Below are positions 1 through 64,000 of a stretch of 64,000 nucleotides of DNA, one piece after another; position 1 is the stretch's first letter; every line of letters begins with the position of its first letter. The notes beneath the pieces are model-generated. The model was not told where the DNA came from. It did not search any database and saw nothing but the letters and a program-made list of their open reading frames with translations. The DNA comes from Vicinamibacterales bacterium (GTDB lineage: Bacteria > Acidobacteriota > Vicinamibacteria > Vicinamibacterales > CAVVIG01). A program made the translations under genes and the position numbers. The stretch lies in assembly GCA_035537875.1 (NCBI GenBank), contig DATLLJ010000035.1, positions 29,358 through 93,357 on the forward strand, written 5' to 3'.

Positions 1-560
1 CGCAGCCGCAGATTGGGGACCGCATCGTCGTCGTCGGCGGCGGAACGGTCGGCTGCCTCGTCGCATGGCTTGCGGGCCGGATTCCGGGCTGCGATGTGGA
101 ACTCGTGGACACGAATCCGCAGCGTGAGGCCATCGCGCACGTCATCGGCGTGCGGTTCGCCCTTCCGGACACCGTCTGGGAGGGCGCGGACGTCGTCATC
201 CATGCGAGCGGCTCGCCGGCCGGCCTGGAGCTGGCGCTCAAGATTGCGGGGTTCGAAGCGACGGTCGTAGAAATGAGTTGGTACGGCGACCAGATGGTTC
301 CGCTGTCGCTCGGCGAGGCCTTTCACGCGCGACGACTGACGCTCAAGTCTTCGCAGGTCGGCACGGTCGCCGAATCGCAGCGCGCCCGATGGGAGCCACG
401 CCGGCGGATGCAGCTGGCGCTGACGATGCTGGCCGACACGGTGCTCGACGTGCTGATCACCGGGGAGAGCGAGTTCGAGAACCTGCCGGAAACCATGGTC
501 CGCCTTTCGACCGACTCAGGCGACACGCTGTGCCATCGGGTGCGGTATCCAAAGGAGTAG
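1..560 (+). CDS. Medium-chain Zn-dehydrogenase/reductase-like oxidoreductase, C-terminal part (5' end outside window)
   Basis: Frame 3 is open from base 3. It reads QPQIGDRIVVVGGGTVGCLVAW (GxGxxG Rossmann) and runs into the 154-aa ORF ending at 560. Confidence 0.75.
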   Translation, partial: QPQIGDRIVVVGGGTVGCLVAWLAGRIPGCDVELVDTNPQREAIAHVIGVRFALPDTVWEGADVVIHASGSPAGLELALKIAGFEATVVEMSWYGDQMVPLSLGEAFHARRLTLKSSQVGTVAESQRARWEPRRRMQLALTMLADTVLDVLITGESEFENLPETMVRLSTDSGDTLCHRVRYPKE

Positions 561-571
561 AAGCATTGACG

Positions 572-1003
572 ATGTATGGCGTGTCCGTGCGCGACCACAT
601 GATGGTTGCGCACAGCTTCAAGGGAGAAGTCTTCGGCCCGGCGCAGCGGCTGCACGGAGCGACCTTGATCGTCGACGTCGAGTTCCGGCGCTCGGAGCTG
701 GATGGCGACGGGGTCGTGGTCGACATCGGTCGAGCCTCGGAAGTCCTGCGCGGCATGCTGGCCGAGCTGAACTTCCGGAACCTGGACGAGATGCCGGAAT
801 TCAGAGGCCGCAATACCACAACCGAATTCCTCGCACGCGTCGTCTTCGACCGGATGGTCGCCGCCATCAGACGCAACGATCTCGGGGCCGCCGCACGCGG
901 CATCGAACATTTGCGGGTCACGCTGCACGAATCGCACGTCGCCTCGGCATCTTTCGAGGGCGCCGTCCCCCGGGACGCCCAATCACCGGCGCACGCAGTC
1001 TGA
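572..1003 (+). CDS. 6-pyruvoyl-tetrahydropterin synthase/QueD-fold family protein (divergent, Cys-less)
   Basis: ATG 572 lies 12 nt after the upstream stop. MYGVSVRDHMMVAHSF..GPAQRLHGAT..TTEFLA..LHESH resembles the PTPS family. The 143 aa contain no cysteine and have HGA where canonical members have HGH. Confidence 0.7.
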   Translation: MYGVSVRDHMMVAHSFKGEVFGPAQRLHGATLIVDVEFRRSELDGDGVVVDIGRASEVLRGMLAELNFRNLDEMPEFRGRNTTTEFLARVVFDRMVAAIRRNDLGAAARGIEHLRVTLHESHVASASFEGAVPRDAQSPAHAV

Positions 1004-1006
1004 ACG

Positions 1007-2086
1007 ATGTCGTGCGATGTCGTGCTGCTGGCGCCGGCACCGCTCGACGCCCGAACCGGCGGCTACGAGTACGACCGGCGAATGGCCGCGGGCTTGCGCG
1101 CCCGCGGTTGGCGAGTGGAGGTTCGTGAGCTCGATCCGAGCTTTCCACGGCCGACCCATGCGGCGCGAGATCGGGCGGCACGCCTGCTGGCCGACGTCGC
1201 CGATAACACGACGGTTCTCATCGATGGGCTCGCGTTCGGGGCCATGCCGTCCGAGCTGACGCGGGAAGCGTCGCGCCTCAGGTTCGTTGCGCTGATTCAC
1301 ATGCCGCTGGCCGATGCGGTCGGCTTGAGCGCAGCGGAGGCGGCGAGGCTCGAGGCCAGCGAACGTCTTGCGCTCGCCACCGCGAGACTCGTCGTCGTAA
1401 CCGGAAGATCGACCGTCGCCACCATGGAGCGGTATGGTGTCGAACGTCGCCGCATCGCCGTGGTGGAACCGGGCACCGACCTGACGCCTCGAGCGCGAGG
1501 AACGCGACGCGACTCACCGGGACGTCACCTCGAGCTGCTCGCCGTCGGGAGTCTCACCGAAGGCAAGGGATACGAGGTGTTGATCCACGCGCTTGCGAGG
1601 ATCCCCGACCGCGCCTGGCATCTGACGTGTGCAGGAAGCCTCGATCGCGATCCTCCCGCGGTGGCACGTGTCCGTGCCGCGGTGCGTCGGGAGAAGCTCG
1701 AGGACCGCGTCACGCTTGCGGGAGAAGTCGATGGCGAAGCCCTCGCTGCCCATTACGACGCGGCCGATGTCTTCGTCCTGGCGACGCTTCGCGAGACATA
1801 TGGGATGGCTGTGGCCGAAGCGCTGGCACACGGGCTGCCCATCGTCAGTACGAGGACGGGCGCCATTCCGGAGCTCGTGGGCGCGACAGCTTCGAGAGGG
1901 CCCGCCGGGTTGTTGGTCCCGGCTGGGGACGTCGATGCCATGTCTGCCGCGCTGTCGCAGGTCATGTCCGACGCCGGACTCCGGGCTTCGCTTGCCGACG
2001 CCGCCTGGCAGGCCCGCGAGAGCCTGCCAGCCTGGGATGACGCCGTCCACGCGATGGCGACAACCTTGGAACGGGTTTGTCCATGA
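1007..2086 (+). CDS. GT4-type (GT-B) glycosyltransferase
   Basis: 359 aa. The C-terminal half has a typical Glycos_transf_1 pattern (LAGEVDGEAL..ADVFVLATLRETYGMAVAEALAHGLPIVSTRTGAIPELV). It starts 4 nt after the upstream stop. Confidence 0.85.
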   Translation: MSCDVVLLAPAPLDARTGGYEYDRRMAAGLRARGWRVEVRELDPSFPRPTHAARDRAARLLADVADNTTVLIDGLAFGAMPSELTREASRLRFVALIHMPLADAVGLSAAEAARLEASERLALATARLVVVTGRSTVATMERYGVERRRIAVVEPGTDLTPRARGTRRDSPGRHLELLAVGSLTEGKGYEVLIHALARIPDRAWHLTCAGSLDRDPPAVARVRAAVRREKLEDRVTLAGEVDGEALAAHYDAADVFVLATLRETYGMAVAEALAHGLPIVSTRTGAIPELVGATASRGPAGLLVPAGDVDAMSAALSQVMSDAGLRASLADAAWQARESLPAWDDAVHAMATTLERVCP

Positions 2087-2901
2087 CCGCCGAGTCGCTC
2101 TCCAGGTGGCTGGCGCTTCGGGAAGGGGCTGACGCCGCCGCGCGTTCCACGGTCATCACCCGGCTCGTCCGCGACCTGGTTGTGCGGACCGGGCCGCTGC
2201 GGGTCCTGGATCTCGGGGCCGGCACCGGCGCGAACCTTCGATATCTTGCCCCTCGCCTGCCCGTCGATCAGGAATGGCTCCTGATCGATCGCGATCCAAG
2301 GCTTCTCGACGAAGCGATTCGACGAAAACCTCGGCTTGACGGTGGATTCAGCTGCGCCGTCGACACGAGGTGCTTCGATCTGTGCGGCCTCGATACACCC
2401 GAACTCTTCAGCGGCCGTCAGCTGGTCACTGCCTCGGCGCTGCTCGACCTCGTCTCAGACAGCTGGCTCAGCGCGCTTGCCGAACAGTGCCGGTCGATCG
2501 GAGCCGTAAGCCTTCTCGCACTGACTTACACCGGTCGCTCGCGATGTTCGCCTGGCGAACCTGAAGACGAACAGGTGCAGGAGCTCATGAACCGGCATCA
2601 GCACACCGACAAAGGATTGGGCGGTCCGGCGGCCGGGCCGGATGCAGTTGACGGCGCCGCGCGTGCTTTTGCCGCTGTGGGTTACCTCGTGAAGCGTGAA
2701 CCGAGCGACTGGCTCCTGTCACCCGACCAGCCCGAGTTGCAGAAAGAGCTCATCGAAGGCTGGGCACGCGCCGCCATCGAAATCGCGCCGGATAACAGAA
2801 GCACCATTCAGAACTGGCTTGGCCGAAGGCTCGCTCACCTCGAGGCTGGTCGTTCACGCATCGTGGTCACCCACGAAGATCTTGCGGCGTGGCCGTCGTG
2901 A
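2083..2901 (+). CDS. Class I SAM-dependent methyltransferase
   Basis: ATG 2083 overlaps the upstream TGA (ATGA). Motif I is VLDLGAGTGANLRYL, followed by LIDRD. Confidence 0.8.
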   Translation: MTAESLSRWLALREGADAAARSTVITRLVRDLVVRTGPLRVLDLGAGTGANLRYLAPRLPVDQEWLLIDRDPRLLDEAIRRKPRLDGGFSCAVDTRCFDLCGLDTPELFSGRQLVTASALLDLVSDSWLSALAEQCRSIGAVSLLALTYTGRSRCSPGEPEDEQVQELMNRHQHTDKGLGGPAAGPDAVDGAARAFAAVGYLVKREPSDWLLSPDQPELQKELIEGWARAAIEIAPDNRSTIQNWLGRRLAHLEAGRSRIVVTHEDLAAWPS

Positions 2902-2910
2902 TCGACCCTT

Positions 2911-3636
2911 CTATTGGGCACGGGCCGTGAACTGAACCTCGAGGGCTACTTCGTTCGCTACCCGGAGGATGTCGCTGAATTCGATCGGTCCAATGCCAAA
3001 ATCGCTCAGGAGGACTCGCGTCGTGCCCACGCCGGAAAGGGTCGCGCCCGACAACTCGGCTCTGACGTCGAACGTCACGGGCCTGGCGATCTCGCGCACC
3101 GTCAAAACTCCAATCACCCGGAGAGTCAGCTCGCGGCCCGCTGTGGTGGCACGCGTCTCGCCGTCGATCGCCGTCGCCTTGAAGGCGGCCACGGGGTAGG
3201 CGTCGAAGCTCGGCCCACCGTCGTCACGAATTTCCCGCACGTAGTCATCGCGTTTCGACTGACTGCTCGTCAGGGTGTTCACGCGTACCGTAAACGAGTT
3301 CGTCCCGGCGAGGACATCCGGGTGCTCCGGATCCAGCTGGAACTGACCCTCGATGGCGTTGGTACTTCCCAGCGCTTCGATTTTGCCGGCTTCGATCCCC
3401 AGGAGGTTCAGCGCCCCACCAAAAAACTCTTCGCTCGCGCGGTACGAGGCTCTGGATTCGGACGGCGCGATGACGAACGTGCGGAGGCCCTTGACCGGCG
3501 GATCCGAACCGGCGGACCGCGGAGCGCCGTTGACGACAGTCGTCGCCGGTTCGGGGGCGTCGCCTCCGCACGCACCGAGAAGCAGGACGAGCGTCAGCGT
3601 CGCAGCAGATCTGGGGACCATCGCGGTCATCCTCAT
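2911..3636 (-). CDS. YceI-like (polyisoprenoid-binding) lipoprotein
   Basis: Signal peptide with lipobox LLLGAC. YceI-like pattern: SRASYRASEEF..GSTNAIEGQF..SSQSKRDDY..VTFDV. Confidence 0.75.
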   Translation of the reverse strand: MRMTAMVPRSAATLTLVLLLGACGGDAPEPATTVVNGAPRSAGSDPPVKGLRTFVIAPSESRASYRASEEFFGGALNLLGIEAGKIEALGSTNAIEGQFQLDPEHPDVLAGTNSFTVRVNTLTSSQSKRDDYVREIRDDGGPSFDAYPVAAFKATAIDGETRATTAGRELTLRVIGVLTVREIARPVTFDVRAELSGATLSGVGTTRVLLSDFGIGPIEFSDILRVANEVALEVQFTARAQ

Positions 3637-3644
3637 CCGCCGAG

Positions 3645-4637
3645 TCAGATCACACGAGTGACTGCTGGATCCGAGTCCGCCCGCTTATCGGGTTTGTCGT
3701 CGGGCGCTGTCAGGTCGCAATCGAACAACACGTCGCCCCCCATTCGAAACACGCGGTAGCGAGGACGGCGGCAATCACCGAGGGCGAGCGGAGGCGGCAC
3801 TCGAATAGCGGGACGACCATCTCCGATGAGCAGCGGAGCGATGGCCACGTGGAGGCGATCGAGGAGGTTCGCCTCCAGGAACATGGACACGGTGACCCCG
3901 CCACCTTCGACGAAGATCCGCGCGCACCCCCGCGCGCGGAGAAGACGCAACAGCTCGGCGGGATCGATGCTGTCGGGGGGCCCATCCACGCCGACGATGG
4001 TCGCACGACCGAACTGCTGCTCGCCCGCCTTCGTCAGCGAACGAGAACAGACGTAGAGCGTTTCCGCTGCCCTGTCGGCGAACACACGATGATCGACGCC
4101 GAGCCGCCGCGCCGGATCGAGCACGACGCGGAGCGGGTTGGGACCATCGACCAGTCTGGTCGTGAGCTGGGGGTCGTCTGCCGCCACGGTCCCAGCCCCA
4201 ACAATGACCACGTCGCACAGCGCCCGCAGCCGATGCATATGAAGGATGTTCTGGCCGCCGGTGATCCAGTGCGACTCGCCAGCGAGCGTGGCGATGAACC
4301 CATCGAGACTCTGCCCCACATGACCGACGGTGATCGGACGAGCGGTCGTCGCGCTGCAGATCGGCAGATACAGGTCGAGAAACGGTCGGCGTGCGTCGTC
4401 GGCCGGCAGCAAGGCCTCCCACACGCCGTCGGGGCGCCACGCAAGCAAGGCGGCCGGGTCGCTTTTCATCACTCGATGCAGCTGCCCGGCGTCGTTCAGC
4501 GCAAAGACAGCGGCCTGCGCAGCAGCGGCCGCACGGCCAGCCGCTCGAGCAGCGGCCGTCACCAGCCCCCACGCGCTATCGTCGGTCGACCGGGCATCGG
4601 CCGGGCGAGCGGGAACGCTGCTCATCGGTGGTCGCAT
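3645..4637 (-). CDS. RibD C-terminal domain / dihydrofolate-reductase-like reductase with ~100-aa N-terminal extension
   Basis: VGHVGQSLDGFIATLAGESHWITG..LRALCDVVIVGAGTVAADDPQLT..IFVEGGG is the RibD_C/DHFR-like signature. Confidence 0.8.
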   Translation of the reverse strand: MRPPMSSVPARPADARSTDDSAWGLVTAAARAAGRAAAAAQAAVFALNDAGQLHRVMKSDPAALLAWRPDGVWEALLPADDARRPFLDLYLPICSATTARPITVGHVGQSLDGFIATLAGESHWITGGQNILHMHRLRALCDVVIVGAGTVAADDPQLTTRLVDGPNPLRVVLDPARRLGVDHRVFADRAAETLYVCSRSLTKAGEQQFGRATIVGVDGPPDSIDPAELLRLLRARGCARIFVEGGGVTVSMFLEANLLDRLHVAIAPLLIGDGRPAIRVPPPLALGDCRRPRYRVFRMGGDVLFDCDLTAPDDKPDKRADSDPAVTRVI

Positions 4638-4665
4638 CTAGTTGACTATAGTGCCACACCCGCAG

Positions 4666-5985
4666 TCACGACTCGCTCCTACGGACGAGCTGTCGCCGCT
4701 CGAGCGTCATCCGAACAATTGGCGGTGGACGCAGCGTGATTCTTGGCTGCGGCACCAGCTCCGTGCCGTCGGCGATCAGTCGCAATCGCCATCGCTGCGC
4801 AAACGTGGCCAGCAGCAGCACGCCTTCCATCCAGGCAAACGCTTCGCCGATGCAGTTGCGCGGTCCGGCTCCGAAGGGGATGTAGGCCATCTTGGGCCTT
4901 CCCTGCGATAGGGGGTCCAGCCAGCGATCGGGATCGAACGTCGATGGGTCCGGAAAAAAACGGGGGTCGCGATGAAGCAGATACTGGCTGATCAGGACCG
5001 TTGCGCCGCCAGAAATGTATGTCCCGCCGATCTCGAGACCGGTGGCGGCTGTGCGGGCAATCACCCACGCGGGTGGGCGCAGCCGCATCGACTCCGCCAG
5101 AATTCGACGGGTTGTGGCGAGCGCCGGTAGATCGCTGGCGGTCGCCGCCCGCTCACCCAGCACGATGTCCACTTCCCGTTCGAGCTGCGCTTCAATCATC
5201 GGATGTTGCGCCAGCAGCGTCCACGTCCACACCAGGGCGTTGGCAATCGTCTCGTGACCCGCCAGTAAGATCGTCAGGGCATCGTCTCGAGCCTGCTCGA
5301 GAAGGGCTGGAGACCGATCCGCTGACCGCAGCAGCAGGGCGAGAAGGTCGTCAGGACCCGGGCCGTCGGAGAGCCGACCGTCGATGAGCGCGTCGACGAG
5401 CGCTGCCAGGCGTGCGCGCTCGGGCCGGACTCGCCGAACCGGCGCCAGCAGAGAGATGAACGGATCGAGGGAATCGCTGGCCGTCGTCGCGGCGCGGCGG
5501 ACCTCGTCCGATACGGTCCGCAGGTCGGTGCCAAACAGCGCCTGACCGACGATCGAGAGCGTGAGTGCGCCCGTGAGCGCCACGATGTTCACCGTCTCGC
5601 CGTCTCGCCAGCCGTCGCTCATCCGCGCGGTGTGGGCGACCATGATTTCGCTGTACCGTTCGAGGCACTGCCGGTGAAAGGCGGGCTGGATGGTGCTGCG
5701 TTGGCGCCGATGTCTTTCGCCGTCGGCCGTCAGCAAGCCCTGTCCGAGCAGTCGCGCCGCTCGCCGAAGCCCGCTTGACTTCGTAAACTTGTCCTGGTGG
5801 GTGACGAGGACGGCTTCCACGAGGTCGGGGTGTTTCAAGAGGAACGCCGGGCGACCTGCGAGCGAGAAGGGCACGATCTCGCCAGGCGAACAGGCGAGCG
5901 CGTCCAGGAACGCGAGAGGATTCCGGCTTGCGCGCCGCAGGCTCCAGCGGGAGCTACGGAAATCTGGGGGGTAAGTGACGGCCAC
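4666..5985 (-). CDS. Cytochrome P450
   Basis: Heme-thiolate loop FGAGPRNCIGEAFA, I-helix LLAGHETIAN and ExxR (AESMRL). GTG start at 5985. Confidence 0.9.
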   Translation of the reverse strand: MAVTYPPDFRSSRWSLRRASRNPLAFLDALACSPGEIVPFSLAGRPAFLLKHPDLVEAVLVTHQDKFTKSSGLRRAARLLGQGLLTADGERHRRQRSTIQPAFHRQCLERYSEIMVAHTARMSDGWRDGETVNIVALTGALTLSIVGQALFGTDLRTVSDEVRRAATTASDSLDPFISLLAPVRRVRPERARLAALVDALIDGRLSDGPGPDDLLALLLRSADRSPALLEQARDDALTILLAGHETIANALVWTWTLLAQHPMIEAQLEREVDIVLGERAATASDLPALATTRRILAESMRLRPPAWVIARTAATGLEIGGTYISGGATVLISQYLLHRDPRFFPDPSTFDPDRWLDPLSQGRPKMAYIPFGAGPRNCIGEAFAWMEGVLLLATFAQRWRLRLIADGTELVPQPRITLRPPPIVRMTLERRQLVRRSES

Positions 5986-6054
5986 TCGGCCATCGCATGT
6001 TATCAGGATCGCTCAAATCTGTTGGGCTATCATCGCGATCGGTTTTTCCCCTTG

Positions 6055-8091
6055 ATGGATACCGCACCGCCACTCGACGGATCCGATCCGGCCTGGGAAG
6101 CGTTTGCCGCGCGCGAGCCCTACTTCGCCGTGCTGACGGCCCGCACCTTCCTTCGCGCGAACCTGACACCCGAACGGGAGCGCGAGTTCTTCGCGAGCGG
6201 CGAGAACTACGTCCACTGGCTCCTCCACGTCATCAATCAGCATCTCGTGCCAGAGTTCGCGCCGATGTCGACCCTCGAGTTCGGCTGCGGCGTGGGACGT
6301 CTGGCGATCCCTTTCGCGCGCCGCGCGGGACGAGTCACGGCCGTCGATCGCTCGCCGACGATGATCAAGCTGGCCAGGGAGGAGGCGCATCGCCAGGGAG
6401 TCGATCACATCGACTTTCAGACTCCGGAAGAGCTCTTCCGCGACGGACGCAAATTCGATCTCATCAACTGCTACGGCGTTTTTCAGCGACTCGAGCCCGG
6501 GGCAGGACTGCTGTTACTGCGCCAACTGGTCGGCAGTCTTGGGACGGGCGGCGTCGGCGTCTTTCAGTTTCCCTATCGGGCCTCGACTTCGACCTTCGTG
6601 GGCCTCTCCCGACGCCTGCGTTCACGTGTCACGTGGCTCAACGGCATCATCAACGTAGTTCGCGGAAAGGCGTACAGCGACCCGTTCATCGCCACGCACA
6701 CCTATCATCTCGACGATGTCTTTCGCGTGCTGGACGAGGCGTTTCGGCACCGTTACGGCGCCCCTATCGCGGCGACGCACCTCCTGTTCGAGAATCAGGA
6801 GGGTCTTGCTGCCTTCATCGCGTGCGTGGAGGCTCCACGCGAGCACGCGCGGCCTAGTGGTGGGTCGGCGCAGCACGGTGGACCGGTCGACGTGCGGGCG
6901 CTGATCGAACAGACGGGTATCGACGACCTGAACCGAAGGGCCGAGGAATACTTTTCCACCCTGAAGAACTGGGACCACCACCTGGCGAAGCCGTTCAACA
7001 ACCCGGAAGAGACGCCGTCGCTGCTGACCGGCGTCGCGACGTTGCTTCAGGGTCTTCGACCGGCCGCCGGCATGACCGTGCTCGAGTTCGGCGCGGGTAC
7101 GGGATGGCTGTCACGATTCATGACTCAGCTGGGGTGTCGAGTGATTCTGCTCGACGTCTCGCCGAGCGCGCTGACCATCGCGCGAGAGCTGTACGAGCGT
7201 CAACCGATCGTCGGCGATCGACCCCGACCGCAGTTCCTCACGTTCGACGGCCGGCACATCGACCTGCCCGACCAGAGCATCGATCGCATCGTCAGCTTCC
7301 ACGCGTTCCACCACGTGCCGAATCCCGAAACCGTGCTGCGTGAGTTCGGCCGCCTGCTGCGGCCGGGTGGAATCGCAGGCTTCGTCGAGCCCGGCCCGCG
7401 GCACTCCCTTGATCCACAGTCACAATTCGAGATGCGCGCCTATCGCGTCGTCGAGAACGACATCGATGTGCACGCCCTCTGGCGGGCGGCGCTGACATGT
7501 GGATTCAGCGACTTGAAGCTGGCGGTACACCACGCGCCGCCTTTCCTGGTGTCGCTCAGCGAGTTCGAAGACTTCCTCGCCGACAGCGGCGCTGGCGAAC
7601 CCTGGGTGAACTCGACCCGCACATACCTCCGACATGTCCGAACCTTCTTTCTCCTCAAGACAGGGGTGGAGCGGCTCGATAGCCGGTCGGTCGGTGCCCT
7701 TGCGTGCCGGATTGACGCGGTGGTTGCCGACCGCTCCGGCGTCGGACAGCAACCGGTGAGCATCGACGCGACCGTCCGGAACACCGGCACCGGCGTCTGG
7801 CTGACGGCGGAATCGGAATACGGCGGGGTCGCACTCGGCGCTCATTTGTACGATGAGTCCGGGAAACTGATCGCATTCGATCTGGTCCGCCAGCGGCTGA
7901 CCGAGCCGTTGCGCGAGGTCGTTCCTGGCGAAGTCGTCACCTGCCGTCTGACGATTCCTCCACTACCGGCCGGCCGATACGTGGTCGAACTGGACTGCGT
8001 CGCGTCGAAAGTAATCTGGTTCTCGCAGGTCGGTTCCGAGCCCGTCCGGCTGACGATCGACATCCCGGTGGTCGACATCCCGGTGGCTTGA
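6055..8091 (+). CDS. Tandem double class I SAM-methyltransferase fusion with C-terminal Ig-like domain
   Basis: ATG 6055 is chosen because the longer ORF from 5797 overlaps the P450 gene. There are two motif-I sites, LEFGCGVGRLAIPFA and VLEFGAGTGWLSRFM. The C-terminus is beta-rich (VVTCRLTIPPLPAGRYVVELD). Confidence 0.8.
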   Translation: MDTAPPLDGSDPAWEAFAAREPYFAVLTARTFLRANLTPEREREFFASGENYVHWLLHVINQHLVPEFAPMSTLEFGCGVGRLAIPFARRAGRVTAVDRSPTMIKLAREEAHRQGVDHIDFQTPEELFRDGRKFDLINCYGVFQRLEPGAGLLLLRQLVGSLGTGGVGVFQFPYRASTSTFVGLSRRLRSRVTWLNGIINVVRGKAYSDPFIATHTYHLDDVFRVLDEAFRHRYGAPIAATHLLFENQEGLAAFIACVEAPREHARPSGGSAQHGGPVDVRALIEQTGIDDLNRRAEEYFSTLKNWDHHLAKPFNNPEETPSLLTGVATLLQGLRPAAGMTVLEFGAGTGWLSRFMTQLGCRVILLDVSPSALTIARELYERQPIVGDRPRPQFLTFDGRHIDLPDQSIDRIVSFHAFHHVPNPETVLREFGRLLRPGGIAGFVEPGPRHSLDPQSQFEMRAYRVVENDIDVHALWRAALTCGFSDLKLAVHHAPPFLVSLSEFEDFLADSGAGEPWVNSTRTYLRHVRTFFLLKTGVERLDSRSVGALACRIDAVVADRSGVGQQPVSIDATVRNTGTGVWLTAESEYGGVALGAHLYDESGKLIAFDLVRQRLTEPLREVVPGEVVTCRLTIPPLPAGRYVVELDCVASKVIWFSQVGSEPVRLTIDIPVVDIPVA

Positions 8092-8176
8092 CCACGGCGA
8101 AGCACATGGGTTACCGTTCACGCGGCTTTTCGCCCATATTTTCGCCTTCGTTGCAGAGGCGCCTGGAGGAAGCGTT

Positions 8177-9202
8177 ATGAAGCGCGGACTAGTGCTGTTT
8201 GCCATCGTCGGCGCTGGCGCTACGGCGATGGGGATTGCGGCGTGCGCCCAGCAGGCGCCGACAGAACAGCAGGCGCCCCCGGCCCAGGCCGCGCCCCAGG
8301 CACAAGCCGGCCAGGCGGGCGGCGGAGGGGCCGCCGGCGGCGGAGCCGCCGCACCTGAGCGACCCAGCCTTCAGCTCGAGAAGGTGAGGAACAACCTGTA
8401 TCAGCTGCCCATCTTCAATCAGAGCAACGCGCCTGGCGCCACCACGACCATCTTCGTATCCGAGAACAACGGCGTGATTCTCGTCGACACGAAGAACCCC
8501 GGTTCCGGAAAAGCGATCATCGAGAACGTCAAGAAGGTGACGGACAAACCGATCACCACGATCATCAACACTCATACTCACAACGACCACCTGGGCGGAA
8601 ACCTCGAATTCGAGCCCCAGGTTGAAGTGATCGTGCAGGAAAACACAGTCGGCTACATGAAGGGCTTGCCGCAATTCAAGGATGGCCAGAACGCCGACCG
8701 ACTGCCGAAGAAGACGTTCAAAGACAAGATGACGCTCTTCAGCGGAAACGATTCCATCGACCTTTATCACTTCGGTCCGGCACATACCGGCGGCGACGCA
8801 TTCGTGGTATTCAGAAACCTCCGTGTCATGGCCGCGGGTGACGTCGTGGCGGCGACCGGCACACCGGTGATGGATTTGGCCAACGGTGGAAGCGCTCTGC
8901 AGTGGGGTCAGACCATCGCCAAGGCGGCAGCCGGCATCAAGAACGTCGATCTCATTACGCGCGGACACACAAGCCAGACGTGCGACTGGGCTTGTTTCGT
9001 CGAGTACGGTCAGTTCATGACGGCGTATGCGGATGCCGCGCGAGCCGCCCACAAGGCCGGCAAGACCGTCGAGCAGGCCGTGGCCGAGATTCCGACCGCC
9101 ATGGGACCCCGGTGGAAGGACTACTTCGCCGGTCTGTCGGGTCGAAACCCAGGCACGAAAGCGAACGTCACCGCGTTTTACGAAGAACTGAACAAGAAGT
9201 AG
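8177..9202 (+). CDS. Secreted MBL-fold metallo-hydrolase
   Basis: Signal peptide, then a Q/A/P/G-rich linker, then HTHNDHLGGN (HxHxDH) and a later HTGGD. Confidence 0.85.
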   Translation: MKRGLVLFAIVGAGATAMGIAACAQQAPTEQQAPPAQAAPQAQAGQAGGGGAAGGGAAAPERPSLQLEKVRNNLYQLPIFNQSNAPGATTTIFVSENNGVILVDTKNPGSGKAIIENVKKVTDKPITTIINTHTHNDHLGGNLEFEPQVEVIVQENTVGYMKGLPQFKDGQNADRLPKKTFKDKMTLFSGNDSIDLYHFGPAHTGGDAFVVFRNLRVMAAGDVVAATGTPVMDLANGGSALQWGQTIAKAAAGIKNVDLITRGHTSQTCDWACFVEYGQFMTAYADAARAAHKAGKTVEQAVAEIPTAMGPRWKDYFAGLSGRNPGTKANVTAFYEELNKK

Positions 9203-9213
9203 CCTCTTCGCTC

Positions 9214-9248
9214 CCGTACGCGACGGCTCATCCATCCGTCGCGTACGG
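9214..9248 (+). terminator. Stem-loop downstream of the MBL gene
   Basis: Perfect 13-bp arms ccgtacgcgacgg / ccgtcgcgtacgg with a 9-nt loop, 12 nt after the stop. No T-tract. Confidence 0.5.
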
Positions 9249-9347
9249 AGTCTGAGCCCGCCGCTCCAGCTCAACCCGTTTATCGTTCAGCTCGGTCGCG
9301 TGGCGTGTCGGTACGCACTATGCGTTAAGTCCGGCCGGAGGCGCATT

Positions 9348-9911
9348 GTGAAACAGCTCCCGGTTGTGCTGGCTATTGGTCTAACGCTGCTCCGCGTGTC
9401 CGCCACCTCGGCTGTTCAAGCACCCGAAGTCAATCCCGACGCGCAACTCCTGCTCGAATTCAAGGAGCGCGTCGATCACTACCTGCAGCTTCGCAACAAA
9501 GCAGATGATGGAGCGCCTCCCCTGGAGAAAACGGAGGACGTCGCACAGATTCGCCAGGCCCAGCTGACGCTGGCCGAACGGATCAAGGCCGCCCGCTCGG
9601 GCGCCAAGCAAGGCGACATCTTCACGCCTGCCATTGCGTCGCAGTTCAAGCGGCTGGTCCACCTGCCGGCGAGGGAGACCGGTTCGAAGGAGATTCTCAA
9701 GGAGGACAATCCCGGAGCCATTACCTTCAAGGTCAACGAGCGCTACCCGGACAAGGAACCGCTTGCGACGGTACCGCCGGCTGTGCTCGGCAGTCTACCG
9801 AAGCTGCCGGAAAAGCAGGATCTCGAATACCGCTTCGTCGGCAAACACCTCGTTCTGCTCGACACGCGCGCACACTTGGTCGTCGATTACGTACCCAATG
9901 CCGTTTCGTAG
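9348..9911 (+). CDS. Hypothetical secreted protein
   Basis: GTG 9348 is preceded by GGAGG (9336-9340). Signal-like N-terminus VKQLPVVLAIGLTLLRVSATSAVQA. No recognisable domain. Confidence 0.5.
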   Translation: MKQLPVVLAIGLTLLRVSATSAVQAPEVNPDAQLLLEFKERVDHYLQLRNKADDGAPPLEKTEDVAQIRQAQLTLAERIKAARSGAKQGDIFTPAIASQFKRLVHLPARETGSKEILKEDNPGAITFKVNERYPDKEPLATVPPAVLGSLPKLPEKQDLEYRFVGKHLVLLDTRAHLVVDYVPNAVS

Positions 9912-9930
9912 GAGTGCGTGAGGTTCAATC

Positions 9931-10821
9931 ATGCCCAGCCGCCATGTCTCTCGATGTGCCAGTCTGCTGGCTTTGGTCGTCGCGATTGCCACGCTCGGAG
10001 CCCAGGACATCACGCTGCCGGCCAAGCCGGACTCACTGAAGTTTGCCGTGATCGGCGACAGCGGAACGGGCAGCTCCGCCCAGTACCGCGTGGCAGAAAT
10101 GCTGTTCAAGGCGCGGGCGACGTTCCCCTACGAGTTCGTGATCATGATGGGGGACAACCTATACGGCCGGGAGACGCCAAAGGACTTCGAGAGGAAGTTC
10201 GAGCTGCCGTATAAGCCGCTGCTCGATGCCAACGTCAAGTTCTACGCCAGTCTCGGCAATCACGATGAGGCCAACCAACGTTATTACAAGCTGTTCAACA
10301 TGAACGGCGAGAAGTACTACACGTTCAAGCCGAGAGATGGGGTGCGGTTTTTCGCGCTCGACAGCAACTACATGGACCAGGCTCAGCTCGACTGGCTGGA
10401 AAAGGAACTCGCCGCGAGCGGGTCGGACTGGAAGATCGCGTTCTTCCACCATCCTCTTTATTCGTCCGGGGGCCGGCACGGCTCCGACCTCCAGCTCCGT
10501 GAGCGGCTCGAGCCGATGTTCCTGAAACACGGCGTCGACGTCGTGTTCTCGGGCCACGAGCACTTCTACGAACGAGTCAAGCCGCAGAAGGCGATCTACT
10601 ACTTCGTGTCAGGAGGGGCCGGGAAGCTGCGGGAAGGCGACGTCAGGCCAAACAGCGAGCTGACCGCCAAAGGGTTCGATACGGGGTACCACTTCATGTT
10701 GCTGGAGCTCGAGAAGGACGTCATGCATTTCGAGGCGGTCAGCGACCAGGGCAAGAGCGTGGACAGCGGCAGCCTGCCGCGCTTCAGCGACGCCGAGAAA
10801 AAGAAACTGGCGGGCTTATAG
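9931..10821 (+). CDS. Secreted calcineurin-like metallophosphoesterase (purple-acid-phosphatase-like)
   Basis: Motifs GDSGTG, GDNLY, GNHD, HHPLYS and GHEHFYER. Signal peptide present. Confidence 0.85.
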   Translation: MPSRHVSRCASLLALVVAIATLGAQDITLPAKPDSLKFAVIGDSGTGSSAQYRVAEMLFKARATFPYEFVIMMGDNLYGRETPKDFERKFELPYKPLLDANVKFYASLGNHDEANQRYYKLFNMNGEKYYTFKPRDGVRFFALDSNYMDQAQLDWLEKELAASGSDWKIAFFHHPLYSSGGRHGSDLQLRERLEPMFLKHGVDVVFSGHEHFYERVKPQKAIYYFVSGGAGKLREGDVRPNSELTAKGFDTGYHFMLLELEKDVMHFEAVSDQGKSVDSGSLPRFSDAEKKKLAGL

Positions 10822-10833
10822 CCGCTCGAGCCA

Positions 10834-11067
10834 TCAGGAGCGGCCGAGCGCGTGTTGGACGGCCGCTAGCGCCTCTTCGTCGGCTGGAAAGCCCGCGGCG
10901 TCCTTTCTGGCGACGATCTGATCATCCACCCAGACGGTGAATTCACCCCGTCCGCCTTCGATGAGCTCAGCGTCGAGACCTGCCTGATCTTTGATGAGCG
11001 CGGCCACACGGACCGCGCGCGGCCGGTAATTTCAAACCTTGCAGTAACGAATGCGGATCTTGTTCAT
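10834..11067 (-). CDS. SelW/Rdx-family selenoprotein, in-frame UGA (Sec) at 11034-11032
   Basis: ATG 11067: MNKIRIRYCKV-UGA-NYRPRAVRVAALIKDQAGLDAELIEGGRGEFTVWVDDQIVARKDAAGFPADEEALAAVQHALGRS, stop at 10836-10834. The CxxU redox motif and the GxGxFxVxV core match the Rdx fold. A hairpin follows the UGA. Confidence 0.7.
10998..11018 (-). promoter_or_regulatory. Candidate bacterial SECIS hairpin
   Basis: On the mRNA, 16 nt after the U of UGA: GCGCGGUC-CGUGU-GGCCGCGC. This is an 8-bp stem (one G-U pair) with a 5-nt loop containing GU. Confidence 0.45.
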
Positions 11068-11087
11068 CGGGAACCGGGGCGAAAAAA

Positions 11088-11381
11088 CTAGTCGTCCTTG
11101 TGCTTCTTGGTCTCGGCTGCATCCATGCGGTGCTCTTCGTGTTCCTTGAGCGCCGACTGGTATTCTTCGTACTCGCGCCCCTTGTGGACGGGCGCCCAGC
11201 GCTTCCTTTCGGCACGAGCCAGCGCCAGCGTGTGCTCCTTCGTGGTCATGCCGGCGGGCACCGAGAGCAGCCGCTCGAGATCCGCCCCGCTGCACGATGG
11301 GCACGTCGGCGCATCTCCGGGACGCACCAGAATCTCGAATTGCTGGCCACAGGCCAGGCACCGATACTCGTAGAGCGGCAT
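11088..11381 (-). CDS. FmdB-family CxxC_CxxC zinc-ribbon protein
   Basis: ATG 11381: MPLYEYRCLACGQQFEILV..APTCPSCSG, the typical FmdB regulatory zinc-ribbon N-terminus. The C-terminal tail is charged. Confidence 0.75.
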   Translation of the reverse strand: MPLYEYRCLACGQQFEILVRPGDAPTCPSCSGADLERLLSVPAGMTTKEHTLALARAERKRWAPVHKGREYEEYQSALKEHEEHRMDAAETKKHKDD

Positions 11382-11473
11382 ACAACCAAAGTCTACCAGA
11401 TCGCTCTTTACAGAGAGGTGGGTGCGGTGTACTGTCGATGCGCTTTCGGCGATTTTGAAAGGATGGCCGGCGT

Positions 11474-12085
11474 ATGAAGAGTTCCGTCCGCACTCTGCTC
11501 GTCTTCGGCATGCTCGTGACAATCGTGCCTGCCGTCACGCATGCTCATTTCAGGCTGCTCGAACCTGCGTCATGGTTGATCGAAAACGAGCGTGGCGATC
11601 CGCAGAAAGCGGGTCCCTGCGGTGGCAGCAACACCGATTGGGGAAAACCAAGCTACATCGTCACGAAAGCCATGGGCGGGTCGAAGCTGCATCTCAAGGT
11701 CCAGGAGACGGTCTTCCACCCGGGGCATTATCGCGTGTCGCTGGCGGTGAACTCGCCCACCGAACTGCCGCCTGATCCCGAAACGCAGACCAAGCCGAGC
11801 GACCGCGGCCCCTGGTCGGTCACCGCCACAGTCCAGAACCCGCTGGCCATTCCGGTGCTGGCGGACGGGTTGTTCGTTCATACGGCTAGAGTGGATACGC
11901 CGTTTGAAACGGACGTGCAGCTCCCCAATATCAATTGCAAGAAGTGCACGCTTCAGGTCGTGCAGTGGATGGCCGAGCACGCCTTCAACAACCCCGGGGG
12001 CTACTCGTACCATCACTGCGCCGATCTGCAGATCACGGCAGACCCCTCGAAGCCGATCGACAAAGGTTGGCCTGCTGAACGTTAA
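11474..12085 (+). CDS. Secreted LPMO-like (histidine-brace candidate) protein
   Basis: Signal peptide MKSSVRTLLVFGMLVTIVPAVTHA followed by HFRLLEP, so the mature N-terminus would be His. Also an internal HPGHY and conserved Cys (PCGG, CKKC, HHCAD). Confidence 0.65.
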   Translation: MKSSVRTLLVFGMLVTIVPAVTHAHFRLLEPASWLIENERGDPQKAGPCGGSNTDWGKPSYIVTKAMGGSKLHLKVQETVFHPGHYRVSLAVNSPTELPPDPETQTKPSDRGPWSVTATVQNPLAIPVLADGLFVHTARVDTPFETDVQLPNINCKKCTLQVVQWMAEHAFNNPGGYSYHHCADLQITADPSKPIDKGWPAER

Positions 12086-12097
12086 CGGTCATGGTCT

Positions 12098-12126
12098 GGC
12101 GGGCGTCGTCGAAGGCGACGCCCGCC
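12098..12126. terminator. Stem-loop between convergent genes
   Basis: Perfect 11-bp arms ggcgggcgtcg / cgacgcccgcc with a 7-nt loop. Confidence 0.5.
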
Positions 12127-12282
12127 GGCCCGTTCGAAGGAGCTCGGGCCGCGCTTCCGCCGCCGCGTGAGCCACTCACTCCTCCTCCATCAGCCTGACG
12201 ATTTCCGCACATCTACTCTCGCCGTTTCGCGCACGACGACTGTCTTCGATCGCCGCGAGCTGGAGTCGGATGCGTGCGGGAC

Positions 12283-13299
12283 TCAGTGCGAATAGATGGT
12301 GTGATAGTTCTTGCGGAAGCCCGTTCGGCGATTCATCAGCTCGAAGCGTCCATCTGCTTCGGCGGTCAATTTGATCCAATACGCGGTCTCGCCCTCGTCG
12401 ACGTTCGCGATGAAGTCGTCAGCGGCGTTCTTCGCATCTGGATGATGCGAGGCGTGCAGCTGCCACAGGTCCATGTCCGGTCGAGATCCCAGCGTACGGA
12501 GCGAATCCGGTGCGCCCCCCTTGACCGCGCTGTTGTTCAGGATCGCGACCTGGGGCTGAAGTGCCGTGAGCATGGCGGGCACGTTGGAGTCGTAGTTCCC
12601 GTGGTGCGCGACGAGATACGCCGACACCCGGCCGAGCAGGTTCGTCGGGCACACGAGCTTGCCGAGCGTGTTGCCGCTCAAATCCCCCAGCGCGACAAAA
12701 CGGAATGCCCCCATCTGAAGCCGAAGGCCGATCGATCGGACATTCTCGGTGCCATCCTCGACGTGGTTCTCGAGCGTGGCGCACCCGGCGTTGCTTTGTC
12801 CTCCCCCAGCTAGTGGCTGCGACACCAGCTCACCGGAAACGCTGACGACCTCGACGTCGAGCCCGGCGAGCGCCAGGCGATCGCCCGGACGCGGGACCAG
12901 ATGTTTCCGATCGGCCCGGACCGGCTCGTAGGCGCGAAATCCATTGACGGCCATTCGGTCGGTGCCGAGTGGCTCGCCGTAGTCGATGAAGGTGCCGATC
13001 GGAATTCGCGCGGCAAGCTCCGGCACGCCGCCCACGTGATCGTTGTGAAAATGCGTAATGACGAGATAGTCGATGCGATCGATGCCGGCGTCCGCAATTG
13101 CGGCGAGAATTCTATCCGGATCCCGCGAGCCCCGATTTCCCCCGTATCCTGCGTCTATCAGCAAAGACTCGCCCGCCGGCGTCACGATGAGCGTGGCCTG
13201 CCCCCCTTCCACGTCGATGAAGTAGATCTGCAGATCTCTGGCGGAAGTGGGATTCGCCACCAGCACAAGCAGCGAAACGAGTAGAACGAGGCGCGGCAT
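12283..13299 (-). CDS. Secreted MBL-fold metallo-hydrolase
   Basis: Signal peptide. ITHFHNDHVGG (HxHxDH), LVAHHGN. Confidence 0.85.
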   Translation of the reverse strand: MPRLVLLVSLLVLVANPTSARDLQIYFIDVEGGQATLIVTPAGESLLIDAGYGGNRGSRDPDRILAAIADAGIDRIDYLVITHFHNDHVGGVPELAARIPIGTFIDYGEPLGTDRMAVNGFRAYEPVRADRKHLVPRPGDRLALAGLDVEVVSVSGELVSQPLAGGGQSNAGCATLENHVEDGTENVRSIGLRLQMGAFRFVALGDLSGNTLGKLVCPTNLLGRVSAYLVAHHGNYDSNVPAMLTALQPQVAILNNSAVKGGAPDSLRTLGSRPDMDLWQLHASHHPDAKNAADDFIANVDEGETAYWIKLTAEADGRFELMNRRTGFRKNYHTIYSH

Positions 13300-13374
13300 C
13301 CGACCTGAGGTGTCTCACGAGACGATACACCAGCCGCGCCGGAAAGACGACGAGGAAGTTGCGTTCCTAGTTCA

Positions 13375-13875
13375 TTAGCATGCACCGACCACCTGCTTGA
13401 TCGCGGTCACGGTCAGCTGCTCGACTTTCTTCTCGGGATTGCCCGCGGTTTCCACTTGCGGCTTTGGCTCGCCGTCGGCCCGCGGGGGCTCGTGCGTCGG
13501 CGCAGCAGCCGCGGCCGGCCTGGCCGTGATTTCCACCTTGTGACCGACGAAGGGCTTCATGTCGAGCGGCGCCACGCTGGCGCGGTCCAGCCGTTTTTCA
13601 GCCTTGAGCTCGTATTCCGTTTCCGCCTGAACGGCGGCGCCCGCGGCAGACGCGGCTGCGGCGGCGCCGGACGGAGTCGCCGTCACGGCCGGAATGACCG
13701 CTGCGTTCGTCAATTTGAACGTCGCTTCGTCGGGACCGGCGACCAGGCAACCGGTGATCAGCTTGGTGTCGTGCGCCGACTCAGGCGCAACAGGAGTCGT
13801 TCGATCGCCCTCCTGCGCCAACGGAGTTGCACATATCAGCCAGCTCACTGCCAGCGTCCACCCTATCGTCCTCAT
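13375..13875 (-). CDS. Hypothetical secreted Ala-rich protein
   Basis: Signal peptide MRTIGWTLAVSWLICATPLAQ. No recognisable domain. Same strand as the cytochrome genes and downstream of them. Confidence 0.5.
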   Translation of the reverse strand: MRTIGWTLAVSWLICATPLAQEGDRTTPVAPESAHDTKLITGCLVAGPDEATFKLTNAAVIPAVTATPSGAAAAASAAGAAVQAETEYELKAEKRLDRASVAPLDMKPFVGHKVEITARPAAAAAPTHEPPRADGEPKPQVETAGNPEKKVEQLTVTAIKQVVGAC

Positions 13876-14010
13876 GACTGCCTCCGCTGCAGCTCACAAC
13901 GAGCCGCCAGCAAACGCGATGCAATATGGCCGCCGACACGCGGATTATGGAAGGGGTGGCTCCGGGACAGACTGGGCGGTTACCCCGACTGCCCGTGCGG
14001 CAACCGCACG

Positions 14011-14553
14011 TCAGTGAGGGGGAAAGTTCGTTGCGAGATACTTGAGGATGATCGGGATCTGATCGTCGGTCAGCGGCGCGCCCTCGCCGATCATCGCGTT
14101 GAGCAGTTCGAACCAGTCTTCGACCGAACCACCATGGGTCCTCACCCGCTGCAGGTCGTGACACATGGTGCAGATGGTCAGCACGATCGCCTTGCCCTCG
14201 CCGTCGGGAAGGGGGCCGTGGAACCGCACGAGATAGTCGGTCAACACCGGCACGTCGCTCGGATCGACCTTCGCGCCCTTCTCGAGCATCGTCGCGATCG
14301 TTTTCGACCATGCCGCCTCGTCCATCGCGGCGGTCTGGATCGGGCGAATCGTGTGACAGCCGACCGCGCTGCAGCTGGCATTCATCACACGCTCGCCACG
14401 CTGGTAGCGCTCGAACAGCAACTGCTGCTCGGATTTCTGCGGCGCCGCGGCAGGGGTCCCGGCAGGCTGTTGTCCACTGACGACGATCGTCAGCGCTACC
14501 GCCCACGCCGATACCAATCCCAGGACCCGTCGAGTGGAGGGTTTCATCGACAC
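14011..14553 (-). CDS. Secreted c-type cytochrome-like protein (one CxxCH, one CX4CH)
   Basis: Signal peptide. CTMCH is canonical. CSAVGCH (CX4CH) was verified on the nucleotide sequence at about 14350-14372. The gene starts 12 nt after the upstream stop. Confidence 0.65.
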   Translation of the reverse strand: MSMKPSTRRVLGLVSAWAVALTIVVSGQQPAGTPAAAPQKSEQQLLFERYQRGERVMNASCSAVGCHTIRPIQTAAMDEAAWSKTIATMLEKGAKVDPSDVPVLTDYLVRFHGPLPDGEGKAIVLTICTMCHDLQRVRTHGGSVEDWFELLNAMIGEGAPLTDDQIPIILKYLATNFPPH

Positions 14554-14565
14554 GGAAGCTCCAGC

Positions 14566-15381
14566 TTATTTTTGCGGCGGCTCGCCGAGAGTCACCGTCT
14601 TGAGGGTCGCTGCGTCTGTCGCCAGCTCGGTGGCGCCGGCCGGATACTGGTTCGAGCTGAGAATGAAGGCGACGACGTCGGCCGTCTGCTGCGGCATCAG
14701 CGAACCGGGCGCGGTGAGCGGCATCGTTGTCTGGACGAGCTCGAGGAGCTCGCCCACCGATTTGGTCTTCCAGTTGGTCGCGAATTCTTTCCCGGCCAGC
14801 GGCGGGCCGACGCCGCCGGTCAATTTCGGATCGTGGCAGGCCGCGCAGTTGTCCGTATAGACGCTTTCACCGCGTTTCGCCTGTGCAGCCGCATAGAGAC
14901 CGGCGCCTGCCGCAGGCGCGGCGCCAGGGCTGGCGGATCCGGTGGTGACGGCGCCGGGCTCGGCCATCTTCACTGCCTTGAGTGCGGCGAGATCCGAGGG
15001 GAGCGGCGTGCTGCCTGACGGATATTTGTTGAAGCTCAGGATGAAGGACAAGACGTCTGCCGCTTGCTCCGGAGTGAGCGTCCCGGGAGAAGTCAGCGGC
15101 ATCGTCGTCTTGATGCGATCGAACAAATCTCCGACCGTCATCTCCTTCCATGCGGTGATGAATTCCATGCCGGCGAGCGCGGGACCGACGCCGCCTGTCA
15201 ACATGGGGTCGTGACAGGCCGCACAATTGTCGGTGTACACCATCTCGCCACGCTTCGCCTGTTCGGCGGCAAAGACACCGTCGTTCACGGAACGGGCCTG
15301 TTGCGCGCGCACAACCGAAGCCGAAAAGGCAGCGGCAATCGCCATTCCAATGAACGTCGCAATGAGCGCCTTGTGCCTCAT
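14566..15381 (-). CDS. Secreted di-haem c-type cytochrome (internal duplication)
   Basis: Two near-identical modules, each with AEQAKRGE.VYTDNCAACHDP.LTGGVGP.LAG and a distal TTMPL methionine. Confidence 0.85.
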   Translation of the reverse strand: MRHKALIATFIGMAIAAAFSASVVRAQQARSVNDGVFAAEQAKRGEMVYTDNCAACHDPMLTGGVGPALAGMEFITAWKEMTVGDLFDRIKTTMPLTSPGTLTPEQAADVLSFILSFNKYPSGSTPLPSDLAALKAVKMAEPGAVTTGSASPGAAPAAGAGLYAAAQAKRGESVYTDNCAACHDPKLTGGVGPPLAGKEFATNWKTKSVGELLELVQTTMPLTAPGSLMPQQTADVVAFILSSNQYPAGATELATDAATLKTVTLGEPPQK

Positions 15382-15825
15382 GTCGGCAATTGTAGCACAC
15401 GGCTTTTGGCCGAAAATCGGACCAAGACCGCATCAAAAGCATCATGTTCACTCGAGCGTCGCAGGTAAACGCCGAGCATGATGACGTCGTAATCTCAAGA
15501 GCGGGTCAAGCTCTGCCCGGCCACATGTGACGCGGATCGTGCGGATTGGTTCAGCGACAAGTCGAGACCGATTGCCTTGATCGCGCGTGTCCTGACGCGT
15601 GCTGTGCGGTCAGAGACCGTGACCGAACCGACCTGTCGCACGCCGTCCCCGTCGTTCATCTTCTTGATCGTCGGATGCTGCTCAGTCGTCTCAGCGGCGG
15701 CGCAGTGCCTGCTCGTGCCGTGCTCAGCGCATCGACGGGATAGAGTGAATCGTTGGTAATCGTTCGATTGCGGGACCATACTGGACCATTCCCGGTTCAC
15801 CTCGGGCGGCTGCAGGAGGTGGCGC

Positions 15826-18159
15826 GTGCGGGCAGGTACCCCCTGGGTCGCGGTCGCGACCGTATTCACGATGCTTGCCTCGCTGGCATCCGACTCGGCC
15901 GCAGCCCAGGACGAGGGCGCTCGTCCCGCTCCTGCTCCAGGCGTCACGAATCCTATAAGCCTCGAAGGTGTACAAGGCGGCCCGGTCGGCCCGGCGCCTC
16001 GCGACGGCGCTCGCCCTGCACGGCCGGCGCTCACACCCGTCCGCGCCCAGCAGGCGCCGTCGATTGACGGACGACTCGACGACGCCATCTGGCGAAGCGC
16101 GGCGCTCATCGACACCTTCGTTCAGGAAGAACCCATCGAAGGCGCGCCGGCGTCGGAGCAAACCGAGGTCCGCGTCGCGTACGACAGCGAGCGGCTGTAC
16201 ATCGGCATTGCAGCGCACTATGCCGACGTCAACCTGAGACGAGCGAACCGCTCCGATCGTGACCGGACCGACGAGGACGATACGGTGACGGTCTTCCTGG
16301 AGCCGTTCCTCGATTACATCCGCGGCTATTCGTTCTCGGTCAATGGTTACGGCGTGCAACGCGATTCGATGATCGTCGTGCAGAACGCGCAAAGTGACGC
16401 CGGCGGAAACACTTCCTTCAACGCCCTCTACTATTCAGGCGGCCAGCTCGTGGAAGACGGATGGACCGCCGAAATGGCCATCCCGTTCAAGAGTCTCAGG
16501 TACCCGGGCCGTGGCGCCGGGGAGGTCCATCGTTGGGGATTTCAGGTGAGGCGCACGATTCGGAGCAAGGACGAAAGCGCCGTCTGGTCCCCCGTCTCGC
16601 GCGCCGATCCGAACTTCCTCGGGCAGATCGGTCTGCTCACAGGGATGACCGATTTCTCGACCGAGCGGAACCTGGAACTCCTCCCGACCTTCACCGCCAT
16701 CCAGACGGGGACGCTCAACGCAACAACTGGAGAGTTCACGATCGACGATGTCGAAGAAGGTGGAGTGGATCTGAAGTACGGGATCAACTCGAACGTCACG
16801 TTCGACTTCACGTACAACCCCGATTTCTCGCAGATCGAATCCGACAACCAACAGATCGAGGTCAACCGGCGCTTTCCAATCAATTTCCCGGAGTTGCGGC
16901 CCTTCTTCCTCGAGGGCCGGGAAATCTACGAGATCCCTGGAGGATTCAGACCGGTCCAGACCCGGCGGATTGTCGACCCGCGCTACGCGGCGAAGCTCAC
17001 CGGAAAAATCAGCGCCCGCACGTCGCTCGGCCTCTTCTTTGCCGATGACGAAGCCCCTGGAAAAGTCGAGAGCTCGATCGATCCGGCCTACGGCCAGAAG
17101 GCGCAGAACGTGCTGGCGCGCGTGAAGTACGACCTCTATCGGAACGCACATGTCGGCGGGATCTTCACCGACCGAGAGTTCCTCGATGGTTACAGCCGGC
17201 TCGTGGGTTTCGATACCGCTCTGCCGATCGGTGTCAGCAAGAACTTCGGCCTCCGCTTTTACAAGAGCGAATCGCTGGCCAATAACGCCCGGGTCGGCGG
17301 ATGGGCGACGGAAAACACCTTCAGGCACAACGGCCGGAACCTGGGCTGGAGTCTCATTCACAACGCCATTTCGCCTCAGTTTGGCAGTCAATTGAGCTTC
17401 ATCGAGCGGACCGATCAGATACAGTCGATGCCGTCGATCAGCTATCGCTGGTATCCCGAGACATGGATCCGCAACTGGGGGCCCAACTTCGGCAACCCGC
17501 GTCTGTGGGACTTCAACGGCGTCCTCCAGAACGAAGACTACACTCCCCGCGTCAGCTTCTCCTTTGCCAAGAACATCACCCTCAATACGGGGTTCACACG
17601 GGCGATGGAGCGGTATCGCGACATCCCGTTCCACAAGAACACCTGGTCGATCTCAAGCAATGTGAACACGAGCCGGAAGATCTCCCTGTCGGCCAGCTTC
17701 GACAAAGGCGACGAGATCCGCTTTACCGTCAACCCGTATCTCGGGCGAAGCCGGGAATACGCCGCCACCGTCACGGCGCGACCGACGTCCCGCTTGCAGT
17801 CGGCGTTCAGAATCACCGCGAGCCGATTCATGGACCCCCGCAGCGGCAGCGATGAATTGGTGTTCAACGTCAAGATCCTGCGCTCGACGACAACCTACCA
17901 GTTCACCCCGCGTCTGCTCATACGGAACATCTGGGAGCTCAACACCGGGCAAGGCTCGAGGCATACGACGTTCGAGAACTTCCTGGTGACCTACCGCGTG
18001 AACAGCGGCACGGTGTTCTACGTGGGATACGACGACCGATTCCGCCAGGAGAGCACGGTCGAGGACCAGGTCATCGTCGACACATCCTATCGGCGTACGA
18101 ATCGGGCGATCTTCACCAAACTCAGCTACCTGTTCAGGCGGGGCGGGGCTGCCGAATAG
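15826..18159 (+). CDS. CBM9-like + DUF5916-type putative outer-membrane barrel protein, paralog 1
   Basis: GTG 15826 after AGGAGG (15814-15819). Signal peptide. APSIDGRLDDAIWRSAALIDTFVQEEP (CBM9/DOMON-like), then a long beta-rich region with NPDFSQIESD..RFP..PELRPFFLEGREIY. Confidence 0.8.
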   Translation: MRAGTPWVAVATVFTMLASLASDSAAAQDEGARPAPAPGVTNPISLEGVQGGPVGPAPRDGARPARPALTPVRAQQAPSIDGRLDDAIWRSAALIDTFVQEEPIEGAPASEQTEVRVAYDSERLYIGIAAHYADVNLRRANRSDRDRTDEDDTVTVFLEPFLDYIRGYSFSVNGYGVQRDSMIVVQNAQSDAGGNTSFNALYYSGGQLVEDGWTAEMAIPFKSLRYPGRGAGEVHRWGFQVRRTIRSKDESAVWSPVSRADPNFLGQIGLLTGMTDFSTERNLELLPTFTAIQTGTLNATTGEFTIDDVEEGGVDLKYGINSNVTFDFTYNPDFSQIESDNQQIEVNRRFPINFPELRPFFLEGREIYEIPGGFRPVQTRRIVDPRYAAKLTGKISARTSLGLFFADDEAPGKVESSIDPAYGQKAQNVLARVKYDLYRNAHVGGIFTDREFLDGYSRLVGFDTALPIGVSKNFGLRFYKSESLANNARVGGWATENTFRHNGRNLGWSLIHNAISPQFGSQLSFIERTDQIQSMPSISYRWYPETWIRNWGPNFGNPRLWDFNGVLQNEDYTPRVSFSFAKNITLNTGFTRAMERYRDIPFHKNTWSISSNVNTSRKISLSASFDKGDEIRFTVNPYLGRSREYAATVTARPTSRLQSAFRITASRFMDPRSGSDELVFNVKILRSTTTYQFTPRLLIRNIWELNTGQGSRHTTFENFLVTYRVNSGTVFYVGYDDRFRQESTVEDQVIVDTSYRRTNRAIFTKLSYLFRRGGAAE

Positions 18160-18307
18160 GCCTGCCGGACCGGCTGGGCCAGCCCCGAAAAACGTGGAGC
18201 AAGCGCCCCGACACTGATGTTAGAATGACCGCTCTGCCGAGCATAGAGCACCGCCCTCGAAGCGGCGAACCGGTCTCCTAGTTTCCATTTCTCCCGAGAA
18301 GAGAAGG

Positions 18308-20668
18308 ATGCTTTTGAACTTGAAGCCTGTGAGGCTCTGTCTTTCGTCGATCGCATTGGTGGCGCTGCTCGGCTCCTCCTCGTCCGCTCAGACACCAGCG
18401 ACGGCCTCGGGCGGCTCTCAACCTCAAGGCGAAGGGACAGGCCGGGGCAATCCGGGAACCCTGACCCTTCAAGGCGGCCAGGCGGGAGAGGTTCAGCAGG
18501 CACCGCGGTCCAGCGCGGCCGGCGGCCGACCGACGCTCACGGCCGTCCGTGCCGAGCAGGCACCGACGATCGACGGACGCCTGGACGATGCCATCTGGCG
18601 CAACGCCGCCCTGATCGACACGTTCGTGCAGGAAGAGCCGCTCGAAGGCGCCCCGGCGACGGAGAGAACCGAAGTGCGGGTCGCGTATGACAGCGATCAG
18701 CTCTATTTCGGCATCAGGGTGTATTACTCCGACATGAGCTTGATGAGGACGAACCGTTCGGACCGCGACAAGCTCGACAACGACGACACGGTCACGGTGT
18801 ACCTGGAGCCGTTTCTCGATTACCTCCGCGGCTACGCGTTCGCGGTGAACGGATATGGCGTGCAGCGCGACTCGATGGTCGTCGTGCAGAATGCGCAAAG
18901 TACCGCGAGCGGTGAGCTCTCGTTCAACGTGCTCTATTACTCGGGCGGACAGCTTGTCGAAGACGGGTGGACGGCGGAAATGGCCATCCCGTTCAAGAGC
19001 CTCCGCTACCCTGGGAAAGGCGCCGGAGAAACCCATCGCTGGGGCTTTCAGGTCCGGCGCGAGATCAAGAGCAAGGACGAAAAGGTCGTCTGGTCGCCGG
19101 TGTCGCGGAACAACTCGAACTTCCTCGGTCAGATCGGGCAGTTGACGGGAATGACCGATCTGTCGGTTCAGCGCAACTTCGAGCTGCTGCCGACGTTCAC
19201 CGCCGTGAATACCGGTGTGCTCAACACGTCAACAGGTGAGTTCGGGACTGACAATGCCACAGACGCCGGGATCGGTGCCAAGTACGGCATCACGTCGAAC
19301 CTGACCTTCGACTTCACTTACAATCCCGACTTCTCGCAGATCGAGTCCGACACCCAGCAGATCGAGATCAACCAGCGCTTCCCGCTCAATTACCCGGAGC
19401 TGCGACCGTTCTTTCTTGAAGGGCGCGAGATCTACGAGATTCCCGGTCGACCGCAGCCGGTGCAGACGCGCAAGATTGTCGACCCCAGGTACGGCGCCAA
19501 GCTGACAGGAAAAGTCGCACAGCGCTGGTCGGTCGGCATGTTCGTCGCCGACGACGAGGCGCCTGGCAAAGTGGACGACATCGCCAGCCCGGCATACGGA
19601 CAACGGGCGCAGAACGTGCTCGGCAGGGTCAAGTACGATTTGTACCGGAACTCGCACGTTGGCGTCATCTTCACCGACCGCGAGTTCCTCAACGACTTCA
19701 GCCGGCTCATCATGACGGACACGGGACTTCGCCTTGGCGAGACCGGGAATTTCGGGTGGCGGTTCTACAAGTCGAGCCAGGAGGAAGCCTCGATCCCGAA
19801 GCAAGGCTGGGCGACGGAAATGAGCATCCGACGGAACAGCCGGAACATCAACTGGGCCGTCATCGCCAATGCGATCTCACCCGAGTTCGGCAACGCGCTC
19901 AGCTTCGTGCAGCGCACCGACCAGATACAAATCATGGCGCCGCAGTTCTCCTACCAGTGGTACCCGGAGGGCTTGATCCGCAACTGGAGCGCCGGCTACA
20001 ACATGCCGCGACTCTACGATTTCGACAGTCACGAGCTGCTCGAGGCCAACTACCAGCCGAACGTGCGCTTCCAGTTCGCGAGGAACGTGCGCGTCGATGC
20101 GAGCGTCCTTCGGCAAATGGAGAGCTATCGTGGCATCGATTTCTGGAAGACGCGGTGGAACCTCTCGGGCAACGTCAATACGAGCCGCAAGATCTTGTTC
20201 TCCTACGGCGTGAGCGACGGAGATCAGATCCGCTTCGTCGCGAACCCCTTCCTGGGCAGGCTGCTCGATTACAACGTGTCGGCGACCTTCCGTCCGACCT
20301 CGCGCCTCGACTCGCGCCTGCAGATCGACGTCAACCGGTTCACCGACCCCGTGGAGCAGCGCCAGGAATTCCACGTGCGGATCCTCCGCTCGTCGACGAC
20401 CTACCAGTTCACGCCGCGGCTGTTGGTGCGCAACATCCTCGAGCTCAACACGGGAGCCGGCTCGAACCACACGCTCTTCGAGAACATCCTTCTGACGTAC
20501 CGCGTGAATTCCGGGACCGTCTTCTACTTCGGCTACGACGATCGCTTCAAGGAAGCCAACGCGATCAACGCCCAGCTGTTCTCGGATCCCGCCTACAAGC
20601 GCACGAATCGAGCCATCTTCACCAAGTTGCAGTACCTGTTCCGCAGCGGGGGCGGCGGCGGGGAGTAA
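18308..20668 (+). CDS. CBM9-like + DUF5916-type barrel protein, paralog 2
   Basis: Collinear with paralog 1 over its full length. Most positions are identical in the N-terminal block. Signal peptide ..LLGSSSSAQ. Confidence 0.8.
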   Translation: MLLNLKPVRLCLSSIALVALLGSSSSAQTPATASGGSQPQGEGTGRGNPGTLTLQGGQAGEVQQAPRSSAAGGRPTLTAVRAEQAPTIDGRLDDAIWRNAALIDTFVQEEPLEGAPATERTEVRVAYDSDQLYFGIRVYYSDMSLMRTNRSDRDKLDNDDTVTVYLEPFLDYLRGYAFAVNGYGVQRDSMVVVQNAQSTASGELSFNVLYYSGGQLVEDGWTAEMAIPFKSLRYPGKGAGETHRWGFQVRREIKSKDEKVVWSPVSRNNSNFLGQIGQLTGMTDLSVQRNFELLPTFTAVNTGVLNTSTGEFGTDNATDAGIGAKYGITSNLTFDFTYNPDFSQIESDTQQIEINQRFPLNYPELRPFFLEGREIYEIPGRPQPVQTRKIVDPRYGAKLTGKVAQRWSVGMFVADDEAPGKVDDIASPAYGQRAQNVLGRVKYDLYRNSHVGVIFTDREFLNDFSRLIMTDTGLRLGETGNFGWRFYKSSQEEASIPKQGWATEMSIRRNSRNINWAVIANAISPEFGNALSFVQRTDQIQIMAPQFSYQWYPEGLIRNWSAGYNMPRLYDFDSHELLEANYQPNVRFQFARNVRVDASVLRQMESYRGIDFWKTRWNLSGNVNTSRKILFSYGVSDGDQIRFVANPFLGRLLDYNVSATFRPTSRLDSRLQIDVNRFTDPVEQRQEFHVRILRSSTTYQFTPRLLVRNILELNTGAGSNHTLFENILLTYRVNSGTVFYFGYDDRFKEANAINAQLFSDPAYKRTNRAIFTKLQYLFRSGGGGGE

Positions 20669-20702
20669 GCATTAGCCCGACCAGGTTCAGGCGGGAGACA
20701 TC

Positions 20703-23003
20703 ATGGGCACAAAGGACGTCATACGCTTTCCCTTTGTGGTCGTCGTGTTGGCCCTGCTCGTGTTGTCGACGTCGACAGCCCTGGCCCAGAACGCGCCGGG
20801 AACGCTCGCCCTTCAGCCCACGCAGGGAGGGACCGAGCCGGCTCGTCCCGCGCCTGGCGCTCGACCAACCGTCACCGCTCTTCTCGCCGAACAGGCCCCC
20901 ACGATCGACGGCAGACTCGACGACGCGATCTGGCGCACGGCGGCGCTGATCGACACCTTTGTGCAGGAGGAACCAATCGAAGGCGCACCTGCCACGGAGC
21001 AGACCGAAGTGCGCGTTGCATTCGATCGCGAGACGCTGTTCTTCGGGATTCAAGTGCACTACTCCGACGTGAACTTGAGACGTGCCAACCGCTCCGATCG
21101 CGACAAGCTCGACAATGACGACACGGTCACAGTCACCCTCGAGCCGTTTCTGGACTATCTGCGCGGCTATTCCTTCTCCGTGAACGGGTACGGGGTGCAG
21201 AGCGATTCCATGATCGTCGTGCAGAACAATCAGAGCAGCGCCGGCGGCAATCTTTCGTTCAATGCGCTGTACTACTCGGGCGGGCAGCTATCTGAGGACG
21301 GATGGACAGCCGAGATCGGGATCCCCATCAAGAGCCTGCGCTATCCGAGCCGCAAAGCGGGCGAGCCGCATCGCTGGGGATTGCAGGTTCGACGCGAGAT
21401 CAAGAGCAGGGACGAATCCGATGTCTGGGCCCCCGTCTCGCGCAACAATCCCAATTACCTGGCTCAGATCGGCGTCCTGACGGGGATGACCGACTTCTCG
21501 ACGCAACGCAACTTCGAGCTGCTTCCGACCCTCACCGCAGTGTCGAGCACGCGGCTCAACCCGACGTCGGGCGAGTTCGTGGACGACACCTCCGGCGAAG
21601 GTGGAGTCGGCTTGAAGTACGGCATCAATTCGAATCTGACGTTCGACTTCACGTACAACCCCGACTTTTCCCAGATTGAATCGGAGACGCAGCAGATCGA
21701 CGTCAATCAGCGTTTCCCGCTGCAGTACCCCGAGCTGCGGCCCTTCTTCCTCGAAGGTCAGGAGATCTTCAACATCGTCGGCATGCCGCGTGCCGTGGAA
21801 ACCCGGAACATCGTTGACCCGCGCATCGGCGCCAAACTGAGCGGCAAGGTGGGCGATCGGTCGTCGATCGGTGTGCTGTTCGCGGACGACGAGGCCCCTG
21901 GCCGCACCGATCTTGAGACCGATCCCGCATTTGGCCGTCGCGCTCGAAGCGTGATCGCTCGGTACAAGTACGACTTGTACCGCAACGCGCACGTCGGCGG
22001 ATTGTTCACCGATCGCGAGTTCCTGAGCAATTACAGTCGGCTCGTCGCCTTCGACACGGCCCTCCCCTTCGCGGGGACCAGAAACATCGGGTACCGCTTC
22101 TTCAAATCCGAGCTCGAAGAGAACAACGCACGCAGGAGCGGCTGGGCCATGGAAGGGACGGTTCGACAGAATGCCCGAAACTTGAGCTGGGGGGCGGTCA
22201 CGACGTGGATGTCGCCGGAGTTCGCCAGTCGGCTCAGCTTCGTCCGCCGGGTGAACACCATCGAGAACCGGTACAACGTCGGCTACAAGTGGTACCCGGA
22301 GAGCTGGATCCGCAATTGGGGTCCTGGCTTCAACGTCGGCTGGCTGCACGACTACGACGGTATCCTCCAGAACCGCACCGACTGGAATCCCAGCGTCAGT
22401 TTCGTCTTCGACAAGAACATCACGCTCAACGCGAACGTCGCGCGCACCATGGAGCTGTATCGCGGCATCGAGTTCGTCAAGACGAACTGGACGGTATCGG
22501 GCAGCGTCAACACCAGCCGCAAAGTCCTCTTCTCGGCGGGCCTCACAAACGGGGACGAAATCCGGTTCATCGCGAACCCGTTTCTCGGCCGGTTGATGGA
22601 TTACAATGTGACCGCGACGTTCCGCCCGTTTTCGCGGTTGCAGTCGATCCTGAGAATGGACGGCAACCGTTTCCGGGATCCAGTCAACCAGGAGCAGGAG
22701 TTCCACGTCCGCATCTGGCGTTCGACGACCACTTACCAGTTCACCTCACGCTTGCTCGTCCGGAATATCTTCGAGTTGAACAGCGGAGAGGGATCGAACC
22801 ACACGTTGTTCGAGAACATCCTGTTGACGTATCGGGTGAACTCGGGCACCGTCTTCTACTTCGGTTACGACGATCGCTTCAAGGAGGGCGGGGCGATCAA
22901 CCCACAGCTGTTCTCCGATCCCACCTACCGCCGAACCAACCGAGCCGTATTTACCAAGCTCCAGTACCTCTTCAGGAGCGGTGGTACCGGCAGCGAGAGT
23001 TAG
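20703..23003 (+). CDS. CBM9-like + DUF5916-type barrel protein, paralog 3
   Basis: Collinear with paralogs 1 and 2. Starts 34 nt after paralog 2. Signal peptide ..STSTALAQ. Confidence 0.8.
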   Translation: MGTKDVIRFPFVVVVLALLVLSTSTALAQNAPGTLALQPTQGGTEPARPAPGARPTVTALLAEQAPTIDGRLDDAIWRTAALIDTFVQEEPIEGAPATEQTEVRVAFDRETLFFGIQVHYSDVNLRRANRSDRDKLDNDDTVTVTLEPFLDYLRGYSFSVNGYGVQSDSMIVVQNNQSSAGGNLSFNALYYSGGQLSEDGWTAEIGIPIKSLRYPSRKAGEPHRWGLQVRREIKSRDESDVWAPVSRNNPNYLAQIGVLTGMTDFSTQRNFELLPTLTAVSSTRLNPTSGEFVDDTSGEGGVGLKYGINSNLTFDFTYNPDFSQIESETQQIDVNQRFPLQYPELRPFFLEGQEIFNIVGMPRAVETRNIVDPRIGAKLSGKVGDRSSIGVLFADDEAPGRTDLETDPAFGRRARSVIARYKYDLYRNAHVGGLFTDREFLSNYSRLVAFDTALPFAGTRNIGYRFFKSELEENNARRSGWAMEGTVRQNARNLSWGAVTTWMSPEFASRLSFVRRVNTIENRYNVGYKWYPESWIRNWGPGFNVGWLHDYDGILQNRTDWNPSVSFVFDKNITLNANVARTMELYRGIEFVKTNWTVSGSVNTSRKVLFSAGLTNGDEIRFIANPFLGRLMDYNVTATFRPFSRLQSILRMDGNRFRDPVNQEQEFHVRIWRSTTTYQFTSRLLVRNIFELNSGEGSNHTLFENILLTYRVNSGTVFYFGYDDRFKEGGAINPQLFSDPTYRRTNRAVFTKLQYLFRSGGTGSES

Positions 23004-23217
23004 TTCGGCGACGACTCGAGATGACAGCGAAGACAGTCAGCTGTCGTCGTACAGAACTCATCCATACCTCGCATACACGTCGCACTCGCCCGTGTTTTCT
23101 GCCTTTTGTGTAGCGGCTGTGTAGTTCCTACCGGAACAGCGGTCGCACCGAGTAGCGAGTCACTTGCCGCGCGAATCGAATCTAGAAATTTCCTAGACAT
23201 CTGCGCCTAGTCTGCTT

Positions 23218-23233
23218 TGGCGACGACTTTGCC
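23218..23233 (+). promoter_or_regulatory. Weak sigma-54-like -24/-12 element
   Basis: TGGCgacgacTTTGCc has GG-N10-GC spacing and lies 30 nt upstream of ATG 23263. This is a single-site pattern match only. Confidence 0.2.
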
Positions 23234-23262
23234 AGTGTCCGCGAGCAAAGGACGACACCCTC

Positions 23263-25827
23263 ATGCTCAGATGGCGCAGAGCCGCCGTGATCGGCGGAAC
23301 GTTCGTGGTGTGTACCACTGCAAGTTCAGTCCAGGCTCAAACGGGTCCACGCATCGCGTGGGACGGTCAGGTCGCGCCGGCGATCAGTGGGTACGCGGTC
23401 ACGATCGATGGCGTTCGCACCAACTACGGGACGAGCCCGGTGATTAATGGCGCCTGCGGATGTTCCATCCCAGCCCCCTTCTCAGGTGGTAGACACACGA
23501 TTGTCGTCATCGCCTACAACTCGAGCGGCGAGACGCCATCGGCGCCGCTCACCGTCGGACCGGTCGCCAACGCTGGTGGACCTTACTCTGGTACGGCCGG
23601 CGCTGCGGTCGCCGTCATCGGCAGCAGCTCGGTGGCGCCCACAGGCAGCCTGACCAACTACACCTGGCGCTGGGGAGACGGAACGGCCGATACGAGCTCG
23701 TCTTCGGCGTCCGCGTCGCACGTGTACGCGGCGAGCGGCACATTTACGGTCACGCTGACGGTGAGAGACAACGCAGGCGCGACGGCGTCGGCCTCAACGA
23801 CCGCGACGATAGCCAGCGCCGCCCAGGCGCCGGCGGCTCTGCCGACGCCCTGGCTCACTCAAGACATCGGAAACGTTGGTCTCGCAGGAAGCGCGTCGTA
23901 TTCGTCCGGCCGATTCACGGTGGCTGGCGCCGGCGTGGACATCTATGGAAACGCAGACGCTTTCCGGTATGTGTACCACCCGCTTGCCGGTGACGGTCAG
24001 ATCGTCGCCCGCGTGGTCAGCACTCAAAACACGCACATCTACGCGAAGGCCGGCGTGATGATCCGGGAGTCGTTGACGCCCGGATCACCGCAAGCGGCCG
24101 TTGTGCTTCTTCCGGATGGCACAATCGAGTTCCTGACGAGATCGGTGGCCAATGGCGCGACCACGATTCCCGGCACGACATCGCAGTCGCCGCCGACGTG
24201 GCTGAAACTCGTGCGCACAGGAAACTCCATCGTCGCGTCGGTATCGGCCGACGGATCCGCATGGTCTGTAGTCGGGACGACGAACGTGACGATGACCGCT
24301 ACCGTCCAGATCGGCCTCGCCGTCACGAGCCATACGACGTCGCAGTTGAACACATCGGTGTTCGACAATGTGAGCGTCACGACCGGCAGCTCGACACAGC
24401 CGCCGGCAACTCCAAGCTCTCCGATGCCGAGCAACGGGGCCACCGGGGTGGCGCTGACATCAAGTCTGACGTGGAGCGCGATTGGCGCGACTTCTTACGA
24501 CGTCCGTTTCGGCACGACCAATCCACCGCCACAGGTAGCCACTGCCCTGGCTTCGCCGTCGTACCGCCCGGCATCGATGAACGGCAATACGAAGTACTAC
24601 TGGCAGGTCGTCGCCCGAAACGCCGGCGGATCCTCCACCGGTCCGGTCTGGTCGTTTACAGCAGCACCTCAATCAACCAGCACAGCCGTGCCGGCTCCGT
24701 GGGCGAATCAGGACATCGGTAGCGTGGGGTTGACCGGCAGCGCGTCATTGTCATCGGGCACCTTCTCCGTGTCGGGAAGCGGCAACGATATCTGGGGCAA
24801 GTCTGACGCCTTCCACTACGTCCACCAGCCACTGACGGGCGACGGTCAGATCGTGGCTCGCGTGACGAGCCTGGAGAATACTCATAGCGCCGCCGCGGCC
24901 GGGATCATGGTTCGAGACACCCTGACGGCCGGATCGCGGCATGTGCTCTTGTCCGTGAGTCCCGGTGGCGACGTCGGACTTCTTCGCCGAGCCAACTCGG
25001 GCGGCACCACGTCGAACGTTGCGAGTGGCTCGCAGTCCACGCCCGCCTGGCTCAAGCTCGTCCGGGTTGGGTCGACCATCACCGGTTACGTTTCCAATAA
25101 CGGTTCGGCGTGGACCCAGGTTGGATCCACGACGCTGACGCTCGGCTCGACACCCTCCATTGGGTTAATCGTCACCAGCCATGACGATACGACGCTGAAC
25201 ACGGCGACCTTCGACTCCGTCAGCGTCACGTACGGCGGATCCGCACCACCCCCGACAACCTCCAGCGGCAACGTCGTCATCTACGCGAGCGATATCCCCG
25301 CATCCGCGCGTCACGGCTCGTGGCAGACCGCCAGCGATCCGCTGTCGCCTGGTCTCGTGAAACTCAGGACTCCTGACAACGGCTTCCAGAGCTCGTCGGC
25401 ACCCTTGGCGGCGCCGACGGATTACGTGGACGTCACGTTCAATGCCGACGCGAACAAGCCTTATCGTCTCTGGCTGCGCCTGCGCGCGTCCGGCAATTCC
25501 GTGTCCAACGATTCCGTATGGGTGCAGTTTTCAGACGCACTGGTCAATGGAAGCCCGATGTTCCGAACGAACACGACGTCGGGCCTGCTCGTCAATCTCG
25601 TGGAAGATGCTTCGACCTTCCCGTTGGACTGGGGCTGGCGGAACACGACTTACTGGCTATCGCAGCCGACGACGTTCACATTCCCCACGAGCGGAATGCA
25701 CACAATCCGGATTCAGGTTCGTGAAGACGGCGTCGAGTTCGATCAGATTGTCCTGAGTCCCACCACGTATCTGAACACGCCGCCTGGGCCGATGACGGGA
25801 GATTCGACAATCGTTCCAAAAGAGTGA
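23263..25827 (+). CDS. Large secreted PKD / FN3-like / duplicated ConA-lectin-like / C-terminal CBM-like protein
   Basis: Signal peptide. PKD-like segment (NYTWRWGDGT..HVYAASGTFTVTLTVRDNAG). Two ~180-aa repeats (PW..QDIG.VGL.GSAS..G.F.V.G.G.DI.G..DAF.YV..PL.GDGQIVARV..). C-terminal beta-sandwich-like domain. Confidence 0.8.
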   Translation: MLRWRRAAVIGGTFVVCTTASSVQAQTGPRIAWDGQVAPAISGYAVTIDGVRTNYGTSPVINGACGCSIPAPFSGGRHTIVVIAYNSSGETPSAPLTVGPVANAGGPYSGTAGAAVAVIGSSSVAPTGSLTNYTWRWGDGTADTSSSSASASHVYAASGTFTVTLTVRDNAGATASASTTATIASAAQAPAALPTPWLTQDIGNVGLAGSASYSSGRFTVAGAGVDIYGNADAFRYVYHPLAGDGQIVARVVSTQNTHIYAKAGVMIRESLTPGSPQAAVVLLPDGTIEFLTRSVANGATTIPGTTSQSPPTWLKLVRTGNSIVASVSADGSAWSVVGTTNVTMTATVQIGLAVTSHTTSQLNTSVFDNVSVTTGSSTQPPATPSSPMPSNGATGVALTSSLTWSAIGATSYDVRFGTTNPPPQVATALASPSYRPASMNGNTKYYWQVVARNAGGSSTGPVWSFTAAPQSTSTAVPAPWANQDIGSVGLTGSASLSSGTFSVSGSGNDIWGKSDAFHYVHQPLTGDGQIVARVTSLENTHSAAAAGIMVRDTLTAGSRHVLLSVSPGGDVGLLRRANSGGTTSNVASGSQSTPAWLKLVRVGSTITGYVSNNGSAWTQVGSTTLTLGSTPSIGLIVTSHDDTTLNTATFDSVSVTYGGSAPPPTTSSGNVVIYASDIPASARHGSWQTASDPLSPGLVKLRTPDNGFQSSSAPLAAPTDYVDVTFNADANKPYRLWLRLRASGNSVSNDSVWVQFSDALVNGSPMFRTNTTSGLLVNLVEDASTFPLDWGWRNTTYWLSQPTTFTFPTSGMHTIRIQVREDGVEFDQIVLSPTTYLNTPPGPMTGDSTIVPKE

Positions 25828-25837
25828 AAATTCGCCA

Positions 25838-25868
25838 CCAGAGCAGCCGGCGCTTCCGGCTGCTCTGG
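25838..25868 (+). terminator. Stem-loop after the PKD protein gene
   Basis: Perfect 13-bp arms ccagagcagccgg / ccggctgctctgg with a 5-nt loop, 11 nt after the stop. Confidence 0.55.
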
Positions 25869-25896
25869 AGCCCGTCATCGACCGAAACACGAAAAG

Positions 25897-28344
25897 ATGA
25901 CGTGGCTCGCTGGCGGCGTCCTGTACTCGGTGGCCTATCTCGTCGCCGGCTCGTACTTGCGCGGAAATGCAACCTCGCTGGTCTGGCTCCGGATCGGCGC
26001 GCTTCTGATCCCTCCGCTCGTCGGCATTGTCATCATCGCCAGACGCCGCCAGGAATGGAGAGGCTGCCAGTGGCTCTTCTGGGCGACCATCGCTCTCGGT
26101 CTCTCGACAACCGCCATCGGCATCGTCGGCTGGACCGTCGACGAAATGCTCCTCGAGCACGAGACGTCGTGGCTCGGTTGGTACACGGTGTTCGCGCTGT
26201 TCGGTTCGATTGCTCCCCTGTTTGCGATGCTGGCTCAGCCCCACCGCGGGACGAGAGAATCGTCGACAGCCAGCACCGCCGTGGATATCGCCGGCATCGC
26301 GGTGATGACCGGGTTCCTGTATTCACACTTCGTGGTCGGCTCGAATCTGTCGCCGCTCACGACCCGGGAACCGTCGCTGCCGCTGGTTCTCCTGCACGAG
26401 CTGCAGCAGCTGCTGGTGTTCGCGGCGCTCGCCGTGGCGGCGCTCGCTTCCAGAGGCTCGACGTGGGCCGCGACCTACCGACGTCTGGCACTCGGCCTGC
26501 TGGTCAGCTTCACCATCCTGACGATTAGCAATCTCGGAATCCTGCAGGGCCTGTACCGGTCCGGCGGCGTCTACGACGTGATCTGGATTCTACCGTTTGC
26601 GTTCTTCGCGTGGGCGGCGGCATCAGCTCCAGGATCGCTCGACGACGAACAGACCGCTGCCAACCATCCGGTGACGCCGTCACGCCCGTGGGTGGTCTTC
26701 GGATCGCTCGCGACGCTGCCGATTCTCGATTTCGGCCTCCGGCAGGTCGTGCCGATCGATCCATCGCTCGAAGGCTTCCGCGACCTGTCGATGGTCATCA
26801 CGATATTCTCCGTCCTGCCGCTGCTGATGGCGCGGCTGGCGGTCGAAAACGCCGACGCCCAGCACGCCGACCGCCGGCGCCTCCTTCTGGCTGCGGCGAC
26901 CGAACAGGCCGGCGATCTCATCTCGATCATGACGCCGTCCGGCGACATCGAATACGCGAACGCCGCGTTCTGCCGCGCGCTCGGCTTCGAGTCCGATGAA
27001 GTGAGTCAGATGACGGCCACTGACTTTCTGTCGAGAGAATCGCACCCGCAGCTCGATGCCATCCGCGCGGAATTGCCAAGGCACGTGTGGCGCGGCACCT
27101 TCGTTCGACGGCGCAAGGACGGCTCGACGTTCCAGTCGGCCACGAGCGTCGTCGCGCTCACGGACGCTGCCGGACAGGTGACCAACTTCGTCGCCGTCGA
27201 GAGGGACACCACGCATGAGGCCCAACTGCGCGACCAGCTGATTCACAGCGAGCGTCTCGCGGCGGTCGGGCAACTCGTCTCCGGCGTCGCGCACGAACTC
27301 AACAACCCGCTGCAGTCGATTGTCGGGTTCACCGATCTGCTCATGGCGTCCGAGCGCCGGCCGGAGGTGCGCAGCGATCTCGAACAGGTCCATGCCGCGG
27401 CCGGCCGCGCCGCCAAGATCGTCCATAACCTGCTCGCCTTCGTTCGCCGCTCGTCGACCGAACGCAGACCGGCAAGTCTCAACGACGTCGTCCAAAGTAC
27501 CGTTTCGTTGCGGAGGTACGAGCTCGTAACGACCGGCCTCGCGGTCGATGAGACGTACGAGGACCATCTTCCGCCAGTGCTGGTCAACCCAGAGGAGATT
27601 CAGCAGATCATCCTCAATATCGTGCTCAACGCCGAGCAGGCGATGCGGACCGCGGCTCGCGGGCGATTGTCCGTACGCACCTTGCGGGCAAGCGCGACCG
27701 AGATCGCCGTCGAGATTTACGACGATGGACCGGGTGTGCCGCAGGCTCTTGCCGGTCGGATCTTCGAGCCATTCTTCTCGACGAAGGACGTCGGTGAAGG
27801 AACTGGCCTCGGACTGTCGCTCGCATTGGGTATTGCCGAGGCCCACGGAGGTGGCCTGACGCTCGTGCCCACGACGTCCGGCGCCTGCTTTCGCTTGACG
27901 TTGCCGATTGCACCGTTGACGGACCAGGCGAAGACGGACGCTTCGTCTCAGGCTCTTGCCGTCGCGGCCGTGAACGGTCGCCGGGCGCTCGTCGTCGATG
28001 ACGAGCCGGCCCTGCGGCGAATGCTTCAACGTTTGCTGACGCGCCGGGGATTCACCGTGGATCTGGCGGAGGATGGCGATCGCGCCTCCAGCCTGCTCGA
28101 GCGTCACCGCTACGACGTGATCTTCTCCGACGTGCAGATGCCGAATATGGGTGGGCTGGCTCTCCTCCAATGGATCCGCCAGCGGCAACCGGCCTCGGCT
28201 TCCGCGTTCGTCTTCGTCATGGGCGGGCTCGTCACGCCTGAGCTTCAATCGGCGATCGAATCTTCCCGCATTCCCGTGCTGTCGAAACCATTTGGCGCCG
28301 CTTCGTTCGACGCGCTGCTCGGGGACCTGTTTTCCGCCGCCTGA
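25897..28344 (+). CDS. Hybrid sensor histidine kinase / response regulator (multi-TM N-terminus, PAS, HisKA, HATPase_c, REC)
   Basis: H-box SGVAHELNNPL, N/G boxes (NAEQAM, DDGPGV, GTGLGLS) and a receiver domain (LVVDDEP..DVIFSDVQMPNMGG..SKPF). Confidence 0.9.
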   Translation: MTWLAGGVLYSVAYLVAGSYLRGNATSLVWLRIGALLIPPLVGIVIIARRRQEWRGCQWLFWATIALGLSTTAIGIVGWTVDEMLLEHETSWLGWYTVFALFGSIAPLFAMLAQPHRGTRESSTASTAVDIAGIAVMTGFLYSHFVVGSNLSPLTTREPSLPLVLLHELQQLLVFAALAVAALASRGSTWAATYRRLALGLLVSFTILTISNLGILQGLYRSGGVYDVIWILPFAFFAWAAASAPGSLDDEQTAANHPVTPSRPWVVFGSLATLPILDFGLRQVVPIDPSLEGFRDLSMVITIFSVLPLLMARLAVENADAQHADRRRLLLAAATEQAGDLISIMTPSGDIEYANAAFCRALGFESDEVSQMTATDFLSRESHPQLDAIRAELPRHVWRGTFVRRRKDGSTFQSATSVVALTDAAGQVTNFVAVERDTTHEAQLRDQLIHSERLAAVGQLVSGVAHELNNPLQSIVGFTDLLMASERRPEVRSDLEQVHAAAGRAAKIVHNLLAFVRRSSTERRPASLNDVVQSTVSLRRYELVTTGLAVDETYEDHLPPVLVNPEEIQQIILNIVLNAEQAMRTAARGRLSVRTLRASATEIAVEIYDDGPGVPQALAGRIFEPFFSTKDVGEGTGLGLSLALGIAEAHGGGLTLVPTTSGACFRLTLPIAPLTDQAKTDASSQALAVAAVNGRRALVVDDEPALRRMLQRLLTRRGFTVDLAEDGDRASSLLERHRYDVIFSDVQMPNMGGLALLQWIRQRQPASASAFVFVMGGLVTPELQSAIESSRIPVLSKPFGAASFDALLGDLFSAA

Positions 28345-28361
28345 GGGTTGATATCATCCGC

Positions 28362-29099
28362 GTGATGGGGGTCCGGCCCGTCCTGTTCTTCCCGGCGATT
28401 GCGCTTCTCTGTGTCTCCGCGAGCCCGATGTCGGCGCAGCCGCCGAGCGAGAGTCCGGATCAGCTGTACGCCAGACGCGCCGACCTGTCCAGCGCCCGAC
28501 AGGCCGCGGATCGGTGGCGGACGGCCCTTCAACGCAATCCCAAGGATTTCGAGGCGGCGTGGAAGCTCGCCCGCGCAGACTACTGGCTCGGCGGCCACGC
28601 GCCCGAAACCGATCGCCGGGCGTTCCTGGAGAACGGCATCGAGGCAGGCGAGACGGCCGCGACGATCGCGTCAGACCGGCCGGAGGGTCATTTCTGGATG
28701 GCCGCCAACATGGGCGCGCTGGCGGAATCGTTCGGCCTCCGTGCCGGCCTGAAGTACCGCAAGCCGGTCCGCGAGCGCCTGGAGCTCGTCCTGAAGATCG
28801 ATCCAGCTTTTCAACAGGGGTCGGCCGATCGCGCCCTGGGTCGCTGGTACTTCAAAGTCCCTCGCCTCTTTGGCGGCAGCCGGAAACGAGCCGAGGACCA
28901 TCTGCGCGCATCGCTGAAGTACAACCCGAACAGCACCGCTTCACACTTCTTTCTTGCCGAAGTCCTCGCCGCCGACAACCGCAACGCCGAAGCCCGAGAC
29001 GAGCTCCAGCGGGTGCTCGACGCGCCGCTCGATCCGGAGTGGACGCCCGAGGATCAGGAGTTCAAGGCGAAGGCGAAAGCGATGCTGGCCACGATCTAG
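28362..29099 (+). CDS. Secreted TPR-like (TatT-like) protein
   Basis: Signal peptide. Helical repeat content (FEAAWKLARADYWLG.., ALGRWYFKVP). Starts 17 nt after the kinase stop. Confidence 0.65.
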   Translation: MMGVRPVLFFPAIALLCVSASPMSAQPPSESPDQLYARRADLSSARQAADRWRTALQRNPKDFEAAWKLARADYWLGGHAPETDRRAFLENGIEAGETAATIASDRPEGHFWMAANMGALAESFGLRAGLKYRKPVRERLELVLKIDPAFQQGSADRALGRWYFKVPRLFGGSRKRAEDHLRASLKYNPNSTASHFFLAEVLAADNRNAEARDELQRVLDAPLDPEWTPEDQEFKAKAKAMLATI

Positions 29100-29156
29100 C
29101 GGCACGTTCTTGGTCCACGGTGCGGCAGACCGCTCCAGCCGATACGGAACCCGCCA

Positions 29157-30647
29157 TCACACGTACTCGCGTTCCAGGCGCCGCGCGGACCGATACCGTG
29201 CGAACACCTCCTCGTCGCCCTCGAGACCGAGAATCGACCGGAGCCTCACTCCCCGGAAGGTATGCATCATCATCTCTATCGCGTGCCGCAGCACGAACAA
29301 GGGACTGTGGGTGAACGCTGCGGGCATGTGGCGCACCTTCATCCACCGTTCGGCGCGCCACCGGAGGAACTCGATTTCCGCGGCCGACAGATGCTCGCTG
29401 CGCACGACGGCTGTCGTGCCATCGTAATGACTCACATCATCGTCCACGATGAGGCCGCGCTCCCGGAACTGGCTCGTCATCGGCGTGCCGGGATACGGCG
29501 TCGGATGCTGGATGTACGGCCAGTCCACGTACCGGCGCGCAAAGTCGAGGTTTGCCTCGATGGACTCCCGGGTATCGTCCGGATTGCCGACGATCAAGCC
29601 ACCCACCACGTAGAGCCCGTGCCGATGGAGATGCTCGATCGCCTCGATGGTGGCGTTCTCCGTCACCCGTCCAGGGCCGCGGCTGGCATTCTTTGCGCGT
29701 GCCTTGAGGAACGCGAGATCCGCGTCGAGCACGTTCTCGATGCCGAGAAACACGTACCTGAAACGCGCGCGGCGCATCAGCGGGGCGAGCCTGGCGCCGT
29801 GCTGCGCCAGCGGTGATGTCATGGCCTGGACGACGTAGTCCACGTCGTTGAAACCGGCCTCGATGATCGCGCCGCACAGCGACTCGAACCGGCGGATATC
29901 GAGCGTGATGTTGTCATCGACGAGGAAAATCGACTTCGCGCCCCTTCCCCTCGCGTCGGCGATGTCGGCCAGCACCCGCTCGAGAGGATAGGCGTGAAAG
30001 TTTCTTCCACGCATCTCGATGATCGAACAGAAGCTGCAGTCGAACGTGCAGCCCCGAGAGGTTTCCACCACGTCGACCTGACGGCCCAGAAGCGTGTACC
30101 CCCTCAGCACGCGGGCGCGTCGATTGGGCAGCCGCGGAGCCTCGGTCGCCAGGCGCGCGATAGGCCGGTCAGGGTTGTGCGCGAGGCCCGCCGAAGTCCG
30201 GTACGTGAGACCCGCCACCCCTTCGACCGTCGATCGTGACTCGAGCGCCCGCAGCAGTTCGCACAACGTCTGCTCGCCCTCTCCCCGCACGATGTAGTCC
30301 ACCTCGGAGCACGGCGAATACGCGAGCGGCGCAAGACTTGGATCGTACCCCCCGACCACGATATGCGTGGAGGGCCGCAGGTCTCGAACGAGACGCGCGA
30401 TCTTGAAGGCCGTCTGGCGTTGAAATGTCATGACAGACAGCCCCACCACGTCGGGCTGCAGCTCCTGCATCAGGCGGCTCACGGTCTGAGGCACGCGCGA
30501 TTGAGCGAGCACGAGGTCGGCCACCGACACCTGATGGTGAGCGTCGACATTGCCGGCGAGCGACGCCAGTGCGCCATTTGGCATGCGCACGGCGACCGTG
30601 GGCATGTGCTCGAACGAGTCCGGCATCGAAAGCAGGAGCACGTTCAC
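29157..30647 (-). CDS. B12-binding-domain radical SAM protein (class B, DUF4070-like C-terminus)
   Basis: N-terminal B12-binding-like Rossmann region, then the CX3CX2C cluster SRGCTFDCSFCS. Confidence 0.9.
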   Translation of the reverse strand: MNVLLLSMPDSFEHMPTVAVRMPNGALASLAGNVDAHHQVSVADLVLAQSRVPQTVSRLMQELQPDVVGLSVMTFQRQTAFKIARLVRDLRPSTHIVVGGYDPSLAPLAYSPCSEVDYIVRGEGEQTLCELLRALESRSTVEGVAGLTYRTSAGLAHNPDRPIARLATEAPRLPNRRARVLRGYTLLGRQVDVVETSRGCTFDCSFCSIIEMRGRNFHAYPLERVLADIADARGRGAKSIFLVDDNITLDIRRFESLCGAIIEAGFNDVDYVVQAMTSPLAQHGARLAPLMRRARFRYVFLGIENVLDADLAFLKARAKNASRGPGRVTENATIEAIEHLHRHGLYVVGGLIVGNPDDTRESIEANLDFARRYVDWPYIQHPTPYPGTPMTSQFRERGLIVDDDVSHYDGTTAVVRSEHLSAAEIEFLRWRAERWMKVRHMPAAFTHSPLFVLRHAIEMMMHTFRGVRLRSILGLEGDEEVFARYRSARRLEREYV

Positions 30648-30754
30648 AGCGCCATTGTGCCACCAACGGAAGGTTTGGGAGCCAGCCGATGGGGAACCGT
30701 GTAAAGTATCGGACCGTCGGGCACTCGAGCTACTTGAAGCAGCGAGGTTTGAAG

Positions 30755-32647
30755 ATGAGCTCGCGAACGCTGGAGATCCGCGGCAATCTCGAGAAGACGT
30801 ACGAGGACCTGTTCACGCCGGAGGCGGTCGCCGCGCTCGAGGCGCTGGCCGGGCTGGACGCCGATCGCAAAGCGATCATGACCGCCCGCATCCACCGGCG
30901 CGCCGCGCGGGCCCGAGACAGGCAACCCATCACCTTTCTCGACCCTGAATCATCCATCCCCCGAACGGGCCTACGGGTCAAAGACGCTCGAAGCGGCAAC
31001 TTCGTCGGCAGCGAGATCCCCCGCGACCTCGAGCGCCAGTGGATTCAGGGCACCGGGCCGGCGGCCAGGCCTCATGCGCCTGTGGATCAAAGCATCCGCA
31101 ACATCGCGTACGCCCTGCTGTCGGGTGCTGATGGCTGGATGTTCGACGGCGAAGACGCGTTGGGACAGATATCGACCATGTCGTTGGACAACCAGCGAAA
31201 CCTGGCCCTGGCCATCCGGCGGGACCCGATCTTCATGACGGTCGCTGAACGCGTCGCTTCTGAAATGAACAAGTGGGCCCGCGAGTTCTTTGGGCGACCG
31301 ATCATCGATGACTGGGTCAAGCAGTTGGATTTCACGACGAAGATCTTCCGGGCGCGCGGGCTCCACCTCGACGACCGTCACGTGCGGCATGCCGGCGGCG
31401 CGGGCTTCTCGGCCTCCATCGTCGATGCCACCCTCTACATCGTCCACAACCATCGGCCGCTCAGGAACGCTGGAGCGTCGCTGGTCCTGTATCTGCCGAA
31501 GATTCAGACGGCCGAAGAAGCAGCGCTCTGGAAAGACATCCTCGAAGCGCTCGAGCAGCATCGTGGCCTTCCGAGCGGTTCGATCAAGGCGTACGTGCTC
31601 GTCGAGCAGCTCGAGGCGTGTTTTCAGCTGATGGAAATTCGCGCCGCGCTCGGCACGCATTTCGTCGGCTTCAACACGGGCCGCTGGGACTACATCAACA
31701 GCGTCTCGGACGCCATGGCTTGGGACGCCGCGTTCGTCAACCCCAACATCGACGCGGTCACGATGACGTACGGTTACATGCGGAACTACGAGGATCGGGT
31801 CAGGCGCGCGGTCAACACGCCCGACCGGGACGGACGCTACGCGCTATGGCAGGGCGGGATGGAACCGAACATCCCGGTCGGATCGGAAGCGGGCGTCGCA
31901 AACGGCATGAAACGGGCCGTCAGCGGGGCCGAACGCGAGCAGCGCGAAGGCGCGAGCGGCAAGTGGGTCGCCCATTGGAAGATGGTTCACATCGTGCGGC
32001 CGGTGTGGGAAAAAGCGGGCGAGAACAATCAACTGGGCAGGCAGTTCCCCCGCCTGACCTTCACCGCTGCCGATGCTGCCGGCCTCACGCTCATCGAATC
32101 GGCGCCCCGGACAATCCGCGGCGCCCGCGACCTGTTCAGCGTGGCCCTTCAGTACGGCAACGCCTTTCTGCAGGGTCTTCAGGCGGCCGCGCTCAAGCCC
32201 GCCGATTTCTTCGGCAACGACGACGTGCTCTATCTGATGGAGGATATGGCGACCGGTGAAATTCGACTCAGCATTCTGTGGGAATGGCTGCACAAGGGGG
32301 CATTGCTGACGGAAGCCGACGAGCAGAGCCACATGAAAGCAGGCGATCGGGTGACGGTCGATCTGTATCAGCGGCTCCTTGCCGAAGAGTACGAGAAGCT
32401 GCGTCAAGCCAGCAATCGGGACGTCCACGACATCTCGAAAGCTACCACGCTGCCGATTGCGCGTGAGATCGTCGAGACATACGTCCTCGACGCCTCGAAG
32501 CTGCCCTGGTACATCGACCTGCTCAACATCAACCTCGGCGACACCGACCTTCTCGAGGCGAGGAGGCGCATCCGGCTGCTCACCGATGCGTTTCACAAAG
32601 ACGGCACGAGGATTACGGAGAACCTCGACTTCGCAAAGGCCAGTTGA
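30755..32647 (+). CDS. Malate synthase family protein, atypical length (630 aa)
   Basis: ATG 30755 is chosen because the ORF from 30569 overlaps the radical SAM gene. GTHFVGFNTGRWDYINS is a near match to the malate synthase signature (..H..GLN.GRWDYIF). MFDGEDALGQ corresponds to the DFEDS site. Confidence 0.7.
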   Translation: MSSRTLEIRGNLEKTYEDLFTPEAVAALEALAGLDADRKAIMTARIHRRAARARDRQPITFLDPESSIPRTGLRVKDARSGNFVGSEIPRDLERQWIQGTGPAARPHAPVDQSIRNIAYALLSGADGWMFDGEDALGQISTMSLDNQRNLALAIRRDPIFMTVAERVASEMNKWAREFFGRPIIDDWVKQLDFTTKIFRARGLHLDDRHVRHAGGAGFSASIVDATLYIVHNHRPLRNAGASLVLYLPKIQTAEEAALWKDILEALEQHRGLPSGSIKAYVLVEQLEACFQLMEIRAALGTHFVGFNTGRWDYINSVSDAMAWDAAFVNPNIDAVTMTYGYMRNYEDRVRRAVNTPDRDGRYALWQGGMEPNIPVGSEAGVANGMKRAVSGAEREQREGASGKWVAHWKMVHIVRPVWEKAGENNQLGRQFPRLTFTAADAAGLTLIESAPRTIRGARDLFSVALQYGNAFLQGLQAAALKPADFFGNDDVLYLMEDMATGEIRLSILWEWLHKGALLTEADEQSHMKAGDRVTVDLYQRLLAEEYEKLRQASNRDVHDISKATTLPIAREIVETYVLDASKLPWYIDLLNINLGDTDLLEARRRIRLLTDAFHKDGTRITENLDFAKAS

Positions 32648-32657
32648 GAGCGAATCG

Positions 32658-33053
32658 TTACCGGGGCCGCTTCATCACAACGGCGTTCCCTTGCGGCGTC
32701 GACAACATGAGCCCCGTTGTCTCCCACCCGTTCGTGCCGGCGGCGTTCAGCGCGGCGGTCGCGTCCGAGCCGGCCGGAATGGCCAGGATCTGATACTCCC
32801 ACTGCTGCGCCACGACTCGCGCGTCTACCACCGTTCTCGGGCCCAGTTCCACACGGATGGGCGCAACGTCCGAGGCGACTCCCTGGATAGTGACAGGGAC
32901 TGCCTCGTCCCTCTCGCGGTTCCCGATCAACACGCGCGCTTGAGTCGGTTGCCCGGGTGTCAGGGTCCCTTCCTGGGCAAACGCGTCCGGCAGTAAGACC
33001 GCGCTCGCGAAAGCCATGGCTGCAACCGCCACATACGACAGAGTCTTGCGCAT
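32658..33053 (-). CDS. Hypothetical secreted protein
   Basis: ATG 33053 lies 5 nt after GGGAGGAAG. Signal peptide MRKTLSYVAVAAMAFASA. Confidence 0.5.
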   Translation of the reverse strand: MRKTLSYVAVAAMAFASAVLLPDAFAQEGTLTPGQPTQARVLIGNRERDEAVPVTIQGVASDVAPIRVELGPRTVVDARVVAQQWEYQILAIPAGSDATAALNAAGTNGWETTGLMLSTPQGNAVVMKRPR

Positions 33054-33083
33054 CGTCTTCCTCCCGATCAATGGTGGGTTCGC

Positions 33084-33525
33084 TTACGGATGGCCGATGA
33101 ACACCGCCTGTCGAACGAAGCGGTGTTGTTCGAGCACATCGAGCACGAATTGAGCGACTTCCTTCCTCGATATCCCGCGCAGCGTGACGCCTTCGACTTC
33201 AACGACAGCCTGCGGGGTCCGCTTGGAGTCCGCGCGCGGAATATAGCCGGTCGCACAATCGTCCAAGCGTCGATTCCGAAAACAGCGTCGTCTGCCGCAC
33301 GTTGCCGGCGCCGATCGCGTAGAAGACCGCTTCCCGACCCTCGACTGCCCGCTAGACGGCATCGGAATCGAGGGCGTTGCCCCGCACCACGCTGACGCGG
33401 CCGGCGAGGTCGTCCAGTTTCTCCGGCGTGCGCGCCAGCCCTCGGACCTCATGGCCCCGGGATAATGCCTCCTCGACGATCAGCCTGCCGACCGATCCGG
33501 TCGCCCCCAGGACGAGTATTCGCAT
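33084..33525 (-). pseudogene. Decayed NAD(P)H-binding (NmrA/BVR-B-like atypical SDR) gene
   Basis: GGAGG plus ATG 33525: MRILVLGATGSVGRLIVEEAL..GNALDSDAV, then an in-frame TAG (33354-33352). Homology continues (RAVEGREAVFYAIGAGN). The C-terminal segment GISRKEVAQFVLDVLEQHRFVRQAVFIG is in another frame. The span is 442 nt, not a multiple of 3, and about 70-80 codons shorter than usual. Confidence 0.55.
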
Positions 33526-33628
33526 GACAATCAGCCTCCGTGAACGGGCCGGTCGAAAGGGCTGAAGAGCGGACTCGTGAGCGCCGAAATAGGAGGTTGG
33601 CGCCCCCCGCCGGTGCAAGGAGCCTCAG

Positions 33629-34108
33629 ATGTGGAATAAGCCAGGATCGTCCGCCAGCGACACACCCCAACAGCCCGGCAGCAACGTTCCTGCCACAGGG
33701 GGGCGAATGCCCGATGAGCGGCGAACGGTCGCCTGGGTCGGCAAATCCGTTATTTTCCGTGGCGATCTCATCAGCGCCGAAGACATGACCATCGACGGGC
33801 GAATCGAGGGGACCATCGAGGTCCGCGACCATCATTTGACCATCGGGCCGAACGCCAGCATCGAGGCAGATGTTGTCGCAAAACAGGTCACTATCTTCGG
33901 GAAGGTCAACGGGAGCGTCACCGGGAACGAGAAGGTCGAAATCCGAATCGGGGCGTCGGTCGAGGCGGACGTAGCCTGCTCGGTGCTCGCGATCCAGGAA
34001 GGCGCGCATTTCAGCGGCAAAGTCGCGATGCAATCGCCTCGCTCGCAGACCGATCAGGCCGACGGCAGCGAGCCTGCGAAGAACCGGTCAGCGTCCTCTA
34101 CTTCCTAG
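33629..34108 (+). CDS. Bactofilin family cytoskeletal protein
   Basis: AAGGAG RBS. Beta-helix repeats: VIFRGDLISAEDMTIDGRIEGTIEV..LTIGPNASIEADVVAKQVTIFGKVNGSVTG..VEIRIGASVEADV. Confidence 0.85.
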   Translation: MWNKPGSSASDTPQQPGSNVPATGGRMPDERRTVAWVGKSVIFRGDLISAEDMTIDGRIEGTIEVRDHHLTIGPNASIEADVVAKQVTIFGKVNGSVTGNEKVEIRIGASVEADVACSVLAIQEGAHFSGKVAMQSPRSQTDQADGSEPAKNRSASSTS

Positions 34109-34142
34109 ACCAGAGCAGTTCTCAGTTCCTTGGCGGGGCGGC

Positions 34143-34427
34143 GTGGCTCCGTCGCGAACTGTATCAAAACGGATAACGCCTTGGGCTGCCGGCGAAGCAG
34201 CGAACCTCGTTGGCCCCGGACCCGTATCTACCAATGTGACCAAGTTTCTGCTCTGGTGCATCCTGCTCGTGCTGTGCTGGCCGCTCGCCCTCCTGGCGCT
34301 TATCGTCTACCCGATCGTGTGGATCGCCCTGATTCCCTTTCGGCTGGTCGGAATCGCCGTCGACAGCGTCCTGGGCCTGCTGCGCGGTGTGGTGATGCTC
34401 CCGGCCAGGCTGCTCCGCGGAGTGTGA
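34143..34427 (+). CDS. Small two-TM membrane protein (start uncertain; GTG 34236 possible)
   Basis: Hydrophobic core KFLLWCILLVLCWPLALLALIVYPIVWIALIPFRLVGIAV. No clear RBS. Confidence 0.4.
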   Translation: MAPSRTVSKRITPWAAGEAANLVGPGPVSTNVTKFLLWCILLVLCWPLALLALIVYPIVWIALIPFRLVGIAVDSVLGLLRGVVMLPARLLRGV

Positions 34428-34433
34428 GCCGCC

Positions 34434-35561
34434 CTACAGGTCGAGGGACGCCGGGTAGAACACCTCCTCGAGCGACAACCGCCGCTTCGTGAGCCCCTGC
34501 TCGAACGAGAACTGCGTCAGGGCGTCGAGCATCGCCCGGTTGGCTTTGACGCCGTACGGATAGGGATCGATGTCGAGCACTTCGCGATGCGCGCCCGGCA
34601 GCAAGTCCAGGTCGAAGTAGATCGAAGCAAATTCCCGTCCGGGCAGCTGCACCAGATCCTTCGCCGCGCCGAACGCCTTGTAGACATTGAGCGCCGCCCA
34701 CGGATGCTCCTCGAGCACGCGGCGCTGGAAGACCACGCAGTGATTGGCCGGATAGAAGCCGGTCTTCTTGTAGTACCTGGCCCCCTCGGCGACCTGGTCG
34801 CGGAACAGCAGCCGCACCTCGGAACGCTTGCTCAAATCCACGCGGCTGCGGTCCACGAGATTGACGTCCGTCAAATAGAGAAGCGACGCGTCGACCCTGC
34901 CGTCGAGCAGCATCGTGCCGATGTTATCGGGGGGCTCGATGCGCTGGAACTTGAGGCCCGCCGGCGGCTGGAATCCCGTGGCGCCTCCGTGGCTGAGCTC
35001 CTCCGTGCGTTCCATGTACCAGTCCATGTCGAACGCCGTCACGCCGAATTCGTGCTGCAGCACTCCTCTGCTCCAGAGAGCAGACGTCTGTTGGTACTCG
35101 GGCACTGCGACGCGCTTCCCTTTCAGGTCCTGGGGCTTCTCGATACCCCGGTCGGTTCGGACGAGAATGCCGGTGTGAGGGAACCCGCGCAACGTGAAAA
35201 TCGGCAGCGCCACCCAACGCGTGTCTCCTTGTGAGATCGCGATGAGGAGCGACGACCACGACATTTCCGAGATGTCGAATTCGGAGAAGCGCAGCTGCCG
35301 CCAGAACATCTCGGAGGGGTGGATCGTGCTGACCGCGAGGGTGATGCCGTCCGGCTTGACCCGGCCGTCCCGGAGGGGCAGCGTGCGAGCATTGTCGGAG
35401 ACGCACATGCTCAGGTGAATGTCGCCTGCATGGGAAGGCGAGGCCTGCGTCGCCGGTGCCACCGATTGAGCTGCAGCCGACACCCCCGCCGGCACGGAGG
35501 CCAGCAGCGAGCCGGCGCCCGCCGTGTAAAGCCAGTCCCTTCGTGACATCCGGGTTCGCAT
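34434..35561 (-). CDS. Tat-exported NMT1/THI5-like (PhtD-like) periplasmic substrate-binding protein
   Basis: Twin-arginine signal MSRRDWLYTAGAGSLLA. Type-2 periplasmic-binding-fold pattern (LKGKRVAVPEYQQTSALW..). Confidence 0.7.
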   Translation of the reverse strand: MRTRMSRRDWLYTAGAGSLLASVPAGVSAAAQSVAPATQASPSHAGDIHLSMCVSDNARTLPLRDGRVKPDGITLAVSTIHPSEMFWRQLRFSEFDISEMSWSSLLIAISQGDTRWVALPIFTLRGFPHTGILVRTDRGIEKPQDLKGKRVAVPEYQQTSALWSRGVLQHEFGVTAFDMDWYMERTEELSHGGATGFQPPAGLKFQRIEPPDNIGTMLLDGRVDASLLYLTDVNLVDRSRVDLSKRSEVRLLFRDQVAEGARYYKKTGFYPANHCVVFQRRVLEEHPWAALNVYKAFGAAKDLVQLPGREFASIYFDLDLLPGAHREVLDIDPYPYGVKANRAMLDALTQFSFEQGLTKRRLSLEEVFYPASLDL

Positions 35562-35649
35562 TTGCCTACCTCCCCTTTAACGAATAATGCTCGCGCCATA
35601 GTAGATCAGTCGATGCCCGGCGCCTAGCCTCGACGTCGACCGGAAATCC

Positions 35650-37194
35650 GTGGAGTTCGGCTTGCACAACCGGGCCAGCAGCACGATACTCCCGCTAGCG
35701 CAAACGATGATCGTCCACTTCAACCAGAACCTGCAGGCCAGGCGCACCGGCACCGAGGGTTCGGGCGAGACATTCGCCCAGCTGACCGGCCGCGTCGTCG
35801 AGTCCCTCACGACCCTGCTGCAGCAGGGGGAGGTGGACGCCCGCACCTGGTCAACCCTGCGCATTCACCTCGACTGGATTCAGTACCGCGAGAACTTTCG
35901 CGACCCAGTCATGGTTCGGCGCGCGGTTGACCCGGCTGGACGACCGCTGGCGCTCGCGGAGGTGGCCATCGACCTGCGTCAGGTGACCCCTGACGGGCTG
36001 GCCCCGATGCTGGCCGAAGCGCAACGCGGGCTTCGAGGCCGTCCGGCGCCGACAGGCGAGCCCGGCCCTCTGCCGCTCGGGGACTTCAGCCCGCTGCGTG
36101 AAAGCCCGATCTGGGCGTTCAATCGGCTCTTCTGGCAGCGGCTGGCGGACTGGGAGGCGGTATCGGGGCGACCATTCGATGCGGCGCTTCCAGGAGGGAC
36201 GTCGGACGGGAATCATCCACAAGCCATCGCCGACTCGGTGGGCGACTTCTGGACGTTGCTCCGCGACCTCGAAGCACGCAGTCAGCTTCCGGCAGAGATC
36301 TTCTGCGTGGAAGTGGGCGTGGGGTCCGGCACCCGCGCGCGGCTCTGGCTCGATCGATTCAAGGCGCTCGACGAGCACTGCGGCAGTGCGTACTACCCGC
36401 GATTGAGGATGCTGCTCGGCGACTATTCGCCGAGGACGCTCGATGCGGCCCTCGAAGCCATGGGTCCGCACGCCCCCCTCGTCAGCGTCGTCGCGATCGA
36501 CGCCCTCAATCCGCTGAAGACGCTGTCGTTCCTCCGGTTCAAGGCGCTCTACGTCCACCTCACGAACGTGTACGACAACCTGCCGTTCGACGAGCTGGTC
36601 CGTCGCGACGGCCGGCTGTATGTGATTGAGGCGCGTCCGTACGTGAGCTCGGCGACGGCGCGACACCTGTCGACGGAACTCGGCGTCTCGCGCGATGACC
36701 TCCCGGGCCTCGCACAGCGGCTGCTGGACGGTGGACCGCAGGCCTTCGACGATCCCCGCCGCGGGATGCTGCTCTGGCGCTGTCTCTGGTCGGGCCTTCG
36801 TCTCGAAGAGCGCCTTCGAGCTGTCGAGGACGGGGACGAAGGGCACGTGCCGCAAGGGTTGACGCGCGTGCACCTCGACGACCTGCTGAACGAGGCGCCC
36901 TACGACGTTCGGTTTCAGGTTTCACGAGGCGCGGCCGAAAGCTTCGCCAACACCTTGCCGCTGTTGCATCCGCGCGGGTACCTGCAGGTTCAGGATATCT
37001 TCGTCCCGGCCATGGAGGACTATCGCCAGGGGTTCAGGGGCCCGGGCAAACTCGACGGCGCGGTCGTCGTCTGGGTCAACGGGCCGCTGCTGCGCACGGT
37101 GGGCGCGCGGGCCGGTTACGACGTGCACTTCGCGCCCTTCCGCTACCGCCCGGGATCGAAGACGACCACGCTCTTCACGACGCAGCGCGATTGA
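35650..37194 (+). CDS. Uncharacterised protein with SAM-methyltransferase-like (MidA/NDUFAF7-like) core; start uncertain (GTG 35650 or ATG 35707)
   Basis: VEVGVGSGTRARLWLD (motif I-like) and TNVYDNLPFDE (resembles the NE..DA.P motif of the MidA family). The rest is unrecognised. Confidence 0.5.
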   Translation: MEFGLHNRASSTILPLAQTMIVHFNQNLQARRTGTEGSGETFAQLTGRVVESLTTLLQQGEVDARTWSTLRIHLDWIQYRENFRDPVMVRRAVDPAGRPLALAEVAIDLRQVTPDGLAPMLAEAQRGLRGRPAPTGEPGPLPLGDFSPLRESPIWAFNRLFWQRLADWEAVSGRPFDAALPGGTSDGNHPQAIADSVGDFWTLLRDLEARSQLPAEIFCVEVGVGSGTRARLWLDRFKALDEHCGSAYYPRLRMLLGDYSPRTLDAALEAMGPHAPLVSVVAIDALNPLKTLSFLRFKALYVHLTNVYDNLPFDELVRRDGRLYVIEARPYVSSATARHLSTELGVSRDDLPGLAQRLLDGGPQAFDDPRRGMLLWRCLWSGLRLEERLRAVEDGDEGHVPQGLTRVHLDDLLNEAPYDVRFQVSRGAAESFANTLPLLHPRGYLQVQDIFVPAMEDYRQGFRGPGKLDGAVVVWVNGPLLRTVGARAGYDVHFAPFRYRPGSKTTTLFTTQRD

Positions 37195-37199
37195 CGATT

Positions 37200-38201
37200 A
37201 TGAGCCTACCCCCACTCCCCACCACCGTGACCGGCAGCTACTCGATGCCCGAGTGGCTGAAGCGGGCGAAGAACGATTACCTGCAGCGGCGCGTGAGCCG
37301 CCACGACCTGGAGGAGATGCACGACGCCGTCCGCAAGGGCGCGATCAAGGACCAGGAAGTGGCCGGCGTGGACGTCATCTCAGACGGCGAACTGCAGCGG
37401 GACAACATGATCGACTACTTCGCCGAACGTCTGCCTGGCGTGCAGATCGATCTGGGCTCCAAGCGCTTCTACTACGATTTCTACGACAGCGCGGTCCGGT
37501 CGAAGCTGGCCACCGGCGCGCTCGGCCTGGTCGAAGACGCCCGATTCCTGCGCCGATTCACCGATCGGCCTACGAAGGTGACGATTTCCGGTCCGCATAC
37601 TCTCGTCAAGCGTATTCAGAACCAGTACTACCCTTCGGAAGAAGCCTTCGCGCTGGAACTGGCGCGCGTCCTGAACCTGGAGCTGCGTGAGCTGGCGCGA
37701 GCCGGCGTGACCGACCTGCAGATCGACGAGCCCTACTATTCTGGTTTTCCCGAGGATCTGCCGTGGGCCGTCCGCGCCGTCAACGCGATGGTGGATTCGG
37801 TGGACGCTCATCTCACGCTCCACATCTGTTACGGCAACCGGTACGGAAAGCCGTCTTGGGAAGGCAGCTACCGGTACCTCTTTCCGACGATAGGCGAGGC
37901 CAAGGTGCACGCGATCTCGCTCGAGTTCGCACGGCGCGGCGACGAGGACCTGCAGCTGTTCGAGCAGTTCAACGTGCCCTTCAAGGTCGGCCTCGGCGTC
38001 ATCGACGTCAAGACTCACGACGTGGAGCCTGCGGCCGTCGTCGGCGACCGAATCCGCCGCGCGCTCAAGATTCTTCCGGCCGAACGCCTCATCATCAATC
38101 CCGACTGCGGGCTCGTGCATCTGCCCCGCGAGGTGGCGTTCATGAAGTTGTGCGCGATGGTGGAAGGCACGCGGCTCGTGCGGCAGGAGCTTGCCCGGTG
38201 A
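37200..38201 (+). CDS. Short cobalamin-independent methionine-synthase-like protein (MetE C-terminal domain only, core-MetE type)
   Basis: TGSYSMPEWL, Zn-ligand motifs LHICYGN and NPDCGL, acidic SLEFAR. Only about 333 aa, against about 750 aa for full-length MetE. Confidence 0.8.
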   Translation: MSLPPLPTTVTGSYSMPEWLKRAKNDYLQRRVSRHDLEEMHDAVRKGAIKDQEVAGVDVISDGELQRDNMIDYFAERLPGVQIDLGSKRFYYDFYDSAVRSKLATGALGLVEDARFLRRFTDRPTKVTISGPHTLVKRIQNQYYPSEEAFALELARVLNLELRELARAGVTDLQIDEPYYSGFPEDLPWAVRAVNAMVDSVDAHLTLHICYGNRYGKPSWEGSYRYLFPTIGEAKVHAISLEFARRGDEDLQLFEQFNVPFKVGLGVIDVKTHDVEPAAVVGDRIRRALKILPAERLIINPDCGLVHLPREVAFMKLCAMVEGTRLVRQELAR

Positions 38202-39670
38202 CCAACCACCTCGCCGACGCCCTGAACAGTCGGCGATTCTGTTACGTCGTCGAGCTCGTGGCATCGGCCCTCAAGCGCGAGGCGCAGGTCCTGGAGATCG
38301 GCGCCAGGCTGGCGACCGTGCCGGAAATCGTCGCGGGCAGCGTGACCAGTTATGCCGGCGGACGCTTCGGACAGGATCCCGTCCGCGTAGCCACCGCCGT
38401 GCGAGCGCGCGGGTTGACGCCCAACGTCCACCTGACCTGCGTCTACAGCGACCGAACGAGCATCCACAAAACGCTCAAGGCCCTCAACGCCCTCGAGCTC
38501 TACAACGTGTTCGCCCTGACGGGTGACTACCCGAAGCAGGATCAAACCAAACCGATCTTCGACCTTGATTCCGTGCAGTTGATTGAGTTGATCGCGCGGC
38601 TCCGCGAGGATCAGGGTATCCCGTTTCATATTTCCGTGGCGGTATCGCCATTCAAGTACGCACGCGAAGACTGCCTGTACCAGTATCTGAAGCTCGAAAA
38701 GAAAGTCGCGGCTGGCGCGAACGTCGCCATCACGCAGGTCGGGTGGGACGCCCGGAAGTTCGCCGAGTTGAAGCGTTACCTGGACGACCGCGGAATGGAC
38801 GTGCCTCTGCTGGGCAACGTCTACGTGCTGGGGAAGCGCGCCGCCGAGAAGATGGCCGGCGGGTCGCCGCCGGGATGCTGGACTTCCCCGGAACTCGTCG
38901 AGCGGATTCGCAGGGAAGCCGAGGCACCGGACGGCGGGCTGGAAGCGCGGCTCGAGCGTGCCGCGCAGGCCGTGGCGGTGCTGAAGGGACTTGGCTATGC
39001 GGGCGCGTACATAGGGGGGACACACGACGCCGACCAGCTGACGCGGATCATCGCCCGTGCGCGGGAGCTGGAAACGCGCTGGGAGGAGTGCGCCGCCGAA
39101 CTCCACTTCGGACGGGCAGATGGTTTCTACGTCTACGATTCCCCGAAGCCGAGAAGCCGACGGCTGCCAATGGTGGCACGAGTGCTCGACGTCACCGGCC
39201 AGCTGGCGCCGGTTACCCGGGACACGTGGCTTCGTCGGCTGCTCGAGTCGTTGTCGGCGTGGGTCGACCGACGGCCGCTCCTCGCCAGGTGGACCGAACG
39301 CTTCGAGTACGCCATCAAACGGCCCGTCTTCGGATGCCAGGCCTGCGGGAACTGCGTGCTGGGCCACATGGAATACGTGTGCCCGCAAACCTGTCCCAAG
39401 CAGATGCGCAACGGGCCCTGCGGCGGCACGCTGCACACACGCTGCGAAGTGATCGATCAGGAGTGCATCTGGGTGTCGGTGTATCAGCGGGCCGAAGCCG
39501 CCGAGCGCGTGCCCGAGTTGAAGACGTTCATTCCGGCGCCCGATCGCGCTCTGCAGGGGACGAGCTCGTGGATCAACTATTTCCTGGGCCGGGACCGCCG
39601 TCCGGCCGGGGATGCGGCCAAGGCGCGCCGGCCGCCGGTGCAGGAAACCCTGCCGGCGCGCCGATCGTGA
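38198..39670 (+). CDS. metF: Methylenetetrahydrofolate reductase (MetF) fused to a Cys-rich MetV-type (MTHFR_C) domain
   Basis: GTG 38198 overlaps the upstream TGA (GTGA). MetF-like TIM-barrel part (VELV..NVHLTC..ALTGDYPK). C-terminal FGCQACGNCVLGHMEYVCPQTCPKQMRNGPCGG. Confidence 0.8.
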   Translation: MTNHLADALNSRRFCYVVELVASALKREAQVLEIGARLATVPEIVAGSVTSYAGGRFGQDPVRVATAVRARGLTPNVHLTCVYSDRTSIHKTLKALNALELYNVFALTGDYPKQDQTKPIFDLDSVQLIELIARLREDQGIPFHISVAVSPFKYAREDCLYQYLKLEKKVAAGANVAITQVGWDARKFAELKRYLDDRGMDVPLLGNVYVLGKRAAEKMAGGSPPGCWTSPELVERIRREAEAPDGGLEARLERAAQAVAVLKGLGYAGAYIGGTHDADQLTRIIARARELETRWEECAAELHFGRADGFYVYDSPKPRSRRLPMVARVLDVTGQLAPVTRDTWLRRLLESLSAWVDRRPLLARWTERFEYAIKRPVFGCQACGNCVLGHMEYVCPQTCPKQMRNGPCGGTLHTRCEVIDQECIWVSVYQRAEAAERVPELKTFIPAPDRALQGTSSWINYFLGRDRRPAGDAAKARRPPVQETLPARRS

Positions 39671-39737
39671 CGCGGCTGCCACGGGAAAGTGTTACGCTCT
39701 TGGCCTTTCTCGCGACACCCAGAGGAGGTTACCAGCC

Positions 39738-41132
39738 GTGAGCCACAAGAATCTGGACGAGGTCATCCAAGCTGCCGGCAATCCGGTGCAGATGCTGCGG
39801 AATTCTCAATTGGGCCCCTATGTGTATCCGGTGGTGCCGTCGGAGTTTTCGAACTGGAGAGACGAGCAGCGGGCATGGAAGGAGACCTGCGTGCTGTTCA
39901 ACCAGTCGTACCACATGGCAGACATGTGGATTGAGGGCCCTGACGCGATCAAACTGCTGTCGGCCACCGGTATCAACAGCTTCGAGAACTTCCCGGTCAA
40001 CAAGGCCAAGCAGTTCGTCGGGTGCAACTACGATGGCTTCGTGATCGGTGACGCAATCCTTTTTCATCTGGACAAGAACTCACTGGTGCTGGTCGGCCGC
40101 CCTTCCATTCACAACTGGGTGCAGTACCACGCCGAGACTGGCGGGTACAAGGTGTCCCTGTCACGCGACGAACGATCGATCGCTCGAGACGTCCCGATCG
40201 TCCGGCGGCTCTACCGCTATCAGATCCAGGGCCCGAACGCCTCCCAGGTGCTGAACAAGCTGAACGGGGGGCCGATGCCCGAGATCAAATTCTTCAACCT
40301 GGGAGAAATCACCATCGCGGGACGCAAGGTCCGCGCGCTGCGTCACGGCATGGCGGGCGCCCCAGGGCTCGAAATCTGGGGACCCCACGAGGAACGCGAG
40401 GAGATTCGCGCGGCGATCGTCGAAGCTGGCGAATCGTTCGGACTGCGACAGGTCGGCGCGAGGGCATACGCGACCAACACGCTCGAATCGGGGTGGATTC
40501 CGTCGCCGATGCCGGCGGTGTACTCCGGCGAGAAGATGAAAGCCTACCGCCAGTGGCTGCCTGCGAAGGGCTACGAAGCCACGGCGTCCCTTGGCGGCAG
40601 CTTCTACTCGAACAACATCGAGGACTACTACCTCACCCCCTGGGACCTCGGCTACGGCTTCATGGTCAAGTTCGACCACGACTTTACCGGACGCGAGGCG
40701 CTCGAGAACGTTGCGAAGAACCCACGTCGCAAGAAGGTCACGCTCGCCTGGAACGCCGAGGATGTCACGCGCGCCATCGGATCGATGTTCCAGAAGGGCG
40801 ACGTCGTCAAGTTCATCGATCTCCCGCTGACGAATTACGCGTCGTTGTCGTACGACAAGGTCCTGAAGGGCGGGAAGATGATCGGGGTCTCCACGTTCAG
40901 CAGCTACAGCTACAACGAGCGGTCGATGCTCTCCCTGGCGATCCTGGATACCGAGTACAGCGAGGTCGGCACCGAAGTGACGTTCGTGTGGGGCGAAGAA
41001 GGCGGCGGGTCGTCGAAGCCAACGGTCGAACGCCACCGGCAAATCGAAATCCGTGCGACAGTGGGTCCCATCCCCTATGCTCAGCAGGCACGGGAAACGT
41101 ACGCCGAAGGGTGGCGCACCGTCCAGAAGTGA
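39738..41132 (+). CDS. GcvT-family tetrahydrofolate-dependent aryl O-demethylase (LigM/DesA-like)
   Basis: AGAGGAGG RBS 9 nt before GTG 39738. 464 aa. YVYPVVPSEFSNWRDEQRAW, RHGMAGAPGLEIWGP, ESGWIPSP, KAYRQWLP and KKVTLAW match my recollection of the LigM family. Not checked by alignment. Confidence 0.75.
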   Translation: MSHKNLDEVIQAAGNPVQMLRNSQLGPYVYPVVPSEFSNWRDEQRAWKETCVLFNQSYHMADMWIEGPDAIKLLSATGINSFENFPVNKAKQFVGCNYDGFVIGDAILFHLDKNSLVLVGRPSIHNWVQYHAETGGYKVSLSRDERSIARDVPIVRRLYRYQIQGPNASQVLNKLNGGPMPEIKFFNLGEITIAGRKVRALRHGMAGAPGLEIWGPHEEREEIRAAIVEAGESFGLRQVGARAYATNTLESGWIPSPMPAVYSGEKMKAYRQWLPAKGYEATASLGGSFYSNNIEDYYLTPWDLGYGFMVKFDHDFTGREALENVAKNPRRKKVTLAWNAEDVTRAIGSMFQKGDVVKFIDLPLTNYASLSYDKVLKGGKMIGVSTFSSYSYNERSMLSLAILDTEYSEVGTEVTFVWGEEGGGSSKPTVERHRQIEIRATVGPIPYAQQARETYAEGWRTVQK

Positions 41133-41162
41133 AACGGGCGGACCCTTGTGGTTCGTGGGGTC

Positions 41163-43343
41163 TCAAAAGCGGTGGCGGTAGGAGGCCTTGAAGAACAGAC
41201 CCCGGCTGACCGTCAGGTAGTCACCTCCCTCGGGGAGGAGGCGCTCGGCCTCGAAAACGCGCTTTTCGTACAGGGAACCGTAGCCGCCGTGAAGCACGGT
41301 TCCCGGTACGAACTCGTACGAAGCGAGGAAGTCGGTCAACAGCCGATTGTTCGAGCTGTCGTACTGTTCGATGAGCCGCACGAGGAAGTGACGGTCGAAC
41401 TGGTACGTCGCTTTGAGGTTCACGATGTGGACCGTGAAGACGCGCGTTCCATCTGACACGCGGTTGAACCGGACCGTGTCGTAATCGATACCCTGATTGA
41501 AGTGCTCATCGGGCTGCAGCGTCACGTTGAACGAGGGGCTGGTCGAACTCCCTTGAAACGGGTTCACCGGATCGTAGAAGATTTCGAGTCCCTTGTTGAA
41601 ACCGCCGCCGATCCTCAGCCAGCGGAGAATTTGTGCCTGGCCGTAGAAATTGATGCCGCGTCCCGTCTCGAATGACTGGCCGGCCCAGGGCTCGACCCCG
41701 CGGGCGTGCGAGATGTTCACGAAGCCTTGCCGCGTGAAGTTGAATCGGATGCCAGCGTTCAGAAACCATTCGTCCCCGTTCTGGATCCGATCGACACCTC
41801 GTTTGGTGAAATAGAAGGGGCTGATGCGCTTCAGCCAGAACTCCTGACCTTCTCGAGGGTAGAAATTCACTTCGCCGTACGACCACCCCGCCGTGAAGCC
41901 TGTCCGGTTGAAAAACGCGGTGTCCATCCGGAAGGCCTCGTCGTAGTGCTCGATCTGGTTCGACCAGGAAAACCTGCGGTTGTTGAAACGGTACGTCGCC
42001 TGGGATGCTGTGCCGCGGGCGCTGCCCGAGGCGAGGCCGGTGTCCGATGACAGAAACGTCGCCGACAGTGAATGAGCGGCCGAGAGCCTGAGCGAAAGGT
42101 CGCCGCCAATCACCCGGTTGTGGCGTCCCACGTGCTCGGTGTCCGTGAAGATCGCACCGACGTAATTCGACTGGCCCAGCGAATAGCTGAGGCGGCCGAG
42201 TGAAAAGAACTTGTTCTGCGGCGCGACCGAATCGCCCAACGCAGCACTCGCCTGCGGGCTTTCATCCGAGGCGTTCAGCAACCCAAAAGCGGCTTTGCCG
42301 ATCGTGCCGGTGAGCTTGCTGCCCCAGAACGGGTCGATGATCCGGCGCGTGTGCACGGCCGTCCGCATGTTCCCGTCTCCACCCGTGCCGGCCACGTCGA
42401 ACAGGCCCATACCCTCCATGAAGAACGGTCGCTTCTCCGAGTAGAAGATCGGGAAGCGCTGGTTCACGTCGACCTGAAAGGCGTCGCTCTCGACCTGGCT
42501 GAAATCGGGGTTGAGCGTCCCGTCGAACGTCACATTCGACGTGATCCCGTATTTGCCGCTCAGACCGATGTCGGCGTCGCTCGAGGCGGCCTCCCACCGA
42601 TCGCGCGAAGCACGCAGCTGGCTGATTCCGTATGTCGCGCTGGGCAGCAGTTCGATCAGCGGCGGCTGCGTCAGATTGCTGAACAGGAGATGACCCGGTC
42701 TGTCGAACACCCACTGCCCGGGCGCCATTTCGGGCCACGACGCCGACACGCCCGTGCGGCTGACGCGCCGAAAGAACAGGATCCCCATGCTCACTTGGTC
42801 ACCGCCCGAAAAACGGATGGTCTGCAACGGCAGCCGGATCTCGACGACATAGCCGTCTTCGGTGACGGCGCCGGCGCTGTCCCAGAGCAAATCTGCTTCG
42901 AAGCGCTCACCCGAGGCGGTGTTCAAGGCATCCATCTGAATGCCGCTTGGATTCACGAACAGGTGATAGGCGGTCTGTCCGGTCCCCGTCGAATCGAGAC
43001 TCAAAGCGACCCAATCGTCGTTGAAGACGTTGTCGCGGCGACTGATGGTCGTGCGGATTCTGGAAGCCTCCGTGTCGAAACAATGGAAGGCGAAATAGAT
43101 GAACCGGCTGTCGTACACGATCCGAACGTCCGTCTTGAAGGCCATCGGCTCGCCGCGCAGCGGGTTGTAGGAGATCCACCGGTCGAGGTCGAGCGGCGCG
43201 TCGTTCCACGCCTCGTCGGTCAGCTGCCCGTCGATGAGTGGCGGCGTGCTGACGCGCGCCACGTGGAAGTCCGCTTGAGCGTCAGCCGAGGCGGGCACCG
43301 CCAGCGCCGATAGAACAACGGCGACCCAGGTGCAACCTCTCAT
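41163..43343 (-). CDS. CBM9-like + DUF5916-type barrel protein, paralog 4 (divergent)
   Basis: ATG 43343: MRGCTWVAVVLSALAVPASADAQ. PPLIDGQLTDEAWNDAP, NPDFSQVESD..RFPIFYSEKRPFFMEG. C-terminal ..ASYRHRF (OMP-like terminal Phe). Confidence 0.8.
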   Translation of the reverse strand: MRGCTWVAVVLSALAVPASADAQADFHVARVSTPPLIDGQLTDEAWNDAPLDLDRWISYNPLRGEPMAFKTDVRIVYDSRFIYFAFHCFDTEASRIRTTISRRDNVFNDDWVALSLDSTGTGQTAYHLFVNPSGIQMDALNTASGERFEADLLWDSAGAVTEDGYVVEIRLPLQTIRFSGGDQVSMGILFFRRVSRTGVSASWPEMAPGQWVFDRPGHLLFSNLTQPPLIELLPSATYGISQLRASRDRWEAASSDADIGLSGKYGITSNVTFDGTLNPDFSQVESDAFQVDVNQRFPIFYSEKRPFFMEGMGLFDVAGTGGDGNMRTAVHTRRIIDPFWGSKLTGTIGKAAFGLLNASDESPQASAALGDSVAPQNKFFSLGRLSYSLGQSNYVGAIFTDTEHVGRHNRVIGGDLSLRLSAAHSLSATFLSSDTGLASGSARGTASQATYRFNNRRFSWSNQIEHYDEAFRMDTAFFNRTGFTAGWSYGEVNFYPREGQEFWLKRISPFYFTKRGVDRIQNGDEWFLNAGIRFNFTRQGFVNISHARGVEPWAGQSFETGRGINFYGQAQILRWLRIGGGFNKGLEIFYDPVNPFQGSSTSPSFNVTLQPDEHFNQGIDYDTVRFNRVSDGTRVFTVHIVNLKATYQFDRHFLVRLIEQYDSSNNRLLTDFLASYEFVPGTVLHGGYGSLYEKRVFEAERLLPEGGDYLTVSRGLFFKASYRHRF

Positions 43344-43483
43344 CGATGCATCCCGACACCTGCTGGGTGACCCGCTGGCTCGCGACAGACCGCCGTTCTG
43401 CCGCCCACCGGGCAAGTTTTCTGAAGGCTTAGACGAGCGAGGGGTGTAACCGGTTCGGTCCGCCGGCGAGGGCCCTACACCTC

Positions 43484-44191
43484 CTACTTGCCGCAGCTCT
43501 CGATCTCGTCGAACAGGCGGGGCGAGAGTCCAATCTCCGGGGCGCGCAGACGATGCTCCTGGCCCTTCTCGATTGCAAAGGCGATTCGAAAGCCCTGGGC
43601 TCGTAAGCTGTCGGCCTGCTTCTGCATCGCCGACAGCCAACCGGTGTCGCGATCGCCCACGTGCATGTAGACGCAGAGCGATTTCAGAGCCGCGGCGGGT
43701 TGTCCCTCCAGCAGGCCCGGATAACCGGTGACGGTCGTGAAGTAGCTGGGGAACTTCGCGGCGACGTGGAACGCGCTGATGCCGCCGTTCGAGTGGCCGG
43801 CGACATGGAGCTTGCCGCCTCGCGCCTTGTAGTCGCGGAGAATCTGGTCGAGAAACTCGGGGAAGATCCGGTCCGCATCTTCGAAGAACAGGCTGCCGTT
43901 CGGGGTGCCCGGACTGATCACGACGTAGCCGCGGCGCTCGGCTTCCTCCCGCCAGTCGGTGTTCAACGTGCTCTCGGCCCCCCGCAGCTGCTGCGCTCCA
44001 CCGGTGAACACGAGAATGACAGGATACGACCGCGCGGGCTCGTACCCCGTCGGCAGCACCACCTTGTAGGTCACCTGCAGGCCACCGAACTTGCCGGTCC
44101 GTTCGACGAGTTCAGCCGAGGCCGGCGACGCAAGGCCGCAGAGTACAACGAGGATCAGCAGGCACGTGGCACCTAGCGGTGAAGGCATCAT
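43484..44191 (-). CDS. Secreted alpha/beta-hydrolase (esterase / dienelactone-hydrolase-like)
   Basis: Signal peptide. Nucleophile elbow GHSNGG. Confidence 0.8.
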   Translation of the reverse strand: MMPSPLGATCLLILVVLCGLASPASAELVERTGKFGGLQVTYKVVLPTGYEPARSYPVILVFTGGAQQLRGAESTLNTDWREEAERRGYVVISPGTPNGSLFFEDADRIFPEFLDQILRDYKARGGKLHVAGHSNGGISAFHVAAKFPSYFTTVTGYPGLLEGQPAAALKSLCVYMHVGDRDTGWLSAMQKQADSLRAQGFRIAFAIEKGQEHRLRAPEIGLSPRLFDEIESCGK

Positions 44192-44201
44192 GAACCTCGC
44201 T

Positions 44202-44891
44202 CTACTTGAACTCGATCACGATCGATCGCCGCGGGATGGGGCTGGCTCCGACATCGGCGTGAACCCGGCCCTTCGTCTGGAACCGCACCTGCCCCACCTC
44301 GAAACGGCGTTCCTCGCTGGCGCCGTCGAGACCGACGTCCCGGATGGCGCCGGGAGCGATCGTGACGCTCATCAGATCGTACGGATGGGTGTGCATCTCC
44401 GTGCGACGGTTGTTCTCGAGCGTCACGTCCCAGAGAATCACGCGGTCGTTCTCGAGAATCTTCTTCGCGCCTTCTCTCGGATAAGCCGGCGGATAGCTCG
44501 ATGGGGCTGGCGCGCCACCAGGCGCGACCGGCTTCAGCTCCGTCACGATCGCACGGCGCGGCGGATCGGTCAGGCCCACCTCGAAGTGAGTGCGCCCTTT
44601 GGGAGTGAACCGGACGTCGCCCGTTTTGAACATGCGCTCTTCGGTGACACCGTCCGCCCCGTTGTCCTGATGGCCGCCCGGTGTGAGCGTGACGCTCACG
44701 ATGTCATAGGGGTGCGTGTGCATCGCTGCGCGCTGCCCCTTCTGCAACTGGACGTCCCAGACGATGACCCGCTCGTTCTCGAGAAGTTTTGTCGCACCTT
44801 CGCGAGGGAACGCCGGCGGCGGCTGCCCCGCCGTCGATCCGGCTGCCATCACGACCGCCAGCGCGACGAACAGTGACCGGCTCCGGCGCAT
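44202..44891 (-). CDS. Secreted duplicated cupin-like protein
   Basis: Signal peptide. Two repeats: PREGA.K.LEN.RVI.WDV.L......MHTHPYD..SVT..PG. Confidence 0.6.
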   Translation of the reverse strand: MRRSRSLFVALAVVMAAGSTAGQPPPAFPREGATKLLENERVIVWDVQLQKGQRAAMHTHPYDIVSVTLTPGGHQDNGADGVTEERMFKTGDVRFTPKGRTHFEVGLTDPPRRAIVTELKPVAPGGAPAPSSYPPAYPREGAKKILENDRVILWDVTLENNRRTEMHTHPYDLMSVTIAPGAIRDVGLDGASEERRFEVGQVRFQTKGRVHADVGASPIPRRSIVIEFK

Positions 44892-44956
44892 ACGCCACGA
44901 GAATCGTGCGCTTTGCAGCCGTTGTCAACAGATGTTTCCGGCGGACGTCCGACGCG

Positions 44957-45130
44957 TCAGAGCTCGCTTTCGTCCTCGCTGATCGGGCGGTTTTCTTCCT
45001 CGTCTTTCTTGCCATCGTCTTCGTCGTCGTCCAAGTCCTCGAACTCCTCTGCCGTCACCGGAAAGCTGTCGGTCTCCTCCTCGGCGTCGTCAAGGACTTC
45101 GGACGTCAGGTCGTCGTCGTGCTCGTCCAT
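44957..45130 (-). CDS. Extremely acidic 57-aa protein (not in the ORF track, below the length cut-off)
   Basis: GGAGG lies 4 nt before ATG 45130. MDEHDDDLTSEVLDDAEEETDSFPVTAEEFEDLDDDEDDGKKDEEENRPISEDESEL. GC-rich third positions. Confidence 0.4.
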   Translation of the reverse strand: MDEHDDDLTSEVLDDAEEETDSFPVTAEEFEDLDDDEDDGKKDEEENRPISEDESEL

Positions 45131-45224
45131 GAACCCTCCGTCTCGCGTAACACGCGGCCACAGGATGCCGGGCTACTGCACCGGTGGGCGGCCCGATCAC
45201 TCGTCGGGCGTCCCGAGCAGCCAC

Positions 45225-45803
45225 TCATCGGTCGCGCGAACCAGGAGCACGACCGGGTACGCGCAGCGGTCGCAGCGTGTGCCGCGCGGAAGCAGTGCCT
45301 CGAAGCCACTCCCTGATCGTACCGGCGCATGGAGGAAGCGGATCGCAGGCCAGCAGATACAGCACCAAGGTCGTTAAAACGATGAGGGCGTAACCAAGCA
45401 GCACAACCTGGAGATGCAGGTTGGCATACACCATGACCGCTGGATAGCCGAGCATCAACGACAGCGTCAGAAAAGAAATGCGAAGAAGCGCGTCCCGGAT
45501 GCGCCGCGGGTTTCTGAAGCCCTTCGAGACCCGCCTGTACGCGTCGGTCTCGTACGTTTCGATCGGAACCTTGAACACCGTCTGGGCCAGCAGGTACAGG
45601 ACGCCGCCGCAGAACAGCCAGACGAACAATCGTGGACCGACGTCGCTGCTCCATGAATACACCACGGCCCAGACGAAATAGACCACGATGCTGAGATTGG
45701 TGAGCTGGCCGGCCAGCCACACATTCGTTCTGCCTGTCAGCATCTGAAACCTGCGACAGACTCCCTCGATGAGGTTCAACAGGAATGAATCGATATAGGT
45801 CAT
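45225..45803 (-). CDS. Hypothetical integral membrane protein (about 4 TM)
   Basis: ATG 45803 is preferred because the upstream ATGs fall inside the palindrome. Hydrophobic segments LSIVVYFVWAVVY, LFVWLFCGGVLYLLA, FLTLSLMLGYPAVMVY and VVLLGYALIVLTTLVLYLLA. Confidence 0.5.
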   Translation of the reverse strand: MTYIDSFLLNLIEGVCRRFQMLTGRTNVWLAGQLTNLSIVVYFVWAVVYSWSSDVGPRLFVWLFCGGVLYLLAQTVFKVPIETYETDAYRRVSKGFRNPRRIRDALLRISFLTLSLMLGYPAVMVYANLHLQVVLLGYALIVLTTLVLYLLACDPLPPCAGTIREWLRGTASARHTLRPLRVPGRAPGSRDR

Positions 45804-45824
45804 CGTCCCAAGCGCGGCACGGTT

Positions 45825-45877
45825 CATGTGTGATTGAACCTCAGCCACGCGCCGAGGTTCAATCACACATGTATAAT
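45825..45877. promoter_or_regulatory. 18-bp perfect inverted repeat (11-nt spacer) abutting a consensus TATAAT
   Basis: catgtgtgattgaacctc (45825-45842), N11, gaggttcaatcacacatg (45854-45871), then tataat (45872-45877). It sits between divergent genes, 50 nt upstream of ATG 45928. Confidence 0.45.
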
Positions 45878-45927
45878 CCGTACGCTACACACTTCCCGTT
45901 CCGAATCCAACACATCTGGAGGCACGT

Positions 45928-47412
45928 ATGCAGATCAGGACGCTTACGATTGCCGCTCTTTTCGTCGCCTGCCAGTCGATGGACATTGCGGCTCAAAACA
46001 CCAACGCGGTTGTCGGCGCGGCCTCGAAAGCCATGGGGGCTGCGACACTGAATTCAATCACGTACTCGGGAACGGCACGAAACGGGGCCTTCGGGCAGAG
46101 CAAGAGCATTGGCGACCCGATGGGGCCGGTCAACGTCACGCAGATCACGACGTACACCCGGACGATCAACTTCGGGCAGCCGGCGGACCCGGCGGCGCTC
46201 GTTTCCCGAGCGACAGGCCCGACGCAGCCGCCGACGGTGCCGGGCGTGCCGGCGCCGGCGCCGGGCGTGTTCAACCAGAACGTCACCGGCATGCAGGCCG
46301 GCAGCAACTGGGGCCAGGCGCTCAACATCTGGACGACGCCATGGGGCTTCCTCAAGGGTGCGACGGCGAACAATGCCACGGTTCGCCAGGAGGGCGGACA
46401 GCAGATCGTCACGTACTCGCCACCCAACCTCAAGTCACCGTCCGGCCAGATGTACACGGTGACCGGTTACATCAACAACCAGAACCTGGTGACCAAGGTC
46501 GAGACGCGCGTCGAGCACGCCGTCGTCGGCGATCTGCTCGTCGAATTCGACTACTCGAACTACCAGAACATGAACGGCGTGCAGGTCCCCGGCCGCATCG
46601 TCCAACGGCAGGCCGGTCTGACCACGTTCGACGCCAACATCAAGTCGGCTACGCCGAACCCCCCAAACCTCGCCGAGCTGCTCACACTGCCTCCGGCGCC
46701 GGCTGGCCAGGCCGGTGGCGGTGGAGGCGGCCCGCAGCCGCCCGCGGCGCCGCCCGTCGAGAAGCTGGGCGACGGCGTTTTCAAGATCGGCGGCAACTAC
46801 GCGGCGCTCGCGATCGACATGGGCGATCACATCCTCGTCGTCGAGAGCGGCCAGAGTGACGCCCGCGGCTCAGCGGTGATGGCGGCGGCCAAACAAGCCA
46901 TCCCGAACAAGCCGGTCCGCTTCGTCGTCAACTCACATCCGCACTTCGATCATGCGAGCGGCCTCGCGGCGGCCGTCGCGGAGGGCGCGACGATCCTGAC
47001 GCATGCCAACAACGAACAAGTGCTCGAACGGCTTCTTTCCGGACCGCGCACGCTCACCGGCGACAGCCTGTCGAAAGTCGCGAGTCGCCGAGCGAACGTC
47101 GTCGAGGGCGTCGGCGAACGCGACGTTCGGAAAGGGACGACCGGCAAAGTCGTCGAGCTCCACCACATTCCGAACGAACACAGCGACGGGATGCTCGCCG
47201 TGTATCTCCCGGCCGAAAAGGTGCTGTATACGGCGGACATGACGGTCGTCAATCCCAACCCCGCCCAGCTGGGCGTGCTGAAATCGGCCGTTCAGGCCTT
47301 CAATCGCCTGAAGCTCGACTTCAACACGTGGATCCCGGCGCATCCGCCGAACCCGGATAAGCCGCTGACCAGAGCGGACGTCATGGCCGCTGCTAGCGCC
47401 GGCGCGAACTGA
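45928..47412 (+). CDS. Secreted MBL-fold metallo-hydrolase with ~270-aa N-terminal domain
   Basis: Signal peptide, G/P/A-rich linker, then NSHPHFDHASG. Confidence 0.85.
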   Translation: MQIRTLTIAALFVACQSMDIAAQNTNAVVGAASKAMGAATLNSITYSGTARNGAFGQSKSIGDPMGPVNVTQITTYTRTINFGQPADPAALVSRATGPTQPPTVPGVPAPAPGVFNQNVTGMQAGSNWGQALNIWTTPWGFLKGATANNATVRQEGGQQIVTYSPPNLKSPSGQMYTVTGYINNQNLVTKVETRVEHAVVGDLLVEFDYSNYQNMNGVQVPGRIVQRQAGLTTFDANIKSATPNPPNLAELLTLPPAPAGQAGGGGGGPQPPAAPPVEKLGDGVFKIGGNYAALAIDMGDHILVVESGQSDARGSAVMAAAKQAIPNKPVRFVVNSHPHFDHASGLAAAVAEGATILTHANNEQVLERLLSGPRTLTGDSLSKVASRRANVVEGVGERDVRKGTTGKVVELHHIPNEHSDGMLAVYLPAEKVLYTADMTVVNPNPAQLGVLKSAVQAFNRLKLDFNTWIPAHPPNPDKPLTRADVMAAASAGAN

Positions 47413-47428
47413 CGCGTCAACGTCGGTG

Positions 47429-47460
47429 CTGGAACCCGGAACAGTCGTTCCGGGTTCCAG
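47429..47460. terminator. Bidirectional stem-loop between convergent genes
   Basis: Perfect 14-bp arms ctggaacccggaac / gttccgggttccag with a 4-nt loop. Confidence 0.6.
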
Positions 47461-47523
47461 ACCATCAACGTTCGTGCTGTTTTTCGGGTCCCTGCTGTCG
47501 CAGTCCTCGCCGATCTCGAAACG

Positions 47524-47940
47524 TTAGGTGCGTGCCGCCGCGGAGCGGATTTCGGTGACGGCGTCGGCCGTGTCGAGATATTCCTCGAAGTTCACGACTT
47601 TGCCGTTCTTGATCACAAAGACGTGAGCCCATGATCCACTCAAGACCTTGCCGGTGGCCTTGATGCGGGTCGTGTCCTCGCCCAGGACCACGACGCGATC
47701 GCCCTGCGCGACGAACGTCTTGGGCTCGAACCGCTGCATCTCGAAGACCTCGTCCACTGCCCGGAAGAATTCCGCGACCTGCTGCCGCCCGCGTCGCGTC
47801 CCGGCCGTCGGAAGATCGGATGGTCCTGGTGACACCCATTCGATGTTGTCGTCGAAGAGGTTGAGCATTCCATCGATGTCGCCGCGTCCGAACGCCGCGT
47901 AACCCTGTCGTACGAGTTCCACGTTCTGCTGTTCGCCCAT
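47524..47940 (-). CDS. SnoaL-like / NTF2-fold protein
   Basis: AAGGAGG RBS before ATG 47940. NVELVRQGYAAFGRGDIDGMLNLFDDNIEW. Confidence 0.8.
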   Translation of the reverse strand: MGEQQNVELVRQGYAAFGRGDIDGMLNLFDDNIEWVSPGPSDLPTAGTRRGRQQVAEFFRAVDEVFEMQRFEPKTFVAQGDRVVVLGEDTTRIKATGKVLSGSWAHVFVIKNGKVVNFEEYLDTADAVTEIRSAAART

Positions 47941-48137
47941 GTGCGCCCTCCTTGGAAGTGAGAAGGTGGCTATCATAGTCGTCTTCGCCGCGGTCGTGTC
48001 GCAACAATTCTCGGGTGCTGTCTGGAGTGTCTGGCTGGAGACGGACAACCGACGGCATCAGCTGGAGCCAGCCCCACTCCCCGGGCAAGCGCCGGGGTTA
48101 AAGTCAGCTCGACCCGCGTGGTGCATCGTCTCGGCGA

Positions 48138-48497
48138 TCACGCTGAGAGCCACGCGCGCGCTTCTGCGAGTCGCTTCTCGGAAAAAAATTCGACAGGGGC
48201 CCGCCGCAGGTCAGCGGACGCGAACATGAGGGCCTCGCTGCGCCAGCGTTCGTCCCCGGTGATGGCGATCTTCTCGATGGAGTCGCCGTGCTTGACGTAG
48301 AACGTCAGGTCGCCCCAGTTGGGATTCGCTTCCCACCCCTTGAAGCCGCTCAAGACGACGAGCAGCCTCGCCGAACCCGTACGCTTCATGGCGGCGACCA
48401 GCCACGCCTGGCTCTGATCCAGATCCGCCTTGCTCAACACTCCGCTGACCTCCATGCGGTAGACGTTGTCGCGTTCGTGATGCATCGTGATCGGCAT
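48138..48497 (-). CDS. STAS/SpoIIAA-like (DUF3478-type) protein
   Basis: 119 aa. LLVVLSGFKGWE..WGDLTFYVKHGDSIEKIAITGDERW. Confidence 0.7.
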   Translation of the reverse strand: MPITMHHERDNVYRMEVSGVLSKADLDQSQAWLVAAMKRTGSARLLVVLSGFKGWEANPNWGDLTFYVKHGDSIEKIAITGDERWRSEALMFASADLRRAPVEFFSEKRLAEARAWLSA

Positions 48498-48552
48498 GAT
48501 GTGTCAGTGACTCCGCCCGGTCCCGGATCGTGGTGTCTCGTCAGCGCGTCGG

Positions 48553-49245
48553 TTACACGTGCGCCTTCGTCGCGCCCATCACTTCCCACCCGGACCCGTG
48601 GTCGTAGGATGAGCGCCTCGCTGGATGAATGGAAAAACCATCGTAACAGAGCTTCCTCAGAATGGAATCGGGACGAAGATGCCAGCTCGCCCACGTCAGC
48701 GGCGAATCGCCGTTCATGTCCTTGGCGTCCTTGCGAGCGCCCGCGTTCAAGAGCAGGTCGATCGTCTGTTCGCTCCCGAACGCGCCCGCGCGGTGCAAAG
48801 GCGTCTCCGCCTTCGTTCGACAATCCCGCATGAAGCAGCCTGTCTCCGCGGACGCCGTTGTCACCGCATTCGGGTCTGCGCGGTTGGCCAGGAGTACCTT
48901 GACGACCTCGTCGTGGACAGGGCGATTCGCTTTGCACAGCGCGGCGTGCAGCGGGGTCTCGCCCGTGTCGGCGGCGCGATGGTTGGCGTCGGCGCCGTTC
49001 TCGAGCAGGAATTGACATAACTGCCAGTGACCGTGGAAGGCCGCCCCGCCCAGATTGAGGTTCTCACCGAGAGCGGCGAGCGATTCGCCTCGCGACAGCA
49101 GGAATCGGATCGCGCTGACGTCTCCGTAGTAGGCGCACCAGTTGATCAACGACACCCTGTCGGCATCCGTCGCGTTCGGCGGATGTCCGTCGGCCAGGAA
49201 GTCGAAGACCAGGTCGGTGCGGCCGTCGGCGATTCGGTCGATCAT
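48553..49245 (-). CDS. Ankyrin-repeat protein
   Basis: Repeats GETPLHAAL.., ETPLHRAGAFGSEQTIDLLLNAGA and GDSPLTWA. Confidence 0.85.
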   Translation of the reverse strand: MIDRIADGRTDLVFDFLADGHPPNATDADRVSLINWCAYYGDVSAIRFLLSRGESLAALGENLNLGGAAFHGHWQLCQFLLENGADANHRAADTGETPLHAALCKANRPVHDEVVKVLLANRADPNAVTTASAETGCFMRDCRTKAETPLHRAGAFGSEQTIDLLLNAGARKDAKDMNGDSPLTWASWHLRPDSILRKLCYDGFSIHPARRSSYDHGSGWEVMGATKAHV

Positions 49246-49270
49246 CCTGCGCTCCTGAAGCTATCAGTCG

Positions 49271-50389
49271 TCAGTTCTTGACGTACTTCGTCACACCCCT
49301 CAGTTGTGCTTCTGCGGTGTAGACATTGCCTGCCGCGTCGATGGCGATGCCTTCGCCCATGGCGCCATCGGCCGAATTCGGGCTCATATGAGCCGGTATG
49401 AACGTCGTCACCTTCCCGTCTTTGAGGCTGCCAATCCGGATTCCCCTCTGCCACCCGGGGTGAACGCGTTCGGTCGACTCCGAGTCGGCGGTGTAGATCA
49501 CATCGTCCTTGTCGATGGCGAGGCCGCTGGTGCGTCCGAAATCGTGATACTCAGCGACGAATTTTCCCTCCTTCGTCAGGATCTGGATGCGATGGTTGTG
49601 GCGGTCGGCGACGATCAACCGGCCCTGGGAATCGAACTCGAGCGCGTGCGGCGTCCGGAACTCGCCCGGTCCCGTTCCGGTTTTGCCGATCACTCTCAGG
49701 AACTTCCCGGTTCTGTCGAACACCGAGATGCGCCCGATCAGATTGGGATCCGTGACGTCGGTGTGACTTTCCGCAACGTAAACGTCGCCATTGCCGGGGT
49801 CGGTCACGACGTCGGTCGGGTCCGTCAACGCTTCGGGGGGATTTCCCCTCACACCCGGCCTCCCCAGCGTCATCAGGACTTTACCTTCAGGGCTGAACTT
49901 GACGACGACGCTGCCTTTCGCGCCTTCACCCGGAAGCTTCTTCAGCTCCTCCGTACTGGCGGCGCGTGCGTCGGCCACCCAGACGTTTCCCTCTCGATCG
50001 ACATGGATGCCGTGCGGCCAGACGAACATCCCTCCGCCGAAGCTCCGGATTTCCTTCCCCGACTCATCGAAATGATGAACCGGGTTGGCTTTGGCGCCCA
50101 GACAGCCCGGGGCCGTTCCCGGGGAGCATCGGTCGACCGCCCACACGGACCGGCCATCCCGGTCGACGGCCACGCCGTTGGAGCCGCCCCACGGCCTCCC
50201 TTCTGAAGTGAGCTGTGCCCAATCCCGAATCACCTTATAGGGATTGGCGCCGCTGTTGACAGGCGGCGCTTTGTCGGTCTGAACGGTGCCGCCGCGTTGC
50301 TGCGTCCGAACGCCGGTAGCGAGCAGCGCCACACAGACGACCGTGAACGCCACTGCCGTCCAGCACCTGAATGATGGCGAAGTGGACAT
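49271..50389 (-). CDS. Secreted NHL-repeat six-bladed beta-propeller (peptidyl-hydroxyglycine-lyase-like)
   Basis: GGAGG RBS. Signal peptide. Repeated P.G..VD..GN.WV.D / D..GR..VADR.NHRIQ motifs. Confidence 0.8.
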   Translation of the reverse strand: MSTSPSFRCWTAVAFTVVCVALLATGVRTQQRGGTVQTDKAPPVNSGANPYKVIRDWAQLTSEGRPWGGSNGVAVDRDGRSVWAVDRCSPGTAPGCLGAKANPVHHFDESGKEIRSFGGGMFVWPHGIHVDREGNVWVADARAASTEELKKLPGEGAKGSVVVKFSPEGKVLMTLGRPGVRGNPPEALTDPTDVVTDPGNGDVYVAESHTDVTDPNLIGRISVFDRTGKFLRVIGKTGTGPGEFRTPHALEFDSQGRLIVADRHNHRIQILTKEGKFVAEYHDFGRTSGLAIDKDDVIYTADSESTERVHPGWQRGIRIGSLKDGKVTTFIPAHMSPNSADGAMGEGIAIDAAGNVYTAEAQLRGVTKYVKN

Positions 50390-50407
50390 GTGGTTCCTCC
50401 CCGTTAC

Positions 50408-50890
50408 TCACTTCCAGCTCTCGATGGCTTTCTGATGCAGCGACTCGGGCGGGAGTTCGGCCAGCTCGATACGGCCCATGTACGGATCGGTGATGTTGGC
50501 CAGGATCGCCTTCGTGTCGCTCACGTTCGTGTTGCTGACCGTCACGCCGCTCTTTCTGAAACGGGCGACTGCCTCTGCCACGTTGTCGACATGCAGGCCG
50601 TAATGGGTGAACCCGGCGGGCCGCTCGGCGTTCGCGGGGTTGAGTTCGAGAAACGTGTTCCGGCTGATGTGCAGGTACACGATTCTGGGCTGTCCCTTGT
50701 CATCGTTCACGCGGAACGCTTCGCGATAGCCCATCTTCTGCGTGTAGTACGTCACCGCCTCGGCGATGTTCGGCACGTTGATAGCGACGTGATTCATCAT
50801 CACGACACCGCTGCTGGCGTTCTGCGCGATCGCCACGTGGACTGCCAGCCCGGCGAAGAGTCCGGCTGCAAAGAGCATCGCACTACGCAT
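50408..50890 (-). CDS. Secreted VOC/glyoxalase-fold protein
   Basis: AGGAGG RBS before ATG 50890. Signal peptide. NHVAINVPNI..A..FY..K.G, HYGLHVDNV. Confidence 0.8.
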   Translation of the reverse strand: MRSAMLFAAGLFAGLAVHVAIAQNASSGVVMMNHVAINVPNIAEAVTYYTQKMGYREAFRVNDDKGQPRIVYLHISRNTFLELNPANAERPAGFTHYGLHVDNVAEAVARFRKSGVTVSNTNVSDTKAILANITDPYMGRIELAELPPESLHQKAIESWK

Positions 50891-51003
50891 ACGGCCTCCT
50901 GAATGGTTTGTCCGAGCCCTCATTGTGAAACAAAGCGGTGCCCGAAAAGGAGAAATTGTGGGCCGGCTGATGGGTAATCCGTGGCACACTGGGGCCGATC
51001 ACC

Positions 51004-52107
51004 ATGAGATCTACGATGAGGACGATCGTGAAGGCTACGACGTCCATCGCCTGTGGCGTGGCGCTCGCGGCCGCAATGCTGGAGGCCCAGGGGCGCGGCG
51101 GCCGACCGGTGGCAACAACCGGCACCGTCGAGCACATCACCGTTCACGGCAAGGCGCTCGAAGGCAATCTCGAGGGCGACTCTCCCGATCGCGACGTTAC
51201 CGTCTATCTGCCACCGGGCTACGAGGGCGACGACACCCGCCGCTACCCGGTGGTTTATCTGCTGCACGGCTACGGTGGGCGCGACGACACCTTCACCGCC
51301 CGGCTCGCCGCTCTTCAAGAAAGCGCGGACAGGCTTGCTGCCGCCCAGGGCTTCAGCGCATCGATCGTGGTCACGCCCAACGCGTTCACCCTGCACAAGG
51401 GCAGCATGTATTCCAACTCACCCACCACGGGCGATTGGGAGCGCTTCGTCGCGGAGGACCTCGTCGCACACATCGATCAGCGTTACCGCACGATCGCCAA
51501 CCGCATGAGCCGTGGCCTCGGCGGCCACTCGATGGGGGGGTATGGAGCGGTTCGCATCGGGATGAAGCGGCCGGACGTCTTCTCGAGCTTGTACATCATG
51601 AGCGCGTGCTGTTTGACCGCCAACCGCAGCCCGCGGCCGGAGACGATGGCGGCGGCCGAAGCGATCCGGACGCGCGAACAGGCCGAGGAAGCCTCACGCG
51701 GCCGCGGCTTCGGGCCTTCGGCGAGCCTCGCGTCTGCCGCGGCGTGGTCGCCCAATCCGGATAACCCGCCGCTCTATCTCGATCTCCCGATGAAAGACGG
51801 CAAGGTCCGGCCGGACATCGTCGCGAAATGGGTGGCCAACGCGCCGCTCGAGATGCTCGCAGCGTACGAGGCGAGCCTGAAGCGGTACTACGCCATCGCG
51901 ATCGACATCGGTGCGGACGACACGCTGCTCGCGTCGAACAGGCAACTGCACGACGCGATGACGCGCCTGCGGATCCCCCACAGTTACGAAGAGTACGACG
52001 GCGATCACACCAACAGGGTTCGCGAACGGATCGAGAGGAACGTGCTTCCGTTCTTCTCGAAGAACCTCGCGGCGCCGGCGAACCCGAGCTCGCCATCGCC
52101 ACAGTAA
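51004..52107 (+). CDS. Secreted putative esterase (esterase D / enterochelin-esterase-like)
   Basis: Signal peptide. YPVVYLLHGYGG, nucleophile GGHSMGGYGA. Confidence 0.8.
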   Translation: MRSTMRTIVKATTSIACGVALAAAMLEAQGRGGRPVATTGTVEHITVHGKALEGNLEGDSPDRDVTVYLPPGYEGDDTRRYPVVYLLHGYGGRDDTFTARLAALQESADRLAAAQGFSASIVVTPNAFTLHKGSMYSNSPTTGDWERFVAEDLVAHIDQRYRTIANRMSRGLGGHSMGGYGAVRIGMKRPDVFSSLYIMSACCLTANRSPRPETMAAAEAIRTREQAEEASRGRGFGPSASLASAAAWSPNPDNPPLYLDLPMKDGKVRPDIVAKWVANAPLEMLAAYEASLKRYYAIAIDIGADDTLLASNRQLHDAMTRLRIPHSYEEYDGDHTNRVRERIERNVLPFFSKNLAAPANPSSPSPQ

Positions 52108-52161
52108 GGCGAAGCCGAGGCGGTCCTAGTCCAGTACGAAGCGCCCGCTGCGATGCACCGG

Positions 52162-52416
52162 CTACCAGCTCATCCGAACGTTTCGGCCGGCGACGTGGCC
52201 GGGCTGTTGAACGACGACGAAGCCGAGCGCCGCCCAGCTTGCCGGTTCTTGTCCCCTTCGTTGGGTCTGGCGGCGCTCCGGCATGAGAGCAGTATCCGAC
52301 GTCCCGCGCCGTTCGCGAACCCGCCGATCCCAGATGACCGGCGTCGTGGAGCCGAACGTCCTGTGAAGGAGGTCGAAACGCTGATAGTCGCCGCGCTTGA
52401 TGATGATGCAGTACAT
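52162..52416 (-). CDS. Possible small Arg-rich protein
   Basis: 84-aa ORF MYCIIIKRGDYQRFDLLHRTFGSTTPVIWDRRVRERR.. with mostly GC third positions. No SD and no recognised domain. Confidence 0.3.
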   Translation of the reverse strand: MYCIIIKRGDYQRFDLLHRTFGSTTPVIWDRRVRERRGTSDTALMPERRQTQRRGQEPASWAALGFVVVQQPGHVAGRNVRMSW

Positions 52417-52508
52417 GGCTGGCGACGGCCGGATGTCGCGGGCCGTCCTCCAAGCTCAGTTATCGACACGTTTCCGCCGCAACATGAGGTCTCCACGAGC
52501 TTGACGGG

Positions 52509-55148
52509 CTATCTCTTCAACTCGGCCCAGTTCATCAAGATCGTGATCGGCGCCGGCTCCGCGGTGACGGTCGAAACCAGGAATCGTTGGCCGTCCGGCG
52601 AGGCGAGAAATCCTCCCCGGGGGCCCGTAAACAGAGGCACCGGTGTCCCGGCTTTCGCGCTGTTGCCGTCCAACGTCATCGGCACCGCCATGACACGGTC
52701 GCCCAAGCCGACGTAGTACAACTCGCGGCCATCGCGCCGCCATTGAACGCCAGTGGTGCTGCCCGGTATGCCAGTCCCGATCTGCATTCTGCCGCCGGGC
52801 CCTGGAAACGGCTGAACGTAGACTTCGCCCTGCCCCGATTCGTTGGACATATACGCAATCCAGCGCCCGTCCGGTGAAAACCGTCCGTTTCGCTCCTCGA
52901 ACGGCGTCTTGGCGACAGGTAGCGGCTTGGAATCTGGCGCGAGCGGCAGGGCCCAGAGATCGCGGTTGGTCTTCGGGTGCTGCTCGTGGTACAGGATGAA
53001 TCGACCATCGGACGACCAGTCTTCGAGATGTTTGGGCTCCGGCGAGGATGCCAATAGCCTTTCGACCTCCGTTCCGTCGATGGCTCTCAGGTAAAGATCG
53101 AAGACGCCCGTTCGCTCAGAGGCGAAGGCGACGTGTCGTCCATCAGGTGACCAGACAGGCGTGTGATCCCGCACCGCCTCGGAGGTGAACCGACGGCGAA
53201 TGTCTCCCTCGGCGTCAACGAGCCAGATGTCCGTGTTTCCGTTGACGGTCCGAGCGAGAGCCAGCGTGCGTCCATCCGGAGAGAGTTGGCCGTCTCCACC
53301 GGCGGTATACCACGGCTGTGCCTCGTCGGGGCCGCCCAACTTCCCGATCTCACGGCCGGAGCGATCGAGCCAGAGGAACTGGCGTTCCTCGGCATTCGCC
53401 CGGTAAGCGACCACCCCCGCAGCAGAAGCCGAAACGGCCACGCGGTTGAAGTTCCCCGGCGCCAGCGCGACGCGTGTGGCGACAGGCACCTGCGCTCCTT
53501 CCATCTGGAGCGCTTCGAGATTCAGCCGCTGGGCCAGCAGCGCACCGTCCCTCATGAACAGAATCCAGTCCGGCGGCAGAACCCGCGCGGGTGAGTCGGC
53601 TTCGAACAGCCGGTGCGTCTCCTGGGAATCGAGCGACCCGACGTAGATCCCCCTCGTTTCGAGGGGACCTGAGGCAAAAAATATGAAATGGCGTCCGTCG
53701 GGGAGGAACTCCGGGAAGCGATGGGCGATCTGTCGTGTCGGATCGAGACGAGTGGCGTCCCTGAGATCGCTGCCGTCCGCACCGACGCGCATTAGCGGGC
53801 TCGACGGAGACGGTGTGAACAGAATCGTCCCCTCGTTGTTCCAGGTCCCGGCTCCAGCCTGAGTGGATGTGGCGATGGCCCGAACGAGACCGGTGTCGAG
53901 GTCGATGCGTTTCAATTGGGCACCGGAGAAGAATCCGATCGACCGGCCGTCTGGAGACCAGAACGGAAGATCGCCAACGACACTCTCCGTGCCGGTCAGC
54001 GGTTGGATCGTGTCCGAACCGAATGGCCGGAGCCAGAGCTGGCCATTCGCCTGAAATACGAGCTTCGTGCCGTCGGGAGACACCGCGAACGAGGCAAGCG
54101 TTCCAGGCGCTGGAGGGGGAGTGATGACCTGCAGGCGAGTCTCAGGCGGCGGCGCCGGCCTCGGCGCGCTGAGTGCGTACAACGCGGCGAAAACCGCTGC
54201 GACCACCAGCGAAACCACAGCGATCGCCCACGCGAGCCGATCGAGTCGCGCCCGCTTGACACTGGTGAGGACCGGCGCCTGCATTTCCGAGTGGCTCGTG
54301 AGGCTCTCCAGCGCGAACGCGAGATCGTCGGCCGATTTGAAACGCGCTGCGGGTGCCTTCTGCAGACAGCGATCGACAATCCGCGCGAGCCCGGGTGGAA
54401 TGTTGCGGTCGGCGATCGGCAGGTCTCTCGGGTCTTCCTTGAGGATCGCCGTCATCGTGTCGGCGGTCGTGTTCCCGTGAAACGCCCGCTGGCCGCATAG
54501 CATTTCGTAGAACACGGCACCAAACGCGAAGATGTCCGATCGATGATCGGCCGGAAGACCGCGCACCTGTTCGGGCGCCATGTAGCCGAGCGTTCCGAGC
54601 ACCACGCCCGGAGTCGTATTCGGTGGGCTCGTCGGAAGCGCGCTCAGGGCCGCCAGAGCCGGTTCGGTCTGGGTGAGCTTGGCCAGGCCGAAATCGAGAA
54701 TCTTCACGCGGCCGTCGGCGGTGACGAACAGATTCTCCGGCTTCAGATCGCGATGGACGATTCCCTTGTCGTGAGCCGCGGCCAGCCCGCGGGCGATCTG
54801 GACCGCGTACTCGACCGCCTTTCGAACCGGCGGCGCGCCAGCCCTGAGTCGCTCGCGCAGCGTGTCCCCTTCGAGGAGCTCCGAAACAATGTAAGGTGCG
54901 GCGTCGTGCTGACCGATGTCGTAGATCGCGAGAATGTTCGGATGGTTGAGGGCCGCCGACGCTCGCGCTTCCTGTTCGAACCGTTGGAGCCGTTCGGGAT
55001 CGGCGGAGAAGGCAGCAGGCAGAACCTTTATCGCGACGTCCCGATCGAGCCTCGCATCGTGAGCGCGATAGACCTCACCCATCCCGCCGGCCCCGATGGC
55101 AGAGTGGATCTCAAACGGGCCGAGGCGTACGCCGGCAGCAAGAGCCAT
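52509..55148 (-). CDS. Ser/Thr protein kinase with TM segment and C-terminal TolB/WD40-like beta-propeller repeats
   Basis: ATG 55148: GPFEIHSAIGAGGMGEVYRAHD, VAIK, HRDLKPEN, DFG, APE. The C-terminus has repeated SPDG....F motifs. Confidence 0.9.
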   Translation of the reverse strand: MALAAGVRLGPFEIHSAIGAGGMGEVYRAHDARLDRDVAIKVLPAAFSADPERLQRFEQEARASAALNHPNILAIYDIGQHDAAPYIVSELLEGDTLRERLRAGAPPVRKAVEYAVQIARGLAAAHDKGIVHRDLKPENLFVTADGRVKILDFGLAKLTQTEPALAALSALPTSPPNTTPGVVLGTLGYMAPEQVRGLPADHRSDIFAFGAVFYEMLCGQRAFHGNTTADTMTAILKEDPRDLPIADRNIPPGLARIVDRCLQKAPAARFKSADDLAFALESLTSHSEMQAPVLTSVKRARLDRLAWAIAVVSLVVAAVFAALYALSAPRPAPPPETRLQVITPPPAPGTLASFAVSPDGTKLVFQANGQLWLRPFGSDTIQPLTGTESVVGDLPFWSPDGRSIGFFSGAQLKRIDLDTGLVRAIATSTQAGAGTWNNEGTILFTPSPSSPLMRVGADGSDLRDATRLDPTRQIAHRFPEFLPDGRHFIFFASGPLETRGIYVGSLDSQETHRLFEADSPARVLPPDWILFMRDGALLAQRLNLEALQMEGAQVPVATRVALAPGNFNRVAVSASAAGVVAYRANAEERQFLWLDRSGREIGKLGGPDEAQPWYTAGGDGQLSPDGRTLALARTVNGNTDIWLVDAEGDIRRRFTSEAVRDHTPVWSPDGRHVAFASERTGVFDLYLRAIDGTEVERLLASSPEPKHLEDWSSDGRFILYHEQHPKTNRDLWALPLAPDSKPLPVAKTPFEERNGRFSPDGRWIAYMSNESGQGEVYVQPFPGPGGRMQIGTGIPGSTTGVQWRRDGRELYYVGLGDRVMAVPMTLDGNSAKAGTPVPLFTGPRGGFLASPDGQRFLVSTVTAEPAPITILMNWAELKR

Positions 55149-55434
55149 CGCTCGTGTAGGGCGAGTGCTTGATTCTACCGGGCGTGCGCGATCCGCTGAA
55201 GAAGAAAAACGCGATCGAAACGGTCGGCTTTCGGCCCAGCGGCGCCGCTCACACCGATGAAGTACCGCCCCGCGGCGTCCTGTCAGCGCACGCGGACTCT
55301 GTTGAGCTCGGTACACCCGGTCGGTGACGACACGCGAGGACACCAAAAAGAAAACTGCGCAATCCGACCCCGAGGTGAGGGTAGTATGTGCACGTCTCGT
55401 CCCCGTCACACCGGAACTCGCATGGAGGGTGCAC

Positions 55435-58400
55435 ATGCCGATCATGCGTCGTGCCAACAGGGTTCTCCTCGGAAGTCTCGTCGCCTCGCTGTGCTTCACG
55501 TCCATCGGGTTCGCGCAGAGCGTCGCGACCGCGTCCATTGCGGGCACGGTCCACGATACGAGCGGCGGTGTACTACCCGGCGTCACGGTGACGGCGACGC
55601 AATCCGACACGGGTCTCACGCGAACCGCCGTCTCTGACGAAGAGGGACGCTACACCATCACCCCTCTTCCGGTCGGTCCGTATCGCCTGGAGTTTTCGCT
55701 CCAGGGCTTCCGAACGGTCGTGCAAACCGGCGTCGTGCTCCAGGTCAATTCCAACCCGACCATCAACGCCTCCCTCGAGATCGGCAACCTCGCTGAAACG
55801 GTTCTGGTCGAAGGCGAGTCGCCGCTCATCGAGACGCGAAGCGTCGGCATCGGGATGGTAGTGGACAATCAGCGCGTCCTCGAGCTGCCGCTCAACGGCC
55901 GTCAGACGCTGGACCTCGTGTTCATGACGGGCATGGCGGTCTCGGGCGGCACACTGGGCGGCGCGCGCGGAGGGGCCACGTCCACGTCCCCCGGAACCAT
56001 CGCCGTCGCCGGGGGCCTGCCGAACGCCACGGCGTACACGCTGGACGGGGCGACGCACACCGACCCGTTCAACGGCTCGTCGTTGCCGTTGCCGTTTCCC
56101 GAGGCGCTGCAGGAATTCAGGGTCGAGACGAGCGCTCTGCCCGCACAGTACGGGCATCACTCGGCGGCCGCCGTCAACGCGATCACCAAGTCCGGCACGA
56201 ATACCGTCACGGGCAGCGTTTTCGAGTTCGTCCGCGACGACGCGCTGAACGCCACCGACCCGTTCGCGCCACTTGGCCCGGACGGCGAGCGGCGCAGCGA
56301 CGGGTTGAACCGCAACCAGTTCGGCGGTTCGATCGGCGGCCCGATCCTCCGGGACCGGCTGTTTTACTTCCTGGCCTACCAACGCACCAGGATCCGGCGG
56401 GTTCCCGCGTCCTCCTTCCAGTTCGTGCCGACGCAGGCGATGCTGAACGGCGATTTCACCACCATCGCGTCGGCGGCGTGCAACACAGGCGGGGCGATCC
56501 AGCTCAGGACGCCGTTTGTGAACAACAAAATCGACCCGTCGCTCTTTTCTCCGGCGTCACTGGCGCTGGCGAACCAGTTGCCGAAAACGGACGACCCCTG
56601 CGGCCAGGTCTTCTTCGACCGCATCGACAACAGTGACGAGGACGTGTTCACCACCAAGGTCGACTACACAATCAACAATAAACAGTCGGTCTTCGGTCGG
56701 CTGCTCATTTCGGACTACTTCTCGCCGAGCGACTACGACGGGAAGACGCTGCTGTCTCCTACGAAGTCCGCCTCCATGGACGGCGCGTACTCAGGCGTGT
56801 TCGGTCACCAGCTCCTCGTCAGCAACACCACGGTCAACTCGTTCCGCGTGACGGCCAACAAAGGCCCTCACACCAAAGAGTACGTTCCGCTGCTCGACTA
56901 CAACGATCTCGGCATCAAGGCCACACCCGTCCTGCCCGAGTACTTGCGTCTGAGCGTGTCGGGCGGCTTCTCCATGTCGCCAGGTCTGCCGACGGCCACG
57001 CCGACGTTGGTGTACCAGGTCTCGGACGACATGAGCATCCTTCGCGGGAATCACCAGCTCGGGATCGGCGCCAACTACATCTACTCGAAGTACGATCCGG
57101 AGTCGTACACTTCCGCCGCCGGCAACACGTCGTTCAACGGTAGTGTGACCAGGCTCGGCCTGGCCGATTTCATGATCGGCAGAGCGAACCAGTTCACCGC
57201 TGGCACGCCGACGGGGGCGAAGATGCGATCCAACTACTTCGGGATATACCTCCAGGACAGCTGGACCATGTCGCCGAAGGTGACGCTGAATGTCGGCCTC
57301 CGGTGGGATCCGTACTTTCCGGCCTACAGCGGACCGGGCGAGATCACACATTTCGATCGCGCGCGTTTCGATGCGGGACTCAAGAGTGCGGTTTTCCACA
57401 ACGCTCCCGCCGGGCTCATCTTCACGGGCGACGAAGGGATGCCGGGGAACTCGGTCGCCCGGCGCGATCCCTGGAATTTCGCGCCGCGCCTCGGCGTCGT
57501 CTGGGATCCGCGGGGCGATGGGCGCCAGACGCTGCGGCTGGCCTACGGACGGCTCTACGATCTGCCCCACCTGCAGACCTATACGGGCCTCGCGCAGATG
57601 TCGCCTTGGGGGAATTCGATCGTCGTCAACAACCTCCCGAAGGGCTGGGACGACCCGTGGGCCGGGACGGCGGGCGGCGATCCGATTCCCGGCCTCCTCA
57701 ACGGGGCGAGCCCGGACTCGATATTCCCGCTCGGGGGCAACTACACGACGTACCCGCTCGACCTGCAGGCAACGGCCGTGGATCAGTGGAATGTGAGCTA
57801 TCAGAAGCAGCTCACCACCGACTGGATGGTCTCGGCGAACTACATCGGGAGCATCACGAACCACATCTGGGGGACGAACCAGATCAATCCGGCGATCTAC
57901 ATTCCGGGCGCGTCGACCACGGGCAACACGCAATCGCGCCGCGTGCTGAACATGCAGAACGCGGAGGAAGGAAAGTACTTCGCCAGTATCCAGGAGCTCG
58001 ATGACGACGCCTCGTCGAACTACAACGGGGTGCTGCTGTCGGTGCAGAAGCGCCAGAGCAACGGCTTCTCCCTGCAGGGCAACTACGCCATCTCGCGGTG
58101 CATCACCGATCGGTGGAACAGCGAGCCAGGCGTGGCCGGCGTGCCGTACATGATTCCTGGTGACCGCGAGGCCGACCGGGCCCGGTGCCCGAATTCGCCG
58201 GACCACAACGTCAACGTGTCCGTCGTCTACCAGATACCCGGGTCCGAGGGCGACTCCGTTGCCAGCGCGTTCACCCGCGACTGGCAGATCTCGGGCATTC
58301 TGAGCGTCCGGTCGGGCGCGTACTTCACTGTGACGACCGGTGCCGATACGGCGTTGACCGGCCAGCAGAACAACCAGCGCGCGATCCAGACCATCGACGA

Positions 58401-58722
58401 TCCGTTCGTGGCCGACCGAACCCTCACGGAGTGGCTGAATCCCGCGGCGTTCCAGGCGCCCCAATCCGGGACGTACGGGACGATGCCGCTCGACGCGATC
58501 CTCGGTCCGGGGCGTTGGAACGTCGACACGGCGTTGTCGCGATCCTTCCGGTTCGGCACTCAGCAGATGCAGTTCCGGTGGGAGGTGTTCAACGTCTTCA
58601 ATACGATGACGCCGAGCACCCCCGTCTCGACGCTGAACAGCTCGGACTTCGGCAAGGTGACCTCGCTCGCGGCGGGGACGGCGCCGCGCATCATGCAGTT
58701 CGGAATCAAGTTCCTCTTCTAG
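55435..58722 (+). CDS. TonB-dependent receptor-like outer-membrane protein with N-terminal carboxypeptidase-regulatory domain
   Basis: GGAGGG RBS. Signal peptide. IAGTVHDTSGGVLPGVTVTATQ..GRYTITPLPVGPYRLEF, plug-like region, long beta-barrel, C-terminal ..QFGIKFLF. Confidence 0.85.
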   Translation: MPIMRRANRVLLGSLVASLCFTSIGFAQSVATASIAGTVHDTSGGVLPGVTVTATQSDTGLTRTAVSDEEGRYTITPLPVGPYRLEFSLQGFRTVVQTGVVLQVNSNPTINASLEIGNLAETVLVEGESPLIETRSVGIGMVVDNQRVLELPLNGRQTLDLVFMTGMAVSGGTLGGARGGATSTSPGTIAVAGGLPNATAYTLDGATHTDPFNGSSLPLPFPEALQEFRVETSALPAQYGHHSAAAVNAITKSGTNTVTGSVFEFVRDDALNATDPFAPLGPDGERRSDGLNRNQFGGSIGGPILRDRLFYFLAYQRTRIRRVPASSFQFVPTQAMLNGDFTTIASAACNTGGAIQLRTPFVNNKIDPSLFSPASLALANQLPKTDDPCGQVFFDRIDNSDEDVFTTKVDYTINNKQSVFGRLLISDYFSPSDYDGKTLLSPTKSASMDGAYSGVFGHQLLVSNTTVNSFRVTANKGPHTKEYVPLLDYNDLGIKATPVLPEYLRLSVSGGFSMSPGLPTATPTLVYQVSDDMSILRGNHQLGIGANYIYSKYDPESYTSAAGNTSFNGSVTRLGLADFMIGRANQFTAGTPTGAKMRSNYFGIYLQDSWTMSPKVTLNVGLRWDPYFPAYSGPGEITHFDRARFDAGLKSAVFHNAPAGLIFTGDEGMPGNSVARRDPWNFAPRLGVVWDPRGDGRQTLRLAYGRLYDLPHLQTYTGLAQMSPWGNSIVVNNLPKGWDDPWAGTAGGDPIPGLLNGASPDSIFPLGGNYTTYPLDLQATAVDQWNVSYQKQLTTDWMVSANYIGSITNHIWGTNQINPAIYIPGASTTGNTQSRRVLNMQNAEEGKYFASIQELDDDASSNYNGVLLSVQKRQSNGFSLQGNYAISRCITDRWNSEPGVAGVPYMIPGDREADRARCPNSPDHNVNVSVVYQIPGSEGDSVASAFTRDWQISGILSVRSGAYFTVTTGADTALTGQQNNQRAIQTIDDPFVADRTLTEWLNPAAFQAPQSGTYGTMPLDAILGPGRWNVDTALSRSFRFGTQQMQFRWEVFNVFNTMTPSTPVSTLNSSDFGKVTSLAAGTAPRIMQFGIKFLF

Positions 58723-58736
58723 GCCCTCAACGTCGA

Positions 58737-58764
58737 GCGACGCTGCGCCGGTGCGCGGCGTCGC
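58737..58764 (+). terminator. Stem-loop after the TonB receptor gene
   Basis: 12-bp stem (one G-U) gcgacgctgcgc / gcgcggcgtcgc with loop cggt, 15 nt after the stop. Confidence 0.5.
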
Positions 58765-58947
58765 CCGTCGGGGAAGGTGTCACTCTTCTCAAGCCGAAGA
58801 CCTCGAGGTTCCGCTTCTCGGAGCGATTGGCTCCGCCCACAGTGAGCTCCCGCTGAAATGGCCATTCGCTCGCTTGCCGGCACAGAAGATGCCGTGTGGC
58901 GAGGCGATCTGAAGGCACTTGCCGTTTTCAGTAGAGGAACCGTTTTC

Positions 58948-59556
58948 ATGATCGCGTCACGGCTGTGGATCACATCCATTTTCGTCCTTGCCGTTGCAGT
59001 TCTGTCGCAACCGGCCGCTCAGGAGCGTTTCGACAGCCCGACGGCGGGCATTGCGCTGCAGCCGCCGCGAGGGTGGCGCTCCGCGACGCTTGCACAGGTT
59101 CAGGCGAATCGGCAGCGGGTCCGCCTTTCAGACCCTGAGCTGCAGGCGGCGCTCGCCACCCGAAGCGCCATGCCGCTCGCGACGTTCATGAAATATCCGG
59201 AGCCGCACGCCGGACTGAACCCGACCGTCCAAGTGACACTGAGGCCTGCGCTCGATGGAAGCGCGACACGATTGCTCTCGTCAGCGCTCTCCCAAATGCA
59301 GCGCGGTTTTCCCAACTTTCGAATCGTGTCGCCGGTTCATGCGGCCGACGTTGGAGGGTGGCCAGGGGCGCACGTACGCGTGTCGTACACGTTGAAGAAT
59401 GCGGCCGGCGACAGCTTCGACGTGCTGAGCCGGCTCTGGCTCGTTCCGCGAGGGCCGCTGATGTTCCTGATCGGGATGAGCGGCACCGAAACCGGCGCCG
59501 ACGTGTGCGAAGAGGAATTCGCTGCCGTTCTCGCCTCCGTGGAGATCCGGCAGTAG
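58948..59556 (+). CDS. Hypothetical secreted protein
   Basis: ATG 58948: MIASRLWITSIFVLAVAVLSQPAAQ. No recognised domain. Confidence 0.5.
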   Translation: MIASRLWITSIFVLAVAVLSQPAAQERFDSPTAGIALQPPRGWRSATLAQVQANRQRVRLSDPELQAALATRSAMPLATFMKYPEPHAGLNPTVQVTLRPALDGSATRLLSSALSQMQRGFPNFRIVSPVHAADVGGWPGAHVRVSYTLKNAAGDSFDVLSRLWLVPRGPLMFLIGMSGTETGADVCEEEFAAVLASVEIRQ

Positions 59557-59566
59557 CGGACCGGTC

Positions 59567-60724
59567 TCAAGGAACCGGGGGCGACCAGCGCACTTCCGTC
59601 GGACCCGCCGACTTCGAGGCCGACGTCGCGGGTTGGGGATCTGTATCGGGCGCGACGTTGCCCGGCGGGCGCTGGAAGCCGATCAGCGCCGCCTCGCGGT
59701 CGAAGTCGGTCGGCTCGGGGCCGATGGACGGATTCATGATCGACGGTCGCGACGTGACGTGGAGATAGCCGAGCGCATGCCCGAGCTCGTGGATCCTGAG
59801 CAGCCGGCGTCGTGCATCGTCGTGATCGAAGTCGCGGTCGAGATACATGGCCCCGGCCACGACCGAGCCGTTGTCGGTCTCGGCCCAGGTGCCGTATCCG
59901 ATCGTGCCGTCGAGGGACGTGATGCCGTTGTATTCAGCGACGACAATCTTCCCCATGCGCGCGGCCGCGACGCGCTCGCCGGAAGCCGGACGTTCGACGG
60001 TGACCGTGCTGAACCTGGAGTACGTGCCACCCGTCAGCAGCGACAGGCCTTCGGTGAGATGCTCGATCATCTCCGCCACTTCCTCGCCTGACATCTGGTG
60101 GCTCGTGGCCGGGTATTCCTCTCCGGACGCACCTCGATACGAGAGGACGGTCGCCACGAGCACGAGCTGCGGCTGCGTCGTCCAGCGCTGGAGCCGTCGA
60201 TTCGTCGCACGCATCAACTGATCGAAGGCGGCAAGATCGAACGTCGCCGGGATGAGCGGCATCCTGAGGCGGTCTCCGGACGTTGCGCTGATGCTGGTAT
60301 AACGCTCGACCACGCTCGTCCCGCGGATGACCGTTGCGTAGCTGCCTGGGCCGCCGACCTCGACATCGAACGAGCCAGTGCCATCAGTGGTGACCGCCCG
60401 TTCGTTTCCGACCTGCACCTCGATCCCTGAGAGCGTCGCCCCGTCGATGGCATTGACCGTCTGCCCGCGCAGCATGCTCGGGGACGAGGAGTCGCCGGGC
60501 GCGGCGGGTGAGTCGGTGCAGCCAGCCAACAGCGCAGCGGACAGGCACATCGCCAGGCACACAAATAGTTGTGGCACGGCGGACTCGGCTTGCAAGCCTC
60601 GTGCAGCCCGTCGTTTCAGCAGGTTGCCCGCTCTGGCCACACAGACGGCACGAACTCTTACCAAACTGCAGGATGAGTTGCGAGGATGTAATCTGGGCAT
60701 AGCGCGGACTCGACCCGAAGTCAT
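59567..60724 (-). CDS. Putative zinc metalloprotease lipoprotein (HExxH) with carboxypeptidase-regulatory-like domain; start uncertain
   Basis: IHELGHALGYLH (HExxHxxG), lipobox LLAGC. Candidate starts are ATG 60724 (TGATG overlap with the upstream gene), ATG 60700 and GTG 60640. Confidence 0.6.
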   Translation of the reverse strand: MTSGRVRAMPRLHPRNSSCSLVRVRAVCVARAGNLLKRRAARGLQAESAVPQLFVCLAMCLSAALLAGCTDSPAAPGDSSSPSMLRGQTVNAIDGATLSGIEVQVGNERAVTTDGTGSFDVEVGGPGSYATVIRGTSVVERYTSISATSGDRLRMPLIPATFDLAAFDQLMRATNRRLQRWTTQPQLVLVATVLSYRGASGEEYPATSHQMSGEEVAEMIEHLTEGLSLLTGGTYSRFSTVTVERPASGERVAAARMGKIVVAEYNGITSLDGTIGYGTWAETDNGSVVAGAMYLDRDFDHDDARRRLLRIHELGHALGYLHVTSRPSIMNPSIGPEPTDFDREAALIGFQRPPGNVAPDTDPQPATSASKSAGPTEVRWSPPVP

Positions 60725-61230
60725 CAACGAGATCTTCGACCGCGTCGCGTCGGCAGCCGCTTTCGCCTGGCCGCCCGCTTCGTCGATGATTTCGAACGCC
60801 TCGCGGCGCGCTTCACGGCGACCACGTCTTCCCTCTGGTACGCTTCATACAGCCAGTCGGTGATCGGCGCTTCGACCTCGTCCCGGTGGGTAATCCGGAT
60901 CATGTTGGCGAATTTCGACGCCGACCCGGCCATCACTTTCCGCACCTGCGGCGCCTTGAGCGGCCTCGACAGCATGATGCACACTTCCAGACATTTCGTC
61001 TTCGGCCGCACGAAGAAATAGCAGACCCTGCGCGAGAACATGATGGAGTGATGCGATGCGTAGATCCGCTGCTCGCCAAACTCCACAGCGGTCTCGCGGA
61101 GCCGCTCCCAGGCATCCTTCAAGTCTTCTGACAGATCCTGTGTGAGCGCCGCCTCCGTCGTCGTCCAGCAGTCGTGCGCCTCGCCTTCTTCGATCCAGTG
61201 TTTGCAGTGATAGCATTCCCGGCCGGCCAT
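60724..61230 (-). CDS. DUF5655-like protein with N-terminal Cys/His cluster and highly basic tail
   Basis: ATG 61230: MAGRECYHCKHW..HDCW. Core ..YASHHSIMFSR..FFVRPKTKCLEVCI. Tail KRAARRSKSSTKRAARRKRLPTRRGRRSR. Confidence 0.5.
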   Translation of the reverse strand: MAGRECYHCKHWIEEGEAHDCWTTTEAALTQDLSEDLKDAWERLRETAVEFGEQRIYASHHSIMFSRRVCYFFVRPKTKCLEVCIMLSRPLKAPQVRKVMAGSASKFANMIRITHRDEVEAPITDWLYEAYQREDVVAVKRAARRSKSSTKRAARRKRLPTRRGRRSR

Positions 61231-61348
61231 GCCCAATTTTAGCGATCGGGATTGGCTCGGGGCGCAGCGTCGTCCCCCTTCACAATCTCTCCACAATCGC
61301 TCTCCACACTGTCCTTGTCGCCATCACGGATGGAGAAAGGACTGAACA

Positions 61349-61741
61349 ATGGACGATCGACGTCAAATGGGACACTGGGGGCCGTGGGTTCCCTGGGCCT
61401 TCACCTCGCTGGCGCTCGTGGCGGTCGCCGCCATCGCCTACAGCCTGGGAGCGAGTCGCGAGGCCGGTGCGCTGGCCTCCGAGCCGGCGCGCTGGCGCTA
61501 CGGCGGCTTTGGCGGCATCTGGCTGTTCTTCCTGCTGTTTTGGATCTTTGGCGGGCTTCGGTGGATGTGGTGGGGCGGCTACGGCTACCGGCCGTGGCAC
61601 TACCGCCGCTACTACGGGCCTTACCCCGACAATCGCGACGAATGGGAAGAGTGGCACCGGAGGGAGCACGAGCGCATGAACCGCACGAACCAGCCGGGAC
61701 CTGCGCCGTCGTCCGGGTCCGCCGACCGGCCGATCACGTAG
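61349..61741 (+). CDS. Small membrane protein with W/Y/R/G-rich segment
   Basis: Two hydrophobic segments, then WMWWGGYGYRPWHYRRYYGPYPDNRDEWEEWHRREHE. Lies 37 nt upstream of the response regulator. Confidence 0.45.
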   Translation: MDDRRQMGHWGPWVPWAFTSLALVAVAAIAYSLGASREAGALASEPARWRYGGFGGIWLFFLLFWIFGGLRWMWWGGYGYRPWHYRRYYGPYPDNRDEWEEWHRREHERMNRTNQPGPAPSSGSADRPIT

Positions 61742-61778
61742 GATCGAGGGACCGCGCGGGGCGCGGTCCCATTCCGCC

Positions 61779-62456
61779 ATGCCCACTGTCCTGGTCGTAG
61801 ACGATGAGCCCCAAATCGCGACCATCGCGCGTGACTATCTAACGCGCGCGGGCTTCTCGGTCGCGGTGGCGTCTGACGGCAGCACCGGCCTCGACCTCGC
61901 CAGGCGGAAGCGGCCGGACCTCGTCGTCCTGGACCTGGGGCTGCCGTCGCTCGACGGCCTGACAGTCGCCCGCACCCTGCGTCTGGAATCGGACGTGCCG
62001 ATCATCATGCTCACGGCGCGGGTAGACGAAACCGATCGGCTCGCCGGCTTTGACGTTGGGGCGGATGACTACATCACCAAGCCCTTCAGTCCACGCGAGC
62101 TGGTTGCGCGCGTGTCCAGCGTGCTGCGTCGCTCGCGCCACGCGCTGGCGGTCGGGACGTTCGAGGTCGCCGACCTGTCGATCGATCCGGCGAAAATGCG
62201 CGTCGAGCGGTGCGGTGCGACCATCGATCTGACGCCGACCGAATTTCAGCTGCTTGCCGGGCTCGCTCGCTATCCGGGCCGCGTGTTCACGCGTGCCCAA
62301 CTGCTCGATGCGGTCCGCGGCACGGAGATCGAGTCGTTCGAGCGCGCCATCGATGCGCACGTCAAGAACGTTCGCCGGAAGCTGGAGCGCAACCCTCATC
62401 GTCCCCGCTATGTGCTGACGGTCTACGGCATTGGCTACAAGTTCGCGGAATCATGA
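61779..62456 (+). CDS. OmpR-family response regulator
   Basis: REC (VLVVDDEP..DLVVLDLGLP..TKPF) plus a winged helix (LTPTEFQLL..VYGIGYKF). Confidence 0.9.
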   Translation: MPTVLVVDDEPQIATIARDYLTRAGFSVAVASDGSTGLDLARRKRPDLVVLDLGLPSLDGLTVARTLRLESDVPIIMLTARVDETDRLAGFDVGADDYITKPFSPRELVARVSSVLRRSRHALAVGTFEVADLSIDPAKMRVERCGATIDLTPTEFQLLAGLARYPGRVFTRAQLLDAVRGTEIESFERAIDAHVKNVRRKLERNPHRPRYVLTVYGIGYKFAES

Positions 62457-63565
62457 GGGACTGGCACGGCCGCCGGTGGCACGGCGAGGGGCCGCCACCC
62501 TGGTGGCCGCGCGACGAGCCCTGGCCGCCGCCGGGCGGCCGCGCGCTTCGCGATCGCCAGCGCGCGCAGTTCGTCAGGCGCAGCGGCTGGTACAGCTTCT
62601 GGCCGGCGTGGGTGCTTCTGTGGTTGATTGCGAGCAGCGCCGGACGGCGTGGCGTCGGCGGATCCCTGCCATTCGGCGGAGCCGTCACGTGGCTGCTTCT
62701 CTCAGCCGTCGTCGCCGGATGTGTCGCGATCATCATTCGCCGTATCGCCGGTCCGGTGGCCGACATCGTTTCAGCCGCCGGCAGGATTGCCCAGCGGGAC
62801 TACAACGTTCGCGTCCGTGAACCCGAGTTCGGGCCGGCCTGGATCGGCGACACCGCGCGGGCGTTCAACGCGATGGCGAAGGAGCTCGACGCGCAGGACA
62901 AGGCGCGCCGACACCTGATGGCCGACATCGCCCACGAGCTCAGGACACCTCTGACGATCGTCCAGGGAAAGCTCGAGGGCCTTCTTGACGGTGTCTACCC
63001 GCGAGACGACCAACAGCTGCAGGGACTGCTGGAAGACACGCACGTTCTTGTCAGGCTCGTCGAGGACTTGCGCACGCTCTCAACCGCCGAAAGCGGCGCG
63101 TTGGCGCTGTCGACGGAACCGACCGACATCCTCGCGTTGGCGGACGATGTCGTGTCGTCGCTGTCGGCGCGGGCTGAAAGCGGGGGCGTGACGCTGCGGG
63201 TGGAGGCCGATGTTCAAGGCGATATCCAGCCGATCAAGATCGATCCGCTGCGGATTCGCGAAGTCCTCACGAACCTCGTGACCAACGCGCTCCACCATAC
63301 GCCTCGCGGCGGGTCGGTGCTCGTCAGGGTCAGCGCTCGCGCTGACAGCCTGGACGTCTCAGTCGTCGACAACGGTGCCGGCATTGCCGAAGCGGAGCTG
63401 CCGCGTATCTTCGATCGCTTCTACAAGGGACCGGGTTCGTCAGGCCTGGGGCTTGGGCTGACGATTGCGCGAGGCCTTGTTGAAGCACACGGCGGAACGA
63501 TCCGCGCCGAGAGCCGCATCGGCGCTGGAACGACGATCACTGTTTCTCTACCTCGCGAATCGTGA
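62453..63565 (+). CDS. Sensor histidine kinase (TM, HAMP, HisKA, HATPase_c)
   Basis: ATG 62453 overlaps the upstream TGA (ATGA). H-box MADIAHELRTPLT, N box NLVTNALHHTP, DNGAGI, GLGLGLTIA. Confidence 0.9.
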   Translation: MRDWHGRRWHGEGPPPWWPRDEPWPPPGGRALRDRQRAQFVRRSGWYSFWPAWVLLWLIASSAGRRGVGGSLPFGGAVTWLLLSAVVAGCVAIIIRRIAGPVADIVSAAGRIAQRDYNVRVREPEFGPAWIGDTARAFNAMAKELDAQDKARRHLMADIAHELRTPLTIVQGKLEGLLDGVYPRDDQQLQGLLEDTHVLVRLVEDLRTLSTAESGALALSTEPTDILALADDVVSSLSARAESGGVTLRVEADVQGDIQPIKIDPLRIREVLTNLVTNALHHTPRGGSVLVRVSARADSLDVSVVDNGAGIAEAELPRIFDRFYKGPGSSGLGLGLTIARGLVEAHGGTIRAESRIGAGTTITVSLPRES

Positions 63566-63618
63566 CCGCGATAGACCTCGCCCATGCACGACCGCGCTGA
63601 CGATTTCGTACTTATCTC

Positions 63619-64000
63619 CTACCTGACCCTGGTTCCAAGCCATGCGGCTCGGAATGCGCTCTGCCCAGTGGTCACTGTTTCCATCGATACGAGCCGCTGG
63701 ACGGTCGGATCTGCTTTCAACGTGATCGTCTTACGAATCGCGGCTCCACCCCGGCGCATCACCGTAAGCGTGACCGGCTCTCCGGGTTTCCTGGTGCCTA
63801 TCTCGTTCCAGGCCGCCGTTGTCGCCGGTCGATCGTCGATCGCCCTGATGACATCGCCCGAATCGATTCCTGCCTCATAGAGCGGCGTATTGAACGGCAC
63901 CGCCATGGCCCGTGTGACCGGATTCCCGGACGCTGCGCTGCCCACAACACCGACCGCGAGACCTTCTGGCGTCTCGGCGACCGACACGTTGCCAATCCAC
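63619..64000 (-). CDS. C-terminal PDZ-containing part of a larger (peptidase-like) protein; 5' end outside window
   Basis: The frame is open to the window edge. PDZ-like TPLYEAGIDSGDVIRAIDDRP..GEPVTLTVMRRG. Confidence 0.55.
   Translation of the reverse strand, partial: WIGNVSVAETPEGLAVGVVGSAASGNPVTRAMAVPFNTPLYEAGIDSGDVIRAIDDRPATTAAWNEIGTRKPGEPVTLTVMRRGGAAIRKTITLKADPTVQRLVSMETVTTGQSAFRAAWLGTRVR

What the first reader, a model, noticed from the sequence alone, without database searches (positions are those of the whole stretch)
34434..41132. Compact methyl-group salvage operon: LigM-like aryl O-demethylase with MetF-MetV, core-MetE and an unknown MidA-like protein
Seen: four co-directional genes with overlaps or tiny gaps.
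- 35650-37194: unknown protein with a VEVGVGSG SAM-fold motif.
- 37200-38201: MetE C-terminal-domain-only protein with HxCYG and NPDCG zinc ligands.
- 38198-39670: MetF fused to a Cys-rich domain, with a GTGA overlap.
- 39738-41132: 464-aa GcvT-family protein that closely resembles the LigM/DesA type of THF-dependent O-demethylase as I remember it.
- Divergent from these is a Tat-exported NMT1/PhtD-like binding protein (34434-35561).

Established knowledge: LigM transfers the methyl of vanillate or 3-O-methylgallate to tetrahydrofolate, giving 5-methyl-THF. MetF interconverts 5-methyl- and 5,10-methylene-THF. MetE uses 5-methyl-THF to methylate homocysteine. In Sphingobium sp. SYK-6, ligM is clustered with metF and ligH.

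Inference: here the demethylase is wired directly to methionine synthesis (core-MetE) rather than to formyl-THF synthetase. That would be a lignin-methoxy to methionine/SAM shunt in a non-proteobacterial lineage. The first gene has no assigned role and could be the novel component.
Basis: partly seen in the sequence, partly recalled or inferred. Interest (0 to 1): 0.65.

Follow-up and report, generated by a model that had tools for sequence, protein, structure and literature searches.

The report
Unknown partner of a methionine synthase
A soil acidobacterium carries a tight four-gene operon whose first gene, an uncharacterised methyltransferase-fold protein, almost always sits in front of a half-size methionine synthase across several uncultured phyla, which points to an undescribed two-protein way of making methionine; the lignin-type demethylase at the end is a local add-on.

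Summary
All five genes exist as described. One start needs correcting: the unknown protein begins at 35707 and is 495 aa.

- **LigM-like gene:** it is a LigM/DesA-type demethylase, 57% identical to SYK-6 LigM and above NCBI's LigM cut-off.
- **Conserved unit:** it is not "LigM plus methionine synthesis". The unknown protein (UNK) is followed directly by this core-MetE in 74 of 76 species-level loci.
- **Usual companions:** a fused MTHFR-MetV gene is present in 51 of 67 loci and formate-THF ligase in 21 of 60. A LigM-like gene appears in only 3 of 82.
- **UNK:** it has no Pfam, NCBIfam or PDB sequence match. Its model (pLDDT 84) is closest to MidA/COG1565 methyltransferases. In other lineages the domain is fused to MTHFR.
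- **Core-MetE:** it keeps the zinc and homocysteine residues but lacks MetE's pterin-binding Trp and Glu loop.

Best reading (about 0.45): UNK and core-MetE form a two-component, cobalamin-independent methionine synthase supplied with methyl-THF. It would be analogous to MesD/MesX but linked to folate. In this lineage LigM adds aromatic methoxy groups as a methyl source. UNK's chemistry is unresolved. I found no description of the pair in the literature I could search.

The parts
35707..37194 (+). UNK: a 495-aa uncharacterised protein with a MidA/COG1565-like class I methyltransferase fold. It is the first gene of the operon and the conserved partner of the core-MetE.
   Evidence: No Pfam, NCBIfam or PDB sequence hit. 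More than 2,200 homologous clusters, all 'hypothetical', and 618 clusters at 50% identity. AF2 model pLDDT 84, pTM 0.85. Best Foldseek hits are MidA 5ztz and COG1565 4f3n/4g67/1zkd. The start is set by homologues and an independent gene call.
37200..38201 (+). Core-MetE: a single-barrel, zinc-dependent homocysteine methyltransferase of 333 aa.
   Evidence: Pfam Meth_synt_2, E 1.6e-44. Best PDB match is MesD 3rpd at 33% identity. The Zn ligands His/Cys/Glu/Cys and the Hcy-binding Ser/Glu/Asp align. MetE Trp539 is Arg here and the Glu583 loop is deleted. It follows UNK in 74 of 76 loci.
38198..39670 (+). MTHFR (MetF) fused to a C-terminal Cys-rich MetV-type domain (DUF5981), 490 aa. Its start overlaps the core-MetE stop.
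   Evidence: Pfam MTHFR 2e-22 and DUF5981 6.8e-23. Aligns to Thermus MTHFR 1v93, where LRGD corresponds to LTGD here. GTGA overlap. Present after core-MetE in 51 of 67 loci.
39738..41132 (+). LigM/DesA-type THF-dependent aryl O-demethylase homologue, 464 aa. It is a lineage-specific accessory gene.
   Evidence: NCBIfam LigM 692 bits (above cut-off 580) and DesA 715 (below cut-off 800). PDB LigM 5tl4 E 8e-177. 57% identity over 461 residues. A LigM-like gene is found in only 3 of 82 related loci.
39721..39728 (+). Shine-Dalgarno-like AGAGGAGG 9 nt upstream of the LigM-like GTG start, inside the 67-nt spacer.
   Evidence: Read directly from the sequence.
35562..35706 (.). A 145-nt divergent intergenic region between the PhtD-like gene and UNK, presumed to hold the promoters. 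No riboswitch was detected.
   Evidence: Sequence. No Rfam match at E <= 1 in 33000-42000. No sigma-70 consensus site.
34434..35561 (-). Divergent neighbour: a homologue of 4,5-dihydroxyphthalate decarboxylase (PhtD, NMT1-like fold) with a twin-arginine signal. Probably not part of the system.
   Evidence: PDB 9jp7 E 1e-55 over residues 42-373. Weak NMT1 match. SRRDWL plus a hydrophobic stretch at the N-terminus. No homologue in any of the 85 related loci.

Best explanation
The conserved unit is a two-protein methionine synthase that needs no cobalamin. Core-MetE (37200-38201) activates homocysteine on its zinc site. UNK (35707-37194), a MidA-like methyltransferase-fold protein, is its obligatory partner and supplies or presents the methyl group. 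This is the role MesX plays for MesD, or the second barrel plays in split or full-length MetE.

The methyl group comes from the tetrahydrofolate C1 pool. The translationally coupled MTHFR-MetV fusion (38198-39670) makes 5-methyl-THF from 5,10-methylene-THF. In this Vicinamibacterales lineage a LigM-type demethylase (39738-41132) adds a second route, taking methyl groups directly from methoxylated aromatics such as vanillate or 3-O-methylgallate.

**Shown**
- The gene identities and the operon structure.
- The near-universal UNK/core-MetE adjacency.
- Fusions of the UNK domain to MTHFR.
- Retention of the zinc and homocysteine residues, and loss of MetE's pterin residues.
- The MidA-like fold of UNK.

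**Inferred**
- That the product is methionine.
- That UNK is required.
- That the donor is methyl-THF.
- How UNK acts, whether by binding methyl-THF polyglutamate or by another mechanism.
For: **Adjacency**
- UNK is followed directly by this core-MetE clade in 74 of 76 GTDB species loci that have room for it.
- In the reverse direction, 3 of 3 core-MetE homologues looked up have a Pfam-less ORF directly upstream. These are 482 and 514 aa, and a shorter 382-aa one.
- The trio is also present in Ktedonobacteraceae, where UNK is about 43% identical.

**Fusions**
- MTHFR-DUF5981-UNK occurs in P0162 and P0177.
- MTHFR-UNK occurs in P0239.
- UNK-MTHFR occurs in P0267/P0271 from Binataceae.
- These tie UNK to the enzyme that makes or uses methyl-THF.

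**Folate context**
- MTHFR-MetV is present in 51 of 67 loci.
- Formate-THF ligase is present in 21 of 60, in 7 of them directly after core-MetE.

**Core-MetE active site**
- The Zn ligands and the Ser/Glu/Asp that bind homocysteine align with MesD 3rpd and T. maritima MetE. The residue roles come from PMC7857596.
- Trp539 is Arg and the Glu583 loop is absent (roles from PMC539065). The protein alone is therefore unlikely to bind methyl-THF as MetE does.

**Precedent**
- Core synthases need a partner; MesD needs MesX (PMC7857596).

**Operon**
- A 5-nt gap and a GTGA overlap indicate co-translation.
Against: **UNK looks like a SAM enzyme**
- It has an E-x-G-x-G-x-G motif, an acidic residue after strand 2, and an N-V-Y-D-N-L-P motif that corresponds, as I recall it, to the ANExxDALP motif of MidA.
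- SAM cannot be the net methyl source for methionine, a point PMC7857596 makes for Mmp10.
- I know of no class I methyltransferase fold that uses methyl-THF.

**Weaknesses in the context evidence**
- MTHFR-MetV is absent from about a quarter of the loci.
- No SAM, THF or cobalamin riboswitch was found in the window or in eight diverse loci.
- No methionine-pathway genes are consistently nearby.

**Not tested**
- I could not check whether these genomes lack MetE and MetH.
- There are no experimental data, because every carrier is an uncultured MAG.

**A further caution**
- Core-MetE is 75-78% identical across phyla. That suggests a horizontally mobile accessory module rather than a housekeeping gene.
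Confidence: 0.45

Rival explanations
1. UNK is a genuine SAM-dependent methyltransferase with its own, unknown substrate. The rest of the operon is a dedicated methyl-cycle supply line: core-MetE re-methylates homocysteine, MTHFR-MetV, FTHFS and LigM feed methyl-THF, and together they sustain a high flux through that one methylation.
For: - The fold and motifs of a class I SAM methyltransferase are conserved.
- Four of 52 family members give weak Methyltransf_28 hits, and a Binataceae relative hits it at 1e-7.
- The nearest structures are MidA protein-arginine methyltransferases.
Against: - MetK and SAH hydrolase would be needed for such a cycle but are not conserved neighbours.
- This reading leaves unexplained how a core-MetE without MetE's pterin residues uses methyl-THF.
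- Fusion of UNK to MTHFR itself is not expected for an unrelated methylation.
Confidence: 0.2
2. UNK is a regulatory or maturation factor rather than a catalytic partner. It could be a SAM-sensing subunit that throttles MTHFR and methionine synthase, as the SAM-binding regulatory domain of eukaryotic MTHFR does. Or it could be a MidA-like protein methyltransferase that modifies core-MetE or MTHFR-MetV.
For: - The MTHFR-UNK fusion (P0239) has a catalytic domain followed by a second, putatively SAM-binding domain. That is the same order as type 1 eukaryotic MTHFR, which has an N-terminal catalytic and a C-terminal regulatory domain (PMC11868366).
- MidA, the closest fold, methylates a protein arginine (title of PDB entry 5ztz).
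- In the MTHFR-fused relatives the glycine-rich loop is degenerate (EIGVAS, EIGTAG), as might be expected for a binding rather than catalytic role.
Against: - UNK is large, comes first in the operon, and is about 60% identical across phyla with many invariant charged residues. That degree of constraint is unusual for a regulator.
- Its N-x-x-D-N-L-P motif is conserved even in remote members. By analogy with MidA (from memory) this motif is catalytic.
Confidence: 0.15
3. The module is catabolic. Methyl-THF released by demethylases (LigM here, Dmd-like or other enzymes elsewhere) is oxidised by MTHFR-MetV and passed on to formate by FTHFS, as in the SYK-6 ligM-metF-ligH operon. UNK and core-MetE are a side branch that drains or senses methyl-THF, or a demethylase acting on an S-methyl compound.
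For: - ligM-metF-ligH is a known catabolic operon whose MTHFR runs in the oxidising direction (PMC11868366).
- An Acidimicrobiia locus holds MTHFR-MetV, FTHFS, a LigM-like gene, UNK and core-MetE together.
- Methylomirabilota loci carry the trio among acyl-CoA dehydrogenase, enoyl-CoA hydratase, acyl-CoA ligase and methylcitrate-cycle genes. As I recall it, this set resembles DmdBCD.
- PQQ dehydrogenases sit upstream in several loci.
Against: - LigM-like genes occur in only 3 of 82 loci, so most modules have no demethylase nearby.
- The MTHFR here is the Fe-S (MetV) type, which the SYK-6 study classes with the CH2-THF-reducing MTHFRs (type 3), not the oxidising type 4.
- From general biochemistry, methyl transfer from a thioether such as methionine to THF is thermodynamically unfavourable.
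- The window has no ring-cleavage genes in 64 kb.
Confidence: 0.15

Closest known systems
MesD/MesX, a core methionine synthase with an obligatory partner protein (Price et al. 2021, PMC7857596)
   Same: - A single-barrel MetE-like enzyme with intact Zn and homocysteine residues.
- It sits almost invariably next to one uncharacterised partner gene.
- MesD is the best PDB match of the window's core-MetE (3rpd, E 5e-48).
   Different: - Only 33% identity to MesD.
- The partner is a 495-aa MidA-like methyltransferase-fold protein, not DUF1852.
- MesD/MesX does not need MetF. Here the pair is clustered with MTHFR-MetV and FTHFS, and the partner is fused to MTHFR in some lineages.
- Oxygen dependence is unknown.
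Split MetE of archaea: separate Meth_synt_1 and Meth_synt_2 proteins (PMC7857596)
   Same: - A catalytic half-MetE encoded next to a second protein presumed to complete a folate-using enzyme.
- The best NCBIfam match of the window protein is the single-domain 'methionine synthase' model PRK04326 (286 bits).
   Different: - The score is below that model's cut-off of 406.
- The neighbour is not a Meth_synt_1 barrel.
- No other Meth_synt-like ORF exists in the 64-kb window.
ligM-metF-ligH operon of Sphingobium lignivorans SYK-6 (PMC11868366)
   Same: - A LigM-type THF-dependent O-demethylase is co-transcribed with an MTHFR.
- In related loci an FTHFS (ligH equivalent) is present too.
- Methyl-THF from methoxy groups feeds methionine.
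   Different: - The MTHFR here carries a fused Fe-S MetV-type domain (type 3-like), not the type 4 oxidising enzyme.
- A methionine-synthase pair is in the same operon.
- The host is an acidobacterium.
- No ring-cleavage genes are nearby.
MidA / NDUFAF7 / COG1565 (Pfam Methyltransf_28), a protein arginine methyltransferase
   Same: - The closest fold to the UNK model (Foldseek E 7e-8 to 4e-7).
- A motif I glycine loop, an acidic residue after strand 2, and an N-x-x-D-N-L-P motif in place of ANExxDALP (the MidA motif is from memory).
   Different: - 11-13% identity and TM-scores of only 0.35-0.54.
- No Pfam hit for the window protein.
- UNK is about 100 residues longer, with an extra N-terminal domain.
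- A completely different gene context.
MetFV-type (Fe-S subunit) methylene-THF reductases of acetogens, type 3 in PMC11868366
   Same: An MTHFR catalytic domain together with the Cys-rich MetV module (PF12225).
   Different: - The two are fused in one polypeptide, in the order MetF then MetV.
- No Hdr, Mvh or Rnf partners are present.
- The hosts are soil lineages that encode c-type cytochromes and PQQ dehydrogenases, not acetogens.

Membership tests
LigM/DesA THF-dependent aryl O-demethylases | Score at or above NCBI's curated cut-off for the LigM equivalog model (NF047885) | tested here: met
   692.2 bits against a cut-off of 580.
LigM/DesA THF-dependent aryl O-demethylases | Score at or above the cut-off for the DesA (syringate) equivalog model (NF047633) | tested here: not met
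   715.5 bits against a cut-off of 800. Substrate preference (vanillate/3-O-methylgallate or syringate) is therefore open.
LigM/DesA THF-dependent aryl O-demethylases | Full-length similarity to the solved LigM structure, well separated from GcvT and DmdA | tested here: met
   5tl4 E 8e-177 over residues 4-461. 57% identity. GcvT models score 85 bits or less and DmdA 32 bits.
LigM/DesA THF-dependent aryl O-demethylases | Catalytic Tyr247 with His60, Tyr29/Tyr31 and Arg122 (residue roles recalled from Kohler et al. 2017, not read here) | tested here: met
   In the LigM alignment GSRAYPSN corresponds to GARAYATN, HHMVD to YHMAD, AYVYPVV to PYVYPVV, and YVGRAP to LVGRPS.
LigM/DesA THF-dependent aryl O-demethylases | THF-dependent O-demethylation of vanillate, 3-O-methylgallate or syringate | not testable with these tools
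   Needs an enzyme assay.
Canonical MetE (EC 2.1.1.14) | Two barrels (Meth_synt_1 N-terminal plus Meth_synt_2 C-terminal) and the TIGR01371 cut-off | tested here: not met
   333 aa. TIGR01371 scores 122.9 bits against a cut-off of 929.95, and only model positions 422-754 are matched.
Canonical MetE (EC 2.1.1.14) | Zn ligands His/Cys/Glu/Cys and homocysteine-binding Ser/Glu/Asp | tested here: met
   HICYG, SLEF, NPDCG, GSYS, SDGE and IDEP align with the corresponding residues of 3rpd and 1xpg. Residue roles are from PMC7857596.
Canonical MetE (EC 2.1.1.14) | Pterin-binding Trp539 and Glu583 of the C-terminal barrel (T. maritima numbering, PMC539065) | tested here: not met
   Trp539 aligns with Arg. 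Glu583 lies in an 8-residue loop that is deleted here. DMV is NMI. The Arg496 equivalent is kept.
MesD/MesX | Close homology to MesD (Price et al. used about 55% identity or more) and an adjacent DUF1852 (MesX) | tested here: not met
   33% identity to MesD 3rpd. The neighbour has no DUF1852 or any other Pfam hit.
Split MetE | A catalytic subunit close to the archaeal PF1269 type, and a separate Meth_synt_1-type subunit | tested here: inconclusive
   The best NCBIfam model, PRK04326, scores 286 bits, below its cut-off of 406. PF1269 itself was not compared. The window has no Meth_synt_1-type ORF.
MetFV-type MTHFR | An MTHFR catalytic domain plus a Cys-rich MetV domain (PF12225) | tested here: met
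   PF02219 at 80.3 bits and PF12225 at 80.6 bits, both above their cut-offs, in one polypeptide.
MetFV-type MTHFR | Flavin and Fe-S cofactors, identity of the electron donor, and direction of the reaction | not testable with these tools
   Needs biochemistry.
Type 4 (S6MTHFR-type) oxidising MTHFR | Three motifs (Leu48-Pro49, Arg78, Pro268) that block NADH binding (PMC11868366) | not tested
The presence of a MetV domain argues for type 3.
MidA/COG1565 (Pfam PF02636) | A match to PF02636 at its gathering score | tested here: not met
   No hit for the window protein. Only 4 of 52 family members give weak hits, best E 0.0033. A remote Binataceae relative hits at 1e-7.
MidA/COG1565 (Pfam PF02636) | Fold similarity to solved MidA/COG1565 structures | tested here: met
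   The top six Foldseek PDB hits are 5ztz, 4f3n, 5zu0, 4g67 and 1zkd (chains A and B). E-values run from 7e-8 to 2e-6 and TM-scores from 0.35 to 0.54. The model has pLDDT 84.
MidA/COG1565 (Pfam PF02636) | SAM binding and protein arginine methylation | not testable with these tools
   Only the motifs could be examined.
4,5-dihydroxyphthalate decarboxylase (PhtD) | Homology to the solved enzyme and a cytoplasmic location | tested here: inconclusive
   E 1e-55 to 9jp7 over residues 42-373. The window protein has an additional twin-arginine signal peptide, which suggests export.

The most novel reading that the evidence does not exclude
UNK is a new kind of methyl-transfer protein. A MidA-like class I methyltransferase fold has been re-purposed to take the methyl group of 5-methyl-THF, made on the spot by the adjacent or fused MTHFR-MetV. 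It hands that methyl to homocysteine held on a core-MetE.

This would be a fifth, folate-dependent and cobalamin-independent family of two-component methionine synthases. It would serve as a major route to methionine in abundant uncultured soil phyla: Vicinamibacterales, Methylomirabilota/Rokubacteria, Binatia, and some Actinomycetota and Chloroflexota.
Probability: 0.3. Interest if true: 0.85.

Novelty: new variant of a known kind. Interest (0 to 1): 0.68.

Why it matters
- **An open question in methionine synthesis.** Price et al. 2021 left the methyl donor of partner-dependent core synthases unresolved. Here a different partner family is tied by gene fusion to MTHFR, so the donor question becomes directly testable.
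- **A large unannotated family.** UNK has more than 2,200 clusters at 90% identity and no Pfam model. It is found mainly in uncultured but very abundant soil and groundwater lineages, so methionine and B12-dependence predictions for those organisms may currently be wrong.
- **An ecological link.** In this lineage the added LigM-type gene, with no ring-cleavage genes nearby, suggests that plant-derived methoxy groups are harvested as C1 units for methylation rather than as a carbon source.

Tried and rejected
- **Riboswitch upstream of the operon.** A SAM, THF or cobalamin riboswitch would have supported a biosynthetic role. None was found in window 33000-42000 at E <= 1, nor in eight diverse loci at gathering thresholds.
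- **Sigma-70 promoter and terminator scans.** Uninformative.
- **The Phaeocystis 'MetE-fusion'.** This is a different architecture of PKS/PP-binding, MetE and CzcO domains.
- **Second Meth_synt_2 paralogue as the missing folate barrel.** The paralogue lies next to UNK in Rokubacteria and Acidimicrobiia. I rejected the idea because it keeps all the Zn ligands and is absent from the window.
- **Literature searches.** Searches for a described UNK/core-MetE system (MesX, DUF1852, split MetE, GapMind 2026, the Phaeobacter Mes-like enzyme) found nothing relevant.
- **The PhtD-like protein as part of the system.** Rejected because it is not conserved in any related locus.
- **Unbiased clustering of neighbouring genes.** It found no MetK, SAH hydrolase or homocysteine-pathway genes among the conserved neighbours.

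Full report
**1. Observation**

The region holds five ORFs. On the - strand lies a 375-aa gene (34434-35561). On the + strand lie genes of 495 or 514 aa (35707 or 35650 to 37194), 333 aa (37200-38201), 490 aa (38198-39670) and 464 aa (39738-41132).

The core-MetE is 100% identical to a protein of a Vicinamibacterales MAG. An independent gene call on that 137-kb contig gives the same five genes, with the unknown protein at 495 aa.

The junctions are tight:
- a 5-nt gap between UNK and core-MetE;
- a GTGA stop/start overlap between core-MetE and the MTHFR fusion;
- a 67-nt spacer with AGAGGAGG before the last gene.

**2. Identities**

- **LigM-like gene.**
  - It passes NCBI's LigM equivalog cut-off (692 against 580 bits). 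It scores even higher on the DesA model but stays below that cut-off (715 against 800). GcvT scores 85 and DmdA 32.
  - It aligns over its full length to SYK-6 LigM (5tl4, E 8e-177, 57% identity).
  - The residues I recall as catalytic or substrate-binding (Tyr247, His60, Tyr29/31, Arg122) are conserved in that alignment.
The gene is a LigM/DesA-type demethylase whose substrate is undecided.
- **MTHFR fusion.** The third gene is MTHFR plus DUF5981, the MetV-type Cys-rich domain.
- **Core-MetE.** The second gene is a single Meth_synt_2 barrel. Its best solved relative is MesD (3rpd, E 5e-48, 33% identity).
- **Divergent gene.** It is a homologue of 4,5-dihydroxyphthalate decarboxylase (9jp7, E 1e-55) with a twin-arginine signal.
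- **UNK.** The first gene has no Pfam, NCBIfam or PDB sequence match.

**3. What is conserved**

UNK has more than 2,200 homologous clusters, all unnamed and without Pfam domains, at 59-94% identity. A search without a word index finds 618 clusters at 50% identity.

In one genome per GTDB species, 246 loci encode it. The best 80 are all MAGs, mostly Acidobacteriota/Vicinamibacterales and Methylomirabilota/Rokubacteria. A few come from Binatia, Acidimicrobiia and Miltoncostaeaceae.

I scored those loci with the window's own proteins:

| Feature next to UNK | Loci with it / loci with room |
|---|---|
| Core-MetE clade directly downstream | 74 / 76 |
| MTHFR-MetV fusion | 51 / 67 |
| Formate-THF ligase (Pfam) | 21 / 60 (14 after MTHFR-MetV, 7 directly after core-MetE) |
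| LigM-like gene anywhere in the locus | 3 / 82 (two closest relatives and one Acidimicrobiia locus) |

- **Reverse check.** I looked up three core-MetE homologues from other lineages. All three have a Pfam-less ORF directly upstream, of 482, 382 and 514 aa.
- **Other lineages.** Ktedonobacteraceae (Chloroflexota), with UNK about 43% identical, also has the trio. One Acidimicrobiia contig carries MTHFR-MetV, FTHFS, a LigM-like gene, UNK and core-MetE together.
- **Conclusion.** The unit under selection is UNK plus core-MetE, embedded in THF C1 enzymes. LigM is an accessory of this lineage. The PhtD-like gene has no homologue in any related locus.

**4. UNK**

- **Fusions.** Remote members of the family are fused to MTHFR in both orders.
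  - MTHFR-DUF5981-UNK in P0162 and P0177, about 1,200 aa.
  - MTHFR-UNK in P0239.
  - UNK-MTHFR in a Binataceae protein, whose UNK part hits Pfam Methyltransf_28 (the MidA family) at 1e-7.
- **Structure.** An AlphaFold2 model from 52 sequences has pLDDT 84 and pTM 0.85. Its best PDB neighbours are MidA (5ztz, 5zu0) and COG1565 proteins (4f3n, 4g67, 1zkd) at E 7e-8 to 2e-6 and TM 0.35-0.54. Generic class I SAM methyltransferases follow.
- **Motifs.**
  - E-I-G-V-G-S-G, an acidic residue in LLGDYS, and N-V-Y-D-N-L-P are nearly invariant in the core-MetE-linked clade.
  - In the MTHFR-fused relatives the glycine loop degenerates to EIGVAS or EIGTAG.
  - N-x-x-D-N-L-P, LLHPxG and GP(G/A)KxDGSxVxWxN persist in all members.
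- **Residue content.** There is no invariant cysteine, and there are many invariant arginines.

UNK is not a member of PF02636 by Pfam's own criterion.

**5. The core-MetE**

- **Retained.** Against MesD (3rpd) and T. maritima MetE (1xpg), the Zn ligands (HICYG, SLEF, NPDCG) and the homocysteine-binding Ser, Glu and Asp are all present (roles from PMC7857596).
- **Lost.** The C-terminal-barrel residues that hold the pterin in MetE are not. Trp539 aligns with Arg, Glu583 lies in a deleted 8-residue loop, and DMV is NMI. The Arg496 equivalent remains (roles from PMC539065).
- **Classification.**
  - It is not MesD: 33% identity and no DUF1852 neighbour.
  - It is not full-length MetE: TIGR01371 scores 123 against a cut-off of 930.
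  - It is below the cut-off of its best NCBIfam model, PRK04326 (286 against 406).
  - The window has no Meth_synt_1-type ORF.
- **Conservation.** The clade is very conserved, 75-78% identical across phyla. That suggests spread as a mobile module.

**6. Mechanism**

The simplest account of the adjacency, the fusions and the residue pattern is as follows. UNK and core-MetE together methylate homocysteine. The methyl group originates in the THF pool, made by MTHFR-MetV and ultimately from formate via FTHFS in many lineages. Here it also comes from aryl methoxy groups via LigM. This parallels MesD/MesX, where a core synthase is inactive without its partner (PMC7857596), but with a folate link that MesD lacks.

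The weak point is UNK's chemistry. Its motifs look like a SAM enzyme, SAM cannot be the net methyl source, and I know of no class I fold that uses methyl-THF.

The rival readings are:
- a SAM-dependent methylation served by a private methyl cycle;
- a SAM-sensing or protein-modifying accessory of MTHFR or MetE;
- a catabolic methyl-THF oxidation module of the SYK-6 ligM-metF-ligH type (PMC11868366), with the synthase as a side branch.

The catabolic reading has several points against it. LigM-like genes are rare near the module. The MetV-type MTHFR is classed with the reductive MTHFRs. The 64 kb contains no ring-cleavage genes.

No riboswitch was found, and no methionine-pathway genes are conserved nearby. 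Direct support for a biosynthetic role is therefore limited to the active-site residues and the analogy.

**7. Comparison and novelty**

- **Already known:** LigM-type demethylases, MetFV-type MTHFR, core-MetE enzymes, and the idea that LigM-derived methyl-THF feeds methionine (PMC11868366).
- **Not found in the searchable literature:** the UNK family, its near-obligate pairing with a distinct core-MetE clade, and its fusion to MTHFR.

I file this as a new variant of a known kind: a partner-dependent core methionine synthase. There is a realistic chance (about 0.3) that the partner's chemistry is new.

**8. Verdict**

The interesting object is the UNK/core-MetE pair rather than the LigM wiring. 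Interest is 0.68.

Noticed in passing
window 15826-18159, 18308-20668, 20703-23003 (+) and 41163-43640 (-): Four paralogous proteins of roughly 770-830 aa with CBM9-like and DUF5916 domains. Three are in tandem. The fourth converges on the end of the LigM-like gene.
   Followed up: no
window 29157-30647 (-) and about 30690-32647 (+): A B12-binding radical SAM enzyme lies divergent from a malate-synthase-like protein that also gives a weak DUF6986 match. The longest ORFs overlap, but the independent gene call gives 489 and 652 aa without overlap.
   Followed up: partly
window 5797-8091 (+): A 764-aa protein with two class I methyltransferase domains (Methyltransf_11/25 around residues 420-540 and an MTS/PrmA-like domain around 157-223).
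   Followed up: no
L054:8676-9824, L058:2429-3565 (also L048, L050, L052, L053, L057, L059, L062, L091, L092): A second, divergent Meth_synt_2 paralogue of about 380 aa sits just upstream of UNK in Rokubacteria and Acidimicrobiia loci. In the two copies aligned (L054, L058) it keeps the His/Cys/Glu/Cys zinc ligands, so it is another core-MetE-like enzyme and not a degenerate folate barrel. It is absent from the window.
   Followed up: partly
L004:6856-8004 and L004:11990-15310; L003: In Methylomirabilota the trio is embedded among genes for acyl-CoA dehydrogenase, enoyl-CoA hydratase, an AMP-forming ligase, another Meth_synt_2 protein, and citrate synthase/aconitase/PrpF. As I recall it, this set resembles DmdBCD plus the methylcitrate cycle.
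   Followed up: no
L026:7589-9970, L028:7843-9963, L001:1258-3306 and 14786-16891: PQQ-dependent alcohol-dehydrogenase-like genes lie directly upstream of UNK or flank it; the upstream family is found in about eight Acidobacteriota loci. One carries a C-terminal cupredoxin domain. This hints at a wider C1 or alcohol oxidation context.
   Followed up: no
L088:7001-15592 (P0260): A UNK-like domain (about 32% identity) lies inside a 2,863-aa Omnitrophica protein that also has AceK and HMGL-like domains. Its neighbours are giant proteins with malate synthase/aldolase and isocitrate lyase/PEP-mutase domains.
   Followed up: no
L093:3741-4250: A fragment of SAM synthetase (S-AdoMet_synt_C, 169 aa) lies about 1.7 kb upstream of a core-MetE homologue, which is preceded by a shortened 382-aa Pfam-less ORF. 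This may reflect frameshifts in the assembly.
   Followed up: no
window 1-64000: No protocatechuate or gallate ring-cleavage genes, and no vanillate transporters, were found among the roughly 35 window ORFs scanned. The fate of the demethylated aromatic product is therefore not encoded nearby.
   Followed up: partly
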